Assembly (NCBI GenBank): GCA_963803275.1
Contig: CAWDLS010000002.1
Coordinates: 99,905 to 163,904 of the forward strand
Direction: 5' to 3'
Source of the DNA: an uncultured Gammaproteobacteria bacterium
Lineage (GTDB): Bacteria; Pseudomonadota; Gammaproteobacteria; UBA9214
Length of the DNA: 64,000 nucleotides
Shown: positions 1 through 64,000 of the stretch, in pieces
How positions within the stretch are numbered: position 1 is the stretch's first letter
Layout of the letters: the number at the start of each line of letters is the position of its first letter
Notes under the pieces: model-generated
Databases searched by the model: none
Told to the model about the DNA's origin: nothing
The model's input: only the letters and a program-made list of their open reading frames with translations
Program-made: the position numbers and the translations under genes

Positions 1-207
1 CAGGGTTTCCTGCTCGTAGGACATGTAATCCTTGACGACCTCGACCAGGTTCGGAATCAGGTCATGACGGCGCTTGAGCTGAACATCGATCTGGCGCCAG
101 GCATTCTGCACCTGGTTCTTCAGGCCCACCATCCTGTTGTAAAGCAGGACACCCCAGAGCGGGATGGCGACGACAAGTGCAAGAATTACCCAGCCGATGT
201 TTCCCAT
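1..207 (-). CDS. LemA family protein (N-terminal 69 aa; remainder outside window)
   Basis: Minus-strand ORF from ATG at 207-205 preceded by GGAGA RBS; translation [56 protein letters not shown] matches the LemA N-terminal TM helix plus conserved [17 protein letters not shown] motif. Confidence 0.8.
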
Positions 208-335
208 GATGATCTCCTTAAGCAATCGTCAAGCGGAACGTGATGCGTGAAAACTGAAAACGTGAATGGTGGACAGGTAAATTGTATCCGGTTGGATCCA
301 GGCCGTCAGTCAACCTGTCCACATAGCTTCTCACT

Positions 336-1619
336 TCACGTTTCACGTGCCAGCGCACGATAGCCGATGTCGGTACGATAATAAACATCCGGCCAGTGTA
401 TCTGCCTGACACAGGCATAGGCCTGTCGCTGCGCCTCGGCGATGTCTGCACCCAGCGCACAGACGCACAGTACGCGCCCGCCGCTGGTCTTCACGACATC
501 GCCGTCCGCCACCGTTCCGGCATGAAATACCTTGCATGGCGTGTCGTCAGCCTGCGGCAAACCCTCAATGATATCGCCCCTGCGGTAGCTGTCCGGATAG
601 CCACCCGCGGCCATCACCACACCAAGCGCGGCACGTTCGTCCCACTCGGCCTCGACCGTGTCGAGCCGGCCTTCCAGCGCGGTGCGGCACAGTGCCACCA
701 GGTCCGAGCGCAGGCGGCACATGACGGGCTGGGTCTCGGGGTCACCGAAGCGCACGTTGAATTCCAGCACCTTCGGTACCCCGTCCGGGCCGATCATGAG
801 GCCGGCGTAAAGAAACCCGGTGAACGCGTTGCCTTCCGCCGCCATGCCGCGGATGGCCGGCAACATCACCTGCTGCATGATCCGATCGTGAAGCTCCGGT
901 GTCACGACCGGCGCCGGTGAACAGGCACCCATGCCGCCGGTATTGGGCCCGGTGTCACCGTCGCCACGTGCCTTGTGATCCTGCGAGGTGGCCAGCGGCA
1001 GGCAATGCTCACCATCCACCATGGCGATGAAACTCGCCTCCTCGCCCTGCAGGAACTCCTCGATGACGACGCGGTGACCGGCCTCGCCAAAGACGTTGCC
1101 GGAGAGCATGTCGCGCACGGCCGCTATGGCTTCCGCCTCGGTCTGTGCCAGTATCACGCCCTTGCCGGCGGCCAGACCGTCGGCCTTGACAACGATCGGA
1201 GTGCCCCGGGCACGCAGGTAGTCGCCGGCCGCGGCCGCCTCGGTGAAGGCGGCATACGCCGCCGTGGGTATGCCGTGGCGCCGGAGAAAATCCTTGGCGA
1301 AGGTCTTTGAACCTTCCAGCTGTGCGGCTGCCCGGGTCGGGCCAAAACACTTCAGGCCGACCGCCTGGAAGCGATCGACAACACCCGCAACCAGCGGCAC
1401 CTCGGGCCCGACGATGGTCAACCCGACGTCACGGGACTGAGCCAGCGCGATCAGTGCATCGATGTTCGTGACATCGACTGCAACATTTTCAACACCGGGT
1501 TCGAGCGCCGTCCCGGCATTGCCCGGGGCAACCAGCACGGTATCTGCGAGCGGTGACTGCGCGGCCTTCCACGCCAGCGCATGCTCGCGCCCGCCATTAC
1601 CGATGATCAGGATATTCAT
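336..1619 (-). CDS. purD: phosphoribosylamine--glycine ligase (GAR synthetase)
   Basis: 440-aa ORF; MNILIIGNGGREHALAWK N-terminus and ATP-grasp motifs typical of PurD; start taken at internal MNILIIG (ATG 1619). Confidence 0.9.
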   Translation of the reverse strand: MNILIIGNGGREHALAWKAAQSPLADTVLVAPGNAGTALEPGVENVAVDVTNIDALIALAQSRDVGLTIVGPEVPLVAGVVDRFQAVGLKCFGPTRAAAQLEGSKTFAKDFLRRHGIPTAAYAAFTEAAAAGDYLRARGTPIVVKADGLAAGKGVILAQTEAEAIAAVRDMLSGNVFGEAGHRVVIEEFLQGEEASFIAMVDGEHCLPLATSQDHKARGDGDTGPNTGGMGACSPAPVVTPELHDRIMQQVMLPAIRGMAAEGNAFTGFLYAGLMIGPDGVPKVLEFNVRFGDPETQPVMCRLRSDLVALCRTALEGRLDTVEAEWDERAALGVVMAAGGYPDSYRRGDIIEGLPQADDTPCKVFHAGTVADGDVVKTSGGRVLCVCALGADIAEAQRQAYACVRQIHWPDVYYRTDIGYRALARET

Positions 1620-1641
1620 GTTTATTGCCTTACCACGATTT

Positions 1642-1878
1642 ATGGCCACGGAATCCACGGAAGAACACGGAAAAATCCTGTATTAACAATTGCCACGGAA
1701 CCATACGGAAATACACGGAAGAAGAAATCTGTTATCGCATCGCGTAAAAAAATGCCTGAATACGTCTATCTGCAGGGGCATTTTACGCACCTGCAGGTTG
1801 ATTGAAGCCGCATTTGTCGGGTCATCTCCCGGGACAGGCAATAATTTTTCCGAGTTCTTCCGTGGATTCCGTGGCCAT
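1642..1878. mobile_element. MITE-like non-coding element bounded by perfect 25-bp terminal inverted repeats (ATGGCCACGGAATCCACGGAAGAAC)
   Basis: 1642-1666 is the exact reverse complement of 1854-1878; the 237-bp body has no ORF and carries an internal hairpin CTGCAGG-N13-CCTGCAG; sits between purH stop and purD start. Confidence 0.55.
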
Positions 1879-1894
1879 TATTTATATATCCGGT

Positions 1895-1917
1895 TTTTCG
1901 TGTAGTTCCGTGGCTAC
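1895..1917. repeat. solo degenerate TIR-like copy (TTTTTCGTGTAGTTCCGTGGCTAC)
   Basis: Same TTCCGTG...TTCCGTGGC unit as the TIRs of the neighbouring element. Confidence 0.35.
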
Positions 1918-1939
1918 TAGCTGTTCACGCCTCCCGCCA

Positions 1940-3502
1940 TCAGTGCCGGAAATGCCGCATGCCGGTGAACACCATCGCGATACCGTGCTCATCCGCGGCC
2001 GCGATCACCTCGTCATCACGCATCGAGCCGCCGGGTTGTATCACCGCCACGATACCCGCCTCCGCCGCCTGGTCGATTCCGTCGCGAAACGGGAAGAAGG
2101 CATCCGAGGCCATCACCGAACCCTGCACCTCGAGACCTTCGTCGGCCGCCTTGAGTGCGGCCACCCTGGCACTGTAGACGCGGCTCATCTGTCCGGCGCC
2201 GACCCCGATGGTCATGCCATCCCTGCAGTAGACGATGGCATTGGACTTGACGAACTTGCCGACGCGCCAGGCAAACAGCAGATCCTGCAGTTCATGCGCC
2301 GTCGGCGCACGCTGCGTGACAACCTTCAGGTCATCCGTACTGATCCGGCCCCGGTCGCGGTCCTGCACCAGCAGGCCGCCGTTGACACGCTTGAAGTCCA
2401 GCATGGGCACCGGCTCGTCCGTCCAGGCACCGCACTCCAGTACACGCACGTTCTTTTTTCCTGCCAGCACCGGCAGTGCGTCCGGGTCAACGACCGGTGC
2501 GATGATCACCTCGACAAACTGGCGCTCGATAATTGCGCGCGCGGTGGTTGTATCCAGCGGGCGGTTGAACGCAATGATGCCGCCGAACGCCGAGGTAGGA
2601 TCGGTCCGGAAGGCGCGATCATAGGCCTCGAGCGGATCGGACCCCAGGGCGACACCGCAGGGATTGGCATGCTTGACGATGACGCAGGCCGGCCCTTCGG
2701 TGAAGGACTTCACACATTCCAGCGCGGCATCGGTGTCCGCCATGTTATTGTAGGAAAGTTCCTTGCCCTGCAGCTGACGTGCCGTTGCGACCGAGGCCTC
2801 GCGCGGTGCCTGTTCGACATAGAAAGCGGCACGCTGGTGCGGATTCTCGCCGTAACGCATGGCCTGGGCCCGGCGGAACTGCAGGTTCAGGGTGTGCGGG
2901 AAATCGGCCCGCTCGCCGTCGGCATCGATCGCACCCAGGTAATTGGCGATGGCGCCATCGTAACGCGCCGTGTGCTCGAAGGCCTTTACGGCGAAGGTAT
3001 AACGCGTCGCCGGGGATACGGCATTACCGTTGGCGCGCAGCTCATCGAGCAGGAGCGGATAATCGGCACTGTCGACCACGACGGTGACCGCGGCATGGTT
3101 CTTGGCGGCAGCGCGCAACAGTGTCGGGCCGCCTATATCGATATTCTCGATCGCCGTCTGAAGGTCGCAGTCCGGACGCGCCACGGTCTGCTCGAACGGG
3201 TACAGATTCACCACCACCAGGTCGATGGGCACGATACCGTTGTCAGCCATGACCGCCTCGTCGGTGCCACGGCGCCCCAGAATACCGCCGTGGATCTTCG
3301 GATGCAGTGTCTTGACACGTCCGTCCATCATCTCCGGAAAACCGGTGAAGTCGGACACCTCGATGACGGGCACGCCCGCGCCGGTCAGCAGCCGCGCGGT
3401 TCCGCCGGTAGACAGTATCTCCACACCCAGTGCGTTCAGATCACGTGCAAGGTCGGCGATGCCGGTCTTGTCTGAAACACTGATAAGCGCACGCGCGATC
3501 AA
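1940..3502 (-). CDS. purH: bifunctional AICAR transformylase / IMP cyclohydrolase
   Basis: 520-aa ORF; MGS-like N-domain (SVSDKTGI...) and AICARFT domain; conserved position between fis and purD. Confidence 0.92.
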
Positions 3503-3507
3503 GGCGT

Positions 3508-3765
3508 TCAGTGTTCCATGTTATATTGCTTGAGCTTCTTGCGCAGCGTGCCGCGACTGATCCCGAGCATTTCCGCGGCCTGGCTCTGGTTGCCATCCAC
3601 ATAGTTCATGACGACATTGAGCAGAGCCGGTTCCACCTCGTTGAGCACCACGTGATACAGGTCATTTACCTTGTGACCGTGCAGGTCACCCAGGTACAGC
3701 TCGATGGCCGAGGTCACGCTGCGGCGAATCGGCTGCTTGCGGCGTTCGCGCCGGTGCTGCACATT
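3508..3765 (-). CDS. fis: DNA-binding protein Fis
   Basis: 86-aa product [12 protein letters not shown]...[28 protein letters not shown] with the Fis C-terminal HTH; start overlaps dusB stop. Confidence 0.9.
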
Positions 3766-4751
3766 CATGCCGCCAGCCCCTGCCGGTCCGCGCACCGGGC
3801 AAAAAAGTCTTGCACGCAACGCAATTGCGTCGCAGCGGTTTCCAGCCGGTTGACCTGCTCGCGGAAGGCATTGCCCGCGCGCTGTCCCTTGCTGTACCAG
3901 GCAATATGCTTGCGTGCCACGCGCACGCCGGTGTACTCGCCATAGAAGGCATACAGGTTCTCGAGATGCGCGGTGAGTAAACAGCAGACTTCCGCCGGCC
4001 CGGGTTCCGGCAGGTACCGGCCGGTGCGTATGAAATGGTCGATCTCGCGAAAGATCCACGGCCGCCCCTGCGCCGCACGTCCAATCATGACGGCGTCGGC
4101 TCCGGTGTAGTCCAGCACGGCGACGGCCTGCTCCGGCGTGGTGATATCGCCGTTGGCGATGACCGGTATGGTTACCGAGGCCTTGATTGCGCGAGTCGTG
4201 TCATGCTCGGCCGTGCCACGAAATCCGCAGGCACGGGTACGGCCATGCACCGCCAGCGCACGGATTCCGGCCTGTTCGGCGATACGCGCCACGTACAGGC
4301 CGTTCCTGTGCCCGGCATCCCAGCCGGTGCGTATCTTCAGCGTCACCGGCACGTTCACGGCACGCACCACGGCGTCCAGGATACGGCCAACCAGCGGCTC
4401 GTCCTGCAGCAGGGCCGAACCGGCCATGACATGACAGACCTTCTTTGCAGGACACCCCATATTGATATCGATGATCCGGGCACCGTGATCCACATTGAAG
4501 CGAGCCGCCTCCGCCATCATGCGCGGATCGGCGCCGGCAATCTGCACCGACACGGGTTCAGTTTCCCCGCAGTGATCGATGCGGCGCCGCGTCTTGACGC
4601 TGCCCCACAGCAGAGCGCTGGAGGACACCATTTCCGAAACGGCCAGACCGGCACCCTGCGCGCGGCACAGCTGCCGGAACGGCCTATCAGTGACACCGGC
4701 CATCGGGGCCAGCACAAGTTTGTTGGGTAATTTGAAAGAACCTGTATTCAC
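3765..4751 (-). CDS. dusB: tRNA-dihydrouridine synthase B
   Basis: LAPMAGVTDRPFRQLC...IDINMGCPAKKV...GRAAQGRPWIFREI closely matches E. coli DusB; no in-frame ATG, so start placed at GTG 4751 (uncertain). Confidence 0.85.
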   Translation of the reverse strand: MNTGSFKLPNKLVLAPMAGVTDRPFRQLCRAQGAGLAVSEMVSSSALLWGSVKTRRRIDHCGETEPVSVQIAGADPRMMAEAARFNVDHGARIIDINMGCPAKKVCHVMAGSALLQDEPLVGRILDAVVRAVNVPVTLKIRTGWDAGHRNGLYVARIAEQAGIRALAVHGRTRACGFRGTAEHDTTRAIKASVTIPVIANGDITTPEQAVAVLDYTGADAVMIGRAAQGRPWIFREIDHFIRTGRYLPEPGPAEVCCLLTAHLENLYAFYGEYTGVRVARKHIAWYSKGQRAGNAFREQVNRLETAATQLRCVQDFFARCADRQGLAA

Positions 4752-4866
4752 CGGTGATACGACGTTTGATATGTCTGTTCTAATCCCGGAATTAAGGACG
4801 GGAGATAATACCCGCTTGCGTGAAGATGTAAAAGCGTTATAAAAAAATGTTTGAAAAATGCAGGCT
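4752..4866 (-). promoter_or_regulatory. probable dusB-fis promoter / leader region
   Basis: 115-bp AT-rich spacer upstream of dusB, downstream of the preceding convergent-free gene; inferred from position only. Confidence 0.3.
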
Positions 4867-5652
4867 TCAGAGAAACCCGAACTGGAACGAGACCGCCTTG
4901 TCGCCCGGGTCCTGCACTTCCAGTACAACCTGCACCGGCGTGTGCGACGGTAAACCGGCAGTGTAGTCGAAGTGCGCGTCGAGGTATTCCGATGGCCTGA
5001 AACGCCGCATGGCGACGGGATTGCCGTTGATATCGATAAAACTCACCTCGAAAACAGGATAGGGCTGGGTAAAATCGGCACGGTTCTCGAATGATGCATT
5101 GATCAGCAAGGCGCCTTCAGCCACCGGATGCTGGCGCACGTCGCGCTCGATCATGGCCAGTTGCGACAGGTCGACACGCAGTGGCAAATCGCAGCGCAGC
5201 AGCGTGCAGAATTGCTCAAGCGCCGGGCGCCAGCCAGGGTCGGCGGCGAGTGTGCCGCGGTTGAAATAGGTCCATTGCATGCCCAGCAGCGACAACAGCA
5301 CGACGATTGCCGAGATACTGAAAAAATCCCTGCCCTGCAGGGACTGTTGCTCCCAGGCCGAACCCGTCAGCGTAGGCGGTACGGCGGTGGCAGACAGTGC
5401 CGGTTCCTCGTCGATAGCGGCGCTCTCCTCAACATCGACGCCCCCCATGCGGGCGGCCTGGCTGTGCATCGCAAGGCTGCCGGCCGCGTCCACCGCCTTG
5501 CGTACCGCGACAAGGTTCTCATAGAGGTAATCGACTGCGTTGTACAGCTGCCGGCATTCGCCGCAGCGCACCCTGCCCGCCGCCTTGCTCAGCTGCGTAG
5601 CCGACACCTGGAAAACCACCGAGCAATTCGGGCAGTAGGTATACATGGGCAA
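4867..5652 (-). CDS. MJ0042-type zinc-ribbon + DUF3426 domain protein
   Basis: N-terminus MPMYTYCPNCSVVFQV...RCGECRQLY (CPxC...CxxC zinc ribbon), central Ala/Ser-rich linker, TM segment and C-terminal DUF3426-like domain. Confidence 0.65.
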   Translation of the reverse strand: MPMYTYCPNCSVVFQVSATQLSKAAGRVRCGECRQLYNAVDYLYENLVAVRKAVDAAGSLAMHSQAARMGGVDVEESAAIDEEPALSATAVPPTLTGSAWEQQSLQGRDFFSISAIVVLLSLLGMQWTYFNRGTLAADPGWRPALEQFCTLLRCDLPLRVDLSQLAMIERDVRQHPVAEGALLINASFENRADFTQPYPVFEVSFIDINGNPVAMRRFRPSEYLDAHFDYTAGLPSHTPVQVVLEVQDPGDKAVSFQFGFL

Positions 5653-5758
5653 GAGTGTACCTCAATAAACGTCCAGGGTTGAATGAACCGCTGCACCATC
5701 TCGCCCGTGATTAACGGCCATGGAATACAGGAGCACACGGAATAATGATTGAATAGAA

Positions 5759-6012
5759 ATGGCCACGGACACACACGGAAGCACACAGAAAAACACGGAA
5801 AAATGTTTTCAGGCTGCCATTGCGGGCTGGACCGCAGGCATGGCCGCTACGGGGCCGTCGGCAACTACGCCTGCTGTGCCAGGGGATCCTGCCGTTGCTG
5901 ACCGGATAGCGGCGGATGAAACCGGCAGCATTCAGTCATTATTGACAGATCGCAATTATCAAGTCTTTCTCTCCGTGTCCTTCCGTGTGCTTCCGTGTCC
6001 TTCCGTGGCCAT
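5759..6012. mobile_element. second MITE-like copy with imperfect inverted ends built from ATGGCCACGGA / TTCCGTG units
   Basis: Left end ATGGCCACGGACACACACGGAAGCACAC... and right end ...TCCGTGTGCTTCCGTGTCCTTCCGTGGCCAT are imperfect reverse complements; no ORF; between Zn-ribbon gene start and prmA stop. Confidence 0.5.
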
Positions 6013-6027
6013 TTTTTGTTCAGTCAT

Positions 6028-6050
6028 TTTTCCGTGTTTTTCCGTGGCCG
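6028..6050. repeat. solo TIR-like copy (TTTCCGTGTTTTTCCGTGGCCG)
   Basis: Same repeat unit immediately distal to the 5759-6012 element. Confidence 0.35.
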
Positions 6051-6072
6051 TTATTCTTGATCACACCGTGAC

Positions 6073-6954
6073 TCACGCCGCACGCCGTGTGCCCGCCAGC
6101 AGCACCCACTCTCCACGCTGCTGCGGTGGCTCGAAATCGATCCATGCCGCATAGGACGACCTGACGGCGTCGGCCTGTTCGTCGAGGATACCGGTCAGCA
6201 GGAGGGTGCCGCCGGGCCGCAGGTAACCGGCCAGTTCCGTGGCCAGTTCCTGCAGCGGATTGGCCAGTATATTGGCAATCACCAGGTCTACCGCTGCCGG
6301 GTCGAGGTCCGCCGGCGCGCCGACCCGGAAATCCGAAGCGACTCGGTTGATGCGTGCATTCCCGCGGGTAGACTCGAGTGCCATGGGATCAATGTCCGTA
6401 GCATACACGCGCCCGGCACCGAGCTTGCTCGCGGCAATCGCCAGGATGCCCGAGCCGCAACCATAGTCGATCACCTGCCGTCCGGCCGGGGGGTGACGGT
6501 CCAGCCATTCGAGACACAGGGCCGTGGTGGCATGGGTGCCGGTCCCGAAGGCGAACCCCGGGTCGAGCGTCACCACGACGGCATCGGTGTCCGGGCAGGT
6601 TTCGCCGGATGGACACACCCACAGGCGCTTGCCAAAACGCAACGGCCGGAACGTCTCCCGCCAGGTGGAGGACCAGTCACGGTCTTCCAGCACGGAGACC
6701 GACAGGCCCGGCAAGGGACCAGCCAGCGCGCTGCGCAGCGCCTGTTCGACGGCCTGCGCATCCACCGCCGCGGAAAACAACGCCACGACACGCGGGTTAC
6801 GCCACAGCGGCCGGGCGCCGGGTACCGGCTCGATAAGCCGTTCCCCGGCCGCATCCTGCAGCGTCACGGACTGCGCCCCGGCTTCTTCCAGGGCCGCCGT
6901 CACCGCCTCGACCTGTTCACGCAGTACATCGATCGAGAATTGCAGCCAGCTCAT
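6073..6954 (-). CDS. prmA: ribosomal protein L11 methyltransferase
   Basis: MSWLQFSIDV... N-terminus and VIDYGCGSGILAIAA SAM-binding motif; start taken at internal M (6954). Confidence 0.88.
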   Translation of the reverse strand: MSWLQFSIDVLREQVEAVTAALEEAGAQSVTLQDAAGERLIEPVPGARPLWRNPRVVALFSAAVDAQAVEQALRSALAGPLPGLSVSVLEDRDWSSTWRETFRPLRFGKRLWVCPSGETCPDTDAVVVTLDPGFAFGTGTHATTALCLEWLDRHPPAGRQVIDYGCGSGILAIAASKLGAGRVYATDIDPMALESTRGNARINRVASDFRVGAPADLDPAAVDLVIANILANPLQELATELAGYLRPGGTLLLTGILDEQADAVRSSYAAWIDFEPPQQRGEWVLLAGTRRAA

Positions 6955-7002
6955 CGGCGGTCGACAGGCAGACAGCATGCACGGCACATCACCGGCCTGC
7001 GG

Positions 7003-7500
7003 CTACCGGTCATTTTCGACGGGAAAATCGGCGAATGTGTCCCTGACGCGGCGCGAACTGTACAGGTAGCCTGTGATGACAATCGCCAGGCCTGCCTGCA
7101 CCCATCCCAGCAAGTGGATTCGAGTCAGGCTACCGGTCAGCAGGGGTGCAAAGACGATGGGAACATTCAGTATCGCTGCCGCGGCCAGCAGGTTCGCCCC
7201 GTTTTTCCAGAGTCTTCTCACAAGTACGCCAGCCCCGGGTTTTCTCTTTGAGAGTCCGTATAAAAATATCAGAACAGGCACTGCCGCCAGCAGTGCAACC
7301 AGCAGGGATAAGTCGTCCGGATACAGCAAATACCGCAGATTCTCGACATCCTTCACACCCGGCGCAACGTGACTCAGCATACGCGTGACCAGCAGGATTA
7401 TGAACGGACGCAGCAGGTAGAGCATGACAAGCCACAGCTCGGCACTGGGCTTGAGGCAAAGGTATTTGTCATATTCAGTGAAATCGTAGAGTTTTGACAC
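7003..7500 (-). CDS. small inner-membrane protein (about 4 TM helices), hypothetical
   Basis: 165-aa ORF with hydrophobic segments LWLVMLYLLRPFIILLV / LLVALLAAVPVLIFLYGL / LLAAAAILNVPIVFAPLL; no catalytic motif seen. Confidence 0.5.
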   Translation of the reverse strand: MSKLYDFTEYDKYLCLKPSAELWLVMLYLLRPFIILLVTRMLSHVAPGVKDVENLRYLLYPDDLSLLVALLAAVPVLIFLYGLSKRKPGAGVLVRRLWKNGANLLAAAAILNVPIVFAPLLTGSLTRIHLLGWVQAGLAIVITGYLYSSRRVRDTFADFPVENDR

Positions 7501-7590
7501 GCTGCACCTCTCCGGCGTAATTCAGCGAATCCGGATCAGCCCATGAAGCAGAGACACGCGAACCGTCGTGAATCCCGACCAGGCCGCACT

Positions 7591-8931
7591 CTACAGCCCG
7601 AGTTTCTTTTCCAGGTAATGGATGTCCGTCCCGCCGGCCATGAACGCCGCGTCCGTGACGATATCACGCTGCAGCTGCACGTTCGACTTGATGCCCTCGA
7701 TGACGATCTCGTTCAGCGCGACCCGCATCCGCGCCAGCGCCGAGGCGCGCGTCTCGCCGTGCGCGATCAGTTTGCCGATCATGGAATCATAGTAGGGCGG
7801 TACCCGGTAACCGTTGTAGATATGGGTATCCATGCGGATACCCGGCCCGCCCGGCGCATGGTAGTTGCTGATGGTGCCCGGTGACGGCATGAAGCTTTGC
7901 GGATCCTCCGCGTTGATGCGGCATTCAATGGCGTGGCCGCGCATCGTGATGTCCTTTTGCCGGTAGGAGAGGCCGTTGCCCGCCGCGATATAGAGCTGTT
8001 CCTTGACGATATCGACCCCGGTCACCATTTCCGTGACCGGGTGTTCCACCTGCACGCGGGTGTTCATCTCGATGAAATAGAACTCGCCGTTCTCGTACAG
8101 GAATTCAAAGGTACCGGCGCCGCGGTACTTGAGCTTCCTGCAGGCATCCGCGCAGCGCTGACCCATTTCCCTGCGCTGCTTCTCCGTGATACCCGGCGCC
8201 GGGGCTTCCTCCACCACCTTCTGGTGCCGGCGCTGCATGGAACAGTCGCGCTCGCCGAGGTGAATGGCATCACCCGCACCGTCACCCAGCACCTGGAACT
8301 CGACATGGCGCGGTGTTTGCAGGAATTTCTCCATGTAGACGACGTCATTGCTGAATGCGTTCTTCGCCTCGGTGCGGGTCAGGGAGATCGCGCCCAGCAG
8401 TGCCGCCTCGGCGTGTACCACTCGCATACCGCGCCCGCCACCACCACCGGCGGCCTTGATGATGATCGGATAGCCAATCCCGCGTGCCATCTTCAGGTTG
8501 GCATCATCGTCGTCTCCCAGCGACCCGTCCGAGCCGGGGACACAGGGCACACCGGCCTCCTGCATGGCACGGATGGCGGCGACCTTGTCACCCATGATGC
8601 GGATCGTTTCAGGGCGTGGCCCGATGAAGATGAAACCGCTGCGCTCGACCTGCTCGGCGAAGTCGTCGTTTTCGGAAAGAAAGCCGTAGCCGGGATGGAT
8701 CGCACCGGCATCGGTCACCTCGGCGGCACTGATGATGGCCGGGATGTTCAGGTAACTGTCCGAGGACTGGGGCGGACCGATACAGACGCTTTCGTCCGCC
8801 AGCAGCACGTGCTTGAGGTCGCGGTCCGCGCTGGAATGTACGGCCACGGTGCTGATGCCCAGCTCGTGGCACGAACGCAGTATGCGCAGGGCAATCTCGC
8901 CCCGGTTGGCTATGACGACCTTCTTCAGCAT
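7591..8931 (-). CDS. accC: acetyl-CoA carboxylase biotin carboxylase subunit
   Basis: [19 protein letters not shown]... plus ATP-grasp motifs; ATG at 8931 shares a base with accB stop. Confidence 0.93.
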
Positions 8932-9383
8932 CAAGTGATCACAAACAGGGGTTGCCCGTATTCCACGGGCTGGCCGTTATCTACGAGTATTGCGGAGACC
9001 TTGCCGGCCGCATCGGCCTCGATCTGGTTGAGCATCTTCATGGCCTCGATGATACACAGGGTATCGCCCACACCGACTGTCTGGCCAAGGTCGACAAACG
9101 GCTTGGCGCCGGGAGATGGCGCCGCGTAGAACGTGCCGACCATCGGCGAGGTGACAGAGTGCCCGGCAGGCGCAGCGGGTTCTGCCGGCGCATCCTGTGC
9201 TGGTGCCGGTGCGGGCGCCGGTGCCGTCATCACGGCGTATGACGGATAGTACCCCGGCGGCGCCACGCCGGCCGTTCCGGGGCGACTGATGCGTACCGAC
9301 TCCTCGCCCTCGTGGATCTCGATCTCGGCGATATTCGACTCTTCCAGCAGCTCAATCAGTTTCTTGACCTTGCGAATGTCCAT
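8931..9383 (-). CDS. accB: acetyl-CoA carboxylase biotin carboxyl carrier protein
   Basis: [16 protein letters not shown]..., Pro/Ala linker, biotinylation motif [11 protein letters not shown]. Confidence 0.9.
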
Positions 9384-9516
9384 GTTAAAGCCCGAGTAGT
9401 TTCATATTGGGTGCGCTGTGCGCATATCGTACGGCGTTGAACGTTAAACCCTTCTCACTCCGGAAGCGGGGATTCAAAACATAATCAACGATCTTCGCTA
9501 TTGATATTGCCTGTTC

Positions 9517-9540
9517 TTGCGTGTGATTCGGTGGCCATTA
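9517..9540. repeat. degenerate solo copy of TTCCGTG...GGCCAT repeat (CTTGCGTGTGATTCGGTGGCCATT)
   Basis: Between aroQ stop and accB start; shares GTGTGATTC-GTGGCCATT with the TIR consensus. Confidence 0.3.
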
Positions 9541-9981
9541 TTTCTTTTCCAGATAGCGAACTGCCGCCTGCAAAGCCAGTTCATAGCCGATCGGACCCAG
9601 CCCCGAAATCACCCCGATCGCGATGTCCGAGAAGAACGACTGCTTCCTGAAGGCCTCGCGGGCATGGACATTGGAGAGGTGGACCTCGATAAAGGGGATA
9701 CCGACGGCTTGCAGGGCATCCCGCAAACCGATGCTGGTATGGGTCAGGGCGGCCGGGTTGATAATGATAAAATCAATACCTTGCGACGGCGCTTCCTGGA
9801 TCCTGCTGATCAGTTCGTGCTCGGCATTGCTCTGGAAACTGTTCAACGAGACACCGGCTTCATGTGCGTGGACCTGCAGGCCGGTAAGGATCTGATCCAG
9901 TGTTGTTGCGCCATAGTGCTCCGGCTCGCGCGTGCCCAGCAGGTTCAGGTTGGGGCCGTTGATTACGAGGATACCCGGCAT
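9538..9981 (-). CDS. aroQ: type II 3-dehydroquinate dehydratase
   Basis: [24 protein letters not shown]...[18 protein letters not shown] is the canonical type II DHQase sequence. Confidence 0.9.
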
Positions 9982-10201
9982 GATGGCGTTTCACGTGTTC
10001 CCTGGTGTTTTGTTGTTCTCAATAATTTTCAACATGTTATTAAATCCCGTGAGAACGGTGCAGATTTTAGCCAGATTGGGTAATTTTGTCCAGTTCGACG
10101 ATTTTCGGCCATAGAAACCGCATATTGCCGACAGTAACTGGATCGTTCATGTCAATCTGCCCACATCACCCGCGCAGGCCGGTGCGGGGGCAGCCTAACT
10201 A

Positions 10202-10234
10202 AAAAGCCCCGGCTGATACAGCCGGGGCTTTCTG
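10202..10234. terminator. rho-independent terminator (bidirectional), AAAAAGCCCCGGCTG-ATACA-GCCGGGGCTTTCT
   Basis: Perfect 10-bp GC-rich stem flanked by A-run and T-run, 50 bp downstream of the 10283-11215 gene. Confidence 0.6.
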
Positions 10235-10282
10235 GATCACCCCTGAGAGGCAAGTCGTAAACCGGTTAAACCAGTCCACACA

Positions 10283-11215
10283 TTAATTCATTTCCACCAC
10301 ATAGTTACCGGTCGAGGGGCCGGCTACTACTGCACCGTTAATATCATAGTGAGTGACTGACTGCACGGTCGGCGGGGCCGTAGGCATGGTGCCAGGCGGA
10401 TTCTGGGACAGCGCACGCGCCGGTAGCGGGACAATCTCGAAGCGTGGTTCGTAGTAGGCCAGCTGACCGGTCGGACTGACATAGCTGACAGTCAGGGTAT
10501 CACCCGAGACCTTTTGCATGACTATGCGCTGCGAGCCGGTGTAAGGACTGATATCTTCCGGCAATAACTGGAATGACGATGGTGGTGCACCGTCTATTGC
10601 GAACTGCAGTGTAATTTCTACCGCGCCGTACGTGGGCCAGCTCGCATTCGGATCCAGCACAGGGTGTACCGTCACATTGTGCGAGGCCTCGATGGTTCTG
10701 AGCAGCCCGTTCTGGGTGGCACCCAAACCAATGTTGTATTCCAGCGGGTGAGGCGAACCCGTACCCGACAGGATTTCCAGTGCAACAGGTACGTTGTTTA
10801 CCGAGTCAGCGATGGTCGGGTAGTCTGCAGTAGTCGTGAACTGCACATGGCCGGTCCCTAGCGGCAGGCCGGAGGTGGGCAAATCGATGACGATAAGACT
10901 GACCCAGGGTTGATGGCCTGAAGTTCTGGTAATCTGCCAGTAGGGGTTACCGGCATTGGCAACCGACGGCGAGGTCTGATCCGGGTACAACCTGAGGATG
11001 GACTTGATCGTTAAGGGCACAGATCCGCCGGAATTTGGATAATAAACCGCAGTGGTATTGGTCGTGGTCATCTTGTCCGGCGAACCCACGGCGAACGCGA
11101 CGGTATCTCCGTTCCGCGCCGCCGTTGGCAACGGATTGAGTGCTGCGCACCCGGTTAAAATGGCAATGGCTGCTGAACAAAAGAGGAGCGCCCTGGACAC
11201 CGTTGAAATCTTCAT
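10283..11215 (-). CDS. Thr/Ser/Pro-rich lipoprotein, hypothetical
   Basis: Signal peptide MKISTVSRALLFCSAAIAILTGC with lipobox LTGC; low-complexity T/S/P/G-rich mature protein. Confidence 0.6.
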   Translation of the reverse strand: MKISTVSRALLFCSAAIAILTGCAALNPLPTAARNGDTVAFAVGSPDKMTTTNTTAVYYPNSGGSVPLTIKSILRLYPDQTSPSVANAGNPYWQITRTSGHQPWVSLIVIDLPTSGLPLGTGHVQFTTTADYPTIADSVNNVPVALEILSGTGSPHPLEYNIGLGATQNGLLRTIEASHNVTVHPVLDPNASWPTYGAVEITLQFAIDGAPPSSFQLLPEDISPYTGSQRIVMQKVSGDTLTVSYVSPTGQLAYYEPRFEIVPLPARALSQNPPGTMPTAPPTVQSVTHYDINGAVVAGPSTGNYVVEMN

Positions 11216-11709
11216 CGTTATTCACCCGTACTCATGTTTTGTTATTGTTGACTCTCTCTCAACCGTGATTCAAATACTAGACCGTCTTTACCCATATGAC
11301 AATAATACCCGGACCCTGTGCAGCTGTAAGGCTGAGTTGATCCAGCGTCATCCCGCGTGACACTGTACCTTTGGGCAATAATTATTTTCCATAATTAACA
11401 GTTATTTGCAATATACGTTGGGAATTCACCGAATTCAATTGTATCAAGGTCTGAGATTGCTGATGGGTTTTGACGGTCGCGCGCAGGCAACTGAACCCAC
11501 CCCCCCTGATCACCGTGTCACCCGATGGACCCTTTGCGTCGCTTCCCGGCATGGCTTGCATGCATAAACACGCACGCCACGGGGAGCGCACACGTTATAT
11601 AATAGACGCACTATCCGGCTCGAGCACCGGCAAGACAGCCACCTGCCTGTGTGAGGCCGGGCACACTGAGACCCACCCGTGTTGAGCAGGACCGGCACTG
11701 CCGGGATCC

Positions 11710-13221
11710 GTGAAAATCCGCATGGCAAACGCACGCGAGCTGAAGACCAGGGGACAGACTGCCTTCCGGGAAGGACGCCTCCCGGAGGCGCTGGATCAGT
11801 ACCTGCAAGCAAGCCGGAAGGTATCGGATGATGCCGAGATCTGGCATATGCTGGCGGTACTGCATGGCATGTCGGGCAACAGCGATGAGGCGGAGCTCTG
11901 CTGCCGCAAGGTCATTGGCCTGCTACCGAACGCCCACGCCGCCTACAACAATCTCGGCACCCTCCTGAAGAACAAGGGTCGTTTCGACGAAGCCGCTGCC
12001 TGTTACCGCAAGGCGCTCGATCTCGCTCCCGACAATGCATCGGCAGCAAACAACCTGGCTACGCTGCTGCGCGAAGCCGGCGACAGAGACGGGGCGTTCA
12101 CTCATTATCAAAACGCGATTCGATTAAAACCCGATTACGCTGAGGCACACAGTAACCTCGGTGCACTGCTGCAGGACATTGGCCGGGTTACTGAAGCGTT
12201 GCAGTCGTACCAGACGGCGGTCCGGTTGCAGCCGTCGAACTTCATCTGGTTGTTCAATTTCGGGTGCGGACTGCGCGAGGCCGGCCGGATCGAGGAATCA
12301 GCACGGGTATTCCAGCGTGCCTTGCAGATCGACCCGCACAACGCACGAGCCTGGGATGGATTGTCTCACGCCCAACTCGAACTTCGTCAGTTCGAGGCGG
12401 CACGGGCAAGCGCGATGCGCGCGCTCGAGCTCGACCCAAACCTGGTCGATGCCTGTCTGCATGCCGGGGCGGCCATTCAGTCGTTGCAGCACACCGTGGA
12501 GGCCGCCGACCTGTACCGGCGCGCGCTCACGATCGACCCCGACAACGAAACGGCCCGCTATTTCCTCGCCAGCATGGGCGTGAACGAGGCCCCGGACAAA
12601 TCACCGGCAGACTATGTCACGAAGTTGTTCGATGGTTATGCCGAGACCTTCGACGACTCCCTGTTGAACAAGCTCGAGTACCGAACCCCGACCCTGCTTC
12701 ACCAGCTGGCCGGCAGACACATCGCCACGGACAAAGGCAAGGCCGATATCATCGACCTGGGTTGCGGTACGGGCTTGTGCGGGCCACTGTTTCGCCCCAT
12801 GGCCACCCGCCTGGTCGGCGTGGATCTGTCCTCGAAAATGGTCGCCAAGGCGCGTGAACGCCAGGTCTACGACGAGTTACTGGTCGATGACCTGATACCA
12901 CCGCTGCTCGGCAAACCGCAGGGTTTCGACCTTGTGCTCGCGGCCGATGTCTTCGTCTACATCGGCGACCTCGGGCCGGTGTTTGCCGCAGTCAGGACGG
13001 CCTTGCGGCCCGGGGGCCTGTTCATGTTTTCGACCGAAAAGGAAGAATCCGGGCAGGATTTCGTCCTGCGCAACTCCGGACGTTACGCCCATGGCACGGG
13101 CTATGTCACCGGTCTCGCGGCCGGGGCAGACCTCGAAGTCGTGAACGCCGATGACGTCATGTTGCGCAAGGAAGGTGGCCAGGATATCCAGGGTATTGTC
13201 TACGTTCTGAAGCGGTGCTGA
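11710..13221 (+). CDS. TPR-repeat protein fused to class I SAM-dependent methyltransferase
   Basis: N-terminal TPR repeats (AWHMLAVLHGMSGNSDEAE..., AYNNLGTLLKNKGRFDEA...) and C-terminal DLGCGTGLCG ... VGVDLS ... ADVFVY methyltransferase motifs; alternative ATG at 11722. Confidence 0.7.
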   Translation: MKIRMANARELKTRGQTAFREGRLPEALDQYLQASRKVSDDAEIWHMLAVLHGMSGNSDEAELCCRKVIGLLPNAHAAYNNLGTLLKNKGRFDEAAACYRKALDLAPDNASAANNLATLLREAGDRDGAFTHYQNAIRLKPDYAEAHSNLGALLQDIGRVTEALQSYQTAVRLQPSNFIWLFNFGCGLREAGRIEESARVFQRALQIDPHNARAWDGLSHAQLELRQFEAARASAMRALELDPNLVDACLHAGAAIQSLQHTVEAADLYRRALTIDPDNETARYFLASMGVNEAPDKSPADYVTKLFDGYAETFDDSLLNKLEYRTPTLLHQLAGRHIATDKGKADIIDLGCGTGLCGPLFRPMATRLVGVDLSSKMVAKARERQVYDELLVDDLIPPLLGKPQGFDLVLAADVFVYIGDLGPVFAAVRTALRPGGLFMFSTEKEESGQDFVLRNSGRYAHGTGYVTGLAAGADLEVVNADDVMLRKEGGQDIQGIVYVLKRC

Positions 13222-13226
13222 CGCAG

Positions 13227-13883
13227 TCAGGGTTCGATCCGGTCACCGGGTAGTCCATGCTGACGCAGGCCGGACATAAGCGCGACGTTAAATGCGATCG
13301 AGATACGTTGTTCACTGGACCTGTTCTCCTCAACGTGATGCTCCAGCCACGCCGGAAATAACAGCAGATTTCCTTCACGCGGAGGGATTTTCACCGTGAA
13401 TGAATTGACGAGATTGGGTTCCTGGAAGGGCAACAGCAGGTAGCGCATGGGTCGCCCGAAGTCTTCGAGTACGAAAACGCCGCTGTCATTGGGAATCCTT
13501 ACATAGTAACAGCCGCTCAGCACCAGGGGATTCGGCATCCCTGCCGGTGACTGATGGGAATGCACGGTATTCGAGTTGCCGAAAACGTTGACATTGGCCC
13601 ACATGGATGTCACTCGCAATCCGCTGGACGCCTGTCCAAATCCGTAGTCCTTGCCGATCTGGCCAAGCTTCCCGGTAATAAACCCGGCAAGCTGCCGGAA
13701 TTCCGCTTTCAAATGCAATTTACCGTGGCTCTGCCATCCACCGCGGTTGGAGTAGTGAACACCGGGGTCGCTTTTCATTTCAGCCATGACTGCAGCGACC
13801 AACTTTTCGTTGGTGGAAACATAATCCGGCATCTCGAAGGTCCAGAGCGGCGTGCCAAATAACACAGACATGTTGTCGGACAT
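13227..13883 (-). CDS. putative 2OG-Fe(II) oxygenase (TIGR02466-like family)
   Basis: MSVLFGTPLWTFEMPDYV...VHSHQSP...EHHVEENRS resembles the conserved 2OG-Fe(II) oxygenase-superfamily hypothetical family; start chosen downstream of the upstream gene's stop (M at 13883; 13871 also possible). Confidence 0.5.
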   Translation of the reverse strand: MSDNMSVLFGTPLWTFEMPDYVSTNEKLVAAVMAEMKSDPGVHYSNRGGWQSHGKLHLKAEFRQLAGFITGKLGQIGKDYGFGQASSGLRVTSMWANVNVFGNSNTVHSHQSPAGMPNPLVLSGCYYVRIPNDSGVFVLEDFGRPMRYLLLPFQEPNLVNSFTVKIPPREGNLLLFPAWLEHHVEENRSSEQRISIAFNVALMSGLRQHGLPGDRIEP

Positions 13884-13980
13884 GGAAAGACCCATTAATA
13901 AGACACGCTGCAGCGCCCTACCCTTACTTGACTCAGAGCGATTCCGGGAAGTCGCGCCTGAAAGAGCCAGGCGAGATGCC

Positions 13981-14763
13981 TCAGCCCAGTCTCTTGTGAC
14001 GGGAGACAGCCAGCAGACCGAGCAGGCCCGAGCCAAACAGCCAGGCCGCAGCAGGGACCGGAACAACAGAGTCGACATGGATGGAGGTGATATCGAAATC
14101 GAAATTGAAACCAGGAAACGGACCGTTGTCCATCGGGACACCCCCGACGCCGTCGTCGCCGGTGAGACAGCTCGCGGTCATGACGCAAACCGGATCGTTA
14201 TGGTAGTTGGTGTCCAATGTCGTGGTGGCTATCGGGGCGGTGCCGATCGGATACTTACCATTGATCATGCCATTACTGGCCGGGGTCGCACCCACGCCGG
14301 AGATGGTGGTGCTGGCGGCAAACGGGCCAGCACCGAAGAAGCCGGCGGCGTCAAGGACGATACCCGTGTTGATATTGTTGTTGCCATTCCAGTCCCACAG
14401 CATCTTGCCCATGACCAGCGTACCGGCACCGCCGGCACCGTCACCAACGGCCAGTATCGAAAAGTCGTGTACACCCAGGGGACCACTGGTTTCGAAATCG
14501 AAGGGATTCATAACCACGCTGCCAGCGCCTGTGCCCGTATCGTACGTGAAGGTACCGGATATCTGGGTACGCAGACCATAACCCCAGGTCGGATCCCCGT
14601 AGTAAGGATAGCTGACGTTATCCAACGGCGTGCCCGAGGCGTTTAGCCAAGTGAACAGGCCGGTCCAGGATGCGTTGATTATGGCGGCGTCGGCCGTGGC
14701 AGCGGTACCTATGCCCAACGAGATGCTCAGCGCCGCAGCGATAGCGGTTTTATTATTCTTCAT
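13981..14763 (-). CDS. PEP-CTERM sorting-domain surface protein (paralog A)
   Basis: Signal peptide MKNNKTAIAAALSISLGIGTAATADA; Gly/Thr/Asn-rich body; C-terminal VPVPAAAWLFGSGLLGLLAVSRHKRLG = PEP-CTERM motif (VPxP + TM helix + basic tail); GGAGGA RBS before ATG 14763. Confidence 0.75.
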   Translation of the reverse strand: MKNNKTAIAAALSISLGIGTAATADAAIINASWTGLFTWLNASGTPLDNVSYPYYGDPTWGYGLRTQISGTFTYDTGTGAGSVVMNPFDFETSGPLGVHDFSILAVGDGAGGAGTLVMGKMLWDWNGNNNINTGIVLDAAGFFGAGPFAASTTISGVGATPASNGMINGKYPIGTAPIATTTLDTNYHNDPVCVMTASCLTGDDGVGGVPMDNGPFPGFNFDFDITSIHVDSVVPVPAAAWLFGSGLLGLLAVSRHKRLG

Positions 14764-14958
14764 GTCCGCTCCTCCCCTGGTATTTATGTGGATTCTCCTT
14801 GCGGTGAATATTTGCCTGTCTGATAAACGACTCTTTTCAGCAGGCCTTGGTAAGCAAGCGTAGTGTGAAAACTGGTAGCTGGCAACCGCACCGGGAGGTG
14901 AAGCGGCGCGGAGCCAGCCTGCCCGACAGGGCAACTCTCCGGTTTCCAGGCCGGCCGT

Positions 14959-16566
14959 CTATCCCGTATACCCGAACTGTTTGATGAAAGGCGCCAGAAT
15001 TGTCTCGATCGAGGCGATCTGGCTGGCATAGTGCTGCCAGCGCCCCCTGGCCCGCGAGTACAGGGGTAATGCGACGTCGATAAAACTCGGTGTGCGTACC
15101 ACACTGGCCCCAGCCTCCATATGGTACGCACGGATATCCGGTGTCCATTCAACGCCGGTAAACTCCAGGATGCGTTTCGACGTGCAGTCGAAGTCATCGA
15201 TAAGATCTTCGTAGCGATATTCAAGAAAGCGCAAGCCACCGAATACCGATTTATAGTGATTCCACAGCCCCATGGTAGCGGAATAGAAACGCGCCGTGTC
15301 CTCGAGGTCCAGAAAGTGAACCATTGCCGAATTAAGCCTGAACGACTGCATAAAGCAGGAGAGACAGACATCGCGTGGATCGCGCAGGGCGACCAGGAAG
15401 CGCGCGGCTGGAAAAAGCCGGTGTATGAATCCGGCCTCGATTATGTTCAGTGGAAGTTTATCGACATAAATCATTCCAGCATTGCTGCCACCCGTGACAC
15501 GGTGCAGTTCGCTGAGATAACGATCCCGGAGACCGGCCAGTTCAGGGTCGGACAATCTGGCAAGCATGGCCGGGTAATTTTCGGAAGCGAGCGTGACATT
15601 CTTCAGTTGCGAGATGAGGTTTGTGACCAGTGGTTCTTCCTGCGTAGTGACGATGTTTGAACGGGTTCTTAGTATCTGTTCAACCAGGGTCGTGCCGGAA
15701 CGTGGAAAACCGACGAAAAATACCAGTCGATCCCCGTCATCATCCACGGCTGGATCCGGTTCCGGTCCTGATAACAGGCTACGGAAACCCTCAATCCGCT
15801 TCAGATAAAACGCCTTCCCGTAAGGCGCATTCCGGGTGACGCTCTGCCAGATCGCATTAGCGCGCCGGAAGGCGTCGAACGCATCATCGTACTCGCCGGA
15901 ACGATCGAGCGCATGACCCAGCTCGCCGAGCAGGCCGGCAACATCGATGGTATTCTCGTGCGCGGCGATGGCCTGTCGCAACCGGGAGATGGATTCTCGC
16001 TCGTTACCGGATTGGCGATCCAGCCGCGCCAGCACGAGGTGGGCGGCCGGGTTGTACTGCTCCAGTCGCAAGGCTTTGGTTGCAGCATGACGGGCATCAT
16101 TATTCCTGCGCAGCATTTCCAGCGTTAATGCCATGTTGCCATAGACATTCGCGTCCGCCTGTCCATGGTCATCCAGCCATTGATAGATCTCCAGCGACTG
16201 CTCGTATTTGCCCCGGTTTGCGTAAAGGTTACCCAGGGTTATGCGGGCCTCGCCTGTGTCAGGCCGGCAGTCGCAATCGGCCGCTGCCGCCAGATACCGT
16301 TCCGCCTGTTCAAGATCCCCGGCGACCAGATACACCTGGCCCAGCGACAACAGCGCCTGATAGGATTTTTGTCGTTGGAGCGACGCGTTCAGGCTGGCCT
16401 GCGCCTCGGGAATCTGACCCTTCCTGGCACAGACCAGCCCATCCAGCAGCCATAGTTGTGGATCATCCGGATTGATGCGGAGCAGTTTCTGTGTGATCCG
16501 CCGTGATTCATCCAGCAGACCTTGCCGGAACAGGCGGCAGGCGTGCTGTTTGGTTTCTTCAGACAC
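14959..16566 (-). CDS. TPR-repeat + sulfotransferase-domain protein
   Basis: TPR repeats N-terminal; C-terminal FFVGFPRSGTTLVEQIL (5'-PSB-like loop) and LRDPRDVCLS (3'-PB-like); start placed at GTG 16566 coupled to upstream stop (GTGTCTGA); ATG 16602 possible. Confidence 0.7.
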   Translation of the reverse strand: MSEETKQHACRLFRQGLLDESRRITQKLLRINPDDPQLWLLDGLVCARKGQIPEAQASLNASLQRQKSYQALLSLGQVYLVAGDLEQAERYLAAAADCDCRPDTGEARITLGNLYANRGKYEQSLEIYQWLDDHGQADANVYGNMALTLEMLRRNNDARHAATKALRLEQYNPAAHLVLARLDRQSGNERESISRLRQAIAAHENTIDVAGLLGELGHALDRSGEYDDAFDAFRRANAIWQSVTRNAPYGKAFYLKRIEGFRSLLSGPEPDPAVDDDGDRLVFFVGFPRSGTTLVEQILRTRSNIVTTQEEPLVTNLISQLKNVTLASENYPAMLARLSDPELAGLRDRYLSELHRVTGGSNAGMIYVDKLPLNIIEAGFIHRLFPAARFLVALRDPRDVCLSCFMQSFRLNSAMVHFLDLEDTARFYSATMGLWNHYKSVFGGLRFLEYRYEDLIDDFDCTSKRILEFTGVEWTPDIRAYHMEAGASVVRTPSFIDVALPLYSRARGRWQHYASQIASIETILAPFIKQFGYTG

Positions 16567-19026
16567 CGAGCGCTTCCAGCAGGGGCCCAAGATGCTCTTC
16601 ATAGCGTCGCCAGCGCTCCACCGAGCTGGTATAGATCGGCTTCCGGACCTGGTCGTAGCTCGGCGTCTTCACGGTGCGCTTGAGTTGGTGATAATTCAGG
16701 CAGCGTTCGTCCCACTCCAGGCCGACGAATTCCAGATCCTGCGGCTCATGTCCTCCTGACTGGCGACCACCTCTTCGTATTGTACGTCCAGGATCGGTAT
16801 TGCCAGCGTTTGCTTCCAGTAGTCCATCAACTGCTCGTACCGGCGGTAGTACAGGCCCAGTGATTCAAGGTCACTGGCATAGGTGTGAAAGGAATTGAAA
16901 TGCTTGAAGTAGATCGACAGGCAGGTATCGACAGGGTTGCGTCGGCAATGCAGTACCCGGGCACCGGGAAACAGCAGATCGATCAGGCCCAGTGCCTCGA
17001 AATTGTGTGGCATCTTGTCGACGATTCTTCTGGCTTCGGGCGCGTAACCCTGGAGGTGATCGAGATAATCGCCTGCTATCCGGTCGAGCGTCTCGGTAGT
17101 GGCATCACCCATGCAGGCAGGATAGGGCCACTTGCTGTTCAGGCGGTTTTGCAGCGTACCCGACAAGTGATACATGTCTTCGAGTTCGCCTGCACCGTGC
17201 ACGTCGGGATGGCTGGCAAGAATCTGCTCGATCAAAGTGGTACCTGAACGCGGCATGCCGACAATGAACACGGGTAATTCGGAGCGATTTGATGCTCTTG
17301 GTCGAGACGCCTGCCTGTCGCGGCTATAAACGCCCCGCAGTGACAAGAACTGATGTTCGGTCTGGCTGACTTTGTAGCCCGGGTGGTCCTCGGTATTCGC
17401 GGCGTGATAATGCTCGAAGGCCTTGTCGTGTTCACCAACGTCGTCGTACAGGTCGCCCATGACAAAATTGCGCTGGATGCGTGCCCATTTCTCCAAACCC
17501 TGCGGGTCAAGCTTCTCTAGCAACCCGAGCGCCTGCTCACGCTGGTCGAGATGTCGCGCCATCACACCGAACGCCAGTGCGACCAGGATATTGACCTTGT
17601 GATCCGACTGCAAGGGCAGCAGAATCGCCTCCGCTTCCTGGAACCGGCCAAGCCGCTCCAGTACCATCACCTGTCCCGCTGAGGCCTCGACATAGTACGG
17701 CTGCAGTGTAACCGCTTCGCCAAAGCGCTCGAAGGCCTGCTCGAACTTGCCCTGTTGCTGCAGGCAGGTTCCGTAATGGTAATGGGCTTCGGCCAAGTCG
17801 GGTTTCAGATCGATGGCACGCCGGTAGGCTGCATCAGCTTCTGGAAAATTCTCGCGGAATCGCTCGACACACAGCAGTGCATTGCCCAGGTTGTTCCAGG
17901 CAGCCGCGTACCCGGGATCATGTCGGGTGGCAGAGCGGAACGTCGTGATGGCCTCGTCAAACCGGCCTTGCGTCATGAGTGCGGTTCCAAGGTTGTTCTC
18001 GAATTCGGCGCAGCCCGGAAGAGTCACCAGCGCAGCCCGGAATCGCTGTTCCGCCTGTACGGGATCGCCATCCTGCTGCGATAGCAGTCCAAGGTTGTTA
18101 TCCGCCAGTGCACAACGCGGATCCAGTTCGATTGCGCGTTCGAATGCGGATTTCGCGCCCGACTTGTCGCCCAGGGCAAGCCGTGCACCGGCCAGCGTAT
18201 TGTATGCATCGGCGTAGTCGCCGCGAATCTCCAGGGCCTGCTCGATCCATTCGAGCGCCTCCTGCGGGCGACCGGCCTCGATCAGCGTCAGTCCAAGAAG
18301 GTTGCTGGCCTCTGGCCGGTCGGGATGTTTCTCGATAGCAGAGCGATAGGTCGCGATCGCTGCATCGAACTCATGCCGCCGGCGCTGGAGATTACCGATC
18401 TCGATCCATGCATCGGTATTGTCCGGATCAAGTTGCACGATGCTTCGAAAACAATCGATAGCAGCCTTGTAGTCGCCCCTCCGCTCCAGTGCCAGCCCCC
18501 TGTTCAGCAGCGGACCGGGTGCTGTGCGATCAAGTTTTATGGCCTTGTCGAACTGCTTCAGAGCTGCATCGACCTCACCGCTGTCCAGCAGCACCAGTCC
18601 GAGATTGTTGATGGTGGTGGCCTGCCGGGGATCAAGGCGTACCGCCTCGCGCGCGTACCGGACCGCATCGGTCAGGCGGCCGAGTTGCCGAAGCACGATG
18701 GTGAGATTGACATAGGGCGATACGTAGGCAGGATTCAACCGGATGGCGCGTGCGTAAGCATCGGCCGCATCCTCCCATGAACGCAGGCTCTGCAACGCGA
18801 CGCCGAGGTTGTACCAGGCGCCGATATGGCCAGGCGCGAGTTCCACCGCCTTGCGACAACAGGCCACAACCTCGTCGAGTGCACCGAGCTGGGCCTGGAC
18901 GCTGGCGCACAGGAACCAGGCCTCGGCCTGGTCAGGCTGTTCCCGGCAATACTGTTCGCACAATGGCAGCGCTTCCCTGGTTCGTCCGGACTGGACCAGC
19001 GCCACGATTTTACGGGCGTTCACCAT
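16559..19026 (-). CDS. long TPR-repeat + sulfotransferase-domain protein (single-base frameshift near 16734 in the given sequence)
   Basis: About 15 TPR repeats then FIVGMPRSGTTLIEQILASHP; track ORF ends ...RRIWNSSAWSGTNAA at 16696, but the -1 frame continues RILEFVGLEWDERCLNYH...TPSYDQVRKPIYTSSVERWRRYEEHLG, matching paralog C-termini, to a TGA at 16559-16561. Confidence 0.65.
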
Positions 19027-19028
19027 CG

Positions 19029-20450
19029 CTATATTCCCGGGTCCTTCACCAGGACATAGACCTGCCCGGCGATGCTGTCACCATATTCCTCCCTCAGAAC
19101 GATGTCCTGTACCGCAAGCACACGAAGGTCCGATGCCAGGGCCAGCGTGGTGATATAGCCCGGGCTTTGTGCATAGCGACCGGACGGGCACAGGGTATAG
19201 GGCCGGTCATCGTTCGCTCTTTCTGTTGAAAAGCACAGCAGCCCGTGATCGCGCAGTGCGCGGGCACAGGCCGGAAATATCGCCGTCAGGTTGCCGAGAT
19301 AGACGAACACGTCGCCAGCGAGGATCAGGTCATACGCAGTGTCCTGACCGGCAAGAAAGGACGCAATATCATTCTGCGCCAGATGGTCATAGATACCCAG
19401 CGCCCTGGCCTTGTCCAGCATTCGTTCCGAAAGATCAACCCCGGTAATCGAGTTCGCGATATCGGTGAAGTTCTGCGCGCACAGACCGGTGCCGCAGCCC
19501 AGGTCCAGAATATCGAGCGAGGGCGGGTTTTTGCCCAGCGCACTGTGTACCAACCGGTTCATCACCACCGGCGCCGAATACCCAAGCGCACCAACCAGGT
19601 GCTCGTCGAAATTATCCGCATAGCCGTCGAACAGCTCCTGGACGTAGCTGACCGGCGACCGGGGCGGCGCCTCGCGCACGCCGATTACTGACAGAAAATA
19701 GGCAGCATTGGCATGTTTTGGGTCAATCGAGAGGATGTGACGGAAACACTGCTCCGCCTCCGCGATCGCATTGCGCTTGTGCAGGAGAAAGCCAAGGTAA
19801 TAGAGCGCGCTGATGTGCCCGGGCGCACCCGCGAGCGCTTGTTTCAGGCAGGCCTCCGCTTCGGCCGGGCGGTTGTCGAACAATCGCGACATGCCCAGGT
19901 TGGCAAGCGCATCGGGATAATCCGGACGCAGGCGCACGGCCTTCTCGAAACACTCCGTGGCTTCCGCAACCTGGCCCATCTGCCGCAGGGCCGTACCCAG
20001 GTTGTTGAGCGCCTCCGGGTGTTCAGGCGCTATAGCCAGCGCAGTGCGCAGCACGCCCTCGGCTGCGGCAAAGTTTCCAGCGTCGATCAGTGCGCAACCC
20101 AGGTTCACCTCAGCGCCGGTGTAGCCTGGCCTGAGCCGGAGCGCCTCGCGAAACTGGACCTCCGCCTCCGCACGCTTGCCGAGCGTCCGCAACACGCAGC
20201 CAAGATTATTGCGCAGCGTGGCATCGACCGGGCGCAACGCGACCGCACGCTCCAGCGCCGACTCCGCCGCAGGATGGTCTCCGGTCATGCCGCAGACTAT
20301 ACCGAGCAGCCCGGCCACCTCGGCATCGCCGCACTCGCCGACCATTTCGAGAACCCGGCGCGCTTCCGCGAGACGATGCGTCTGAATGAGTTGCTGTGCT
20401 CGCTGCTTCGCGATTGTCCTGGTATCGGAAGTGTCCACTGCCTGAAACAT
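19029..20450 (-). CDS. TPR-repeat + class I SAM-dependent methyltransferase (paralog of 11710-13221)
   Basis: TPR N-domain; C-terminal ILDLGCGTGLCAQNF...ITGVDLS...AGDVFVYLG; start taken at MFQAVDTSD (ATG 20450) since the upstream part of the track ORF lacks homology. Confidence 0.7.
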   Translation of the reverse strand: MFQAVDTSDTRTIAKQRAQQLIQTHRLAEARRVLEMVGECGDAEVAGLLGIVCGMTGDHPAAESALERAVALRPVDATLRNNLGCVLRTLGKRAEAEVQFREALRLRPGYTGAEVNLGCALIDAGNFAAAEGVLRTALAIAPEHPEALNNLGTALRQMGQVAEATECFEKAVRLRPDYPDALANLGMSRLFDNRPAEAEACLKQALAGAPGHISALYYLGFLLHKRNAIAEAEQCFRHILSIDPKHANAAYFLSVIGVREAPPRSPVSYVQELFDGYADNFDEHLVGALGYSAPVVMNRLVHSALGKNPPSLDILDLGCGTGLCAQNFTDIANSITGVDLSERMLDKARALGIYDHLAQNDIASFLAGQDTAYDLILAGDVFVYLGNLTAIFPACARALRDHGLLCFSTERANDDRPYTLCPSGRYAQSPGYITTLALASDLRVLAVQDIVLREEYGDSIAGQVYVLVKDPGI

Positions 20451-20470
20451 CTCGTTGTTGTATGGTTGAT

Positions 20471-21268
20471 TCAGAGAGTATAACGGAACAACGACTGCAG
20501 TTCTGGCGGCAGCGCCATCAGCGCCTCGGGGCTGATGATCAGCGGCTTCTGGTGATAAAAGTTGGTTGAATCGCGCCACCACGGGCGGCAATAAATGAGA
20601 TAGAGAATCGGGCGTATGGCCCGGGTGTAGTTCGCGGTTCCGCCGTGCAGCAGACGTGCGTCGAAGAGATAGCACCCGCCAGGTTCCGGGAGAATGGAGA
20701 CCGAATCCATCAGATCAGGTTGTGTGTTTTTCCAGTCGATCGTACGGCGGTGGGTTCCCGGCCAGAACCGGGTCACACCGGTCATGGCGTCGAGCGGGAC
20801 TAGCGGTATGGCCAGCGTGATCGCGTACGGCGGCAGCGACTGCGACAAGCACTCGTCTTCGTCGAAGAGGAACGGAAAGTCGACGTGTACGTGCTGATCA
20901 GCGGAATCTGGCCGTGACGTGACCGCGACATAGGCGTCGAGAATGCAGTTGCCGCCCAGCAGACGCCACAACACGGGCATCACCGCGGCGGGGGCAAACA
21001 GGGCCGGGTTACTGAAGGGCGGTTTGACTTCGATCGCAATCATGGTGCGCTTGTCGCCCACTTCCCTGCTTGCATCTATCGTGTTGCCATACTCCTGTCT
21101 GTAGGCGCAGTTCACCTCATCAAGATAGTCTGGTGAGAATACATTATTGATAATCACCGCGCCGTGGGTCAGGAACGATTCACTGCAGGCATCGACGACG
21201 GCAGCAGACTCATCACCGCAATCCGGGGCGTGGAAAGTCATGGTTTGCATCAAGGTCTCAGTCGTCAT
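20471..21268 (-). CDS. phytanoyl-CoA dioxygenase (PhyH)-like 2OG oxygenase
   Basis: MTTETLMQTMTFHAP...QHVHVDFPF...HGG; HxD...H arrangement; start ambiguous (21268, 21249 or 21241); the first 85 codons of the track ORF overlap the upstream TPR gene and are probably not translated. Confidence 0.5.
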   Translation of the reverse strand: MTTETLMQTMTFHAPDCGDESAAVVDACSESFLTHGAVIINNVFSPDYLDEVNCAYRQEYGNTIDASREVGDKRTMIAIEVKPPFSNPALFAPAAVMPVLWRLLGGNCILDAYVAVTSRPDSADQHVHVDFPFLFDEDECLSQSLPPYAITLAIPLVPLDAMTGVTRFWPGTHRRTIDWKNTQPDLMDSVSILPEPGGCYLFDARLLHGGTANYTRAIRPILYLIYCRPWWRDSTNFYHQKPLIISPEALMALPPELQSLFRYTL

Positions 21269-21884
21269 TGGTGCGTCGCTGTGCCAGCTCGATCTGTTTG
21301 AGTACCTGCTGTGCCTGTTCATTGCCTGGCTCCAGCTGGAGCGCTCTCGATACGGCGTCCCGCGCCTCCGCAAGCTTGCACCTGGCCAACTGTATCTGGG
21401 CCAGCAAGGTGTGCGCCGAGACCATTTCCGGCGCCCGTTCGATGGCGGCGAAAACGCAGTGCAGCGCATCGTCCAGTCGGGACCTGGACGCATACAGGTT
21501 GCCGAGAAAAAGGTGCACCACTGCATCGCCGGGATTCAGGGCAACGAGTCTTCTCGCCTGTTCGATGGCGGCATCCAGATCCTTTTTCAGGACGTAGACG
21601 TTGGCCAGATGGGAGATGATCTCGATACTGCCCGGGCTGATGTCAGCGGCCCGCAACAGACATCGCAGTGCATGGTCTAATTTGCCGGCGCGTACGTATC
21701 CGATCCCCAACTGGTGCCACGCCATTGAATTCACGGGATCTTCGTCGCACACAATATGCAGCAATGACAGGGACGCTGCCAGCTGGCCGGTATCGCGCAA
21801 CGAGACGGCCTTTGCGACCGCGGTGGTTTCGGTGTAGTGTGCAATGGTCATGGAGGGAGGTTCGGTTCGATAGATTGTCAGCAA
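21258..21884 (-). CDS. stand-alone TPR-repeat protein
   Basis: 208-aa ORF with 4-5 TPR repeats (AWHQLGIGYVRAGKLDHA..., VHLFLGNLYASRSRLDDA...); no enzymatic domain; alternative start 21851. Confidence 0.55.
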   Translation of the reverse strand: MLTIYRTEPPSMTIAHYTETTAVAKAVSLRDTGQLAASLSLLHIVCDEDPVNSMAWHQLGIGYVRAGKLDHALRCLLRAADISPGSIEIISHLANVYVLKKDLDAAIEQARRLVALNPGDAVVHLFLGNLYASRSRLDDALHCVFAAIERAPEMVSAHTLLAQIQLARCKLAEARDAVSRALQLEPGNEQAQQVLKQIELAQRRTNDD

Positions 21885-22481
21885 AAATTACAACTAGACG
21901 CCGTTCGTACGGCTGGCATTCACACAACTTGTTGACTTTACAGGAATTATATTGTATTCCCCGGTTGTTGTTATACAGCGTGGTCTACCGTTTTTAATGA
22001 TACGAACCAGCGTTATAGCTCACCCCGTCGCTCAATGATCACGCACTGGATGATGCCAGCTTAGCTACTCTGTATCAGAGAGACTTGTCAGATTGACTGT
22101 ATCAACTCAGAAGCTGTTTTGGAACCATCGAGCGGTTATCGCGGCGACAAGGGAACCAGCCTCGCACCGTCAAGTGTCCGTGTCCTGATGGAGGACTTGG
22201 CCATCACTGCGGTGTCACGGCCCGACCGTCTCCGGGTTCCCGACAACGGCCGGGACTGCACCTGCACCGTCAACCCGAACAATCCGCCTGTCTGGCTCGC
22301 CAGGGACGAACGCTTCAGGATCATGCTCAAGCAGATTTGCATGGCGGATGCACCTGGGATCACTTCCACCCGTTTACGAACTCAATGGTGCCGTCGTAAT
22401 CAGGTCCGGCGCAGATCAATCCACGGTCGTAGCAGAAAATAACCGTTAGACACTAATGCAGCGTCAGCGTGGGATGCAGAC

Positions 22482-23165
22482 ATGTTGAACAAAAATATTG
22501 ACCTGGCGGCCTGCCAGAAAACGTTCCGGGAAACGGGGTTTGTCCGAATCGAGAATGTCCTCGAACCTGCCTACGCCGATAACATAGAAGCCGCCCTGAA
22601 GACCGGCATCAGCTGGGACCTTTGTTACCTGAACGAATCGGGCCCGGTTTCGATACCGCAGGCAGAATACCGGGCCTACACACTGGCACAGTCGGCCGAG
22701 CTAAACAGCGCAATTCTGAAGCAGGCGCAGAACGGGTTCGCGTATTTTTACTATCGTTCGGACCTGGTCCGAAGCAAGCACGAGGTACTCAGTACCTTTT
22801 ACCGCGAGCTGTCCGCTGATCATTGCCTCGGAGTATTCCGGCAGATCACCGGCGAAACGGGGATCAGGGCCGTCAATGGACAGGTTGCCTGTTTTACACC
22901 GGCCTGTTTTCTGAAGCGGCACCAGGACACGACCGACAAGGAAAAGCGGTTCGCCGCCTATGTATTCAACTTTACCCGCGGGTGGGACCCGGACTGGGGC
23001 GGGCATCTGCACGTTCTCGACAAGGAACTCAGGAACGTCAATGTCTTCGAGCCGAGTTTCAATACCTTAGTCATCTTCAAGGTGCCCAGGATTCACTTCG
23101 TGTCCCAGGTCAGCAACTATGCACGTGGAGCTCGCTTTACAGCGACAGGTTGGCTGCTGGGCTGA
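22482..23165 (+). CDS. 2OG-Fe(II) oxygenase family protein (paralog A)
   Basis: HxD (FLKRHQDTTD) ... GWDPDWGGHLH ... second His; 227 aa; paralogous to 24247-24945. Confidence 0.55.
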   Translation: MLNKNIDLAACQKTFRETGFVRIENVLEPAYADNIEAALKTGISWDLCYLNESGPVSIPQAEYRAYTLAQSAELNSAILKQAQNGFAYFYYRSDLVRSKHEVLSTFYRELSADHCLGVFRQITGETGIRAVNGQVACFTPACFLKRHQDTTDKEKRFAAYVFNFTRGWDPDWGGHLHVLDKELRNVNVFEPSFNTLVIFKVPRIHFVSQVSNYARGARFTATGWLLG

Positions 23166-23167
23166 TA

Positions 23168-24246
23168 TCAGCCACGGTCGGACATGCCAGTCTCACCATC
23201 AAACCGCACCGGTGCATCCCATCCCTCGAAGCTTTCCATCCAGTCCAGACCAACCTGAATCTCAGCCTCGTGGTGCTCTGACAGGACCAGCATTTCATAC
23301 TGCCGCTCGGCCGATGAATAGCTCCTGGTCGTGTCCTTGGAGTGTTTCTGCCAGAGGCCGGAATCGATGACTGCATCGATGTCCGCCTCATTCAGGCCAA
23401 GAGCCAGAACCCGGTTGCTGTCCAGCAGGACGCGGCGGGTATCGGATAGCAGTTGCGCCGAGCTATGCACATGCATTGATCTGATCGCTCCCTCAGTACC
23501 TTCCTGTAGCTATGGATCTGTGTCATCCATACCTAAGCCGCCGACTCGGCATCGGGCAAGCCGGATACATCCACCGCATGGAGTACCGAATGTGTGTCCA
23601 CCGCGTTCTCCCGTCGCGAACGTCCGAGGAAGTTTTTTAGAAACTGCCGTCGTCCTGCGGTTTTCAGGTTGGATGCAATAAACTCCCTGGCCTGCGAATA
23701 AAGCAGAATGGCCCTGCTGTCTTCATGCAATGCGAGAATGTCGGTGATTATATTGTTGCATGAATCAGTGGGTTTGATGACGGTGGTTTCTGCTCCGCTC
23801 CACGCCTTGGATAACATCGACAGGGAAAAGCGTAACAGTTCCGGCCATCGACCGGTCACAAATTGCGGGTACTCCGCGGATCTTCGCCTGGCGACGGCAG
23901 GCTGATGCAAGTGAACCGGTTCGCGATAGACCATCGTACGGCCGGCGATATCGAAGGCCCGGCTCAGCAGCGTTGAGCAGCAATATGCCGTATGAAAGAT
24001 CAGCCGGCCTGGAGGCAGACTCGATGAAAGGTCGATGGCCATGGCCTGGTCGATGGCTAACCCGTACTGATTGAGGGTCGGGCTGACAAGCCGGTCATCG
24101 AGAAAACTGCTTTCCCGAAATGATTCCCGCGTCATTTCCCGGAAGATGGCAATCCTGGAGTGAAAGTCGTACTTGTGGAAGTACAAATCGGGATTTCTGA
24201 TACGCGCGATCAGGTTCTGCATATGAGCGACTACGTCTTTGCACAC
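23168..24246 (-). pseudogene. uncharacterized-family protein (paralog of 25126-26181) interrupted between about 23476 and 23535
   Basis: ORF 23533-24246 (..IFHTAYCCSTLLSRAFDIAG..IKPTDSCNNI..) aligns with the N-terminal 230 aa of the 351-aa paralog, and ORF 23168-23476 (..DAVIDSGLWQKHSKDT..) aligns with its C-terminus (..DAQLGQVLSGPVFQQHSKSG..); one gene split by frameshift/stop, possibly a sequencing indel. Confidence 0.5.
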
Positions 24247-24945
24247 TTATACCGTCAGCCACCCGGTAATGCTGTACCGCGGCCGTGGTGCGAACGGCAT
24301 CACGTAGGATACGAGATGACGCACCGGCACGGCAAAGATCAGCAGTGAGTTGTAGAGCGGTACGTAGGTATCCGTTACGCTGCCGTCGCGTTCCAGAAAA
24401 TGCGTCAATCCTCCCCAGTCGGGGTGCCAGCCCTTGCTGAGGTTGAACACGAAGGCCGCCCGCCGCTCTGCCTTCTGTGTATCATCGTGCATCATCAGGA
24501 AATCGCCGCCCGAATAGCGCGCCGCCAGAATCTCGATACTGCATACCTCGGGCATGCCTGTTACCGAACGTGCAAAGTCGAAAAACCGGTCCGATTTGAG
24601 GAAATCCCTGAATGTGTTGACGTAGGCATCCACGCGGCACAGTTCCTTGTTCCGGTCGGAAACCGAGTAATGGCCGTAGCAGAACTGGAATCCGAGTGAA
24701 CCGAGCGCGGTGATCTTTTTCTGGATTGTCTCCCACTGGGCATTGGTCATATTGGCCCGTTGCTCCCGGGAAAACACGCAGGCAGAGCCTTTTTCCATAT
24801 ACGCCATCTGCCACGGGATATCCAGATCAAGCGACCGGAGGACGTTTTCAGCGACCTCTTCGTTCAGTGCATTCCTGATCAGGATGCGGTTCTTGCGCAC
24901 GAATTCCGTGTGCAACTGATCCGGGTCCAACTGGCTGTTCAACAT
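24247..24945 (-). CDS. 2OG-Fe(II) oxygenase family protein (paralog B)
   Basis: LMMHDDTQ (HxD) ... GWHPDWGGLTHF; 232 aa; about 35-40% identical by eye to 22482-23165. Confidence 0.55.
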   Translation of the reverse strand: MLNSQLDPDQLHTEFVRKNRILIRNALNEEVAENVLRSLDLDIPWQMAYMEKGSACVFSREQRANMTNAQWETIQKKITALGSLGFQFCYGHYSVSDRNKELCRVDAYVNTFRDFLKSDRFFDFARSVTGMPEVCSIEILAARYSGGDFLMMHDDTQKAERRAAFVFNLSKGWHPDWGGLTHFLERDGSVTDTYVPLYNSLLIFAVPVRHLVSYVMPFAPRPRYSITGWLTV

Positions 24946-25125
24946 ACTGGTTCACCCTGGCATGGCGGTTATTCCGCAAATGGTAGCGCACGCTGGCCGA
25001 ATTTACGGACAAAGGCACGACACTGGAATTATAATGAATTTCACGGCCCGCTGCCCGGGTGAGTGTCGGCACATCAAACCATCACCACATTGTGAGAGGC
25101 ACGGCAAAGGGAAAACGAGAAACGC

Positions 25126-26181
25126 ATGATGTCGCTACCGCAACTGCTTGCCACCCCGGAGTGGTTCCCGGATGCCATCTACGCTGACCGTGGATTGCTC
25201 GATTGCTACCGTGTCAACAGGCACCTGTTGTCCGACAGCCCTTTCCTGGATCAGCGTATGACGACCCGATCCGCGGGCAAGGTGCAGGCAGCCTTTTCCT
25301 ACGACGACCTGGCGAAACTGGCGGATGGCGTACGAACAGACCGCATCGGCTTTGTATTCCATACCTCGTTCTGTCGCTCGACCCTGATGGCGCAGGCATT
25401 GCACATCGACGGGTTCAGTTTTTCGCTGAAGGAACCCTCATTCCTGCTTTCCCTTGCCGAATCGATTCGTTACACGCAGGCCTTGCGCGAACCGGACAGG
25501 GTTCGCGTGGCACTTTCGGCCATGCTAAGGCTCGCAACCGGCCTGGTGGAACCAGACGAGAAGACGATCATCAAACCGACCAACTTCGCAAACAACCTTC
25601 TGCCCTATGTCGCGGAGACCGGTGCAAAGATACTGCTGATGTATTCCGGGCTACGCAGCTACCTGATATCGATTCTGAAGTACGGCGAACGGGGGCGCGC
25701 GTTTGCGCGGCAACTCTACACACGGCTGATGGCAGATTGTACAGAGCTCGGGAACATGGAACCCAGGCAGGCGCTGTTACAGACGGATCTCCAGATCGCG
25801 GCGCTGGTCTGGCAGCAGCAGACGGACCTGTTTAAAAAGGTCATCGGCAACGCATTGCATGGTCAGATACGTACCCTCGACAGCGACGTATTTGGCGCCC
25901 ACCCGGGTGCGGTACTTGCCGAGTTGTTCAGGTTCTTCGACATACCGGTCTCGGACGCACAGCTCGGGCAAGTCCTGTCGGGCCCGGTATTTCAGCAGCA
26001 TTCCAAGAGCGGAAAACCGGTTGATGAGCAGGCGATCCTGCGTCAGACCCGGGAGATCGCGGAGCAATACCACGAGGAACTCGAGACCACCATGCGATGG
26101 GCACAGTCCACCACTTTCAGCAGTCAATTCACGGTACCATTGCCGAATAACCTGACCGTACCAGGTGCCGCTGGAATGTAA
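25126..26181 (+). CDS. uncharacterized-family protein (partner of the oxygenases; weak resemblance to a sulfotransferase PAPS loop)
   Basis: 351 aa; FVFHTSFCRSTLMAQAL and IIKPTNFANNLLPYV segments shared with 23168-24246; no confident domain call. Confidence 0.5.
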   Translation: MMSLPQLLATPEWFPDAIYADRGLLDCYRVNRHLLSDSPFLDQRMTTRSAGKVQAAFSYDDLAKLADGVRTDRIGFVFHTSFCRSTLMAQALHIDGFSFSLKEPSFLLSLAESIRYTQALREPDRVRVALSAMLRLATGLVEPDEKTIIKPTNFANNLLPYVAETGAKILLMYSGLRSYLISILKYGERGRAFARQLYTRLMADCTELGNMEPRQALLQTDLQIAALVWQQQTDLFKKVIGNALHGQIRTLDSDVFGAHPGAVLAELFRFFDIPVSDAQLGQVLSGPVFQQHSKSGKPVDEQAILRQTREIAEQYHEELETTMRWAQSTTFSSQFTVPLPNNLTVPGAAGM

Positions 26182-26186
26182 TTCGC

Positions 26187-27689
26187 GTGGCGGGACCGGA
26201 CGAAATCGACTGCACCGAACCGGACGCCAGGCTCCGCGCCCGATCACTGCTTGCCGCAGGCAACGCCGAGGCCGCCTATGAGCTGCTCCGGACGGCGTGC
26301 CGGTCATATAACTGCGATGCCGAAACCTGGTTTCTGTTCGCGGGTGTGAGCGCGGAGCTCAATCGGTTCGATGAAGTTGTCGAGGGCTGCCGGCGCACCG
26401 TGGAGCTGGAGCCGCACCATGCGCGGGCCTGGTACAATCTCGGGCTGGCCTGTTTCCACCTTGGCCGGCTGAAGGATGCCGTATTCGCCTACCAGTCGGC
26501 GCTCGCCATCGAACCGGACTCACCAGCCATTCTCGGCAACCTCGGCGCGACCTGGCTGGAATCGGGTGATCCGGTACGTGCCCTCGAATGCTGCGCCAGG
26601 GCGGTGGAACTCGATCCGCGATCGGTGACAGCCTTCAATTCCCTGGGCATTGCCTACCGTGAACTGGGCCGCTACGATGATGCCCTGGACGCATTCGAAC
26701 GGGGTGCGCGGGTCGACCCGGAAAACACGGATGTACACTGGAACCGCGCGCTGGCACTGCTCAAGATCGGGGATTTCCAACGGGGCTGGGACGAGTTCGA
26801 ATGGCGCTGGCGTTATGAGAAGGCGATGCTGCGGACAACGCCGTATCCTGCATGGAGGCGCAAGCGGCCGGTTAATCCACTGCTTGTTTACATGGAGCAG
26901 GGCATCGGCGACCAGATCATGTTCGCCTCCTGCCTGCCGAGTCTGCTGGCCACGGGCAGTCGCGTGATCGTCGAGTGTGAGCCAAGACTGGTGCCGTTGT
27001 TCGAGCGTTCCTTTCCCGGTGCCCGGTTTCATGGCGGTTCCTGGGATGAGCGGCGCGCAGAGTGCCAGATACCGATCCAGTGCCAGATTCCGATGGGCAG
27101 TCTGCCACGGCTGTTCCGGCGCGACCGGGGGGCGTTCCCCGCGCACGCGGGCTATCTTTCGGCAGATGAGAGGCTGATCTCGCACTGGCGTGCCACGCTT
27201 GCCGCCCTGGGTGACGGCCTGAGGGTCGGGATTTCCTGGCGTGGCGGCAAGGACGAGCGCACCCGGGCCAGGCGGACGATTCCGCTGCCCGCCTGGCGTG
27301 AGGTGGCCAGCATCGGCAACGTGGTGTTCATCGACATTCAGTATGGCGACCGGCGCGAGGAGATCCAGGCGGCGCACAGGGCCGGCATGGATCTCCACTC
27401 GATCGCCGGTGTGGATGCCATGACCGACCTCGATACATTCGCCGCCCTGCTCAAGGCACTCGACCTCGTGGTGACCGTGGACAACAGCACCCTGCACCTG
27501 GCAGGCGCGCTCGGTGTCGAGACCTGGGGTCTGCTGCCGTATGATTCGGACTGGCGTTGGGAGACGGGCAAGAACCGTACGCTCTGGTATCCGGGTGTAC
27601 GGTTATTTCACCAGACAGGTCGCGGAGACTGGACGGATGTGATCGGGTCCCTCAGCGCCGAACTTGCCGTCAGGGCGGCGGAACTTTGA
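26187..27689 (+). CDS. TPR-repeat + glycosyltransferase family 9 (heptosyltransferase-fold) protein
   Basis: N-terminal TPRs then LLVYMEQGIGDQIMFASCLPSL ... ISWRGG ... VVTVDNSTLHLAGALGVETWGLLP typical of GT9 enzymes; GTG start. Confidence 0.6.
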   Translation: MAGPDEIDCTEPDARLRARSLLAAGNAEAAYELLRTACRSYNCDAETWFLFAGVSAELNRFDEVVEGCRRTVELEPHHARAWYNLGLACFHLGRLKDAVFAYQSALAIEPDSPAILGNLGATWLESGDPVRALECCARAVELDPRSVTAFNSLGIAYRELGRYDDALDAFERGARVDPENTDVHWNRALALLKIGDFQRGWDEFEWRWRYEKAMLRTTPYPAWRRKRPVNPLLVYMEQGIGDQIMFASCLPSLLATGSRVIVECEPRLVPLFERSFPGARFHGGSWDERRAECQIPIQCQIPMGSLPRLFRRDRGAFPAHAGYLSADERLISHWRATLAALGDGLRVGISWRGGKDERTRARRTIPLPAWREVASIGNVVFIDIQYGDRREEIQAAHRAGMDLHSIAGVDAMTDLDTFAALLKALDLVVTVDNSTLHLAGALGVETWGLLPYDSDWRWETGKNRTLWYPGVRLFHQTGRGDWTDVIGSLSAELAVRAAEL

Positions 27690-27705
27690 GGCTGACAACC
27701 AGGAC

Positions 27706-28530
27706 ATGACCTGCTTCTTCATTGGCGGAGCCCCCCGCTCCGGCGGCACCCTGCTCACGAGTATCCTCTGCTCCGACCGCACGACCAACCCGATGTTGCG
27801 TGAGGCACATTACCTGCGCGAGATGGTGCAGGCTTACCGGCAAGGCAAGCAGTTCTTCAATACCCTGGAGGGGGGCCACTTCTTCAGCGACTCCGAAGAC
27901 CTGCGACAGTTCTCCGCGACCTGGGTCCAGGCCTTCCTCGATAAACTCGGCGCCCGGTACGCATCCGCCTCCCATCTGGTGCTGAAGAGCTTTCTGATGA
28001 GCGTGATGTTTCCCGCCGTGTTCGAACTGCTGCCGGAGGCCAGGTTTCTGATCTCGGTGCGGGACCCGCGTGACATCGCCTGTTCGCAGATCGACGTCGG
28101 AGAACGGCAACGCCGGCAGGGGCTGAACGTCCGTTTCCCGCGCGATGTCACCCGGCTGTCGCGCGAGAACCGCCACTACTATCTGCCGTCCATGACCTTC
28201 CGTCACCCCGGTTTCCAGAGTCAGGTGCTGTTCGTGCGCTACGAGGATCTGGTTCAGCAGCCAGACACCGAGGTAGGACGGATCCGGGCATTTACCGGTC
28301 TGGCGCTGGAAGAATACAATCCGGACGGGTCCTGGTCCGGCGGCGGGCGCGATTTCAACGGTGACCGCGAATCCGGCGACCCTTACATCAACGACCTCTT
28401 TGGCAAGGGTGTCACATCCAGGCGTGTGGGCCGCTACCGGGAAATGCTTACGCCCGGAGAGATCCAGGCGGTCGAGACAGAGTGTGCGCCATTGTTTGCT
28501 ACATTTGGGTATGAGCCAGGTCCTGAATGA
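27706..28530 (+). CDS. sulfotransferase-domain protein (no TPR)
   Basis: MTCFFIGGAPRSGGTLLTSIL (PAPS 5'-phosphate loop) and ISVRDPRDIACS (3'-phosphate motif). Confidence 0.6.
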   Translation: MTCFFIGGAPRSGGTLLTSILCSDRTTNPMLREAHYLREMVQAYRQGKQFFNTLEGGHFFSDSEDLRQFSATWVQAFLDKLGARYASASHLVLKSFLMSVMFPAVFELLPEARFLISVRDPRDIACSQIDVGERQRRQGLNVRFPRDVTRLSRENRHYYLPSMTFRHPGFQSQVLFVRYEDLVQQPDTEVGRIRAFTGLALEEYNPDGSWSGGGRDFNGDRESGDPYINDLFGKGVTSRRVGRYREMLTPGEIQAVETECAPLFATFGYEPGPE

Positions 28531-28878
28531 CAGGGTAGTCTGATACAGCGATGCAGATCGCATTCTCCAGTATCTGCGGTGCGTGCATCGGATTCAGGGT
28601 GAAGCCCGCTTAACAGTTTATCTACGCAATCTGTTGCACGCCCGAATGTTTCAGTACATACAAGGTTTACGTAACGAGAGCATTTTCCGCCGGGATGTAC
28701 ACCATGCAATTCCAACGGGAAGACTGTTTTCGATTGGAGTCCGGCCGTATGTCGGATTCTTCAGGTTTTCCTCATCTTTCTTTAGATATAGGATATCGAG
28801 CATGCAGGCCGTTGGAAGGTTACCGGCAAACGGGTAACAAAGCTGTATCACCAATAGTTCGAGAAGGGATTGAGCACC

Positions 28879-29931
28879 ATGCTGTCATCTTGGTCCATTG
28901 ACGAAATGTTTGCGGAATTCCGTGCGCTCGGTGGCACGGCCGACAATGTAGAGCAGCGAGAAGGCCCCTTTGGTTCGGGTCTGTTTCCGGTCGACCCGGC
29001 GCAGCCAGTCGCTGTCCACATACCTGCTGCCATGCTTGTCCCCAGCCGGCATGTGATTCAGGAAGGAATAGACCTGGTCGTGTCACCGGCATCTCACCTC
29101 GATCCACAGGTGAAGGATTTCTTCACCCGCTACCAGCGTGCGTTTTCCTGGGGGGGCGAGGCGCGCACGAGTATTGAGACTTTTCACGGGCAGTTTGCCG
29201 AACTGCCTGACGATATTGTGCGAGCGCTCGCGAAGATCGGCATCGAGATCAATCAACCGCTCAGCAAGGAATGGTTACCCTTTGAGCTATTCAAGATGAG
29301 CAGAACCTTTACATATCACGATGAGCCGGTTTTCATGCCTGTTATCGATCTGATCAATCATGGACGCGATGCACAGGGCTTCGATACCAGGGATGGAATC
29401 CGTGTTGCGGGTTCATTCCCGGGCGAGGTCCTCGTTCACTATGGACCTGCAGACAGCATTGGCCGCTTCTTCAGCCAACAGTTCGTCAGCGACGAATTGT
29501 CGGCGTTCTCTCTGACAATCACGATTCCCGTCGCAGCCGGCGGGAAAACCCTTTACGTTGGTCGCCGGATCTTTGAGAAGCAGACGGCGAGCGCCATGCC
29601 GCTGCTTCCGGTAGTTCGGGAGGACGGTGACCGCGTCACGCTCTCTCACCTGATGCTGGGGAACGAACGTATGCCGCGCCTTCCAAGGACCCTTTTCCGG
29701 CAGGTTCTGCCATCCCTTGCGACTGAACAGGCCGACGAGCTGTTCCAGAGAATCGTAAACACCAATATACTGTTGCTCATCGGCCTGCTTGATGCGCTTG
29801 ACGCACGCGAAGACGAGATAGCGCGACAACTCCGGAGGGTAGCCCGGCTCCAGCTCAAGGATATAGCCCAGTCTTATGGGGCACTGGACTCAGACGCAAT
29901 CATTATGAAACGCAAGGTTATTCAGCAATAG
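28879..29931 (+). CDS. hypothetical protein with SET-domain-like motifs (possible protein-lysine methyltransferase)
   Basis: ATG 28879 preceded by GAGAAGGGA RBS; VIDLINHGRDAQGFD and GEVLVHYGP resemble the SET NH-x-C/PN and GEEL-x-x-YG motifs; low confidence. Confidence 0.4.
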   Translation: MLSSWSIDEMFAEFRALGGTADNVEQREGPFGSGLFPVDPAQPVAVHIPAAMLVPSRHVIQEGIDLVVSPASHLDPQVKDFFTRYQRAFSWGGEARTSIETFHGQFAELPDDIVRALAKIGIEINQPLSKEWLPFELFKMSRTFTYHDEPVFMPVIDLINHGRDAQGFDTRDGIRVAGSFPGEVLVHYGPADSIGRFFSQQFVSDELSAFSLTITIPVAAGGKTLYVGRRIFEKQTASAMPLLPVVREDGDRVTLSHLMLGNERMPRLPRTLFRQVLPSLATEQADELFQRIVNTNILLLIGLLDALDAREDEIARQLRRVARLQLKDIAQSYGALDSDAIIMKRKVIQQ

Positions 29932-29954
29932 GCCATCTGTTCACGAGACAACCC

Positions 29955-30857
29955 ATGCCGAACAGCCACTATCAATCTGCCGTATCACCTGATTACTGGA
30001 AAAATCTGAGCCCGGATCTGCATATTACCGACTTTCCGTTCAAGGACTTTCCACATTTCCCGATTCCGGATTCTCAAATCCTGCAGAGCTTCCAGAACCT
30101 GAAACAGGAGGGGTATTTTCAAACCCCGCCTGTCATCCCTAAGGCTATGACGGCACGCCTTGCCGCGACGGTTCACAACATCGTATCGGCCGGTTTCCCT
30201 GCCGTGTTCGCATTTGTATATGACGAATACTGGGGTATTGTCAGAGGAATAGAGCAAATCTTCAAACCTGCGCTCGGTGAAAACTATTTGTTGAGTCCGG
30301 GTGACATGTGGATTTGGCATGTAGACGAGCACGGCCGAAGCTCGGGCTGGGGCCCGCACAGAGACTTGCTGGATACAACCAGCCTTCGAACCGACGGGAG
30401 CCCACGAATTCTCACGGTTTGGGTTCCGCTCACTGATGCAACTCCTCTCAACGGATGCATCTATCTGGTACCGACTCATCGGGACCCGGATTACCCCGAC
30501 AAACTGAATGAGCGATCCGTAGCCTTGGATACGTTGCAGAGCATCCGCGCCCTGCCCGCGGCTTCAGGCAGCCTGCTCGGCTGGAGTCCGGTTATCCTGC
30601 ACTGGGGTGGCCGTCACAGTGGCCACAGCGAAGGAGCAAGAATCAGCGTCGCCTTTTATCTCAATGATGGCGCTCCTGATCTCGACGGCGGGATTTCGGC
30701 CAGAGAAAGTACATTTGTGCCTTTCTGGTACAGGCTTGGTGCAATAGGTGCGATGTTATCGCTGTTCGATGGCAGCCCGCTTGCCAGTGATTTGCGTTTC
30801 CCGACCGCACTTAAGTCTGTATTGCAACCCTATCTTGACCGGGTAAGACGCAGTTGA
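29955..30857 (+). CDS. PhyH-like 2OG-Fe(II) oxygenase
   Basis: WIWHVDEHG ... GPHRD ... HWGGRHSGH; HxD/E...H facial triad arrangement. Confidence 0.5.
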   Translation: MPNSHYQSAVSPDYWKNLSPDLHITDFPFKDFPHFPIPDSQILQSFQNLKQEGYFQTPPVIPKAMTARLAATVHNIVSAGFPAVFAFVYDEYWGIVRGIEQIFKPALGENYLLSPGDMWIWHVDEHGRSSGWGPHRDLLDTTSLRTDGSPRILTVWVPLTDATPLNGCIYLVPTHRDPDYPDKLNERSVALDTLQSIRALPAASGSLLGWSPVILHWGGRHSGHSEGARISVAFYLNDGAPDLDGGISARESTFVPFWYRLGAIGAMLSLFDGSPLASDLRFPTALKSVLQPYLDRVRRS

Positions 30858-30943
30858 CAGCGGATTCGAGCCTGTCAATGAGCCACTGCGCCGCTGTCCT
30901 CGTGAAGGTGTTCCACGCCTGCCATTTCTGCAGCACAACATAG

Positions 30944-32506
30944 TCACACCGTTTGATCGACAAGGTCCGCAAGCGCTCCCAGATGACGCTGGTAATTCCG
31001 CCATCGGCCCACCGATTTATCGTGGACTGGACGGCGCACATCATCATAGCTAGGCGTGCTCACGACCCGCACATTTTCGTGAAAGTGCAGGCACTGTTCG
31101 TTCCATGCGAGACCGCAGAACTCAACCAGCTTGCGGGCGCCGTGCTCGATTTCGCCAACCAGATCCTCGTAACGCACCTCGTACAGGGGTACACGGATGA
31201 TGGTTTTCCAATGCGCCATCAGCGCCTGGTACTGGCGGTAGTAGTCAGCCAGGGCATCCGTGTCATTTGTATAGGGATGATTCGCCGTCATCTGCTGGAA
31301 CCAGATCGAGAGGCAGGTGTCACGCGGGTCGCGTACACAGTGAACGACCCGGCAACCCGGAAACAGCAGATCGATATATCCCAGCGCCAGGAAGTTGTGT
31401 GGCATTTTGTCGATGATCCGCATCGCAGCGGGCGCGAGCCGCGAAACCGTGTCGATGTAGCCCTGCGAAGCAAGGTCGAGAGCAGACACAGTTAGCCGCC
31501 CGAGACCCTCCGGCGTGGACACAGGACCTCCCAAAGCATGCACGATCCGGGCGATATCGTTCCGCTCTCCAGCACCGTACACGTCCGGGTGACTGGCCAG
31601 TATCTGTTCAACCAGGGTCGTACCCGAACGCGGCATGCCGACGACGAAAACTGGGAGCACGGTTTTGATGCTACTGCGGGAAAGTTGCGGATGACGTGCG
31701 GATGAAAAGGCCGCGGTAATGCCGTAAAAGGTATTCCGGGTCTGCTCCGGATCGTAGTGATAATTCAGCAACCCGTTACCTGCCCTGTAATGTTCAAAGG
31801 CCCGGTCATAATCGCACAGGTTGTCATAGAGCTTGCCGAGCGCGAAGTGGATATCGCTTCGAAGCGATTCTGCCATCGGGGTGGCAACGAGTTCTTCGAG
31901 TAGCGTGGCCGCCGCGGATTCATCTCCGGTGTGCTTCGCCAGCACTGCATTGGCAAGCGCGACTACCGGAGCGACGGGCCGCTTGGCAAGCGGTCTTTCC
32001 AAAATGTCCATGGCCTGCCGATGGTCGCCTTCGTACTCGTAACTGAGCGCCAGCATGGCGCAGGCGTCCGGGTGTTCCGGCTGCCGCGACAGGATGACGC
32101 GTAACTGGGTACGCGCCTCCAGGTATCGCCCGGCCGCACTCAACAGACGGCCAAGGCAGACGCGGGCTGGAGTTCGTTCCGGGTCAAGCGCAACGGCTTC
32201 ACGGTACACCGTTTCGGCACTTCCGGACTGTGATAGCGATTCGAAACGATGTCCGGCTTGAATCAGTGCGTGGTAGAGGTGTCCGGCGACAGTCGGGTTG
32301 TTGGGCACGAGTGCGCGCGCCTTGCGCAGTGGCTCCACGGACATGATCGGCCGCCCGAGCGCGAGCAGGGCGGACCCGAGCAGTAACCAGCAGTGCGGAT
32401 TACCGGGATCCTCGACAGTCTGATGCTCAGCGGCACGCCAGGCCTCTTCGTTGCGACATGCTCGCAACAGATCCTGTATCCGCTCTAATGGGTCTGCCAC
32501 TATCAT
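30944..32506 (-). CDS. TPR-repeat + sulfotransferase-domain protein
   Basis: FVVGMPRSGTTLVEQILASHPDVYGAGE ... VHCVRDPRDTCLS; ATG 32506 overlaps upstream TGA (TGATG junction). Confidence 0.7.
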   Translation of the reverse strand: MIVADPLERIQDLLRACRNEEAWRAAEHQTVEDPGNPHCWLLLGSALLALGRPIMSVEPLRKARALVPNNPTVAGHLYHALIQAGHRFESLSQSGSAETVYREAVALDPERTPARVCLGRLLSAAGRYLEARTQLRVILSRQPEHPDACAMLALSYEYEGDHRQAMDILERPLAKRPVAPVVALANAVLAKHTGDESAAATLLEELVATPMAESLRSDIHFALGKLYDNLCDYDRAFEHYRAGNGLLNYHYDPEQTRNTFYGITAAFSSARHPQLSRSSIKTVLPVFVVGMPRSGTTLVEQILASHPDVYGAGERNDIARIVHALGGPVSTPEGLGRLTVSALDLASQGYIDTVSRLAPAAMRIIDKMPHNFLALGYIDLLFPGCRVVHCVRDPRDTCLSIWFQQMTANHPYTNDTDALADYYRQYQALMAHWKTIIRVPLYEVRYEDLVGEIEHGARKLVEFCGLAWNEQCLHFHENVRVVSTPSYDDVRRPVHDKSVGRWRNYQRHLGALADLVDQTV

Positions 32507-34680
32507 CAACCCGGGTTCTTGCACCACAGCCGCCATGCCTGACGATAGCGGCTTTCAAGGCGCATGCAAAACCCCTCCCCATCCATGAGCGGCGACGTTC
32601 GCATGCGATTGCGTAATGACTCGTGCAATGTCGCGAGGAGCGAACCGTCGTTCGCAAGGTCAATCGCGCCAGCCTCGTATTCGCCGAGGCTGGCTGCTGC
32701 AAACTCCGACAGTCCAACCTGGTGTAACAGACTCAGCCCGACCCGGCCGGCATGGGCCGGGCCAGCAAGCGTCATGACAGGCACACCCATCCAGAGCGCT
32801 TCGCAGGTCGTGGTGGTGCCATTGTATGGAAACGTGTCGAGTGCGATGTCCATGCGCTGATAACAGGCAAGATGCTCTGCGGTGGACGCGATGTACGGAA
32901 GCAGCACGAGACGGGTAGCCTCTACCCCATGGTCGCCGAATCGTACGGCTATCCGCTCACGCACCCTGACATCGGCAAGCGCCGCTCCCTTGAGGAGCAG
33001 GCGGCTACCGGGTACCGATCGCAGGATCGTGGACCAGCTAGTGACGACCGAATCGTTCACCTTGGCAAGATTATTGAGCGAACCGAAGGTCACGAAGCCA
33101 TTGTGTAAGTGGGGTGGTGGACCGCAATCCGGTGTTTTCGTAGGTGGCGAATAACAAAGGAATCCGTCGGGAATTCGCAGCAGTGTTTCGGTCGCGCGGT
33201 CATCCGCTTCAACGGCAGGATCGGCCCATTCGTCAGTCAGGCGATAGTCCATGGCCGGGAGCCCAGTTGTATCCGGGTAACCGAGCCAGCTCATCTGCAC
33301 GGGGGCGGGGCGGTACATGAATGCACCCAGACGATTGCCACTGGTGTGCCCGGAAAGATCCACCAGTATATCAATCCCGTCCGCAGCGATTAGTGTGGAG
33401 AGATCGCGATCGCTCAATGTAAAAACATCACGCCAGAGGTCCGCCGCTTCGCGCAGCGTGCTGGTCGTGGCATCGTGTCGTTCGGGTCTAAGATTTGAGT
33501 AGCAGTAGACAAGGTGATGCGCCTGATCACGGTGGGTGAGCACCGGTTCGATGAAATGCGCGACGGAATGCAGCCTGAAGTCGCATGATACGTAGCCTAT
33601 TCGCAACACACGTTCCGGGTCGGGCTCATTCGCGTGCCGTATCCTTTCGTCCGGCACGGTGCCATAACTCTCACCCCAGACTCGATGCGCATCGTAGAGT
33701 TCCTGTGGTGAAATCTTGTCGGAGTAATGCAGGTCCATTAGCAGGTGTTGCTGCATTTCCGTGTTTGTGGGGTCGAGTTCGACTGCTCTCCGGTCGTGCT
33801 GCAACATCGCTCCGATCCGGCCTTCGTCAAGGAAGAGACCGGACAGGCTGGCATGCGCGCGTGCATTGCGTTCATCCGCATCGAGAAGCAACTGAAGATC
33901 GCTGGCCGCATCGGTCAGTCGACCCGTGTGGCGGAGTATCATCGCGCGTCCGAAACGCGCCTCGACATGACCGGGGTCAGCGGCAAGACATGCCTCGAAG
34001 CCGCGCAGTGCCTCTTCATGACGGCCCAGCTCGGACAAGATGAACCCCAGTTGATAGCGGAGATCTGCCTGCGAGGGCAGCTGCGCGAGGCCCTGTTCAG
34101 TAACCGCCAATCCCTGGGTGAGTTCATCCCGGTCGATCAGCGACCTGGACCAATCCAGATAAGTACCGGCCATCTTCGGGTGAGCGGCAACCAGTTGTCG
34201 GTAGCAGGACTCCGCCGCGCCATATTGTCCCAGCCGTTGGTATGCCGACGCGATGTTATTGATGGCCTGGAGCTGGCTCGGGGCGATAGCGAGAGTCTCC
34301 TGGTAGAGGCTTATCGCCAGCTCGGGTCTGCCTTGTTGAAGAACACTGTCGGCCAGGGCGGTAATGATCTCTGCATTGCCGGGCTGGAGTGACCTTGCGC
34401 GGCGCAGGATTTCTTCGGCCTCGGCTGCCCGTTCCTGACGCAGCAGCGCAATACCGAGATTGTAAAGAATTACATATTGATCAGGCGCGAGTGTCAGTGC
34501 TTTGCGACAGCATTTCTCGGCCTCGCCAAAAGCGCCGAGTGCACCATGGACGGCGCCAACCAGGAACCAGAGCTCGGGATCCCCGGGAATTTTATTACAT
34601 AACGCAGAACCCAGCGCAAGCGCCTCGGAAAATCGGCCCAGGCGGCACAACTCCCTAAGTTCGGTCTTCCTATCCGGCAT
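32506..34680 (-). CDS. TPR-repeat + GT41 (O-GlcNAc-transferase-like) glycosyltransferase
   Basis: About 10 TPRs followed by RIGYVSCDFRLHSVAHFIEPVL ... VDLSGHTSGNRLGAFMYRPAPVQMSWLGYPDTTG ... FGSLNNLAKV ... LLLKG, the signature of bacterial OGT/SPINDLY-type GT41 enzymes. Confidence 0.7.
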   Translation of the reverse strand: MPDRKTELRELCRLGRFSEALALGSALCNKIPGDPELWFLVGAVHGALGAFGEAEKCCRKALTLAPDQYVILYNLGIALLRQERAAEAEEILRRARSLQPGNAEIITALADSVLQQGRPELAISLYQETLAIAPSQLQAINNIASAYQRLGQYGAAESCYRQLVAAHPKMAGTYLDWSRSLIDRDELTQGLAVTEQGLAQLPSQADLRYQLGFILSELGRHEEALRGFEACLAADPGHVEARFGRAMILRHTGRLTDAASDLQLLLDADERNARAHASLSGLFLDEGRIGAMLQHDRRAVELDPTNTEMQQHLLMDLHYSDKISPQELYDAHRVWGESYGTVPDERIRHANEPDPERVLRIGYVSCDFRLHSVAHFIEPVLTHRDQAHHLVYCYSNLRPERHDATTSTLREAADLWRDVFTLSDRDLSTLIAADGIDILVDLSGHTSGNRLGAFMYRPAPVQMSWLGYPDTTGLPAMDYRLTDEWADPAVEADDRATETLLRIPDGFLCYSPPTKTPDCGPPPHLHNGFVTFGSLNNLAKVNDSVVTSWSTILRSVPGSRLLLKGAALADVRVRERIAVRFGDHGVEATRLVLLPYIASTAEHLACYQRMDIALDTFPYNGTTTTCEALWMGVPVMTLAGPAHAGRVGLSLLHQVGLSEFAAASLGEYEAGAIDLANDGSLLATLHESLRNRMRTSPLMDGEGFCMRLESRYRQAWRLWCKNPG

Positions 34681-35416
34681 AACCGTGCCGGGCCAACCAG
34701 TTACTGGTCAGTGCCGCAAGCCGTGCCTGCTCGACGGGCTTGAGTAGCGTCCGCCACTCACCGCCCACGCTATCGCTCACATGTCCGCCCTGAAATCCGG
34801 TAACTTCGTCGTAATGGCGGACGCTGCCATCGGCGTTGCGCTGCACGGGACCCGGTATTCGCCCCCCGCCGTCCGATTCAGTGTCGCCGAGTTCCGCAAC
34901 ATAGCTGCGCACCTTCTCCCGCGCATATTCGCTTGCTATCAGCGCAACCTGTTCGGGCGACACTGGAAGATCGATGAAAGACGCGATGCGTGTGATCGTT
35001 TCCACCGGCCGCTGCATGATGTTTTCGTATCGCACGTCGAGCATATCGAACGGGGACTCGACGAGATAGTAATCCACGAGCGCCAGGGACTCGCTGAAAC
35101 CTTCAATCGCTGCTTCGAAATTGCAGCGGGTGAAGCGCATGTATGAGAGCAGCGCATCACGCGCATCGCGCAAGTTGCACAGTATCTTGAGGCCGGGAAG
35201 TGTACCTTCGTAGCGGGCATGCACCTTGATACAAATTAGGTCGGTCGAGGCCACTCCATGGCGGATGGCGAGCCGGAACGACGGAATCGGGTCTGGAGGA
35301 ATATGCACAGGCCAAGGTGTATGGCCCGACAGGCGGATCAACCGGCGCGCAACGTTGTAGGTCCACATGGAGCCCGTGCGTGGCATGCCTGCGACGATCA
35401 CGATGGGTTTAATCAT
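34670..35416 (-). CDS. sulfotransferase-domain protein (no TPR)
   Basis: MIKPIVIVAGMPRTGSMWTYNV ... CNLRDARDALLS; start ATG 35416 lies 8 nt after upstream stop. Confidence 0.6.
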   Translation of the reverse strand: MIKPIVIVAGMPRTGSMWTYNVARRLIRLSGHTPWPVHIPPDPIPSFRLAIRHGVASTDLICIKVHARYEGTLPGLKILCNLRDARDALLSYMRFTRCNFEAAIEGFSESLALVDYYLVESPFDMLDVRYENIMQRPVETITRIASFIDLPVSPEQVALIASEYAREKVRSYVAELGDTESDGGGRIPGPVQRNADGSVRHYDEVTGFQGGHVSDSVGGEWRTLLKPVEQARLAALTSNWLARHGYAG

Positions 35417-35423
35417 ATCAGGA

Positions 35424-37523
35424 TCAACCGGATTCTGTCGGGACAGGTGTGATCGCCAGGGCATCGAACAACGGCTGCAGATATTTCTCGTAATTTCTCC
35501 ACCGCTGCACAGAGTGCCTGTAGATCGGCTGGCGGACCTGGGCGTAGCTCGCCGTCTTAGCTTTCCGGCCGGACTCGTAAAAACGCAGACAGCGCTCGTC
35601 CCAGGGCAGGCTGCAGTGCTCGAGCAGCGCGCGGCTGCCCGCCTCGGGATCGTCGACCAGGGACTCGTACCGTGTCTCGAACATCGGCACCCCCAGCGTA
35701 TCGCGAAAATGGGTCATCATCCTCTGGTACTGGCGATAATGCTGGCCCAGGTGTGTCAGATCATAGGCATAGTTGTGATAGCTCGCGAAGTCCTGGAAAT
35801 AGCAGGACAGGCAGACATCGGCGGGGTCACGCAGGCAGTGGATAATGGGCGCATCCGGGAACAGGCGATGTAGCAAGCCGAGAAACTGGAAGTTGTGTGG
35901 CATCTTGTCGGTCACGAAGCGGGCACCCGGGGCCAGAGTGCGCAACTCATCAAGGTAGGCCCTGGCCATGTCCTCGCAGTCGGCCTGCGTCAGATGAGGC
36001 AGGTAATCCGGATAGCCGAGGGTGCATCCGGCACAGGCGCGTGCTGTGCCGGCGATACGCGCGATGAAGGGCAATTCGTCACCCGCATGGACCTCGGGGT
36101 GACTGGCCAGGATCTGCTCGACCAGCGTGGTACCCGAGCGCGGCATACCAACGATGAAGATCGGCGTCACATCTGAGGCGGGTACAGCGGACGGCAGACG
36201 GGCGAAGACCTCCGGCGACAGCACCGCGATCAGCTTGTCGACATGGCGTTCATCGTCCGCCGCGTTGTACCGGTAGCGCTTCAGCCGGTTACCCGCCTCG
36301 AAATGCCGGAAGGCCTCATCGTAGCGCTGCTGCCGGTCGTAGAGTTCGCCGACCCGGAAGTGCAGGTGGCACATTACAATTTCGTTGGACATACCGGACC
36401 GAAGACGGAACTCGATTCGCTCGATCGCCTTCTCGCACTCACCGAAATGGCGGCTCAGCCGCGCATAGGTATCGAGTGCACGCAGCCCGGCCGCGCCGGA
36501 TTCGATTACCGGTTCGAGCAGCACGTGCGCAGCCTCGAAGTCACCCAGCTTTTCCAGTATGCCCGCCCGCGCGCCCACGAGATCCAGGCCATGGTCGCCG
36601 GGCAGTACCTGCTGGTAGGCCTCAAGTGCTCCCTGTAGCAATCCAGAGCGTTCGAGGGCAAGCGCTTTGTTGTACTGTGCCTCGGGATATCCCGGATCTA
36701 GGTCAAGGCTGTCACAGAAACATTTCAGGGCCTCGTGGGTATTACCGAGATCGAGCTGTGTGAGGCCAAGATCCATCAAGGGCCCCAGCTCTCCAGGCGC
36801 CGCCTCTACGGCCTGCGCATAGGTCTGCGCCGCGGCGGCAAGCTGGCCGTATTCGTGGTAGATGGCGCCGATGTTGCGCAGCGCCTCAAGATCATTGGGG
36901 ACGCGTTGCAGCACCTGCAACCAGACCGCGAGCGCCTGCTCGTCCTGATCGCTCGCGTGCAGGGCAGTCGCAAGACCGGCGAGATAGCGCGGCTCGCCGG
37001 GCGTCATTTGGCTCGCGTGTCCATAATGACGCGCGGCCTCGGGCCAGCGGCCCAGCGCATGAAAGGCCGCGGCAAGGTTGTAGTGGACAGCGGGATCATC
37101 CGGGTTCAGCGCAACGGCCTGCTCGTAGCAGGCAATGGCCTCCCCGTGCCGATACAGCGCCGAAAGCGCCGCACCCAAGTTGCTCAGGTCTCTGGCCTCC
37201 CCCCCCGACAGGGACACGGCCTTGCGAAAACTCGTCTCGGCCTCCGCAGCGCGGCCAAGTTGCAACTGGAAATGCCCCAGGTTGCGGTAACCGGCAACGA
37301 CCGAAGGGGCCAGCATCGTCGTCTGCCGGGCGCAGCGTGCGGCGTTTTCCGGATCGTCCAGCGTTCCGTATACCACACCGAGCATGTGCCACATGTGAGG
37401 ATCGCGCGGACACTGCCGGCACAGCTGCTCATAATGCTCCACGGCCTCACTCAGTCGACCCTGCTGAAAATGTTCACGGGCATGACATTCGAGTTCGGCG
37501 ATCTGTGACGAGGACAATTCCAT
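35424..37523 (-). CDS. TPR-repeat + sulfotransferase-domain protein
   Basis: 699 aa; about 12 TPRs then IFIVGMPRSGTTLVEQILASHPEVHAGDE ... IHCLRDPADVCLS. Confidence 0.7.
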   Translation of the reverse strand: MELSSSQIAELECHAREHFQQGRLSEAVEHYEQLCRQCPRDPHMWHMLGVVYGTLDDPENAARCARQTTMLAPSVVAGYRNLGHFQLQLGRAAEAETSFRKAVSLSGGEARDLSNLGAALSALYRHGEAIACYEQAVALNPDDPAVHYNLAAAFHALGRWPEAARHYGHASQMTPGEPRYLAGLATALHASDQDEQALAVWLQVLQRVPNDLEALRNIGAIYHEYGQLAAAAQTYAQAVEAAPGELGPLMDLGLTQLDLGNTHEALKCFCDSLDLDPGYPEAQYNKALALERSGLLQGALEAYQQVLPGDHGLDLVGARAGILEKLGDFEAAHVLLEPVIESGAAGLRALDTYARLSRHFGECEKAIERIEFRLRSGMSNEIVMCHLHFRVGELYDRQQRYDEAFRHFEAGNRLKRYRYNAADDERHVDKLIAVLSPEVFARLPSAVPASDVTPIFIVGMPRSGTTLVEQILASHPEVHAGDELPFIARIAGTARACAGCTLGYPDYLPHLTQADCEDMARAYLDELRTLAPGARFVTDKMPHNFQFLGLLHRLFPDAPIIHCLRDPADVCLSCYFQDFASYHNYAYDLTHLGQHYRQYQRMMTHFRDTLGVPMFETRYESLVDDPEAGSRALLEHCSLPWDERCLRFYESGRKAKTASYAQVRQPIYRHSVQRWRNYEKYLQPLFDALAITPVPTESG

Positions 37524-37656
37524 CGTGAAATACGACTCTAGGTCCGGTTTATTGGGGTTTCGAATTCCAAGAACCTGTATCGGTGGCTGCGGGACGAGTT
37601 GTGCCCTGGTTTGCGATTGACGGGTTATAGGCTAACTCCCTTAGCCTGAAAAAAGA

Positions 37657-37681
37657 AAGGGGCGCCGCAGCGCCCCTTTCC
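37657..37681 (-). terminator. rho-independent terminator for the PEP-CTERM gene (GAAAGGGGCGCTGCGGCGCCCCTTTC + T-run on minus strand)
   Basis: Perfect 10-bp GC stem with 4-nt loop, followed on the minus strand by TTTTTT (37650-37656). Confidence 0.6.
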
Positions 37682-37737
37682 CTGTTTGCCTCAGAGCGAT
37701 TACAGGGGAATCGCCTGAAAGAGCCTGGTGAAATGCC

Positions 37738-38523
37738 TCAGCTCATTTTCTTGCGACGGGCAACACCCACCAGACCGAGCAGGCCGGAGCCGAACAGCCA
37801 GACTGCGGCCGGGATCGGGACAGCAGGTGCGGTTACGTTTGTGACATGGATGGAGGTAATGTCGAAATTGGCACTGAAGCCCGGGAATGGACCGTTGTCC
37901 ATCGGATCACCACCAATACCATCGTCACCGATGATGAAAGCGCCACCGTTATGGAAATCAGTGTCAAACGATGTCGTAGCCATCGGGGCTGGACCGATCG
38001 GGAACTTGCCCTTGTTGATGCCATTACTGGCCGGGGTCGCACCCACACCGGAAATGGTGTCGCTGGTACTGACCGCACCAGCACCGAAGAAACCGGCGGC
38101 GTCGAGAATGATACCCACGTTAATGTTGGTGCTCGTGGCCCAGTCGAACAGCATCTTGCCTGCCACCAGCGTGCCGCTACCACCCATCCCGTCGCCGATA
38201 GCCTGCATCACAATGTCGTGGGCGCTCGCCTTACCCTTGTTGAAGAACTCAAACGGGTTCACGACTGCGGAACCAGCACCCGTGCTGGTATTGAAGCTGA
38301 AGGTACCGCTGATCTGAGTGCGCAGACCGTAACCCCAGGTGGCATCGCCATAGTACGGATAGCTGGTGTTCTGCAGTTGAACACCGGCCGGATCCAGAAT
38401 GGTGAACAGGCCGGACCAGGACGCATCAATGACTGCTGCACTGGCGCTGGTCGGCATTGTAGCCACACTGATCCCCAGAGAAACGGCAACAGCAGATGCT
38501 AGAGCAGTTTTCTTCAAGTTCAT
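37738..38523 (-). CDS. PEP-CTERM sorting-domain surface protein (paralog B)
   Basis: Signal peptide MNLKKTALASAVAVSLGISVATMPTSASA; body about 60% identical to 13981-14763; C-terminal VPIPAAVWLFGSGLLGLVGVARRKKMS; GGAG RBS 7 nt before ATG 38523. Confidence 0.75.
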   Translation of the reverse strand: MNLKKTALASAVAVSLGISVATMPTSASAAVIDASWSGLFTILDPAGVQLQNTSYPYYGDATWGYGLRTQISGTFSFNTSTGAGSAVVNPFEFFNKGKASAHDIVMQAIGDGMGGSGTLVAGKMLFDWATSTNINVGIILDAAGFFGAGAVSTSDTISGVGATPASNGINKGKFPIGPAPMATTSFDTDFHNGGAFIIGDDGIGGDPMDNGPFPGFSANFDITSIHVTNVTAPAVPIPAAVWLFGSGLLGLVGVARRKKMS

Positions 38524-38670
38524 GATTGACTCCAAATAATTTGTTAAATATCGATATTAACATTCAATTTTATTGTTAACCGTTAGTTGTTGTCAGTACC
38601 TAAATAGCTCCGCGAGCACTGACAGTGAACCGAACCGGCATGACAATAGCTGCACAGGCACCATTATTGT

Positions 38671-38686
38671 TGCAACTAGCGGGCCA
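38671..38686 (-). promoter_or_regulatory. candidate sigma-54 (-24/-12) promoter TGGCCC-GCTAG-TTGCA upstream of PEP-CTERM paralog B
   Basis: Minus-strand reading of 38686-38671 gives TGGCCCGCTAGTTGCA: GG and GC at the canonical 12-nt offset with a TTGCA -12 box; about 150 bp upstream of the start codon in a 716-bp AT-rich intergenic region. Confidence 0.35.
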
Positions 38687-39251
38687 AATTTTATTATTTA
38701 AGGAATAACAGTGTTATAAATATTCGCCCGTTCATAACACTATGGCTGTTGCGCCGGATATGTAAGAATTCCCAACAGGATTATAACCATTCAGGCGCCG
38801 GTGATACCGCACGGAGATGATGTTATAAAATATCTAAAGATACAAGAGTTGCACTGAAACACAGAACAGATAAGGAGGTCCCTGGACATTTGTAAATAAT
38901 CACGACAGAATTCTCTTGCCCATCCGATGTAGCCGCAGTGCCAAGCGTCAACTGGTCAAGCACAACTGGAAAACCCGCACGTCGAAACTATGCCACATCG
39001 CTACGGATCCACAATAATATCGTGCGATACCGAAAGCTGATCAGCTTGACAAATAATCCGCCTACCAACAATCATGTGGCCGCGAAAGCTGACCGGATAG
39101 ATTTCTGCCCCTTCAAGGCATGTATTGCTTATTAATAATACAATCTGAACCGTACTCGGCGCCAGTCGTCGCGACCCGAACACCAGGATAAACGGAGGCG
39201 TTACAATAAACAACTCAAAATCCCACATTAGGGACTTCCGGAGGAGACCAA

Positions 39252-40631
39252 ATGAAGCGGCTATTCAAGCATCTGCGTAGTTTATGTGTTATCTCACTGC
39301 TTATTACACCCTTTAGCGCCTACGCGACCAACGGATACTTCCTGATCGGTTATGGCGCCAAGTCCCGGGGTATGGGTGGTGTGGGCGTAGCCTATGCACA
39401 GGATGCCCTGGCCGCGGCATTCAATCCCGCCGGCATGACGGATGCCGGTGTGAGCACCATGCGCATCGACTTCGGTATGGAGCTGTTCAACCCGCCGCGC
39501 TCGGTTATCCACAGCAGCGACACGCTCGGCTCACCGGTGTCCATAACCGACGAAAAAAGCGGCAGCAACGAGTTCCTGATACCCAGCTTCGGCGCCATCT
39601 ACAAGTTCAATCGCAAGATTTACATGGGCATGGCGGTCATCGGCAACGGGGCCAACACCCGCTATCACCAGGCCGTACCCGGTATACCCACCTGCGTCAA
39701 CGGCGACACATCCGGGGGCACCGGCAGTTACTTCTTCAACTTCAACTGTAATGCCGACAGCACCACGGTCGGCGTACAGCTCCTGCAGGCGCAGATGCTG
39801 CCAAGCATCGCCTACCAGGTGAGCAGGACCCAGTCCCTGGGCGCCTCGCTGGCCATCGGCATCCAGCAATTCCGTGCCTATGGCCTCGGTGCCTTTGAGG
39901 ATCTGGGATTCGCTGGTGCCGGTGCTACCGGCACCAGCGGTAACGGCAATGACTACTCGTATGGCCTCGGCGTACGCGTGGGTTGGCTGGGCAAGTTCCT
40001 GGACAAGAAGCTGACCCTCGGCGTCAACTATGCCTCGCGTGTCTTCATGACCCGCTTTGAGAAATATGACCAGCTGTTCGCCGAGCACGGTGACTTCGAT
40101 ATCCCCGAAAACTATTCCGTCGGACTGGCCTACAAGCTGACGCCCAAGCTGACGGTTGCCGCGGATATCATGCAGATCAATTACAGCAACGTCGCCTCGG
40201 TCGGCAACCCGGGACCGGTTGACCCTGTCGACCTCAATCCGCTCTGCCCGGGCGTCGACCCGGCGATTTGCCAGCTGGGCGGCGATCTCGGCATGGGCTT
40301 TGGCTGGACCGACTCAACGGCCTACAAGATCGGACTGAATTATGATTACAGCAAGCAGTGGAGTTTCCGCGCAGGCTACAACCACGGTGATACCACCATC
40401 AAGAAGGACCAGGTCCTGTTCAACATGCTGGCGCCGGCCACGGTGGAGGATCACGTCACGCTGGGCGCTTCTTACCGGCCGAGCAAGAATGTGGAGTGGT
40501 CTGCCAACATCATGCACGCCTTCGAAAATACCATCAGCGGCCCGACGGCCTTTGGCAACCTGCCCGGCGACGATGCATCCATCACGATGGAAATCAACAC
40601 GGTCGGCATCAGCTTTGCCTACAATTTATAA
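39252..40631 (+). CDS. FadL/OmpP1/TodX-family outer-membrane transport protein
   Basis: Signal peptide + NGYFLIGYGAKSRGMGGVGVAYAQDALAAAFNPAGM N-terminal hatch motif and beta-barrel alternation through the rest, ending ...ISFAYNL. Confidence 0.8.
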   Translation: MKRLFKHLRSLCVISLLITPFSAYATNGYFLIGYGAKSRGMGGVGVAYAQDALAAAFNPAGMTDAGVSTMRIDFGMELFNPPRSVIHSSDTLGSPVSITDEKSGSNEFLIPSFGAIYKFNRKIYMGMAVIGNGANTRYHQAVPGIPTCVNGDTSGGTGSYFFNFNCNADSTTVGVQLLQAQMLPSIAYQVSRTQSLGASLAIGIQQFRAYGLGAFEDLGFAGAGATGTSGNGNDYSYGLGVRVGWLGKFLDKKLTLGVNYASRVFMTRFEKYDQLFAEHGDFDIPENYSVGLAYKLTPKLTVAADIMQINYSNVASVGNPGPVDPVDLNPLCPGVDPAICQLGGDLGMGFGWTDSTAYKIGLNYDYSKQWSFRAGYNHGDTTIKKDQVLFNMLAPATVEDHVTLGASYRPSKNVEWSANIMHAFENTISGPTAFGNLPGDDASITMEINTVGISFAYNL

Positions 40632-40734
40632 CCACAAGGAGATGGGCCGGTTAATGATTTTTTGTCTGCATATCTAAATTCTTGAGGGAAAGGGCATGTC
40701 ACATTTAACAATAAATCTGACTCGCACGATCAAA

Positions 40735-41316
40735 ATGACGGCTATGGCCAGCGCCATGGCCATAGCCTTGGGCGGCAGCAGCCTGCTGTGCACAAGCACA
40801 CCGGCAGCGGACCTGATTTTCAGCTTTACCGGCAGCACCAGTGGCGGTCTGTTTACCATGCTGGATCCGGCGGGGTGCCGCTGGGCAACACCAGCTACCC
40901 GTACTACGGCGATCGACCTAGGGCTACGGCTGGCGTACCCAGCTTACCGGCACCATCACCATCGACCCGGCAACCAAAAGCGGCTCGATAGCGATCGCCC
41001 CATTCGAGTTCTCAATGGCGGTCCAGCGGTTGCGCATGATATCACGTTAACCGATGCCAGCAGCGATCCGCTCGACACCGGCGGAGCTACCATGTTGTTG
41101 GGCAATATGAGATTCGACTGGAGTGGCAGCAACGACATCCCGGTGACGCTGGTCTGGGACGCCACCTGGCCTGATGACCGCTATAAATAGCGGCCTGGCG
41201 GTCAGTGACGTAGTTTCGCGGTGGCGCAGCATGTGCCACCTGCGCGACCCCGGCATCAAACGGGATCACCAAGGGCAAGTTGCCGATAGGTCCGGTCCCG
41301 ATGGCCACCACTTCTT
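40735..41316 (+). pseudogene. N-terminal domain of a PEP-CTERM-family surface-protein gene, disrupted by at least 4 frameshifts and one stop
   Basis: Frame 1 gives signal peptide MTAMASAMAIALGGSSLLCTSTPAADLIFSFTGSTSGGLFTMLDPAG; frame 3 GVPLGNTSYPYYGD; another frame GYGWRTQLTGTITIDPATKSGSIAIAPFEF; frame 1 GGPAVAHDITLTDASSDPLDTGGATMLLGNMRFDWSGSNDIPVTLVWDA; then ITKGKLPIGPVPMATTSFDT. All are collinear with paralogs A/B. Confidence 0.45.
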
Positions 41317-43362
41317 TTGATACCTCTGACACTGGCGCACCGAATTATACGGCCACATTACCACTGGTTAACGATACGGCTTGCAATTGGCGGCTCGCCC
41401 ATGCAGGCCGGTCCGTTTCCCGGTTTTAATGCCAATTTCGATTTCTCATCGCTGACCCTCATCAGCGATGGCAGTGGCCCGACCTTTACACAGCCGGCGG
41501 ACGTCAACTTCACCGCGCCGGAACAGGCAACACCCGCGGCCATCAGCGTCGGTCTCGGTACGGTCACCGACGAGGCGCCGCCCGGCACCACGGTCGAATA
41601 CAGTATCGACGGCAAGGCGATCAACGACCCGACCAAGACCTGGATTGCCGACAACAACGGCAGCAACACCATCTCGGTCAACGCCACCCAGACCGTGACG
41701 ACCCTGGCGGTCGACTGGCGTGCAACCGATACCCTGAGCGGCCAGTCGTTTCAGACCCAGAACGTGACGGTCACCATCACGGATACCACGGCACCCAGCA
41801 TCACCGGCACGCCGGCAGACGTGAGCACCAGCGTCACCAGCACGGCAGACAGTGTCTGCTTCGGCGCACTGACCGCCACGGATGCCGTTGACCCGACACC
41901 GGCCATCCAATGGTCCCATGACGGGTTCACCTTCAACACGGCGAATCCGACAGACAACTGCTCGACCGGTTTCGGCCCCAATGCCAACACGGTAACCTGG
42001 CGGGTGACGGACGACACGGGCAACACTGCGACCTACCTGCAGACCGTTACGCTGAACCTGCCAGCCGGCATTACCGGCAAGGCCTGCACCGTTGATCTCG
42101 CCACAGCCGGTGCGCGCCTGCTGGAAGGCGACTTCACCATGCGCACGTCATCCGGTTCCATTACCGGGAACATCGACCACGGAGTCACCGGTAATATCGA
42201 CACAACCGTGTTCTGTACCGACCCGGACATCGTGAACTGCAACCCGACCCCGCCCGCGGTCACACTGATCTCAGGACAGCCCTTCTTCGGATTCGACTGG
42301 TCGGCCGCGCCAGTGCGACTGTTCGATCAGGGTACCTGGACATTCGAGACCTGTCCGTTCCCGCGGGTGGCGGTCAATGCCGGAACACCAAGCGCTGACT
42401 GGATATCGGATCCGGCCAATGGAGGCGATGGCTCGACCAAGTGCGGAAGCCAGTTCGCGCCCAACCCGATTACCATGACCGTCGGGGCGGGTCAGCTGGG
42501 CGCACACATGCTGTTTAACTGGGCGAGCAACGTTGCCATCGACGTGGTCGTGGTATGGGATGTGGGCTGCAACAAGTTCGAACTCACCTCCACCGACCCC
42601 GACGGCGACGGCATCCTGTCCACCCCGATGGTCGATGGACCCTTCAAGGGTTTCAATGCCGCGTTTGACGTCAAGACCCAGCCCGGCGAACCACCGATCG
42701 CGGATGGCGGCTACACGGTTACCGTCGCGACAGCCCAGAACCCGGTAGCCGGCGAATCACCGCTCCCGCTGACGACACAGGCATTGCCGGCCTTCACGGC
42801 AGACTCGGCTGCGGTACGATCCTGCGTAGGCGGCTGCTACAAATTCACCACCACGGATCTGCTCGACGGCAATGACGTCGCTGGCGCCTACAAATACGCC
42901 CAGGTCACACTGCCGCTGAGCGAGGTCACCCCGTTCTGGTCGCTGTACCGCAAGTACGACGAGGCCACCATGACCTGGGGGCCGTTTACGATCAACAACC
43001 GCAACAATGTCCTGACCGCGCCGCTGGATCAGGGCACCGGCGAGTGTCCGGAACCGGGCAACGGCACCTATGACCGCCCCTCCTCCGGTGCGCTGACGGA
43101 CAAGCTGCGAGAAAACGATCTGTGTGTCCAGCTCACGATCGAGGACAACGGTCCGAACGACGCCAATCCGGCGGCGGGCACGGTGGATGATCCGGGCGGG
43201 GTGGCTGAAGTCCCGGCTGGCGTGCTGCCGAAGCCGGAAAGTAGCGGCGGCTGTACCGTTGCCGGCTCGACAGTCGATCCTGCAAAGGGCGGGGCGTGGT
43301 GGCTGGTGGCCGGCTTCCTGACCTGGATGGGCTGGAAACGCCGTAACCGTCACTCACTCTAG
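41317..43362 (+). CDS. large Thr/Asp/Gly-rich surface protein, C-terminal 681 aa of the PEP-CTERM-family gene, with divergent C-terminal sorting tail
   Basis: Begins in-frame with MQAGPFPGFNANFDFSSLTLI (homologous to MDNGPFPGFNFDFDITSIHV of paralogs); repeated TxTD/PTP-rich modules; second MVDGPFKGFNAAFDV motif; ends ...PKPESSGGCTVAGSTVDPAKGGAWWLVAGFLTWMGWKRRNRHSL (Gly-rich + TM + basic, not a canonical VPEP). Confidence 0.5.
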   Translation: MIPLTLAHRIIRPHYHWLTIRLAIGGSPMQAGPFPGFNANFDFSSLTLISDGSGPTFTQPADVNFTAPEQATPAAISVGLGTVTDEAPPGTTVEYSIDGKAINDPTKTWIADNNGSNTISVNATQTVTTLAVDWRATDTLSGQSFQTQNVTVTITDTTAPSITGTPADVSTSVTSTADSVCFGALTATDAVDPTPAIQWSHDGFTFNTANPTDNCSTGFGPNANTVTWRVTDDTGNTATYLQTVTLNLPAGITGKACTVDLATAGARLLEGDFTMRTSSGSITGNIDHGVTGNIDTTVFCTDPDIVNCNPTPPAVTLISGQPFFGFDWSAAPVRLFDQGTWTFETCPFPRVAVNAGTPSADWISDPANGGDGSTKCGSQFAPNPITMTVGAGQLGAHMLFNWASNVAIDVVVVWDVGCNKFELTSTDPDGDGILSTPMVDGPFKGFNAAFDVKTQPGEPPIADGGYTVTVATAQNPVAGESPLPLTTQALPAFTADSAAVRSCVGGCYKFTTTDLLDGNDVAGAYKYAQVTLPLSEVTPFWSLYRKYDEATMTWGPFTINNRNNVLTAPLDQGTGECPEPGNGTYDRPSSGALTDKLRENDLCVQLTIEDNGPNDANPAAGTVDDPGGVAEVPAGVLPKPESSGGCTVAGSTVDPAKGGAWWLVAGFLTWMGWKRRNRHSL

Positions 43363-43381
43363 CACTCGATTGCATGTGCAG

Positions 43382-43416
43382 CGGCGCAGTCAGGAATGAC
43401 TGCGCCGTTTTATTTT
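43382..43416 (+). terminator. rho-independent terminator (CGGCGCAGTCA-GGAA-TGACTGCGCCG + TTTTATTTT)
   Basis: 11-bp perfect stem, 4-nt loop and U-tract 20 bp after the 41317-43362 stop. Confidence 0.65.
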
Positions 43417-43533
43417 GCATGGCGCACGATGCACAGGCATGATATTGACCCACAGCCCGCTATCTGTTCAAATCAGCAAATTATTTACAATTCAGAATCT
43501 TGGTTTAATCACCATCCTAGGATAAGGCAATCC

Positions 43534-44109
43534 ATGACACGATCCCGTTTTGCATTGTTGTTGATGATACTTTTATGCTGCCAGCCTGCCCGGTACGCCA
43601 GTGCTGGCCAGGGCGATGCCGGTGGAAACTATTATCATGTTCAACCCGGAGACGTCCTGGATATCTCTGTCTGGAAGGAGGAAGACCTGGTACGGCAGGT
43701 CCTGGTTCGACCGGATGGAGGAATATCATTCCCGCTGGCCGGAGACCTCCAGGCTGCCGGCAAATCCATAGCTGAAATCCAGTCGCTGATCGCCGATCGA
43801 CTTGAAAAATATATTCCTGAACCACTCGTCACAGCGGCTGTCCTGAAACTGGACGGAAACAAGATCTATATCATCGGCAAGGTAAACAGACCAGGCGAAT
43901 ATGTTGCGAACCGGTATCTCGATGTCATACAGGCGCTCAGCATCGCCGGCGGCATGACACCGTATGCAGCAGATAACAAGATCTTGATTCTGCGCCGCAC
44001 CGACGGCAAGCTGAAGTCAATTCCTTTCAGGTACAGCGATATCGAGAAAGGTGAAAACCTGCAACAGAATATCATTCTGCAAAGCGGGGATGTGGTACTG
44101 GTTCCGTAA
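43534..44109 (+). CDS. polysaccharide export protein (Wza/GumB/EpsE-like, Poly_export + SLBB)
   Basis: ATG 43534 with AAGG RBS; lipoprotein-like signal MTRSRFALLLMILLCC; YHVQPGDVLDISVW...PDGGISFPLAGDLQAAGKSIAEIQ is the Poly_export motif. Confidence 0.8.
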   Translation: MTRSRFALLLMILLCCQPARYASAGQGDAGGNYYHVQPGDVLDISVWKEEDLVRQVLVRPDGGISFPLAGDLQAAGKSIAEIQSLIADRLEKYIPEPLVTAAVLKLDGNKIYIIGKVNRPGEYVANRYLDVIQALSIAGGMTPYAADNKILILRRTDGKLKSIPFRYSDIEKGENLQQNIILQSGDVVLVP

Positions 44110-44333
44110 CGTGACAGGTGCGCAGTGAATCAGGTGATTCTGCTGGCCGCGGGGACAGGCGGAAACAAGCGGCAAGATAACTGCCATTCGCGATGAGGCC
44201 GGCACTGCCGTCCTCCTTCGATGGAAACGTAACTGTCGGGGTATTACCAATGGTCTGCTGCAGCCCCCTGCACGTTGCCTGCAACACACCGGCTTGAACG
44301 CGAACAGATGAATTCCAGAGGGATCACCGCCTG

Positions 44334-45611
44334 ATGCGCCTGTCGAAGAATCTGCACATGGCGCTTGTCGTGGTACTGGCCATACCCGTGACGGCCAGGG
44401 CAGCGGAGTGGTCGGCCGAACCGAAGATTTCCCTGAAAACGGGTTACAACGACAATATCCGGTTGACATCAGCCGCTCACGATTCAGTCTGGGAGTCAGC
44501 GCTGTCGCCGTCCGTGAAGTTGGCTGTTGCCACAGAAACCCGGGGGCTGTCCGGCGATGCAGGGTTTGCCATTCGCCGTTTTGCCGGCGGTAGCGGGCGG
44601 GAGAGCAGCGACATACTCGATCGGGAAGATTATTACCTGAATACCGATGCCTTTCTCAAAAACCTGCGGGGCAGCTTCAAGGCCAATCTCGATTACAAAC
44701 GCGACAGCACGCTGGATTCCGAACTGGACCAGACAGGTAACGTCATTGAAGACCGTGCCACACGCGAACAACTGTCACTGGGACCGTCGTGGTCAAGAAT
44801 CATCACTGAACTCACCCGCCTGGAACTGACCTACCAGTACAGGAATGTTCAATACATCAACGACCCGGGTATCCCTGATCTGGTGGGCTATGAATACCAT
44901 GTTGGTTCGGCCTCGCTGGTCCACAATCTGACCCCGCGCCTCCAGTACACGCTTGCGGCTGGCTACAACAGCTATCAGCCGGATACCAACTTTAAATCCG
45001 ACACCTTGACGCTGCAGGCCGGCCTGTCGAGTAATTTCACCGAAACGCTGCTGGCCTCCTTCCTGGTCGGTGAGCGTCAAACCACCTCCGACACATTCAT
45101 CGGTACCGGGGTTTGTATCGGCGCCAATCCCGGTGCCACCTTCCCGTCCTGTACGGGGGGTATCGCCATCCCGACCGGCTCGGCAAATGCAACGATTGAA
45201 ACCACCTCCGCGGTATTCAGCGCCAGCCTCGCCAAGACGCTGGAGACCGGCTCGCTCAGTGCCGGCCTGTCACGTTCATCCTCACCAAGTGCCAACGGCG
45301 AACTGCTGGATGCCACCCGCCTGATCCTCACCGGTGATTACAGATTGTCTGAAACACTGCGCTCATCCCTGAAAATTGAATACACCGAGAACGAGACCAT
45401 CGTCAGCCGGGTCGGCTTTACGCCCAATCAGGCAAAAAAGACCTTCTTTCGGGTCACGCCCAGGGCGGCATGGCGCTGGAGTCGCGAATGGGAACTGGCG
45501 GGCGAGTATCAGTATGCAAGTTATGAGGACGTCAATGCCAACAAGGCCACCCGCAATGCGGTCTATGTAAGCCTGGCCTACCGCCCCACCAGGATGGCCA
45601 TTTCCAGGTGA
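44334..45611 (+). CDS. outer-membrane beta-barrel protein of PEP-CTERM/EPS loci (hypothetical)
   Basis: Signal peptide MRLSKNLHMALVVVLAIPVTARA; alternating amphipathic beta-strands; C-terminal ...VYVSLAYRP; position between exporter and chain-length genes. Confidence 0.6.
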   Translation: MRLSKNLHMALVVVLAIPVTARAAEWSAEPKISLKTGYNDNIRLTSAAHDSVWESALSPSVKLAVATETRGLSGDAGFAIRRFAGGSGRESSDILDREDYYLNTDAFLKNLRGSFKANLDYKRDSTLDSELDQTGNVIEDRATREQLSLGPSWSRIITELTRLELTYQYRNVQYINDPGIPDLVGYEYHVGSASLVHNLTPRLQYTLAAGYNSYQPDTNFKSDTLTLQAGLSSNFTETLLASFLVGERQTTSDTFIGTGVCIGANPGATFPSCTGGIAIPTGSANATIETTSAVFSASLAKTLETGSLSAGLSRSSSPSANGELLDATRLILTGDYRLSETLRSSLKIEYTENETIVSRVGFTPNQAKKTFFRVTPRAAWRWSREWELAGEYQYASYEDVNANKATRNAVYVSLAYRPTRMAISR

Positions 45612-46007
45612 TCGTGCGCAGGCCTGTACCGGCTAGCCGGGCGATCATTCAGCCCGGCAGCTGACAGAATTTGCGGGCACTCAATAGAATAATGAATATA
45701 ATCAATATATTGTGAGTGCCTTGCTTCCCTGGAGCGTTGCATCTTATGTGTATACTCCGTCACGGGCTGGATCACACACCGTATTTGTAGCGCTCGGTGC
45801 ACTGGTCGCAGACATTCTGTTTTCTTTAGAATGGATTGTGACGTGCACGCCCGGGAGGCATGTCGGGAGACACCGTAGCCAGCACTCACCACCGTCTGCC
45901 GGAGCACCCCGTACTGAATCTGATACGGATCTAATACCTAGATACAATTCTCCAGGTGGGCTTCATGATATATTTTAACGTGGTACGGGTCCCGACGGGG
46001 ATCCAGG

Positions 46008-47768
46008 ATGGAACAGGACATGACTGAACTCGCACTGGAACAAACCCTGGATTTTGGTGATTACCTGGCCGCCTTCTGGCGCCGGCGCCGCATGATTTTC
46101 CTGGTAGCCGGCATAGTCTTACTGCTGGGGGTGATCACAGCGGTTGTCTGGCCATCAACCTACCAGGCCTCATCCACCATTCTGATCGAGGAGCAGGAAA
46201 TCCCCTCCGATCTGATCCAGTCGACGGTAACCAGCTATGCATCCCAGCGCATCCAGGTCATCAGCCAGCGGGTCATGTCGCGCACCAACCTGCTTAAGGT
46301 TATCGAAAAATACAACCTCTATGAGCGGGAGCGCCGGCTCAACACCATCGAGGAAGTCCTTAGCGACATGCGTGATGACATCAGCATCGACATGATCAAC
46401 GCGGATGTCATGGACCCGCGGACCGGACGTCCGACTGCGGCCACTATCGCCTTCAAACTGGGGTTTGCAAGCGATGATCCGCAGCAGGCCCTCAAGGTTG
46501 CCAACGAACTGACCACGCTCTACCTGGACGAGAACCTGAAATCGCGTAACGAGAAGGCCGCAGAAACCTATGACTTCCTGACTGTCGAATCGAGCCGGCT
46601 GAGCGAAGAAATAAGCCGCCTTGAAAAATCGCTGGCCGAATTCAAGGAAAGGAACATCACCACCCTGCCGGAGCTGCGCGATCTCAATACCCAGATCCTG
46701 GAACGCACGGAACGGGAGTTAACCGACCTGGATACCCAGATCCGCGGACTGGAGGAAAGAAAGGTCTATCTGGGCGGTCAACTGGCCGTACTGGATCCCT
46801 ATGGCAGCCACGATACGCTAAGTCCTTCAGCACGACTGGAAGCACTGCGCACACAATATATCAGCCTGGCCAGCCGGTATTCGCCGGATCACCCGGACAT
46901 CATCCGGACGAAAAACGAGATCAAGGCACTCGAACTGGAAACCGGGCAGACCGCATCGTCCGGTGACCTGCAGGCACAATTGCGAACCCTGCGCGATGAA
47001 TTGACGAAAGCTAAACAGACCTACACGGCCGAGCACCCGGATGTAAAAAACCTGACGCGGCAAATCGCCACCCTGGAGCAGGAACTCAAGCAGGTCTCCT
47101 CCTCGCCGGCTGCAAATCTGCCACCACCCAAGGCGGACAATCCGGCTTACGTCACTCTGAGTACACAACTCGAGGCGGCGAATAGCGAAATCCGGTCGTT
47201 GCGTGTCAAGCGTGGCCAGCTGGTGGCCAAGGTGGCGGAGTACGAGAAGAGGCTGGAACAGACGCCAAAATCCGAGCAGGAATACCGGGGCATTGCCCGC
47301 GACCTGGATAACTCGACCAAGCGTTACCAGGAAATCAAGGCCAAGCAGATGACCGCGGAGGTGGCCCAGCAAATGGAGAAGGAACGCAAGGGCGAGAAAT
47401 TCACCCTAATCGACCCGGCCATCCTCCCGGAAGAACCCATCAGTCCGAACCGGGGTGCCATCATCTTCCTTAGCCTGGTACTGGCCCTGGGTACTGGGCT
47501 GGGCTCTGCGGCAGTCCGCGAGAGCCTGGATAACGCCGTGCGCGGCGTTAAGGGTCTGACCACGGTACTGCAAATCGCCCCGCTGGCGGTCATCCCGTAC
47601 CTGAAGAATGAGGCGGAAAGCAGTTCGCACAAACGGCGGCGCTGGTATCTGCTCATGGCGGCGGTGGCAGGCATCGCCATCGTGTTGCTGGTGGTGCAGT
47701 ACAACACCCCGCTCGACGTCCTGTGGTTCAAGGGCATGCGCAAGGTCGATACACTGATCGGTGAATGA
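46008..47768 (+). CDS. polysaccharide chain-length determinant protein (Wzz/GumC-like, PEP-CTERM-locus subfamily)
   Basis: N-terminal TM (IFLVAGIVLLLGVITAVVW), long coiled-coil periplasmic region, second TM near C-terminus (AIIFLSLVLALGTGLG); no kinase domain. Confidence 0.8.
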   Translation: MEQDMTELALEQTLDFGDYLAAFWRRRRMIFLVAGIVLLLGVITAVVWPSTYQASSTILIEEQEIPSDLIQSTVTSYASQRIQVISQRVMSRTNLLKVIEKYNLYERERRLNTIEEVLSDMRDDISIDMINADVMDPRTGRPTAATIAFKLGFASDDPQQALKVANELTTLYLDENLKSRNEKAAETYDFLTVESSRLSEEISRLEKSLAEFKERNITTLPELRDLNTQILERTERELTDLDTQIRGLEERKVYLGGQLAVLDPYGSHDTLSPSARLEALRTQYISLASRYSPDHPDIIRTKNEIKALELETGQTASSGDLQAQLRTLRDELTKAKQTYTAEHPDVKNLTRQIATLEQELKQVSSSPAANLPPPKADNPAYVTLSTQLEAANSEIRSLRVKRGQLVAKVAEYEKRLEQTPKSEQEYRGIARDLDNSTKRYQEIKAKQMTAEVAQQMEKERKGEKFTLIDPAILPEEPISPNRGAIIFLSLVLALGTGLGSAAVRESLDNAVRGVKGLTTVLQIAPLAVIPYLKNEAESSSHKRRRWYLLMAAVAGIAIVLLVVQYNTPLDVLWFKGMRKVDTLIGE

Positions 47769-48067
47769 TTGACTGAACGCTCACGCACCCATACAGTCTA
47801 TTGGACAGCAGGATGACTGCACGTTTACAGGGATGTGAAAGACTGTGTACACAATCCCGGCCGCAATGGCAGGCTGCATGTGGGGCATATATCCCATATT
47901 TTATGAAAGGTATTAAGCGCCGCGTTACACAATGACCGCTGCACTGATCGACCCGCCGGTTGCCGACGGGCTGTACCAAAGGACAGTTCCCAAGACCCTG
48001 CCTGCTGACTTATAAAGGCTTTATTATAGGCTTTATACGTTAACCGGGCATACTGGAAGATTTCAGA

Positions 48068-48865
48068 ATGGAACGCATCAAACAGGCACTGGAAAAGGCC
48101 CGTCAGGAACGCCAGATCAGGCAGGGCGACGCCATCATACTGTCAACCCCGCGGACACAAGGCATCGGGGCGGGACAGGATCAGGGTGTCACCGTTCCCG
48201 TCAGTCTGGATGAAGCCGTGTTGCGCGGCAAGCGGGTGATCGCCGCCATGCCGCCCGGGCCATACACCGAGGCCTTCAACCTGCTGCGTACCCGCATCCT
48301 GCAGACATTCAAGGAACACAAGTGGAACACCCTGGCGGTGACCAGTCCGGGTCCCAGCGCCGGCAAGACGCTGACAGCGATCAACCTGGCGATCAGTATC
48401 GCACGCGAAGTCGACTATACCGTGTTGCTGGTCGATGCCAACCTGCAACAGCCGGACGTGCTGGCGCACTTCGGTTTGCCGCGGCGCAGGGGGCTGAGTG
48501 ACTACCTGACCGAGGATGCACCCATCGAGGATTTGCTGTTCAAGCCCGGCATCGTCGATCGCCTCATGGTACTTCCCGGCGGGCAACCGCTGGCCAATTC
48601 CTCCGAAATGCTCAGTTCCCCGAAAATGGGCCGACTGGTAGAGGAAATGAAGTCACGCTACCACAGCCGCATTATCATCTTCGACCTGCCGCCGGTGCTG
48701 ACGTCATCGGACACGCTGGCATTCGCGCCCCACGTCGATGCCGCGCTGCTGGTCGTGGAGGAAGGCGCGACCCAGAAAGACGAACTGAAACAGGCCGTCG
48801 CCCTGCTGAGTGTCACCAATATCGTCGGCACTGTCCTCAACAAGGCGGAAGTGAAGAGCACCTGA
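48068..48865 (+). CDS. tyrosine-autokinase-like P-loop ATPase (EpsG/Wzc C-terminal-domain-like)
   Basis: VTSPGPSAGKTLTAINLAISIA (Walker A), VLLVDANLQQP, IIIFDLPPV (Walker B) - MinD/ParA fold typical of BY-kinases. Confidence 0.78.
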   Translation: MERIKQALEKARQERQIRQGDAIILSTPRTQGIGAGQDQGVTVPVSLDEAVLRGKRVIAAMPPGPYTEAFNLLRTRILQTFKEHKWNTLAVTSPGPSAGKTLTAINLAISIAREVDYTVLLVDANLQQPDVLAHFGLPRRRGLSDYLTEDAPIEDLLFKPGIVDRLMVLPGGQPLANSSEMLSSPKMGRLVEEMKSRYHSRIIIFDLPPVLTSSDTLAFAPHVDAALLVVEEGATQKDELKQAVALLSVTNIVGTVLNKAEVKST

Positions 48866-48878
48866 CGCTGCCAGCACG

Positions 48879-50360
48879 ATGTACAAAACCTTCTACAAGC
48901 TGAAAGAGAAGCCGTTCACCCTGCTGCCGGACCCGGGCTTTCTGTACCTGAGCGACCAACACCGCATGGGCCTGACGCTGCTGGAGTACGGCCTGATGAA
49001 CCAGGCGGGCTTCATCGTCATCAGCGGTGAGATCGGCGCGGGCAAGACCACCCTGATCCGCCACCTGCTGAACAACATGGGCCAGGAATACACCATCGGC
49101 CTGATCACGAACACCCACCGTTCATTCGGCGAGTTGCTGCAATGGATCCTGCTGGCCTTCAATCTCGGCCACAAGGACATGAGCAAGGTCGAGATGCACC
49201 AGCGTCTGGTGGATTTCATCATCGACGAGTATGCGCAGAACCGGCGCACCGTGCTGATCGTCGACGAGGCGCAGAACATGGATGCGGAAACGCTCGAAGA
49301 ACTGCGCATGCTCTCCAACATCAATGCGGACAAGGACCTGACGCTCCAGGTGGTGCTGTCCGGGCAGCGCGAGCTGCGCGAGACCCTGCGCCGTCCCGAC
49401 CTGGTCCAGTTTGCGCAGCGCATCTCCGTGGACTACCACCTGGAAGCCCTGTCGGAACGCGAGACGGCCGGTTATATCAGGCACCGCATGCAGGTCGCAG
49501 GTGGTGACCCGGACACCTTCAGCCCGCGGGCCTGTGCGGCCATTCATCGTTACAGCAACGGCGTGCCACGACTGATCAACCTGCTGTGTGATACCGCGCT
49601 GGTGTATGGCTATGCCGATCAGAAACGTCGCATCGACGCCATACTGGTCACCGACGTCGCGCGGGAAAAGCAGCGGGGCGGCATATTCCCGGTCTATGCC
49701 CCGGCAGAGGCCAGCGCGGATGAACTTGCCGATGTGCAGGAAACCGCGGCAGCGCAGCAGACCGAACCGGCCGGAGTACAGCGACAGGCGGCAGAACCGG
49801 TACCGGCCGGGCACGGTCACGGCGCAGAACCCGTGCGGCAGCGGGCTGCGCCGGTACCGCAGACAGCCGCCGCGAACCGCCGGCCCGCCGACCGCCCGGA
49901 ACAACACCCGCACCAGGGGCGGCCGGAAACCAGCGTGGCCCCGACGCGGCAGGCGCACGTGGACGAGGCTGCCGCGGAGCGGTGGCAGCAGGCGCCGGCT
50001 AAAAAAAAAATCCGGCTCGCGCTGTGCGCAAGGGGAAAATCACGACACTACTTGTCAGCGCTGTTAGAAGAATGTGGTTTTGAGATTACTGACGCCTTCT
50101 CTCCCGATGCCGATGCACCGGTAAACCTGAACCCGCGACTGGTTGACGTCCTGTTGATCGATGAAGTGAAAGACAGGCACGATTTTTCACCGGCGCTGGC
50201 CGCCGTCCTGAGCGCCTGGCGCGGACCGGTACTGTACAACGACGCGATCGGCACACGGACCAGCCAGCTGCGCGGCAAGGCAGAGTTCAGCCAGGCGCTG
50301 GCACGGCGCATCCATGCGCTCGCCGGCCGGCGTGGTCCCGACACCGCGGTAAACCAGTAA
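48879..50360 (+). CDS. XrtA/PEP-CTERM-system-associated AAA ATPase (ExeA-like) with Pro/Ala/Gln-rich linker and C-terminal receiver-like extension
   Basis: ISGEIGAGKTTLIRHLL Walker A, LIVDEAQNM Walker B; residues about 290-370 low complexity; last 110 aa KIRLALCARGKSRHYLSALLEECGFEI...VDVLLIDE resembles a CheY-like receiver lacking the acidic pair; contains an A10 run at 50004-50013. Confidence 0.72.
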   Translation: MYKTFYKLKEKPFTLLPDPGFLYLSDQHRMGLTLLEYGLMNQAGFIVISGEIGAGKTTLIRHLLNNMGQEYTIGLITNTHRSFGELLQWILLAFNLGHKDMSKVEMHQRLVDFIIDEYAQNRRTVLIVDEAQNMDAETLEELRMLSNINADKDLTLQVVLSGQRELRETLRRPDLVQFAQRISVDYHLEALSERETAGYIRHRMQVAGGDPDTFSPRACAAIHRYSNGVPRLINLLCDTALVYGYADQKRRIDAILVTDVAREKQRGGIFPVYAPAEASADELADVQETAAAQQTEPAGVQRQAAEPVPAGHGHGAEPVRQRAAPVPQTAAANRRPADRPEQHPHQGRPETSVAPTRQAHVDEAAAERWQQAPAKKKIRLALCARGKSRHYLSALLEECGFEITDAFSPDADAPVNLNPRLVDVLLIDEVKDRHDFSPALAAVLSAWRGPVLYNDAIGTRTSQLRGKAEFSQALARRIHALAGRRGPDTAVNQ

Positions 50361-50373
50361 CGCGGCACCGGGC

Positions 50374-51357
50374 ATGGGCAAACCCGTCATTCTCGTCGTC
50401 GGCGGTGCCGGTTACATCGGCTCGCACATGGTGCTTGACCTGCTGCGCGCCGATTATCCCGTGGTCACGCTCGACAACCTGTCCAGGGGGCACCGTGAAC
50501 TGGTACCCGGTGGCGAATTCGTCAAGGGCGACCTCGGCAATCCGGCGGACCTGCGGGAACTCTTCGCGCGCTACCCGGTAAGGGCGGTGATGCACTTTGC
50601 GGCCCATTCGCAGGTCGGGGAGTCGGTCGAACGACCGCTCATGTATTACCGCAATAACGTGGCCAATACCATCGGCCTGCTGGAGGCCATGCTGGAGGCC
50701 GGTGTCAGGCATTTCATCTTCTCCTCGACGGCGGCCGTGTACGGTGAACCCGAACGGGTTCCGATCACCGAGGATCATCCCCGCAACCCGACCAACCCGT
50801 ACGGCGCCACCAAGCTGGCGATTGAACGCTTGCTGGCGGATCTGGGTCCGGCCAGCGACCTCACCTGGAGCGTGTTGCGCTACTTCAACGCGGCCGGGGC
50901 CGATGCCGCGGGCAGCCTGGGTGAACGCCATGAGCCGGAAACACACCTGATCCCGCTGGTCCTGCAGGTCGCCACCGGCCAGCGCGCCGGCATCCGCATC
51001 TTCGGCGATGACTACCCCACGCCTGATGGCACCTGCCTGCGCGACTATGTCCATGTGTCGGACCTGACCCGCGCCCACCTGCTGGCGCTCGAGAAGCTGC
51101 TTAACGGCGGCGGTAACTCGACCTACAACCTGGGCAACAGCACCGGTTACTCGGTCAGGCAGGTCATCGAGGCCGCGCGCCGCATCACCGGGCATCCTGT
51201 CCCGGCCGAAATCGCCCCACGTCGTGCCGGCGACCCGGCCGTGCTGATTGCCGACTCCGGCCGTATCCGCGCACAACTGGGCTGGCAACCGGCCTACGAA
51301 GATATCGACGCCATCATTCACACGGCCTGGGCATGGCACCAGCATGAGGCCGTCTGA
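50374..51357 (+). CDS. galE: UDP-glucose 4-epimerase
   Basis: VVGGAGYIGSH Rossmann motif, YxxxK and overall GalE collinearity (…LRYFNAAGAD…). Confidence 0.88.
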   Translation: MGKPVILVVGGAGYIGSHMVLDLLRADYPVVTLDNLSRGHRELVPGGEFVKGDLGNPADLRELFARYPVRAVMHFAAHSQVGESVERPLMYYRNNVANTIGLLEAMLEAGVRHFIFSSTAAVYGEPERVPITEDHPRNPTNPYGATKLAIERLLADLGPASDLTWSVLRYFNAAGADAAGSLGERHEPETHLIPLVLQVATGQRAGIRIFGDDYPTPDGTCLRDYVHVSDLTRAHLLALEKLLNGGGNSTYNLGNSTGYSVRQVIEAARRITGHPVPAEIAPRRAGDPAVLIADSGRIRAQLGWQPAYEDIDAIIHTAWAWHQHEAV

Positions 51358-51360
51358 CAC

Positions 51361-51762
51361 GTGCCGGCACACCCGCTGCGCTGGTTGTTTATGGTGCTGA
51401 CCCTTGGCTGGGCCGGCCTGATCTACTATCTTTCCGACCAGCCGCGACTTAGCATAATCTCGCTGTTCCCGCAGCAGGACAAGGTGCTGCACCTGATCGC
51501 CTACAGTGTGCTGGGATTTCTTGCCATGGGTTCCTGCAAGGCAAACGGCTGCAGGCACCAGGCCTTTCACTACTGGCTGGTGGTCACGCTGGTCGGGGTG
51601 TACGGCGTTCTGGATGAAGTCCACCAGTATTTCGTACCCGGGCGCCAGTCGGATGTTCTCGATGTACTGGCGGATGCCAGCGGCGGCCTGCTGGGTGCAG
51701 GGCTGATGTTGCTGCTGTTGCGCCGATACCTGCGTCCGGCCACACCGGATGTACAGCCATAA
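51361..51762 (+). CDS. VanZ-family membrane protein
   Basis: 133 aa, 4 TM helices, GTG start 3 nt after galE stop; VanZ-like proteins commonly close EPS loci. Confidence 0.55.
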   Translation: MPAHPLRWLFMVLTLGWAGLIYYLSDQPRLSIISLFPQQDKVLHLIAYSVLGFLAMGSCKANGCRHQAFHYWLVVTLVGVYGVLDEVHQYFVPGRQSDVLDVLADASGGLLGAGLMLLLLRRYLRPATPDVQP

Positions 51763-51866
51763 GGTGCATTCCGCAGGAGCGGATCGCGTCCGCGACCTTT
51801 ATTCCACCTGTCTGTGATGTTCCGCGTTGTACCGTGGGAGTTTTCCAGCGCTCAGGCAACGCCGGC

Positions 51867-52592
<726 letters not shown>

Positions 52593-52975
52593 CTCCAGTA
52601 TCCTGTCACCGGCACGTCGCGCCAGTGCAGTGACCGGCTCCAGCAGGCGGCCGATATCCGTGATTCAGAGCATCGTTAGTCACTTTTTTATCCCTAGTAT
52701 CGAAAATTGGAAAATACGTCGTTGCCTGTCATCCGCGGGTGCAGATACCGGTCGCAGCGGCAGCAGGCCACGAAAACATGGCAGACAAGTATACCCTGTC
52801 CGCGCCTTCCGCGCGCCTGCCCCGCCGGCGGATGCAGGGAACTTCACGCGCCGGGAATTGCGCGCCTGACGCAGCCAGAAAGGCCCCGTATTCGATGCCG
52901 TAGCAGGCGGCAGCAACACCCGGTCGCGTCGATCTGGTACCATTGAACGCAGTACTTGCTCCGGCACCCGTATCC

Positions 52976-53650
52976 ATGATCCCCTGGCAGGATATCGACA
53001 GCGTATTTCTCGACATGGACGGGACACTGCTGGATCTGCACTTCGACAATCATTTCTGGCGTGAACACGTCCCGCTGCGGTATGCCGAGCAACACCGGCT
53101 CGCCCTCGATGCGGCAAAATCCGATCTGGTCCCGCGTTTCAGGCTCAAGGAGGGCACGCTGGACTGGTACTGCGTGGAATACTGGAGCCGCGAGCTCGGG
53201 CTGGACATCGTCGCACTCAAGCGCGAGATCCGTCACCTCATCGCGGTGCATGAACATGTTCCCGAGTTCCTGCGGCGCGTCCGCACATCCGGCAGGCGTG
53301 TCGTCATGCTGACCAATGCCCACGCCAGGACCCTGGCACTGAAAATGGAAGTGACCGGCCTGGCCGGCGCATTCGATGCGTCGGTGTGCTCGCACGAGCT
53401 CGGCTACCCCAAGGAAGATCTGCGGTTCTGGTCCCGGCTGGAACGCCGGGAACACTTTGCCAGGGAGTCCGTGCTGTTCATCGATGACAGCCTGTCCGTG
53501 CTGCGCACAGCACGCGCGTACGGTATCGGCCACCTGCTGGCGATCAGCCGGCCCGACAGCCGTTCACCGGCGCGCGCCATCGACGAATTCATGGCCATCG
53601 AGGGATTTGACGAAATCATGCCGACGGAGAAGACGAGACGTGAAAAATGA
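52976..53650 (+). CDS. HAD-IA family hydrolase (YrfG-like nucleotidase)
   Basis: FLDMDGTLLD (motif I DxDGT), later HAD motifs; start taken at internal M (52976); track ORF begins 52943. Confidence 0.55.
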   Translation: MIPWQDIDSVFLDMDGTLLDLHFDNHFWREHVPLRYAEQHRLALDAAKSDLVPRFRLKEGTLDWYCVEYWSRELGLDIVALKREIRHLIAVHEHVPEFLRRVRTSGRRVVMLTNAHARTLALKMEVTGLAGAFDASVCSHELGYPKEDLRFWSRLERREHFARESVLFIDDSLSVLRTARAYGIGHLLAISRPDSRSPARAIDEFMAIEGFDEIMPTEKTRREK

Positions 53651-53656
53651 ATTTTC

Positions 53657-53838
53657 TCCCTCCCCTGCAGGGAGCAGGATGCATTGTTTTGTTTCCGTGT
53701 AATTCCGTGTGCTCCCGTGGCCATCATCCTGCACGCAGAATAGCGCCGGAAAAGATATGTCTCTCTCTCCCTACGGAGTAGGAATGCATTGATTTTTTCC
53801 GTGTTATTCCGTGTGTTTCCGTGTGCTTCCGTGGCCAT
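53657..53838. repeat. two tandem direct copies of the TTCCGTG...CCGTGGCCAT unit, each preceded by a short palindrome
   Basis: Copy 1 about 53661-53724 (CCCTGCAGGG palindrome, GTTTCCGTGTAATTCCGTGTGCTCCCGTGGCCAT); copy 2 about 53766-53838 (…TTTTCCGTGTTATTCCGTGTGTTTCCGTGTGCTTCCGTGGCCAT); TTCCGTG units recur at 10-11 bp spacing; convergent intergenic region. Confidence 0.45.
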
Positions 53839-53864
53839 TAATTATTTACCCCACCACTCACGCC

Positions 53865-54302
53865 TCATGCCTGCGCCAGCTGCCGGTCGCGGCCTTCCGC
53901 ATACCTTTGCCAGGTCTTGAAGCGCCGCCTGACGTACCTCAGCAGGGCGGAATAATCCTCGAAAAACAGCTCGAAGCTGTTCTCCGCCGGCTCGTCGAAC
54001 TCGCAGTAGTCGTTGGTGTATTCGCGACAGATCAGCGGCCGGTCGTCGTAGATACCGCAGCGCCCGTCCTTCTGCAGGTGGGTACAGGTGTTGTTGATCA
54101 GCAGGTACCAGCCGTCTTCATCCTTGTAGGCCTGGATATCCCTGTGTGACAGCTGCCAGAGCAGGTGATCGAAATCATGCATGGAGCGCGGCGTCGCCAG
54201 TTGCTCCGTGATGTAGGTACAACACTTTGAATTGGTACAGAAACCGCACTTGTTTGCTGCCGAGATCTTCACGCCAAGCGGGATATTCTTCACTGTTTTC
54301 AT
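53865..54302 (-). CDS. YkgJ/UPF0153-family Cys-cluster (zinc/iron-chelating) protein
   Basis: CGFCTNSKCCTYI ... CTHLQKDGRCGIY ... CREY Cys pattern of PF03692. Confidence 0.6.
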   Translation of the reverse strand: MKTVKNIPLGVKISAANKCGFCTNSKCCTYITEQLATPRSMHDFDHLLWQLSHRDIQAYKDEDGWYLLINNTCTHLQKDGRCGIYDDRPLICREYTNDYCEFDEPAENSFELFFEDYSALLRYVRRRFKTWQRYAEGRDRQLAQA

Positions 54303-54443
54303 AGGTCACAGGTATCCGGAGTTGGAATTACGGCAGGAGCGGACCGCGACCGAATCAGCCACCGCTATGCGCACGTAGCCGCGCCCTGATCCGTCTGCCT
54401 GCCATCGCAGTGACACGATGTACCACGGAAGCGCAAGCAATGT

Positions 54444-55958
54444 CTATTGCGCGGCAAATTCAAAGCGGTCGAATACCGGGCTGTCGAATACACGGCGTCC
54501 CGCGCGCACGCTGATCTCGCGGCCACTGACATCGATACGCATGTTGCGGCCAAAATCGTACAGGCCCTTCGCCGCGATCAGCGTGGCGTTGACACGCTCC
54601 TCCTCGATAGCGGGCAGGAACAGCGCAGGTGTTGCTCCGGTATCGGGCTGGTCCGGTAGCAAGCAGGAGACTGCACCGACCGCACTGACCAGCAGCTGTA
54701 CACCGGTCTCCATACCACCCTGCGGGTGCACACGTATCGACCGTATGATGGCCAGGCGCAGCACTTGTTGGCCGCCCTGGGACTCCAGCACGCCGAGCAG
54801 GTCGCCGACGCGTACATCACCGGTACCGTCCTCTTCCCAGGACAGCTTCATGCCGTTCGTACTGCTGTCCAGTATGCGGCATTGTACGGGTTCGGGCCGT
54901 GCCGGGGCGGCCTTTCCGGCTGCGCGCGACAGGTAACCATGAATCTGCTCGAGGCCGTTCAGCAGGCTGATATAACGGCCGTCGCCGTGGCGCAGCTCGC
55001 GTCGGCGATCGGCAGAAAGGTCTTCCGGCAGCAGCCGGCGCAGGACCATGGCCTCGGGGCTCTGCATGCGCACGCCGGACGGCGTTCTGGCCAGCTGTTC
55101 GCGTATCGCCTGCAGGGCAGGGTTCGCATCGAGCAGGTAGGCCTCCTGCCGGCTGACCGGGGAATCGAGCCGGGTACAGGGAATCGGCAGGGCGTCCGTG
55201 CGCAGGTCAACCAGGAACAGGCCTTCGCCCTGCCCCTCCCAGCTGTTGCCGGGCACGATCCGGCACTTGTCGGCATGCCGCAACAATACATCGAACAGCA
55301 GACCTGCCTCGCCTTCCACCAGTCGTGCCGGATCAGTCAATGACAACAGCATGCAGGCGTGATAGTAAGCCCCGGTCATCACGGTACCGTTGCCGGTTGC
55401 GTCCGTCCGGACAGCAACCCCCAGCAGTCCGAAATGACGCGCCAGGCGATAAAGCTGGTGCGACTCGGCAATCAGCAACGGCTGCGCCTCACGGTAATAC
55501 CGGTAGCCGTCCAGCAGGACGTAGGTCAGCTGTTCCAGTGCGCGGTTCAGGGCAGGACCCAGCAGCGGGTGCGGCTTGCCCTTGCCGCGGCCGGTATGGA
55601 GTCCTGCAACGACCAGCTTGTATCCGCTCGCCAGGCTCAGCAGCAGGCGGCCAATGCCTGCGATGGCTTCCGTACGGCGGACCCTGGTGAGTGAGAGCTG
55701 TCCCAGTTGCAGGGGGTCGACAGTATGGAACAGGGGCAGCACCGACGTCCGGTAGCACTCGAGCAACTCGAAGCGTGGCCCGGCATCGAGTTTCTGCTCG
55801 TTCAGCCCGTCCAGCCCAATGCGCACCAGGCGCAGTGTCTCGACCACGTCCATGAGCGGCAGGTCATTCAGCCACTCATTCAGGCGTGCTACGTCGAGCT
55901 GCACGGTTGGATCCGTGTGGTTGTGCTGTACCGGGAGGGAAAGGTTCAGAGGTTCCAT
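54444..55958 (-). CDS. hypothetical protein with C-terminal PilZ (c-di-GMP-binding) domain
   Basis: RRELRHGDGR (RxxxR) followed by LDSSTNGMKL (DxSxxG), the PilZ signature, in the last 130 aa; 19 bp downstream of gspN on the same strand. Confidence 0.55.
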   Translation of the reverse strand: MEPLNLSLPVQHNHTDPTVQLDVARLNEWLNDLPLMDVVETLRLVRIGLDGLNEQKLDAGPRFELLECYRTSVLPLFHTVDPLQLGQLSLTRVRRTEAIAGIGRLLLSLASGYKLVVAGLHTGRGKGKPHPLLGPALNRALEQLTYVLLDGYRYYREAQPLLIAESHQLYRLARHFGLLGVAVRTDATGNGTVMTGAYYHACMLLSLTDPARLVEGEAGLLFDVLLRHADKCRIVPGNSWEGQGEGLFLVDLRTDALPIPCTRLDSPVSRQEAYLLDANPALQAIREQLARTPSGVRMQSPEAMVLRRLLPEDLSADRRRELRHGDGRYISLLNGLEQIHGYLSRAAGKAAPARPEPVQCRILDSSTNGMKLSWEEDGTGDVRVGDLLGVLESQGGQQVLRLAIIRSIRVHPQGGMETGVQLLVSAVGAVSCLLPDQPDTGATPALFLPAIEEERVNATLIAAKGLYDFGRNMRIDVSGREISVRAGRRVFDSPVFDRFEFAAQ

Positions 55959-55980
55959 CACGTGACTGTTGGCGATGACG

Positions 55981-56728
55981 TTACAGCCTGCCTGTTTCCT
56001 GTATCAGGTAGCCACCATCCGGCTGGGGCTGTGCGACCGCCTCCAGCAGGCTGCGCGTATCGGCATCGACATCCGCGCCGGGTGAAAGCGATACCCTGAC
56101 CGTATAGCGGCCATCCGGTCCCAGTGTGATATCACCGGACGCGCCCAGAGTACCGCCGCGGATAATACGTGCGACCATGTCATTGCCGACGCTTTCCAGC
56201 GCACACTGGATGTCACCCAGTGACAGCTGCAGGGGAGAACGTATCTCCGCGGCCTGCCAGTCCAGCAGGCCGGCGATGTCCTGCGGCAGGTTGCCGCGCC
56301 AGGCAAACGTGTCCAGTTGCAACGTCAGGCGGCCGCTGCTGCTCAACGCGACCGGCGAGAACCCGTTCAGCAGCAGGTCCGGTTGCAGCTGTATGTCGAT
56401 GTCGTGACCGACGACAGCCCCGCGCAACGTGATGCCGACACTGGCATGGCCATGCCGATCGGTGTTCTGCAGATCGAGGCGGTACTCGAGCCGGCCGTGC
56501 AGCAGTCCCGACGGGCTGAGTCGCCAGTTTACCGGGCCCAGTTCACTGGCCTTGAAGCGCAGGCTTCCCGCGTGTCCGGAAAATACCGTACCCGTCACGG
56601 CCATCAGCGACAGCCCGGGGACCTGACGTTCGATCGCGCCGGTCAGGCGCCCGGCCGGAAATGTCGCCAGCAGGATCGGTATATAGACGGCGACACCGAT
56701 GGCAATGTAACGCCAGGCATTGTTCACA
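55981..56728 (-). CDS. gspN: type II secretion system protein N
   Basis: GTG start in GTGA overlap with gspM stop; N-terminal TM (YIAIGVAVYIPILLATF); GspN-like periplasmic domain; last gene of gsp cluster. Confidence 0.7.
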
Positions 56729-57218
56729 ACTCGGGCGCCTGCAGGGTCAGTCGGGCATTCACCCGGCCGGCCGCGTCGGCTACGCGCTCCAGGCTGACCG
56801 TGTCGGCGCTGACGCCATACCTTTCGGCCAGACTGCCCAGCCAAAGGACCAGTTGATCGAACGCCGCGCCTTCCAGCCATACCTTCACGCTGTTGCCGCC
56901 TTCCGGCTCGACCCGCTTCAGCGCTGCGGCCAGCCCGCCCGCACGGGCGGTACTGTCAGCCAGCGACAACAGGGACTGTCCGCCCAGGCCCTTTGCCGTG
57001 CCGGAGCCGCTGCCCTTGAGCCGTGCCAGCACTGCTGCGCTTTCCTGCATCCAGATGGCGGTATCGCGCTGCCCGGCGACACTGTCCTGCAGCGCAAGGT
57101 AGCCGCTGCGCAGCGGTGACCAGATCAGCGCATAAACGAGCAGCAATGCGACGACCGCCGCAGCGGTCATGACCATCAAGCGCTCGCGCGGGGCCAGGCC
57201 CTCCAGCCAGGCCTTCAT
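56724..57218 (-). CDS. gspM: type II secretion system protein M
   Basis: 164 aa, single N-terminal TM, GspM-like; overlaps gspL stop. Confidence 0.75.
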   Translation of the reverse strand: MKAWLEGLAPRERLMVMTAAAVVALLLVYALIWSPLRSGYLALQDSVAGQRDTAIWMQESAAVLARLKGSGSGTAKGLGGQSLLSLADSTARAGGLAAALKRVEPEGGNSVKVWLEGAAFDQLVLWLGSLAERYGVSADTVSLERVADAAGRVNARLTLQAPEL

Positions 57219-58426
57219 GTTCCGACCCCCTGGATACGCAGGTGGCTCTGCACGCGCTGGTCTGTATCGGTGGTGGCCGACTGTATTTCAACCCCCAGAC
57301 CCCCGCTGGCGGTAAGCGCCTGCTTGAGCTGGTCGAGCGACTGCAGGTTCGGAATCTTCAGGTCAAGGTCAAGCCGGCCGGTGCGAAAACTGATGCCACC
57401 CAGCTCGACACCATCGACATCCTTCAGGACCGAACCGGTCCTGGCCAGCAGGGACAGAAAGTCTCCGCCGCTGGCATTGCCACGCTGCAGGCGGTCGAGC
57501 TGTTGCTGCATCTGCAGCCGCGGGTTGACCACCCGCTTGGTACCGGGCATGGCGGCACGGAAGATTTGCTCGATCCGGGCCTGTAACTGCTCACTTTCGC
57601 GGCTGAGCCGGTAGTAATCGACACCCGTCGCGACCAGACTGACCAGGATACCGACCAGCAACAGGGCCGCGGTGGCGCGCCACGGTTTCCACACGCGTGC
57701 CCAGTCGCCCGACCGGCTGTAAGGGCCCTGCAGCAGGTTGATCGACTTGCTGTCCAGTCCCTGCGCGAAGATGACCAGAGGATCATCGCTGTAGTAGTCC
57801 TCGATGACCTCACCCGGGTAGGTATCGATAACCGGTGGCTGGATGTCGGGACGCACCATCAGGCGTACCGGCGCCGCAGGCTGGTCATGCTGCATGGACA
57901 GCATCACGTCGAGGTTATCACTGTCGACGGCATAGCCGCTCGAGCGTCCGTTCCTGACCAGCACGACGTCATCGATAACCAGCGCGCTGATTTCATTCTC
58001 GATCAGCGGGACCGCCAGCACCTCGGGGATTACCTGCTGGATATCCAGCCCGGCAGGATCGAGCGCGGCGACCAGCCTGTCCATGTAATTCCGGTTGATT
58101 ACAGCCACCGCCCAGTCACCGTCCGCATTGGCCTCGCCCAGCGCGAAGTGCGACAGCTCGACCTCGTCGGATAGCTGTTCTTCCAGTGCGAAGGGGACGG
58201 CACGCAACAGCTTTTGCCGGTTGCGTCCGGGTATGCGCACGCTGGTCAGCAGGCAGTGGGTACCGCCCACCAGCACGACCACGCGCAGGCCATCCGCCTC
58301 GCGTGCGGCATCGGCAATCGAGCCGGCGTATATGCCGCTCGCCGGTGTGCCATCGGCATCCAGTCGCAACCAGCGCCAGTTGTCGCCGGCGATGGAATCC
58401 GCTCTCAGCAGCAGTGTGTCACGCAT
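57215..58426 (-). CDS. gspL: type II secretion system protein L
   Basis: 403 aa; cytoplasmic actin-like domain, central TM (AALLLVGILVSLVATGV), periplasmic domain. Confidence 0.8.
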   Translation of the reverse strand: MRDTLLLRADSIAGDNWRWLRLDADGTPASGIYAGSIADAAREADGLRVVVLVGGTHCLLTSVRIPGRNRQKLLRAVPFALEEQLSDEVELSHFALGEANADGDWAVAVINRNYMDRLVAALDPAGLDIQQVIPEVLAVPLIENEISALVIDDVVLVRNGRSSGYAVDSDNLDVMLSMQHDQPAAPVRLMVRPDIQPPVIDTYPGEVIEDYYSDDPLVIFAQGLDSKSINLLQGPYSRSGDWARVWKPWRATAALLLVGILVSLVATGVDYYRLSRESEQLQARIEQIFRAAMPGTKRVVNPRLQMQQQLDRLQRGNASGGDFLSLLARTGSVLKDVDGVELGGISFRTGRLDLDLKIPNLQSLDQLKQALTASGGLGVEIQSATTDTDQRVQSHLRIQGVGT

Positions 58427-58507
58427 TCACGGTCCCTTCGTCTGTCGTGGCAGTATCCTAGCAGAAAAGTGCGAAAAAATGCGGAATAACATTGCAAAAA
58501 CATTGTG

Positions 58508-59470
58508 TTAACCGGCCGGTTCGACAAACCCCGTAACCCGGGTGCGGGAGATGACCCGCAGGTCCCGGTCGTCGCGTTCCATCAGGCTCTCCAGTTGCGC
58601 ATTGCCGATCCCCACGCTGACGTCCGTCTCCACGAGGAACCAGTGACTGGTGACGTCCACGTCCTGGGTTATCGCGAGGCCGGCCAGGGCATTATGGGAC
58701 AGGAAACTCTGCTTGTCCTCGAACGGTTTTTGTTCGCGATCGGTCAGTAACATCTCCACACCCTGCGCGGTCATGTTTTCGTGCAAGGCCAGCAATACCT
58801 CGGCCGTCGCCGTATTTACATTAATGGGTGTGGAATCGGGCAACGCCGTGACATGCGGCGTCAGCGCCTTCACGACGTCGGCAGTAAAACCATGCACAAG
58901 CCGCAGTTCGCTGATCGAGACCAGCCGGCGGTTCGCGGCGCGATAGGGCGGATCCTCCAGCAGGTAGGTGTCGTCCTCGGCACCCCCCGGAAACGTGGCG
59001 TTGATATCGGCATCAATCCAGTCCAGCAGGCTGGCAGCCAGCTCGGGATCCAGCTGCAGCACACTCAGCAGGCGCTTGAAGTACTCGATACTGTTACTGT
59101 CCGGATTGCCACTCGCGTCGACCAGGTCATTTACGTTAAACCGGCCCTGCAGGTCGATAACGTGGCCGCTGACGAAACCGCCTTCGACGGGAATCGGCGG
59201 CAACGCGGTGGCCCAGTCCTCGTTCAGCGCATCGAACCGGCTGTTTTTCAAATCGCGGCGCAGGATGACCTGCGCCCAGCTCTCCGCCGCGAGTGCATAG
59301 GCGTAGGCCTGCTCACCGTGTATCAGGTTGCCGGTGCGGCGTACGTCCACGTGCAGGCGCGTTGCCATCGCCACCGCGGCCACCGTCGCCAGTGATACCA
59401 CCAGCAGCGCGGTGACCAGCGCTATGCCCTGCTGGCGTATGGTTCCCGCAAGGTGGCCGGCGTGCATCAT
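58508..59470 (-). CDS. gspK: type II secretion system minor pseudopilin K
   Basis: N-terminal TM GIALVTALLVVSLATVAAVAMA; GspK-like domain. Confidence 0.8.
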   Translation of the reverse strand: MMHAGHLAGTIRQQGIALVTALLVVSLATVAAVAMATRLHVDVRRTGNLIHGEQAYAYALAAESWAQVILRRDLKNSRFDALNEDWATALPPIPVEGGFVSGHVIDLQGRFNVNDLVDASGNPDSNSIEYFKRLLSVLQLDPELAASLLDWIDADINATFPGGAEDDTYLLEDPPYRAANRRLVSISELRLVHGFTADVVKALTPHVTALPDSTPINVNTATAEVLLALHENMTAQGVEMLLTDREQKPFEDKQSFLSHNALAGLAITQDVDVTSHWFLVETDVSVGIGNAQLESLMERDDRDLRVISRTRVTGFVEPAG

Positions 59471-60096
59471 TCAGGCAACCTGAACAACCAGACCAGCTTT
59501 CCATACTGCTTGTGCTGAAGGGTAATCTCTATCGCCCTCGGCAGGACCGCCGCCGTGGCACCGGGCAGTGCCGTGGCAAGCGTGTCGTTGGTGGTACCGG
59601 TCCAGCTGGTTTTCCAGTCAGTGTTTTCAAGATAACGGACCTCCATCTGCGTGAAATCATCCGAGAGTGTCTGCCTGACCGGCAGGCTGTCCTGGGCGCG
59701 GTCCAGCACCGACCAGGTGTAGCGTACCAGTTGATCGTCCTCGTAGGCATAGGACACGCGTTGCAGTGTGCTGCGTGCATGACCCAGCGGGTTGCGCCAG
59801 CCGCCGCGGGTAAGTTGCAATATTTCGGCACCTGCCACCGGCGGCAGTTCCGCGCCATACTCGTCACGTACTGAACGAGGAACCACCTGTTCGATATCAC
59901 GCTGCATGATCAGATAGATTTTCTGCAGCCGGCCCAGCCGGTCCGCCTCCAGCTCGGTCATGGCGCGCTGTTCCAGTACACTGTGCAGGCCACCGTAGGA
60001 CATCATGGCGAGCAGACCGAAGATAGCCAGCGCCACCAGCAATTCCAGCAGGGTGAAACCGTCCGCTGTACGAGTCTGGCCCCGTAACGCCATCAA
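59467..60096 (-). CDS. gspJ: type II secretion system minor pseudopilin J
   Basis: Prepilin leader ...DGFTLLELLVALAIFGLLA. Confidence 0.8.
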   Translation of the reverse strand: MMALRGQTRTADGFTLLELLVALAIFGLLAMMSYGGLHSVLEQRAMTELEADRLGRLQKIYLIMQRDIEQVVPRSVRDEYGAELPPVAGAEILQLTRGGWRNPLGHARSTLQRVSYAYEDDQLVRYTWSVLDRAQDSLPVRQTLSDDFTQMEVRYLENTDWKTSWTGTTNDTLATALPGATAAVLPRAIEITLQHKQYGKLVWLFRLPE

Positions 60097-60470
60097 TTCG
60101 GCTGCCTCAGAAATCCGCTCAGCGTGGTGAAGGGCTCCGTGTCATCGGTATCCGCCGGCATCACCTCCACATCCAGCCGGCGCAGTTCCGCTTCTTCCGT
60201 CTGCGAGGTGCGTGCCAGCCAGCGCCACTCCCGGTTGCCCATCTCCCGGGTGCCCTTCTGCTCCCCGACGGACGGCCACTCCTTTCTCAACTGGAATTCC
60301 GCCAGCACATCGCGAGCCACCCAGGTCGCCATGGTGCGATCACGCAAGTGCGCCTGGATGACCGTATAGTCACTGGCGGCCTTGATCACCGCCCCCATCG
60401 CCAGCGCCAGCACCGCCAGCGCAATGAGGATTTCGATCAGTGTGAAGCCGCGGCTGCCGTTTGACTTCAC
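60093..60470 (-). CDS. gspI: type II secretion system minor pseudopilin I
   Basis: MKSNGSRGFTLIEILIALAVLAL prepilin motif. Confidence 0.8.
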   Translation of the reverse strand: MKSNGSRGFTLIEILIALAVLALAMGAVIKAASDYTVIQAHLRDRTMATWVARDVLAEFQLRKEWPSVGEQKGTREMGNREWRWLARTSQTEEAELRRLDVEVMPADTDDTEPFTTLSGFLRQPN

Positions 60471-60991
60471 GGCGGTCCCTCGCGGGCCCCGTTCATCTCG
60501 CCCATGAGCGATGCCGTCAGCCGGTAGCGATAGTCACTCTGGTGTGAATTGAAGGTGACCGCAAACGGCGTCATTTCCCCGCTCGACAGGATCAGCACCT
60601 GCGGCGGCGGTTCACCCTCCTGATCCGCGGCTTGCGGGTCCTGGGGCTGTTCGCCCTCGATCTCGAGCTGCATGCGGATGTCAGCAGGCAGGGTATAGGC
60701 CTTCAGCAGGCTGTCATCCGGCTGTTTCCAGCCATCCAGAGCCAGTACCAGAAACTCGTAGCCGTCATCGGCAAAGCGCACCCCGAGTTCCTCGCCCCGG
60801 ACGATGGCCTCGTCATTCGCCAGCGCCAGCAGGGTCTCCAGTCGGTGCGCTTCCTGCTCCATCATTTTCGCCACATCGTCGCCTCCCATGGACAACATGG
60901 CGAAACTGAAGATGATACCGATCAGGACCATCACCACCATCATTTCCAGCAGGGTGAAACCGGCTGACCGTGTGGCGGTCGCAGCAGACAT
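60467..60991 (-). CDS. gspH: type II secretion system minor pseudopilin H
   Basis: ...SAGFTLLEMMVVMVLIGII prepilin motif. Confidence 0.8.
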   Translation of the reverse strand: MSAATATRSAGFTLLEMMVVMVLIGIIFSFAMLSMGGDDVAKMMEQEAHRLETLLALANDEAIVRGEELGVRFADDGYEFLVLALDGWKQPDDSLLKAYTLPADIRMQLEIEGEQPQDPQAADQEGEPPPQVLILSSGEMTPFAVTFNSHQSDYRYRLTASLMGEMNGAREGPP

Positions 60992-60997
60992 CAGCGC

Positions 60998-61420
60998 TTA
61001 TTGCAGTGTCCAGTTGCCAATGTCGTCATCGCTTTGCTGTTGATCGGGACCGAGCGAGAAAATATCGATCGCACCGTGTTCACCCGGACTCAGGTACAGA
61101 TAGGGCTGCTTCCAGGGATCCATCGGCAGTCGGTCCAGGTAGCCCCCCTCCTTCCAGTTCGCCGGCTCCGGCGCGGTGGGCTTTTCAACCAGCGACTCCA
61201 GCCCCTGGTCGGTCGTCGGATAGACATAGTTGTCGAGCTTGTAGAGATTGAGCGCGGCCTCCAGCGAACGGATATCCTGACGCGCCTTGACGAGGCGCGC
61301 CTGCTCCGGACGATCCATGACCTTCGGCACCAGGATGGCCGCGAGGATGCCGAGTATCACGACGACCACCATGACCTCGATCAGGGTGAAACCGGATTGC
61401 CTGGAGCTTGTATGCTTCAT
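60998..61420 (-). CDS. gspG: type II secretion system major pseudopilin G
   Basis: MKHTSSRQSGFTLIEVMVVVVILGILAAILVPKVM...; highly conserved GspG. Confidence 0.9.
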   Translation of the reverse strand: MKHTSSRQSGFTLIEVMVVVVILGILAAILVPKVMDRPEQARLVKARQDIRSLEAALNLYKLDNYVYPTTDQGLESLVEKPTAPEPANWKEGGYLDRLPMDPWKQPYLYLSPGEHGAIDIFSLGPDQQQSDDDIGNWTLQ

Positions 61421-61649
61421 GAGTAAGACCTTGATTGTTCAGTAGCGGGAAGCCTGGCATACAGCCAGGGACATGCCGGCTATTCTAGTTTGTTTGACTG
61501 CAGGGAAACAGATACCCGGCCTGCGCGACAGTTGCATGATATTGCGCGGATTTCGCCGGGAACAGCGACTTGCTCACACTGCGGCACGGGGCCTGCAGGG
61601 CAGCCTGCATGGCGGCAACGGGCCTCGTGGCACCACCGCAGCAGCCGGG

Positions 61650-62153
61650 CTAGTTCATGGCCAGCAGGTTGCGAACCTTCAGGGCATAGAGGTGCCGCTC
61701 CGCGTCGACCAGATGCTGACCCCAGTGCATGCGGTAACTGGACTGCCATGCCTGGGCTGCGCGCTGCGGCCATACTTCATCCAGCAAATCAAGTCCGTAG
61801 CGCAGATCGAAGTAGATGTCCGTGAGGTCGTCGGCGAGACTGCCGGACATGTGCAATTCCTCGGGTACCGAGTCGAACTCCAGCCAGTAGCTGTCACGAT
61901 CGCCGAGCACCTTGCGCAGGTGGCTGTAAAGCTCGAAACGCGCATCGAGGTCGGTTTCGTACTGCGGCAGCTCCCCGGTATCGAAGGCATTCAATGCGGT
62001 GACGGCCGCGTGCAGACGCGGCATCAGTCGAAACAGCAGTTCCAGCCAGTCGCCGGGCCGGACCGTCGCATTGTCGATCAGACGACAGTAGTCGCCCGCC
62101 ACATCCACCATTTCCGTCAGTGATTCCGAGAAGCCGACCATGTCTGTTTGCAT
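61650..62153 (-). CDS. hypothetical protein
   Basis: 167-aa acidic ORF with good codon usage; no recognisable motif. Confidence 0.45.
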   Translation of the reverse strand: MQTDMVGFSESLTEMVDVAGDYCRLIDNATVRPGDWLELLFRLMPRLHAAVTALNAFDTGELPQYETDLDARFELYSHLRKVLGDRDSYWLEFDSVPEELHMSGSLADDLTDIYFDLRYGLDLLDEVWPQRAAQAWQSSYRMHWGQHLVDAERHLYALKVRNLLAMN

Positions 62154-62272
62154 AGAGTGTCAGTAAATATCAATCATTATCAGAGGCCTGAACCATATGT
62201 ACGACAACGCCTCAGCCGGGGTAACTCTATTGTAGTAAAAATCCTCCCGCCTGCACGGGCCGCCCGGCAGCC

Positions 62273-62446
62273 CTAGACGGTTATCATTTCGAATTCGTCC
62301 CGGGTTGCGCCGCACTCCGGACAGACCCAGCTGGCGGGAATGTCATCCCAGCGCGTTCCCGGCGGGAAGCCCTCCTCCGGCAGACCGTCGGCCTCGCTAT
62401 ACACGAAACCGCATACGACACACATGTATTCCCTGTAAGCACTCAT
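62273..62446 (-). CDS. rubredoxin (57 aa; absent from the ORF track because <60 aa)
   Basis: Reverse-strand translation MSAYREYMCVVCGFVYSEADGLPEEGFPPGTRWDDIPASWVCPECGATRDEFEMITV has both CxxCG / CPxCG iron-binding knuckles. Confidence 0.75.
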   Translation of the reverse strand: MSAYREYMCVVCGFVYSEADGLPEEGFPPGTRWDDIPASWVCPECGATRDEFEMITV

Positions 62447-62741
62447 CAGTCGTCACCCGTTCAGCATAACTGGGGGTATTTTACGGGTATGTCACACTGC
62501 TGTCCCATAATCTCCCTCCCTCCGGGACGCCGACAGGGAGAAGGGACAAAGTGAATATACCGCTGTGGCTGATTTCCATGTCCAGTCTCTGGCAACAGTA
62601 CCCAACGATATATTGCTTCAGGGGCTTGCCACCGTTTCAGTGAATGTATATGGGACAGCAGTGGGTCTGTCACGCCGAGTGAAGAAGATTCACCCATAAC
62701 GGCAGCTCCCCTTGTCGCGCACATCCGTTATCATCAGCATC

Positions 62742-63531
62742 ATGCACAAGATTCCCGTGGTAATGACATTTGCCGGCCATGATCCCGGAGGCGGAGCCGG
62801 CCTGCAGGCCGACATCGAATCCCTGTTCAGCCAGGGCTGCCGTGCCACCCCAGTCGTCACCGCGCTGACCATTCAGGATACTCAGGATGTCATGGTAGTT
62901 TCAGGCTATGGACCCTGGCCATGTCGTCAGCCAGGCACGCGCAATTCTCGAGGATATGCCGATTGATGCCTTCAAGATCGGCATGCTGGGCAGCTTGGAA
63001 ATCGCGATCGCCATCTACAGCATACTGGCGGATTACCCCGACATACCCCTCGTGCTGGACCCGGTTCTGGCTTCGGGCAACGGCACACCGCTGGGCGAGG
63101 ACGGCCTGACGGATGCCATCAGGCGGCTGTTGCTCCCACTCACCACGGTACTGACCCCCAACAGCCGCGAGGCGCGCATCCTGGCGCCGGAGGCGGACAC
63201 GCTGGATGCCTGCGCCTTCGCCTTGCTCGACCAGGGTACCGAATATGTCCTGCTTACCGGCAGCCACGAACACACGCCTCACGTCATCAACCGCCTGTAC
63301 CAGGGCCACCAGCGTCTGGAGACATTCACCTGGGAACGTCTGCCGCATAGCTATCATGGCTCCGGTTGCACGCTGGCCGCCTGTATTGCCGGACTGCTGG
63401 CGCACGGCCTGGATGTTTTCCAGGCCTGTCACGAGGGTCAGCACTTCACCTGGCAGACGTTGCGGAACGGTTACCGGCCGGGCATGGGTCAACATCTGCC
63501 GAACCGGATGTACTGGACGCAACAGGACTGA
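62742..63531 (+). pseudogene. thiD: hydroxymethylpyrimidine/phosphomethylpyrimidine kinase, frameshifted near 62895-62905
   Basis: Frame 3 MHKIPVVMTFAGHDPGGGAGLQADIESLF...TIQDTQDVMVVSG then frame 1 DPGHVVSQARAILEDMPIDAFKIGMLGS...GSGCTLAACIA; together a complete ThiD; single-base indel, possibly sequencing error. Confidence 0.7.
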
Positions 63532-64000
63532 TGGCCCGCGCCGAGCTTGCCGACGGCCTGTATGCAATAACGGACCACCGGAGGAAACACCCGAAAAGCT
63601 CGTCCGGCGTGTCGAACAGGCCATTCTCGGCGGCGCCGCCTTATCCAGTACCGTGAAAAGCCGTCCGACCAAACCGGACGCCGCGCGCGGGCGGCGGCCC
63701 TGCTGGCCCTGTGTCGCGTACGCGTTGCGCTGATCATCAACGATGACATCGAACTGGCCGCGGAGAGCGGCGCGCCGGTGTGCATCTCGGACAGGCGATG
63801 CCGCGATTCCACCGCCCGCAGACGACTTGGCACCCGCGCGATAATCGGCGCATCCTGTTACAACCGGCTGGATCGTGCCCGGGCGGCGTGCCGAGGACGC
63901 TAACTATGTGGCGTTCGGCCGTTTTTTCCCCTCATGCAGCAAGCCGGAGGCGGTCGCCGCTGCCCGCGAATTGCTGCCCCGGGCCCGCAGGGAGATCCGG
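63531..64000 (+). pseudogene. thiE: thiamine-phosphate synthase, 5' part; at least 3 frameshifts in the given sequence; runs off window
   Basis: ATG overlaps thiD stop (TGATG); GLYAITD / PEKLVRRVEQAILGGAAL / (L)IQYREK ... ALIINDDIELAAESGA ... IIGASCYNRLDRARAA / NYVAFGRFFPS are spread over three frames; shifts at about 63580, 63640 and 63885 coincide with short homopolymers. Confidence 0.6.

Follow-up and report, generated by a model that had tools for sequence, protein, structure and literature searches.

The 64,000-nt window analysed here, from an uncultured gammaproteobacterium, contains two ancient gene pairs, each combining a Fe(II)/2OG oxygenase with a partner protein of predicted sulfotransferase fold. 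There is roughly an even chance that they act as modules of a protein- or polysaccharide-tailoring island that hydroxylate a substrate and then cap the new hydroxyl, probably by sulfation. The core pair consists of Oxy2 (24247-24945, minus strand; intact ORF, 232 aa) and P2 (25126-26181, plus strand; intact ORF, 351 aa), which diverge from a 180-bp intergenic region (24946-25125) lying between the two ORFs. One sigma-70-like match falls in this region (25006-25035), and it is no better than chance. The second pair comprises Oxy1 (22482-23165, plus strand; intact ORF, 227 aa), the divergent paralog of the two oxygenases, and P1 (23168-24246, minus strand), on which it converges; Oxy2 is located upstream of P1 on the same strand. 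An earlier note had placed four genes at these positions, and three are indeed intact ORFs, but P1 is broken by an in-frame stop codon and a single-nucleotide deletion. The paralogy proposed for the oxygenases (31% identity over 232 aa, E = 2e-36; BLASTP) and for the partners (26% identity over 225 aa plus a second segment, E = 1e-16; tblastn) is borne out, and the motifs quoted for them (FxxxHxD, GWxPDWGG, FHTxxCxSTL and IKPTxxxNN) are all present. To call the module duplicated is correct in that there are two paralogous pairs, but misleading as to their age: with identities of just 26-31% between the copies, and separate orthologs of each elsewhere, these are ancient paralogous pairs rather than products of a recent duplication.

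Oxy1 and Oxy2 are single-domain Tpa1/OGFOD1-like hydroxylases of the prolyl-hydroxylase-like group. Both score far over the cut-offs of Pfam PF13661 and PF13640, with 63.3 bits (Oxy1) and 68 bits (Oxy2) for 2OG-FeII_Oxy_4 (cut-off 27), and Oxy2 additionally has a weak match to Ofd1_CTDD (37 bits). Searched against the PDB, the family profile retrieves OGFOD1 (2.5e-18), Tpa1 (6e-12) and the Pseudomonas putida P4H (5.7e-7). The AF2 model of Oxy2 (pLDDT 94.6) adopts a double-stranded beta-helix fold nearest to Tpa1/OGFOD1; its best Foldseek matches are Tpa1, OGFOD1, PPHD and PHD2 (TM <=0.68), in the order 4nhk (E 1.6e-10, TM 0.68, rmsd 3.4), 4nhx, 4j25 and PHD2. The iron triad HxD...H and the Arg that binds the 2OG C5-carboxylate are kept in both proteins, and the corresponding residues (H153, D155, H210 and R223; Oxy2 numbering) are invariant in sets of 12 and 40 sequences that include Oxy1 and Oxy2. 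Orthologs of Oxy1 occupy the same block position in three relatives (L083, L084 and L085). Partner-adjacent oxygenases of other loci score higher against Oxy2 than against Oxy1, apart from the second oxygenase copies in L053 and L069, whose scores against the two are about equal.

P1 is a pseudogene of the sulfotransferase-fold partner. The interval 23168-24246 spans 1,079 nt, which is no multiple of three, and holds more than one ORF, namely an N-terminal fragment (23533-24246, minus strand; probable start ATG 24222) and a frameshifted C-terminal fragment in another frame (23168-23476, minus strand); gene callers accordingly split it into products of 229 aa (P0067, start ATG 24222) and 102 aa. 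In tblastn alignments, an in-frame TAG nonsense codon (23533-23535, minus strand) stands where orthologs have Tyr (AAYVW) and P2 has Leu. From the sequence and its alignment to P0065 and P0066, a 1-nt deletion in the remnant of codon 254 (about 23462-23463, minus strand) causes the frameshift, with the frame switching between ...DQCMCI and SAQLLS. Both lesions recur in two other assemblies (L169 and L170), which differ from the window, with no gaps, by 8 SNPs over 6,690 bp in one and 1 SNP in the other, so P1 is a genuine pseudogene and no artefact of assembly. Three relatives carry intact P1 orthologs of 321-357 aa (P0065, 74%; P0068, 54%; P0071, 58%), and the loss is recent in this lineage.

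P2 is an intact member of an unnamed family that neither Pfam nor NCBIfam models, for which no activity is known and which is marked by the motif H-T-[AS]-[FY]-C-[CRG]-S-T-L. The family comprises at least 1,383 clusters at 50% identity (E <= 1e-30), with relatives in 381 species genomes. The partner proteins of the window have no match in Pfam or NCBIfam, and P1 and P2 have no Pfam sulfotransferase match at E <= 0.01, remaining below the gathering threshold; across the family, 19/47 members match Sulfotransfer_3 (E up to 0.1, best 4.2e-07). The partner had been described as having no clear domain, which is wrong: as modelled by AF2 (pLDDT 95.3, pTM 0.93), the whole of P2 forms a sulfotransferase-fold domain, extended at the N terminus by beta structure. 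In the structure search that the earlier note proposed for the partner, all of the top 50 PDB matches in Foldseek are sulfotransferases, headed by TPST2 and the sulfotransferase domain of CurM, with E values down to 8e-5 and TM scores of only 0.4-0.5. Profile comparisons agree, whether with the CurM domain (7e-4) or, by hhalign, with canonical sulfotransferases (87% probability, E = 4e-6), the latter placing the Glu base, the Lys and the 3'-motif Ser in register.

In 208 family sequences (P2 numbering), the catalytic residues are kept whereas the PAPS-contacting arginines are absent. The catalytic base is Glu in TPST and Sulfotransfer_3 and His in cytosolic SULTs. The partner family has a base of the Glu type together with a conserved Lys: E103, K150, S85 and T86 are present in 208/208 sequences, the first two matching, in the window's canonical sulfotransferases, the Glu of 'GE' and the 'DKxPxN' Lys, and the loop Ser-Thr is likewise kept in all. 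The P-[RK]-S-G-[ST]-T loop with its Arg/Lys and Gly is not found among the 208 sequences, the Arg position of this 5'-phosphosulfate loop being occupied by Phe (161), Tyr (28), His (13) or Leu (6) and by Arg/Lys in 0/208, and the Gly position by Cys (145), Gly (30) or Arg (28). Nor does the family carry the 3'-phosphate motif R-x7-S, whose Arg position (S174) holds S/G/A/T/V/N and Arg/Lys in 0/208; the Ser of this motif (S182) is present in 170. The earlier observation of a faint sulfotransferase similarity lacking the P-loop Gly is right, and the P-loop Arg is replaced as well. Within the donor loop, His79 (206/208) and Cys83 (201/208) are family-specific near-invariants, and elsewhere the near-invariant R195 and K294 could compensate for the missing PAPS-contacting arginines. 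From these residue patterns, the partner probably catalyses PAPS-dependent sulfate transfer; because neither donor-site Arg position is ever basic in the 208 sequences, use of PAPS is not assured.

Linkage of oxygenase and partner is conserved but confined to a clade. The four-gene block is maintained in the three relatives L083, L084 and L085, the last with a third oxygenase-partner pair; Arenicella loci have two partner and two oxygenase genes, and copy numbers of the two families follow 1:1, 2:2 and 3:3. Across distant taxa, the two genes stay adjacent whether they are divergent, convergent or co-directional. An oxygenase lies anywhere within +/-8 kb of the partner in 12 partner loci, and in 11 of these 12 it is no more than 100 bp away. 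Among loci with >=1.5 kb of flank on each side, an oxygenase occurs <=500 bp from the partner in 11/64 partner-family loci (53/64 without), and a partner <=500 bp from the oxygenase in 6/30 oxygenase-family loci (24/30 without); linkage is thus not general across both families in these 64 and 30 loci. A pair within 100 bp is found in 11/64 genome loci centred on the partner and in 13/80 metagenome loci centred on the oxygenase. Most alphaproteobacterial partners stand alone, those of Hyphococcus and others being in unrelated contexts, and most members of the family have no oxygenase within 8 kb, which indicates that the family serves a function in its own right. P2 is kept without an oxygenase in L001, partner genes stand beside canonical sulfotransferases with no oxygenase in L166, and Oxy1 is still intact despite the death of P1. 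In P0273, the partner domain is fused with a canonical TPR-sulfotransferase, which hints at a partner role other than ordinary sulfation. The idea that oxygenase and partner form a functional unit is supported by the block in three relatives, orientation-independent adjacency and matched copy numbers, but the link is not general, and the partner is not always adjacent to an oxygenase, as the neighbourhood check envisaged in the earlier note makes clear.

The pairs are embedded in an island of ~26 kb rich in TPR-fused sulfotransferases, methyltransferases, glycosyltransferases and dioxygenases. It is bracketed by VPLPA/PEP-CTERM-type secreted proteins (13981-14934 and 37738-38535) and adjoins an exopolysaccharide export locus and a cysQ gene. 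Co-directional genes downstream of P2 encode a TPR protein with a GT9-like domain (26187-27689, plus strand) and a canonical sulfotransferase (27664-28530, plus strand), and this stretch (26187-28530) is syntenic with P2 in L001 and L002. On the other flank of the conserved block are a TPR-methyltransferase (19029-20675), a PhyH dioxygenase (within 20471-21526) and a small TPR protein (21258-21884), all on the minus strand, and the same gene order across 19029-21884 is found in L002, L083, L084 and L085. In total, the window encodes two PhyH, one 2OG-FeII_Oxy_5 and two Tpa1-like oxygenases, six canonical sulfotransferases and two TPR-methyltransferases; no PAPS-synthesis, collagen-like or tail-collar gene is found within it. 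Related loci carry TPR-Asp/Asn beta-hydroxylases, and in L021 an Asp/Asn beta-hydroxylase domain is fused to a sulfotransferase domain. For hydroxylase-sulfotransferase coupling in general, this fusion, the six canonical sulfotransferases, cysQ and a published prediction from 2010 all point the same way.

In the proposed mechanism, the oxygenase would first hydroxylate a C-H of a protein or peptide substrate, possibly at proline, as its fold relatives suggest, and the partner would then transfer a group onto the new hydroxyl by means of its Glu base, Lys and Ser-Thr loop. That group would most probably be sulfate from PAPS, which is the donor we infer; as both PAPS-contacting arginines are missing family-wide, the donor site must be non-canonical. 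Counted against this explanation are the lack of a Pfam match for P2, the TM scores of 0.4-0.5, the mostly unlinked homologs, the survival of Oxy1 with a dead P1, the P2 gene without oxygenase in L001 and the window's lack of PAPS-synthesis genes.

Three other readings of the partner were weighed. It may combine a sulfotransferase fold with a different chemistry, based on a non-PAPS donor or on His79/Cys83 catalysis, while acting in one pathway with the oxygenase and the canonical sulfotransferases; we consider this unlikely. The replacement of both arginines throughout the family and the near-invariant His and Cys of the donor loop are consistent with such a role, as is the case of L166, where partner genes neighbour canonical sulfotransferases although an oxygenase is absent, and the P0273 fusion is easier to explain if its two domains do distinct jobs. 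However, the Glu, Lys, P-loop Ser-Thr and 3'-motif Ser are retained at the positions used in PAPS transfer, R195 and K294 could stand in for the arginines, and no neighbouring gene suggests an alternative donor. In a more far-reaching version, which is decidedly doubtful, the H-T-A-F-C-C-S-T-L family would be a new sulfotransferase-fold class in which a His/Cys site takes the place of the PAPS arginines and performs non-canonical transfer onto a residue hydroxylated by a dedicated Tpa1-like hydroxylase, forming an undescribed 'hydroxylate-then-cap' system for exosortase-sorted surface proteins; a different donor, a covalent His/Cys intermediate or a non-sulfate group could then be involved.

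Alternatively, the oxygenase and partner may be independent enzymes of one dense island, sharing neither consecutive steps nor contact. This too is improbable, although most members of each family occur without the other family, numerous further oxygenases and sulfotransferases are interspersed in the island, L001 keeps P2 without the oxygenase, and Oxy1 has outlived P1; independence sits poorly with the spacing of at most 100 bp in 11 of the 12 partner loci holding both genes, in various orientations and distant taxa, and with the one-for-one scaling of copy numbers. The same one-for-one duplication, together with the loss of the canonical donor-binding arginines and, mostly, of the loop Gly, would also suit a catalytically dead subunit that brings substrate and oxygenase together by binding either of them, as in the substrate-presenting subunit raised in the earlier note. 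We regard such a passive role as very unlikely, because catalytic-type residues (E103, K150, S85 and T86, with K294 near-invariant) are conserved as in an active site across the 208 sequences, including members with no nearby oxygenase, which make up most of the family at a distance of 8 kb.

The rewiring of the donor site is unusual for a sulfotransferase fold and strictly conserved, and the partner's chemistry, once worked out, would either show that PAPS can be bound in more ways than now known or uncover a reaction new to this well-known fold. The conserved association of the partner with a prolyl-hydroxylase-like oxygenase offers a concrete two-enzyme assay, for which cultured sources such as Dokdonella immobilis and Arenicella are available, and provides a handle on the targets of the very common islands of TPR-fused sulfotransferases beside exopolysaccharide/PEP-CTERM loci.

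Among known systems, the oxygenases belong by Pfam (PF13661, weak Ofd1_CTDD) to the same 2OG oxygenase subfamily as Tpa1/OGFOD1/Ofd1 and bacterial PPHD, with profile matches to 4nhx and 3kt1, fold TM scores of 0.66-0.68 to 4nhk and 4nhx, and the same HxD...H triad and 2OG-binding Arg. However, identity is only ~17-19%, and a WxxDWGG motif is particular to the Oxy1/Oxy2 group. Eukaryotic Tpa1/OGFOD1 are two-domain proteins of 560-650 aa, the uS12 prolyl hydroxylase having a catalytic N-terminal and a C-terminal DSBH-like domain; Oxy1 and Oxy2 are without the second domain and, as single-domain proteins of 227-232 aa, should not be filed as orthologs. Whereas Tpa1/OGFOD1 act in translation on a proline of uS12, Oxy1 and Oxy2 are found in a tailoring island for secreted products, a context that argues for a substrate other than this ribosomal protein.

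P2 has the same predicted fold as TPST, Sulfotransfer_3 and CurM-ST proteins (Foldseek probability 1.0 to TPST1/2, the CurM sulfotransferase domain and 3-OST), and adds to the PAPS-dependent enzymes an N-terminal beta-rich segment of ~70 aa. It keeps the P-loop Ser-Thr, the 'K-P-x-N' Lys and the 3'-phosphate-motif Ser of TPST-type sulfotransferases, and its catalytic Glu, which aligns 17 residues past the loop, is presumably the equivalent of TPST2 Glu99. In contrast to these enzymes, the 5'-phosphosulfate-loop Arg is mostly Phe or Tyr, the loop Ser is Cys, the loop Gly is Cys, Arg or Gly, the 3'-phosphate Arg is Ser or Gly, among others, and His79 is near-invariant.

The overall concept, in which sulfation follows hydroxylation, has been put forward before. 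Bacterial neighbourhoods of dioxygenases, sulfotransferases and methyltransferases were predicted to work in this order, with a co-encoded secreted protein being hydroxylated and its hydroxyl then sulfated (Iyer, Abhiman, de Souza and Aravind 2010; PMC2938197). Here, too, sulfotransferases and methyltransferases cluster with 2OG dioxygenases of the PhyH and other types, but the pairing of a Tpa1-like oxygenase with an arginine-less sulfotransferase-fold protein does not feature in that paper (PMC2938197), the candidate substrates are VPLPA/PEP-CTERM proteins rather than collagen-like or tail-collar ones, and the enzymes are mostly TPR fusions. Given that the logic of hydroxylation and capping was predicted in 2010, the pairs described here represent a variant of an established theme.

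Two Fe(II)/2OG oxygenase genes and one of their two partner genes are present in the ORF list as intact ORFs at the positions first assigned to them, namely Oxy1 at 22482-23165 on the plus strand (227 aa), Oxy2 at 24247-24945 on the minus strand (232 aa) and the partner gene P2 at 25126-26181 on the plus strand (351 aa). The oxygenases are paralogs, as had been proposed, with 31% identity over their full length (BLASTP E = 2e-36). The other partner, P1, had been read as one gene at 23168-24246, but this interval of 1,079 nt holds no single intact gene: the minus-strand frame from 24246 halts at an in-frame TAG (23533-23535), and the rest of the homology lies in another frame, as an ORF at 23168-23476. 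Both pieces align with P2 (26% identity, tblastn E = 1e-16), confirming the paralogy of the partners. Alignment to intact orthologs places two lesions in P1, a change of Tyr to TAG within the conserved 'AAYVW' and the loss of one nucleotide from codon 254 (at approximately 23462-23463). A sequencing artefact was dropped as an explanation, given that two other assemblies have the same lesions, one an ENA contig (eight SNPs relative to the window in 6,690 bp, no gaps) and the other a Logan contig (one SNP, no gaps); P1 is likewise called there as a split product of 229 aa and 102 aa. P1 is therefore a real, recent pseudogene. Recent tandem duplication was also rejected, the copies being only 26-31% identical and each having its own orthologs in other genomes. 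The duplicated module of the earlier note is thus a real observation, correct in part.

An exact-sequence contig look-up for P2 (protein P0001) had nothing on record; genomic context was taken from the 229-aa N-terminal product of P1 (P0067) and from orthologs. Scanning 21800-26400 for promoters and terminators yielded no more matches than the shuffled expectation and is therefore uninformative on operon structure. Upstream of Oxy1, a 107-aa ORF occupies 22119-22442(+), and a related locus (L083) has a called 107-aa gene at the equivalent position; the protein is barely alignable to this counterpart and the DNA is not conserved, so the ORF is probably not a real gene.

Both oxygenases match the Pfam families 2OG-FeII_Oxy_4 and 2OG-FeII_Oxy_3 far above cut-off, and Oxy2 additionally matches the Pfam model of the Ofd1 C-terminal domain. 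A 40-sequence oxygenase profile matches human OGFOD1 (2.5e-18), yeast Tpa1 (6e-12), a P. putida prolyl hydroxylase (5.7e-7) and PHD2. The best superpositions of the AlphaFold model (pLDDT 94.6) are on Tpa1 and OGFOD1 (TM 0.66-0.68, rmsd 3.4-3.8 Å), with bacterial P4H and the HIF prolyl hydroxylases next in rank. Neither the HxD...H triad nor the 2OG-binding Arg varies in the oxygenase alignments, and some relatives carry the database name 'Rps23 Pro-64 3,4-dihydroxylase Tpa1-like proline 4-hydroxylase'. Oxy1 and Oxy2 are single-domain members of the prolyl-hydroxylase-like group, yet they are not Tpa1/OGFOD1 orthologs.

The partner had been described as without a clear domain and only faintly similar to sulfotransferases. 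P1 and P2 indeed have no match in Pfam or NCBIfam, but the structural and profile comparisons that the earlier note recommended provide several lines of evidence for a sulfotransferase fold. The AlphaFold model is very confident (pLDDT 95.3, pTM 0.93), and its 50 best PDB matches are all sulfotransferases (probability 1.0, TM only 0.4-0.5), among them TPST1/2, the CurM sulfotransferase domain, 3-OST and cytosolic SULTs. A 47-sequence partner profile matches the sulfotransferase domains of CurM (7e-4) and OLS, as well as the mycobacterial 2zq5, deposited as 'Putative uncharacterized protein', and Sulfotransfer_3 of Pfam is matched by 19/47 members (E up to 0.1, lowest 4.2e-07). When the partner profile is aligned to a profile of canonical sulfotransferase domains from the window and related loci, the probability is 87% (E = 4e-6) and the motifs fall in register. 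An initial homolog search returned 64 clusters, all unnamed and a few with weak precomputed sulfotransferase matches; in the exhaustive profile search, 1,383 clusters (50% identity) passed a threshold of E <= 1e-30 and 2,275 one of E <= 1e-10, almost every one a single-domain protein of 330-360 aa.

The partner sequence F-H-T-S-F-C-R-S-T-L aligns with the canonical I-G-G-A-P-R-S-G-G-T-L, with the invariant Arg of the loop replaced by Phe, Ser by Cys and Gly by Cys or Arg, while L-L-M-Y-S-G-L-R-S-Y-L-I-S aligns with the canonical 3'-phosphate motif L-I-S-V-R-D-P-R-D-I-A-C-S, whose first Arg is Ser in the partner. Among 208 non-redundant family members (P2 numbering), the residue at the canonical 5'-phosphosulfate-loop Arg/Lys position, F82, is F in 161, Y in 28, H in 13 and L in 6, and that at the canonical 3'-phosphate Arg position, S174, is S, G, A, T, V or N; R or K never occurs at either. 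Conservation elsewhere is extreme: the P-loop Ser-Thr (S85, T86), the catalytic Glu aligned with the 'GE' base (E103), the next residue P104 and the conserved Lys K150 are each present in 208/208 members, and the family-specific K294, H79 and C83 in 207/208, 206/208 and 201/208 respectively. Judged from these counts, the pattern is the signature of a strongly constrained enzyme. To our knowledge, the donor site is unlike that of any characterised PAPS-dependent sulfotransferase, and a large, unnamed family of predicted sulfotransferase fold in which both canonical PAPS-contacting positions lack arginine is the interesting element of the locus.

Gene neighbourhoods were counted in the best 80 of 381 genome loci for the partner and the best 80 of 417 metagenome loci for the oxygenase; the latter are skewed toward Oxy2-like genes because the narrower oxygenase alignment A4 was the query, A3 (12 sequences) being too diverse for the metagenome scan. 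Intact P1 orthologs share contigs with P2 orthologs. The block of the window recurs at L083 (Logan SRR10448390), L084 (GCA_041395565.1) and L085 (JGI 3300013121), with P2 first, Oxy2 and P1 next on the other strand, and Oxy1 convergent with P1; past Oxy1 the shared order runs on through a small TPR protein, a PhyH gene, a TPR-methyltransferase and a TPR-sulfotransferase. L085 has a third, divergent pair at 4069-5865 (partner of 358 aa on the minus strand, oxygenase of 228 aa on the plus strand), which adjoins the four-gene block and is immediately preceded by a FadL-like porin and a surface Ig-like protein of 1,137 aa. In a more distant clade of loci, gammaproteobacterial and other, a P2-like gene converges on an Oxy2-like gene with a gap of 0-98 bp (L021, L023, L024, L026, L029, L032, L038, L039, L058), and two Arenicella loci each have two partner and two oxygenase genes. 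An Ectothiorhodospiraceae MAG (L002) has Oxy2 and P2 only, and a Thiohalobacterales contig (L001) has P2 and no oxygenase. As copy 2 of the window is, in both families, closest to single-copy pairs elsewhere, Oxy2 and P2 are the core pair and Oxy1 and P1 the divergent pair.

The proposal that oxygenase and partner form a functional unit is supported by the block conserved in L083-L085 and by co-duplication, but the linkage is confined to a clade and most homologs are unlinked. A partner lies within 100 bp in 13 of the 80 metagenome loci, in divergent, convergent or co-directional layouts; where at least 1.5 kb of flank is available on both sides, a Tpa1-like oxygenase is within 500 bp in 11/64 partner loci and a partner is present at 6/30 oxygenase loci. 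Alphaproteobacterial partners (Hyphomonadaceae, Maricaulis, Sphingomonadales) are mostly in unrelated contexts, for example in Hyphococcus. P1-type homologs occur near canonical TPR-sulfotransferases with no oxygenase (L166), alone (L167) or, in the cultured Dokdonella immobilis (L168), between two 2OG oxygenases. At five loci (L004, L005, L006, L062, L063), P2-type and P1-type partner genes are adjacent or lie within approximately 2 kb of each other; because four of these have no Tpa1-like oxygenase within 8 kb (the exception being L004, at 869 bp), the partner types may cooperate with each other without needing the oxygenase. Partner-less oxygenase homologs in metagenomes (L093, L109-L112, L118-L121 and others) often adjoin TonB-dependent receptors (18 loci), TPR-Asp/Asn beta-hydroxylases (14 loci) or a further TPR-repeat family in which no catalytic domain was identified, and the oxygenase family overall therefore sits in hydroxylase/TonB-receptor neighbourhoods.

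The surrounding island (approximately 11.7-37.5 kb) encodes six canonical sulfotransferases, four of them TPR-fused, two TPR-methyltransferases, a TPR-GT41 glycosyltransferase, a TPR protein with a GT9-like domain, two PhyH dioxygenases and one 2OG-FeII_Oxy_5 protein. Most of the TPR-enzyme island is bracketed by two secreted paralogs with a signal peptide and a VPLPA/PEP-CTERM-type tail, at 13981-14934(-) (TIGR03370 19.4 bits, below cut-off) and 37738-38535(-) (31.9 bits, above cut-off); relatives are found at 40696-41190(+) and 41317-43362(+). The VPLPA/PEP-CTERM-type proteins of the window are candidate substrates. Downstream are a FadL-like porin, Wza, Wzz, an AAA ATPase, a PEP-CTERM-associated outer-membrane protein and the 3'(2'),5'-bisphosphate nucleotidase CysQ (51867-52592(-); 287.7 bits, cut-off 228.8). 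As an enzyme that clears PAP, CysQ is in keeping with heavy consumption of PAPS by the island; the 64-kb window showed no genes for PAPS synthesis. The type II secretion genes GspN, GspL, GspK and GspJ (55981-60096(-)) lie downstream of the exopolysaccharide locus. Related loci additionally hold TPR-Asp/Asn beta-hydroxylases, Sel1-repeat 2OG oxygenases and TonB-dependent receptors.

Some gene models of the island merit comment. The PhyH ORF at 20471-21526(-), 351 aa as mechanically called, overlaps the upstream TPR gene (21258-21884(-)) by approximately 270 nt; since its orthologs are only 259-267 aa, the gene probably starts within the called ORF, near 21250. A 26-nt overlap (27664-27689) between the end of the TPR/GT9-like gene (27689) and a mechanically called TTG-start sulfotransferase ORF (27664) suggests translational coupling in an operon of P2, the TPR/GT9-like gene and the sulfotransferase; the true start of the latter may be internal, its alignment with L002 beginning at residue 9. 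Between a sulfotransferase gene and a PhyH gene, a 353-aa protein (28870-29931(+)) has no Pfam or NCBIfam match even at relaxed thresholds; its 'DLINHG' is by eye reminiscent of SET-domain methyltransferases, a likeness that no search supported.

A two-step modification, hydroxylation followed by capping, is the best-supported reading of the pair. The Tpa1-like oxygenase would install a hydroxyl on a protein or peptide, given that all of its closest relatives in structure act as hydroxylases of prolines in proteins, and the partner would cap the new hydroxyl, given that its nearest structural relatives include protein tyrosine sulfotransferases. What the analysis established is the fold and the active-site pattern of each protein, their conserved adjacency and co-duplication, and a sulfation-rich setting. 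In addition, a 612-aa protein at L021 (3621-5459(-)) unites an Asp/Asn beta-hydroxylase domain and a canonical Sulfotransfer_3 domain in one chain, providing evidence that hydroxylases and sulfotransferases act together in such islands. Both enzymes would act on one molecule in that order, probably with PAPS as donor, and the substrate may be one of the exosortase-type proteins.

Alternatively, the partner may perform different chemistry from PAPS sulfation, consistent with the loss of both canonical PAPS-contacting arginines and with P0273 (839 aa), in which the partner domain, TPR repeats and a normal, canonical sulfotransferase domain are joined in one protein. In another fusion, P0090 (580 aa, Phycisphaerales MAG), DUF6065 is joined through a Pro-rich linker to the partner domain; this DUF was rejected as an oxygenase relative (hhalign probability 0.25%) and no relative of it was found among PDB chains. 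The earlier suggestion of a passive, substrate-presenting partner is argued against by its invariant catalytic residues and by the many family members without an oxygenase nearby.

Literature searches on PEP-CTERM plus sulfotransferase and prolyl hydroxylase plus sulfotransferase neighbourhoods found one relevant study, and no paper on this oxygenase-partner pair or on the partner family. That study described neighbourhoods of beta-hydroxylases, PhyH-methyltransferases and sulfotransferases, and predicted hydroxylation, followed by sulfation, of secreted proteins encoded alongside (Iyer et al. 2010; PMC2938197). The theme of the locus was already known, and its novelty lies in the unnamed sulfotransferase-fold family that lacks the canonical PAPS-contacting arginines.

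Follow-up and report, generated by a model that had tools for sequence, protein, structure and literature searches.

A Conserved Surface-Protein Gene with a Cys-Type C-Terminal Tail and a Frame-Broken N-Terminal Quarter in an Uncultured Gammaproteobacterium

The Large Gene and Its Neighbourhood

The window (the whole stretch of 64,000 nucleotides that was analysed) carries at 40696-43362, on the + strand, the positional ortholog of a conserved gene coding for a secreted surface protein of about 888 residues. An intact counterpart of 888 aa (P0001), whose contig is syntenic, is 97% identical to the window copy, and the related locus L001 is syntenic with the window across 22 kb (98.9% identity) and contains the intact 888-aa gene. 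The family is 870-905 codons long, approximately, and belongs to Thiohalobacter-like sulfur-oxidising Gammaproteobacteria (the relatives are Thiohalobacter thiocyanaticus and metagenome-assembled genomes labelled Ectothiorhodospiraceae and Thiohalobacterales). The gene is intact in more than 40 full-length orthologs, including FOKN1_0788 of T. thiocyanaticus. The initial annotation had offered a decaying paralog of the PEP-CTERM family, starting at 40735, as one reading; synteny and orthologs identify instead a positional ortholog of a conserved gene, the family label is misleading, since orthologs are named and scored as choice-of-anchor U domain proteins, and the start is replaced by ATG 40696 (MSHLTIN...), as in the intact orthologs. 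A 681-aa open reading frame (41317-43362), described as a Thr/Asp-rich extension in which the frame is regained, matches 45 orthologs (P0001 with 97% and P0002 with 92% identity). The frame is indeed regained, but the start is a mechanical TTG, the true continuation begins at 41386, and the product is only moderately rich in these residues (T 13.5%, D 7.5%). The depositor's gene call is a 653-aa product of 41401-43362 (P0097). The features of the locus are the following:

13987-14763, - strand: the other small PEP-CTERM paralog, with 61% identity to the first (sequence matches)
about 37738-38523, - strand: first small PEP-CTERM/VPLPA-CTERM protein, 261 aa, a divergently oriented neighbour with the N-domain (VPLPA-CTERM, 31.9 bits, cut-off 25.35)
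38515-39200, no strand: intergenic patch with many window-unique substitutions and 1-bp indels (alignment; Logan contig)
39252-40631, + strand: gene of a FadL/Toluene_X-family outer-membrane beta-barrel, conserved immediate upstream partner (Pfam PF03349, 70 bits)
40696-41385, + strand: signal peptide and N-terminal domain, ancestral codons 1-230, holding all the lesions (three-frame translation, tblastn, codon alignment to L001, L014 and L016)
41386-43362, + strand: uninterrupted gene body, codons 231-888 and stop (97% to P0001, 0 indels relative to L001)
about 42103-42675, + strand: second copy of the N-type domain, within the gene body
about 42808-43215, + strand: choice-of-anchor-U-like module (choice_anch_U matches in orthologs)
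43243-43359, + strand: tripartite sorting signal, SSGGCTVAGSTVDPAKGGAWWLVAGFLTWMGWKRRNRHSL (model scores, alignment of 54 tails, tail profile)
43380-43419, + strand: hairpin resembling a terminator, with a 13-pair stem (8 GC) and a T run behind it, immediately downstream of the stop codon (sequence)

The protein is composed of a Sec signal peptide, the N-domain, Ig/HYR-like beta-sandwiches, the second N-type domain, the choice-of-anchor-U-like module and a tripartite Cys tail, in this order. The fold of the gene body was examined in an AF2 model of P0001, the 97%-identical ortholog (pLDDT 77.8), whose PDB matches are Ig/cadherin-like. As had been noted, the two small PEP-CTERM (VPLPA-CTERM) proteins have an N-terminal domain homologous to that of the large protein: a tblastn search with the small protein at 37738-38535 (- strand) as query matches 40729-41544 (E=5e-17) and, further on, an additional internal copy at 42484-42672. 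Both small neighbours match VPLPA-CTERM/PEP-CTERM models, and the 261-aa protein has more than 790 homologs and an AF2 model (pLDDT 82.9) for which no PDB fold match was found. The N-domain varies between strains, P0002 being 49% identical there against 92% in the rest, with the reverse pattern in P0009-P0011; it is a strain-variable, mosaic cassette. Strain-variable segments are the places where a metagenome consensus is weakest.

The large gene always adjoins a FadL-family barrel and, in most loci, lies just upstream of XrtA-type exopolysaccharide export genes, so that the usual slot runs from the FadL-like outer-membrane protein through the large gene to these export genes. The FadL-like gene is immediately upstream in the window, in L001-L004 and L006, in T. 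thiocyanaticus (L044) and in L045/L046; it is also upstream in L007 (at most about 2 kb away) and in L012 (no more than 1 kb away), and downstream in L009. The gene order is common to L002-L004, L006 and the complete T. thiocyanaticus genome.

Lesions in the N-Terminal Quarter

Three-frame translation recovers all four peptides that had been quoted for the broken domain, spread over three frames: GVPLGNTSYPYYGD at 40872-40913 (frame 0), GYGWRTQLTGT... at 40922-41011 (frame 2), ...FDWSGSNDIPV... at 41014-41166 (frame 1) and ...ITKGKLPIGPVPMATTSFDT... at 41220-41378 (frame 0), with frame 1 back from 41386. The breaks are present in the deposited sequence, but the "at least 4" frameshifts first counted become six when the DNA is aligned to the intact ortholog; the lesions are exactly three deletions and three insertions, each of 1 bp, and a single TGG>TAG change:

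40868-40869 (after 40868), + strand: 1-bp deletion, GGG>GG
40913-40914 (after 40913), + strand: 1-bp deletion, CC>C
40919-40921, + strand: the TGG (Trp) of L001, L014 and L016 is here a TAG stop, in the ancestral frame (codon alignment)
41011-41012 (after 41011), + strand: 1-bp deletion, TT>T, restoring frame 1 until 41166
41167, + strand: 1-bp insertion of T, outside a homopolymer
41218 (equivalently 41216), + strand: 1-bp insertion of G that extends no homopolymer
41383, + strand: 1-bp insertion of G, after which the ancestral frame is back from 41386

Translation from 40696 stops at 41190 after 164 residues, and the ancestral frame is regained at 41386 because the net shift of the six indels is zero. 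The indels and the stop all fall within the first 690 bp (26%) of the 2667-bp gene, the other 1977 bp being clean, a clustering of the six indels that uniform placement would give with P=3e-4. Elsewhere in the 22-kb synteny the genes are free of indels, except for two at the extreme 5' end of an inositol-monophosphatase-like gene; these two lie inside a third divergent patch (52596-52973).

Consensus Error or Inactivation of the Gene

The six frameshifts, like the stop, occur in this assembly alone; in the alignment the orthologs are intact. Local consensus error in a strain-variable segment of a long contig is a moderately probable origin of the lesions, and, being the most probable one, it implies that the organism probably has an intact gene. 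The initial annotation had already considered indels hiding an intact gene; this is the better supported of its two alternatives, given the intact orthologs, the restriction of window-specific lesions to one patch and the contradiction of a neighbouring patch by an independent assembly.

Substitutions were polarised with the outgroups L014 and L016 between the window and L001 branches. The N-domain contains 14 window-derived substitutions (10 nonsynonymous and 4 synonymous) and 6 indels against 1 on the L001 branch, whereas the rest of the gene contains 33 window-derived and 30 L001-derived substitutions, mostly synonymous (Fisher P=0.003 for the branch contrast in substitutions). Such lesions do not look like uniform pseudogene decay, which predicts about 17 indels in the 1977-bp remainder, where 0 were observed, and a nonsynonymous excess there, where the window and L001 branches have 13 and 12 nonsynonymous changes. 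A true, recent, strain-specific pseudogene, with real indels and stop and no protein made, would have to account for the clean 3' part in one of two ways: a very recent hit with local hypermutation after it, or recombination in which a functional allele supplied a new 3' part while the allele-specific N-domain cassette stayed beyond repair; the latter requires two special events whose breakpoints coincide with the border of the domain. We regard this inactivation as possible but rather unlikely. It is favoured by the nonsense change (a G>A nonsense substitution is not a typical indel-type error), by the three insertions, all outside homopolymers, by the 10:4 ratio of nonsynonymous to synonymous window-derived changes in the N-domain, which is neutral-like and fits decay as well as error, and by the gene being a recombination hot spot (3.2% divergence against about 0.15% in the flanks) with a mosaic N-domain; the deposited annotation also keeps only the 653-aa remnant. 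On the other hand, the N-domain has accumulated 20 window-lineage events (about 3%), while the total difference in the flanking genes is about 0.15%.

The quality of the assembly bears on both readings. Between 12.5 and 38.5 kb only a few dozen SNPs and one 1-bp gap separate the window from the contig of the relative, so the assembly is accurate in general, and there is one indel in 20.7 kb relative to L039 and none in 9.2 kb relative to L040, an accuracy that speaks for real inactivation. The neighbouring intergenic patch (38515-39200) shows like window-unique noise of substitutions and indels, which reaches into blocks that are conserved with L014. Part of it is contradicted by a second, independent assembly from another sequencing run: over 38515-38835, the span of this check, the ERR11718635 Logan contigs agree with L001 at every one of about 50 differing positions, and they carry the window's SNP alleles at 17/17 flank sites where the relative's contig stands alone. 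This check assumes that haplotype phase held over about 5 kb identical in both strains, within which a de Bruijn contig could have switched strain. The third patch (52596-52973) includes a non-homologous replacement (132 versus 307 bp) that has the look of genuine variation; some patches may therefore be biological, which counts against the error reading. Programmed frameshifting or phase variation that keeps the gene switchable would fit the zero net shift and the three changes in short runs (GG, C, T), but the changes lie at six separate sites, with an in-frame stop besides, the runs have 1-3 bases only, slippery heptamers are absent and none of the changes is found in any ortholog, so that the intact orthologs effectively refute it and its probability is negligible.

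The C-Terminal Tail

The tail consists of SGGC, 13 residues, AWWLVAGFLTWMGW and KRRNRH, with the invariant Cys at 43252-43254, a hydrophobic helix at 43294-43335 and a basic cluster at 43336-43353. The form first described (Gly-rich, then hydrophobic, then basic, without a PEP box) holds, with one Cys in the Gly-rich stretch, and so does its separation from PEP-CTERM, as neither the tail nor the 681-aa frame matches TIGR02595 or PF07589 in NCBIfam and Pfam. The kinship proposed with GlyGly-CTERM and rhombosortase fails: the window's tail has no match to GlyGly-CTERM (TIGR03501, cut-off 15.5 bits) at E<=10, and the best sub-threshold matches are the Cys-type MYXO-CTERM and JDVT-CTERM models. 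MYXO-CTERM (TIGR03901, cut-off 20) gives 19.9 bits with a 49-aa tail and 18.1 with a 68-aa tail, and just 4 of 54 related tails reach about 20 bits. JDVT-CTERM (NF033191, cut-off 27) gives 12.7 bits for the window's tail; it weakly matches 26 of the 54, with core class members at 16.5 bits or less, and is passed by the tail of the T. thiocyanaticus ortholog P0032 (28.6 bits).

G and C are invariant across the 54 related tails. A profile of the tail finds 299 representative proteins (77 at E<=1e-10) and matches the extreme C-terminus in nearly all of 150 listed proteins. Many different proteins carry this class, whose hosts, where seen, are environmental Gammaproteobacteria (one locus is labelled Betaproteobacteria) and whose consensus is roughly [ST]-G-C-[ST]-[ILMV]-S-x2-P-V-x-P-x2-R-x-D-W-W-L-x2-G-F-x2-W-L-G-x2-R-R-K; in the full-length members examined, the tail comes after the choice-of-anchor-U-like module. 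Conserved positions throughout the class are P at about +8/+10 and D/E-W-W at about +14 after the Cys, and the window's tail has D at +8 and P at +9. The tail belongs to a recurrent, well-defined Cys-type class that resembles JDVT-CTERM and MYXO-CTERM, lies mostly below both cut-offs and is captured by no current curated model. Ortholog P0039 has a genuine GlyGly-CTERM tail (SGGGSLDPWMLGALLAWFGRRRK, 22.5 bits against the cut-off of 15.5), indicating that the protein can be served by the GlyGly-CTERM pathway in some genomes; this is an anchor swap inside one orthologous family, Cys-type in most members and GlyGly-CTERM in P0039.

This swap, together with the Gly-rich SSGG that precedes a helix and a basic cluster, is what could recommend a GlyGly-CTERM-like signal read by rhombosortase for the window's tail as well, a very improbable reading given the lack of a match at E<=10, the single match among the 54 related tails (E=0.06) and the invariant Cys with a spacer of about 13 residues before the helix, whereas GlyGly-CTERM lacks a Cys and carries its motif directly against the helix (bioRxiv 10.1101/2023.06.07.544157). 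The location might suggest that the adjacent EPS system's XrtA exosortase handles the tail as a degenerate PEP-CTERM, because the gene heads an XrtA/PEP-CTERM EPS locus near genuine PEP-CTERM proteins with its N-domain, and 13 of the 54 tails have weak PEP-CTERM matches (best E 0.036). In the examples examined, however, these matches cover the helix and basic part only, PEP or VPxP motifs are absent, the window's tail is unmatched in Pfam and NCBIfam, and the conserved GC, PV.P and DWWL are foreign to PEP-CTERM, which makes this origin just as hard to credit.

Sorting Enzyme and Export Route

No gene for an exosortase, a rhombosortase or a CPBP protease was found in the 64-kb window or within 10 kb of the orthologs. 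No ORF of the window has more than four predicted membrane segments (the lone small one, with 165 aa and four segments, is a DUF2919 protein), and PF02517 is not listed within 10 kb in L001, L044 or L045/L046. Cys-type C-terminal signals have been tied in silico to CPBP proteases (bioRxiv 10.1101/2023.06.07.544157), a link that is experimental for MrtX/TraA (PMC11980579), and only by this analogy do we infer a CPBP "myxosortase-like" protease as the putative sorting enzyme. The protein would be exported and held in the inner membrane by its C-terminal helix, the Cys of the tail would be modified, and the tail would be removed by an intramembrane protease encoded elsewhere, possibly a CPBP/Rce1-like "myxosortase-type" enzyme as for MYXO-CTERM/JDVT-CTERM. 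The mature protein might then reach the cell surface or the exopolysaccharide matrix as an adhesin-like or structural component. We tentatively propose that the tail is a distinct, uncurated Cys-type signal, with a pathway separate from XrtA, rhombosortase and the described MrtJ, in which the FadL-family barrel is maybe a partner for surface delivery or anchoring.

Significance

A conserved surface protein sits in the database as a 653-aa fragment. Lesions confined to a strain-variable cassette, with like noise in intergenic DNA, are a useful signature of local consensus failure, and such patterns of breaks should not be scored as gene decay without reads. The locus also pairs, within an exopolysaccharide/exosortase system, PEP-CTERM proteins with a relative bearing a different, Cys-type anchor. 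Because this class is mostly invisible to the models for MYXO-CTERM and for JDVT-CTERM, the proteins that bear it go unrecognised as sorted surface proteins; a dedicated tail model and protease profiling would extend the "myxosortase" story to sulfur-oxidising Gammaproteobacteria, and the conserved pairing with a FadL-like barrel is a concrete testable candidate for the surface delivery of such proteins.

Comparison with Known Systems

The large protein shares with the XrtA PEP-CTERM substrates of the locus (the two small VPLPA-CTERM proteins) the N-domain, the EPS locus, a signal peptide and a C-terminal helix with a basic tail, but it is three times bigger, has another anchor type and lacks a PEP/VPxP box. 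A FadL-fold barrel gene beside a large surface protein with a C-terminal sorting signal recalls the PorV/FadL-family cargo shuttles of T9SS; here, however, the PorV/PorQ-family match in NCBIfam is far under its cut-off (41 bits against 90), the host is a gammaproteobacterium and no other T9SS-family matches were found among the genes scanned. Purely from adjacency, we infer that the barrel may be functionally tied to the large protein. The choice-of-anchor U model (NF041766, cut-off 32) is passed by P0025 (47.2 bits, so named by NCBI), P0032 (42.3) and P0003 (32.2), in whose family the domain sits just before the tail, whereas P0001, the closest ortholog, reaches 15.8 bits and the window's 681-aa frame is unmatched at E<=0.01, so that membership of the window copy follows from orthology and not from its own score. 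The name of this family says nothing on function.

JDVT-CTERM (NF033191, with MrtJ, NF033192) also occurs in Pseudomonadota, and the window's tail has its single invariant Cys, hydrophobic helix and Arg-rich end. A near-invariant Asp-Pro about nine residues after the Cys is described for JDVT-CTERM (Haft 2023, bioRxiv 10.1101/2023.06.07.544157); the window's tail has Asp-Pro at +8/+9, but the class as a whole conserves other elements, P at about +8/+10 and D/E-W-W at about +14. The class differs in a longer spacer (about 13 residues), in its own PV.P...R.DWWL..GF..WLG pattern and in the score (12.7 against 27); no CPBP gene is adjacent in the window or the loci examined, whereas MrtJ adjoins the JDVT-CTERM gene in 16 of 17 cases (bioRxiv 10.1101/2023.06.07.544157), and JDVT-CTERM is typically present once per proteome, while this tail class occurs on many different proteins. 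MYXO-CTERM/MrtX (TIGR03901) is the best-scoring model for the window's tail and shares a Cys-containing signature, a helix and an Arg cluster. Membership in MYXO-CTERM is defined by Myxococcota/Bradymonadales hosts, dozens of copies per genome and a MrtX/MrtC/MrtP myxosortase; the signal is restricted to those taxa, and its curator regarded matches in other taxa as false positives (bioRxiv 10.1101/2023.06.07.544157). The window's tail scores just under the cut-off, has no GCGC motif and comes from a gammaproteobacterium, as do its relatives. MYXO-CTERM nevertheless provides the experimental precedent of Cys-dependent cleavage by a CPBP protease and surface display (PMC11980579).

Frame breaks in the N-terminal domain

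Three-frame translation of 40690-41460 recovered every peptide quoted in the initial annotation, the reading frames running 1, 0, 2, 1, 2, 0, 1, and the proposed kinship of this N-domain (the first 690 bp of the large surface-protein gene, 40696-43362 (+)) to the small PEP-CTERM proteins was borne out by tblastn, in which the product of 37738-38535 (-) matched 40729-41544 with E=5e-17. Base-by-base alignment to the copy of a syntenic relative (L001) gave the following lesions:

after 40868, +: 1-bp deletion (GGG>GG)
after 40913, +: 1-bp deletion (CC>C)
40919-40921, +: nonsense change TGG>TAG in the ancestral frame
after 41011, +: 1-bp deletion (TT>T)
41167, 41218 and 41383, +: 1-bp insertions, 0 of 3 in a homopolymer

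Because the three deletions are offset by the three insertions, the ancestral frame resumes at 41386. A ribosome starting at the native ATG (40696) would stop at 41190, and on the 429,654-bp source contig, which is in both NCBI and ENA, the gene is annotated only as a 653-aa remnant (P0097, 41401-43362). All six indels lie within the first 690 bp of the 2667-bp gene (P=3e-4), and the other protein-coding genes of the 22-kb synteny contain none, except for two in an inositol-monophosphatase-like gene, located at its extreme 5' end inside another divergent patch. This localised pattern contrasts with that of a nanopore MAG (L006, MFD03551.bin.2.59), where tblastn breaks almost all genes of the locus into several segments, a sign of frameshifts along the whole locus.

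Orthologs and gene neighbourhood

The 681-aa ORF (41317-43362) has 45 clear orthologs, the closest two being P0001 (888 aa, 97%) and P0002 (887 aa, 92%). P0001, whose protein cluster has three members only, is the product of the intact L001 gene, which lies on a 215,687-bp ENA contig that is collinear with the window across 22 kb at 98.9% identity; between 12.5 and 33 kb the two differ by 23 SNPs and one gap. The following arrangement is kept in several MAGs as well as the complete Thiohalobacter thiocyanaticus genome (FOKN1, AP018052.1; ortholog FOKN1_0788):

TPR-sulfotransferase genes
small PEP-CTERM gene, -
FadL/Toluene_X outer-membrane barrel, + (39252-40631 in the window)
large Cys-tail gene, + (40696-43362 in the window)
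XrtA-type export, chain-length, kinase and ATPase genes

A terminator-like hairpin lies directly 3' of the stop codon of the large gene. The region around 11.7-37.5 kb of the window is a long island that codes for TPR-repeat proteins fused to sulfotransferase or methyltransferase domains, together with 2OG-Fe(II) oxygenases and PhyH-family proteins; its gene families recur beside the T. thiocyanaticus ortholog (TPR-methyltransferases and one TPR-sulfotransferase) and in loci L045/L046. As a guess, this island could serve protein or polysaccharide modification.

FadL adjacency was assessed in the window, L001-L004, L006, L007, L009, L012, L044 (T. thiocyanaticus) and L045/L046. The barrel gene is directly upstream of the large Cys-tail gene in most lineages examined and merely nearby in the remaining loci, being downstream in L009. 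In L045/L046 the slot after the same FadL-like gene holds the 1137-aa P0056, which has another body (Bact_surface_Ig-like) and the same module and tail, so that adjacency is kept despite the different body. This suggests that the FadL-like barrel and the large Cys-tail protein form a functional pair. The barrel is the sole positional clue to a partner, and any part it might play in surface delivery is speculative.

AlphaFold models P0001 (pLDDT 77.8) as a chain of beta-sandwich domains, with PDB matches to Ig-, cadherin- and adhesin-like repeats. Just upstream of the tail, orthologs match the NCBIfam choice-of-anchor U model with 47.2, 42.3 and 32.2 bits (cut-off 32), and P0001, the ortholog nearest to the window copy, scores 15.8 bits against the same cut-off. 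A literature search for "choice-of-anchor" found no title or abstract on the U family.

The N-domain as an exchangeable cassette

The N-domain is strain-variable: P0002 and P0001 share 49% identity there and 92% in the rest of the protein, whereas P0009-P0011 show the reverse, with 72-77% in the N-domain and 59-63% in the body (both from alignment A3). Another type of N-terminal domain is found in orthologs P0005, P0007, P0018 and P0024. The N-type domain recurs in diverged form at 42103-42675 (+) (…GAHMLFNWASNVAIDVVVVWDV…MVDGPFKGFNAAFDV); nothing else in the family is as well conserved as this second copy, which also gives a weaker tblastn match to the small PEP-CTERM protein (42484-42672). 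Within this copy, 10 of 11 bases are changed at 42447-42457, giving GSQFAP in the window and GDATTP in L001; the GGQFTP of P0002 is nearer to the window, which suggests a short tract of recombination or conversion instead of noise.

The small proteins encoded at 37738-38523 (-) and 13987-14763 (-) score 31.9 and 18.3 bits with VPLPA-CTERM (cut-off 25.35). The N-domain family to which the small PEP-CTERM/VPLPA-CTERM proteins belong has >790 homologs and contains no Pfam domain. The AF2 model of the small PEP-CTERM protein is confident (pLDDT 82.9), and a Foldseek search with it against the PDB returned nothing significant (best E=0.09).

Decay or assembly error

Differences between the window and L001 were polarised in a protein-guided alignment that included the intact genes L014/L015 (N-domain identity 85%) and L016 (73%) as outgroups. 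The N-domain has 14 substitutions on the window branch (10 nonsynonymous, 4 synonymous) and one on the L001 branch; the other 1977 bp contain 33 and 30, respectively, mostly synonymous on both branches, and 0 indels (Fisher P=0.003). Simple pseudogene decay was rejected because a gene with about 20 events in 690 bp should carry roughly threefold more in its remainder, a load that is not observed. The reading of the gene as a decaying paralog is not supported. Two other sources were discarded. A chimeric consensus does not explain the window-derived N-domain states, none of which matches L014 and only 1 of 14 L016, and DGR-like mutagenesis was dismissed because the substitutions are not adenine-specific. 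In a scan of JGI metagenomes the same N-domain allele type was found only at <=85% identity (L014-L016).

Two further patches of the window have the same character as the N-domain, one intergenic (38515-39200) and one at 52596-52973. The former contains dozens of window-unique substitutions and 1-bp indels between genes that are about 99.85% identical to the relative, and its noise reaches promoter-proximal blocks that are conserved in both L001 and L014, the 85% relative. Logan contigs, assembled independently from run ERR11718635, side with the window at each of the 17 flank sites at which the relative's contig has the deviating allele; at 38515-38835, by contrast, they agree with L001 at all of the roughly 50 positions where the window differs. 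No Logan contig carrying the FadL gene or the export gene was found. The patch at 52596-52973 has many indels and substitutions; two of the indels hit the initial codons of the inositol-monophosphatase-like gene (241 aa here, 271 aa in the relative). After these comes a replacement by sequence without homology, 132 bp long in the window and 307 bp long in contig_43334, which has a 55-aa ORF annotated there; from 52974 onwards identity is again 100%. This replacement looks like biological variation.

Assembly error is favoured as the origin of the frame breaks, with somewhat better than even confidence, because the intergenic patch has an independent witness and the N-domain is a strain-variable cassette, the kind of place where metagenome consensus or polishing fails. 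A true pseudogene, in which a really decayed N-domain cassette would stand beside a body refreshed by recombination, is rather unlikely. The preference for error is subject to four caveats: the insertions are not of homopolymer type, the patch at 52596-52973 holds the biological-looking replacement, the Logan witness contig stops short of the gene, and haplotype phase over 5 kb of identical sequence is not guaranteed. A hidden intact gene with a non-PEP tail, the other reading initially offered, is the better one, except that the tail is cysteine-type and not of the GlyGly type.

The C-terminal tail

The tail, SSGGCTVAGSTVDPAKGGAWWLVAGFLTWMGWKRRNRHSL, does not match PEP-CTERM, as had been anticipated, nor GlyGly-CTERM, which had been suggested in its place. 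In NCBIfam it comes closest to MYXO-CTERM, at 19.9 bits against a cut-off of 20, followed by JDVT-CTERM at 12.7 bits (cut-off 27). Among 54 tails of orthologs and unrelated proteins the Gly-Cys pair is invariant (54/54); JDVT-CTERM and MYXO-CTERM match 26 and 17 of them at E<=1, and 3 and 4 at E<=6.5e-4. The tail of the T. thiocyanaticus ortholog passes JDVT-CTERM with 28.6 bits. Another bearer of the tail is P0065 from Sulfurifustis. In the ortholog P0039 (887 aa) the Cys-type tail is replaced by a true GlyGly-CTERM (22.5 bits, cut-off 15.5), which shows clearly that the anchor has been swapped inside a single orthologous family.

When these 54 tails were made into a profile and 1.84 billion representative proteins were screened with it, 299 matched at E<=1e-3, 77 of them at E<=1e-10. 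Of the 150 matches listed, nearly all sit at the very C-terminal end, and the proteins range in length from 50 to 1172 residues. These proteins (P0218-P0358) are of very different sizes and architectures. Their common pattern is GC[ST][ILMV]S..PV.P..R.DWWL..GF..WLG..RRK, and a choice-of-anchor-U-like module precedes the tail in the full-length members examined. Ten core members score <=16.5 bits with JDVT-CTERM and pass none of the NCBIfam sorting-signal models. Judged from the invariant GC, the profile matches and the sub-cut-off scores, the tail belongs to a recurrent signal of the cysteine type. The study of the frameshifts has yielded, as a by-product, an uncurated variant of such signals, swapped for another anchor in one ortholog and accompanied by a FadL-like partner that is conserved.

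Proposed sorting and comparison with known systems

Cysteine-type tails have been tied in silico to CPBP/Rce1-like intramembrane proteases (MrtX/C/P, MrtJ, MrtS and MrtA; bioRxiv 10.1101/2023.06.07.544157), and MrtX has been shown experimentally to cut TraA in a Cys-dependent manner and to be required for surface display (PMC11980579). By analogy, the large protein would be exported by Sec and retained by its C-terminal helix, the Cys of the tail would be modified, and a protease of the CPBP/Rce1-like type would cleave the tail, the protein being then delivered to the surface or matrix. Neither the window nor the sequence up to 10 kb from the orthologs yielded a candidate sorting protease, and hydropathy scans detected no window ORF with more than four predicted membrane segments; the only small one with four (165 aa) is a DUF2919 protein.

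The large gene differs from the MrtJ system, in which MrtJ usually adjoins its single client, in having no adjoining candidate protease, and its tail is like JDVT-CTERM and MYXO-CTERM in architecture, yet the tails of this type fall mostly outside both models.
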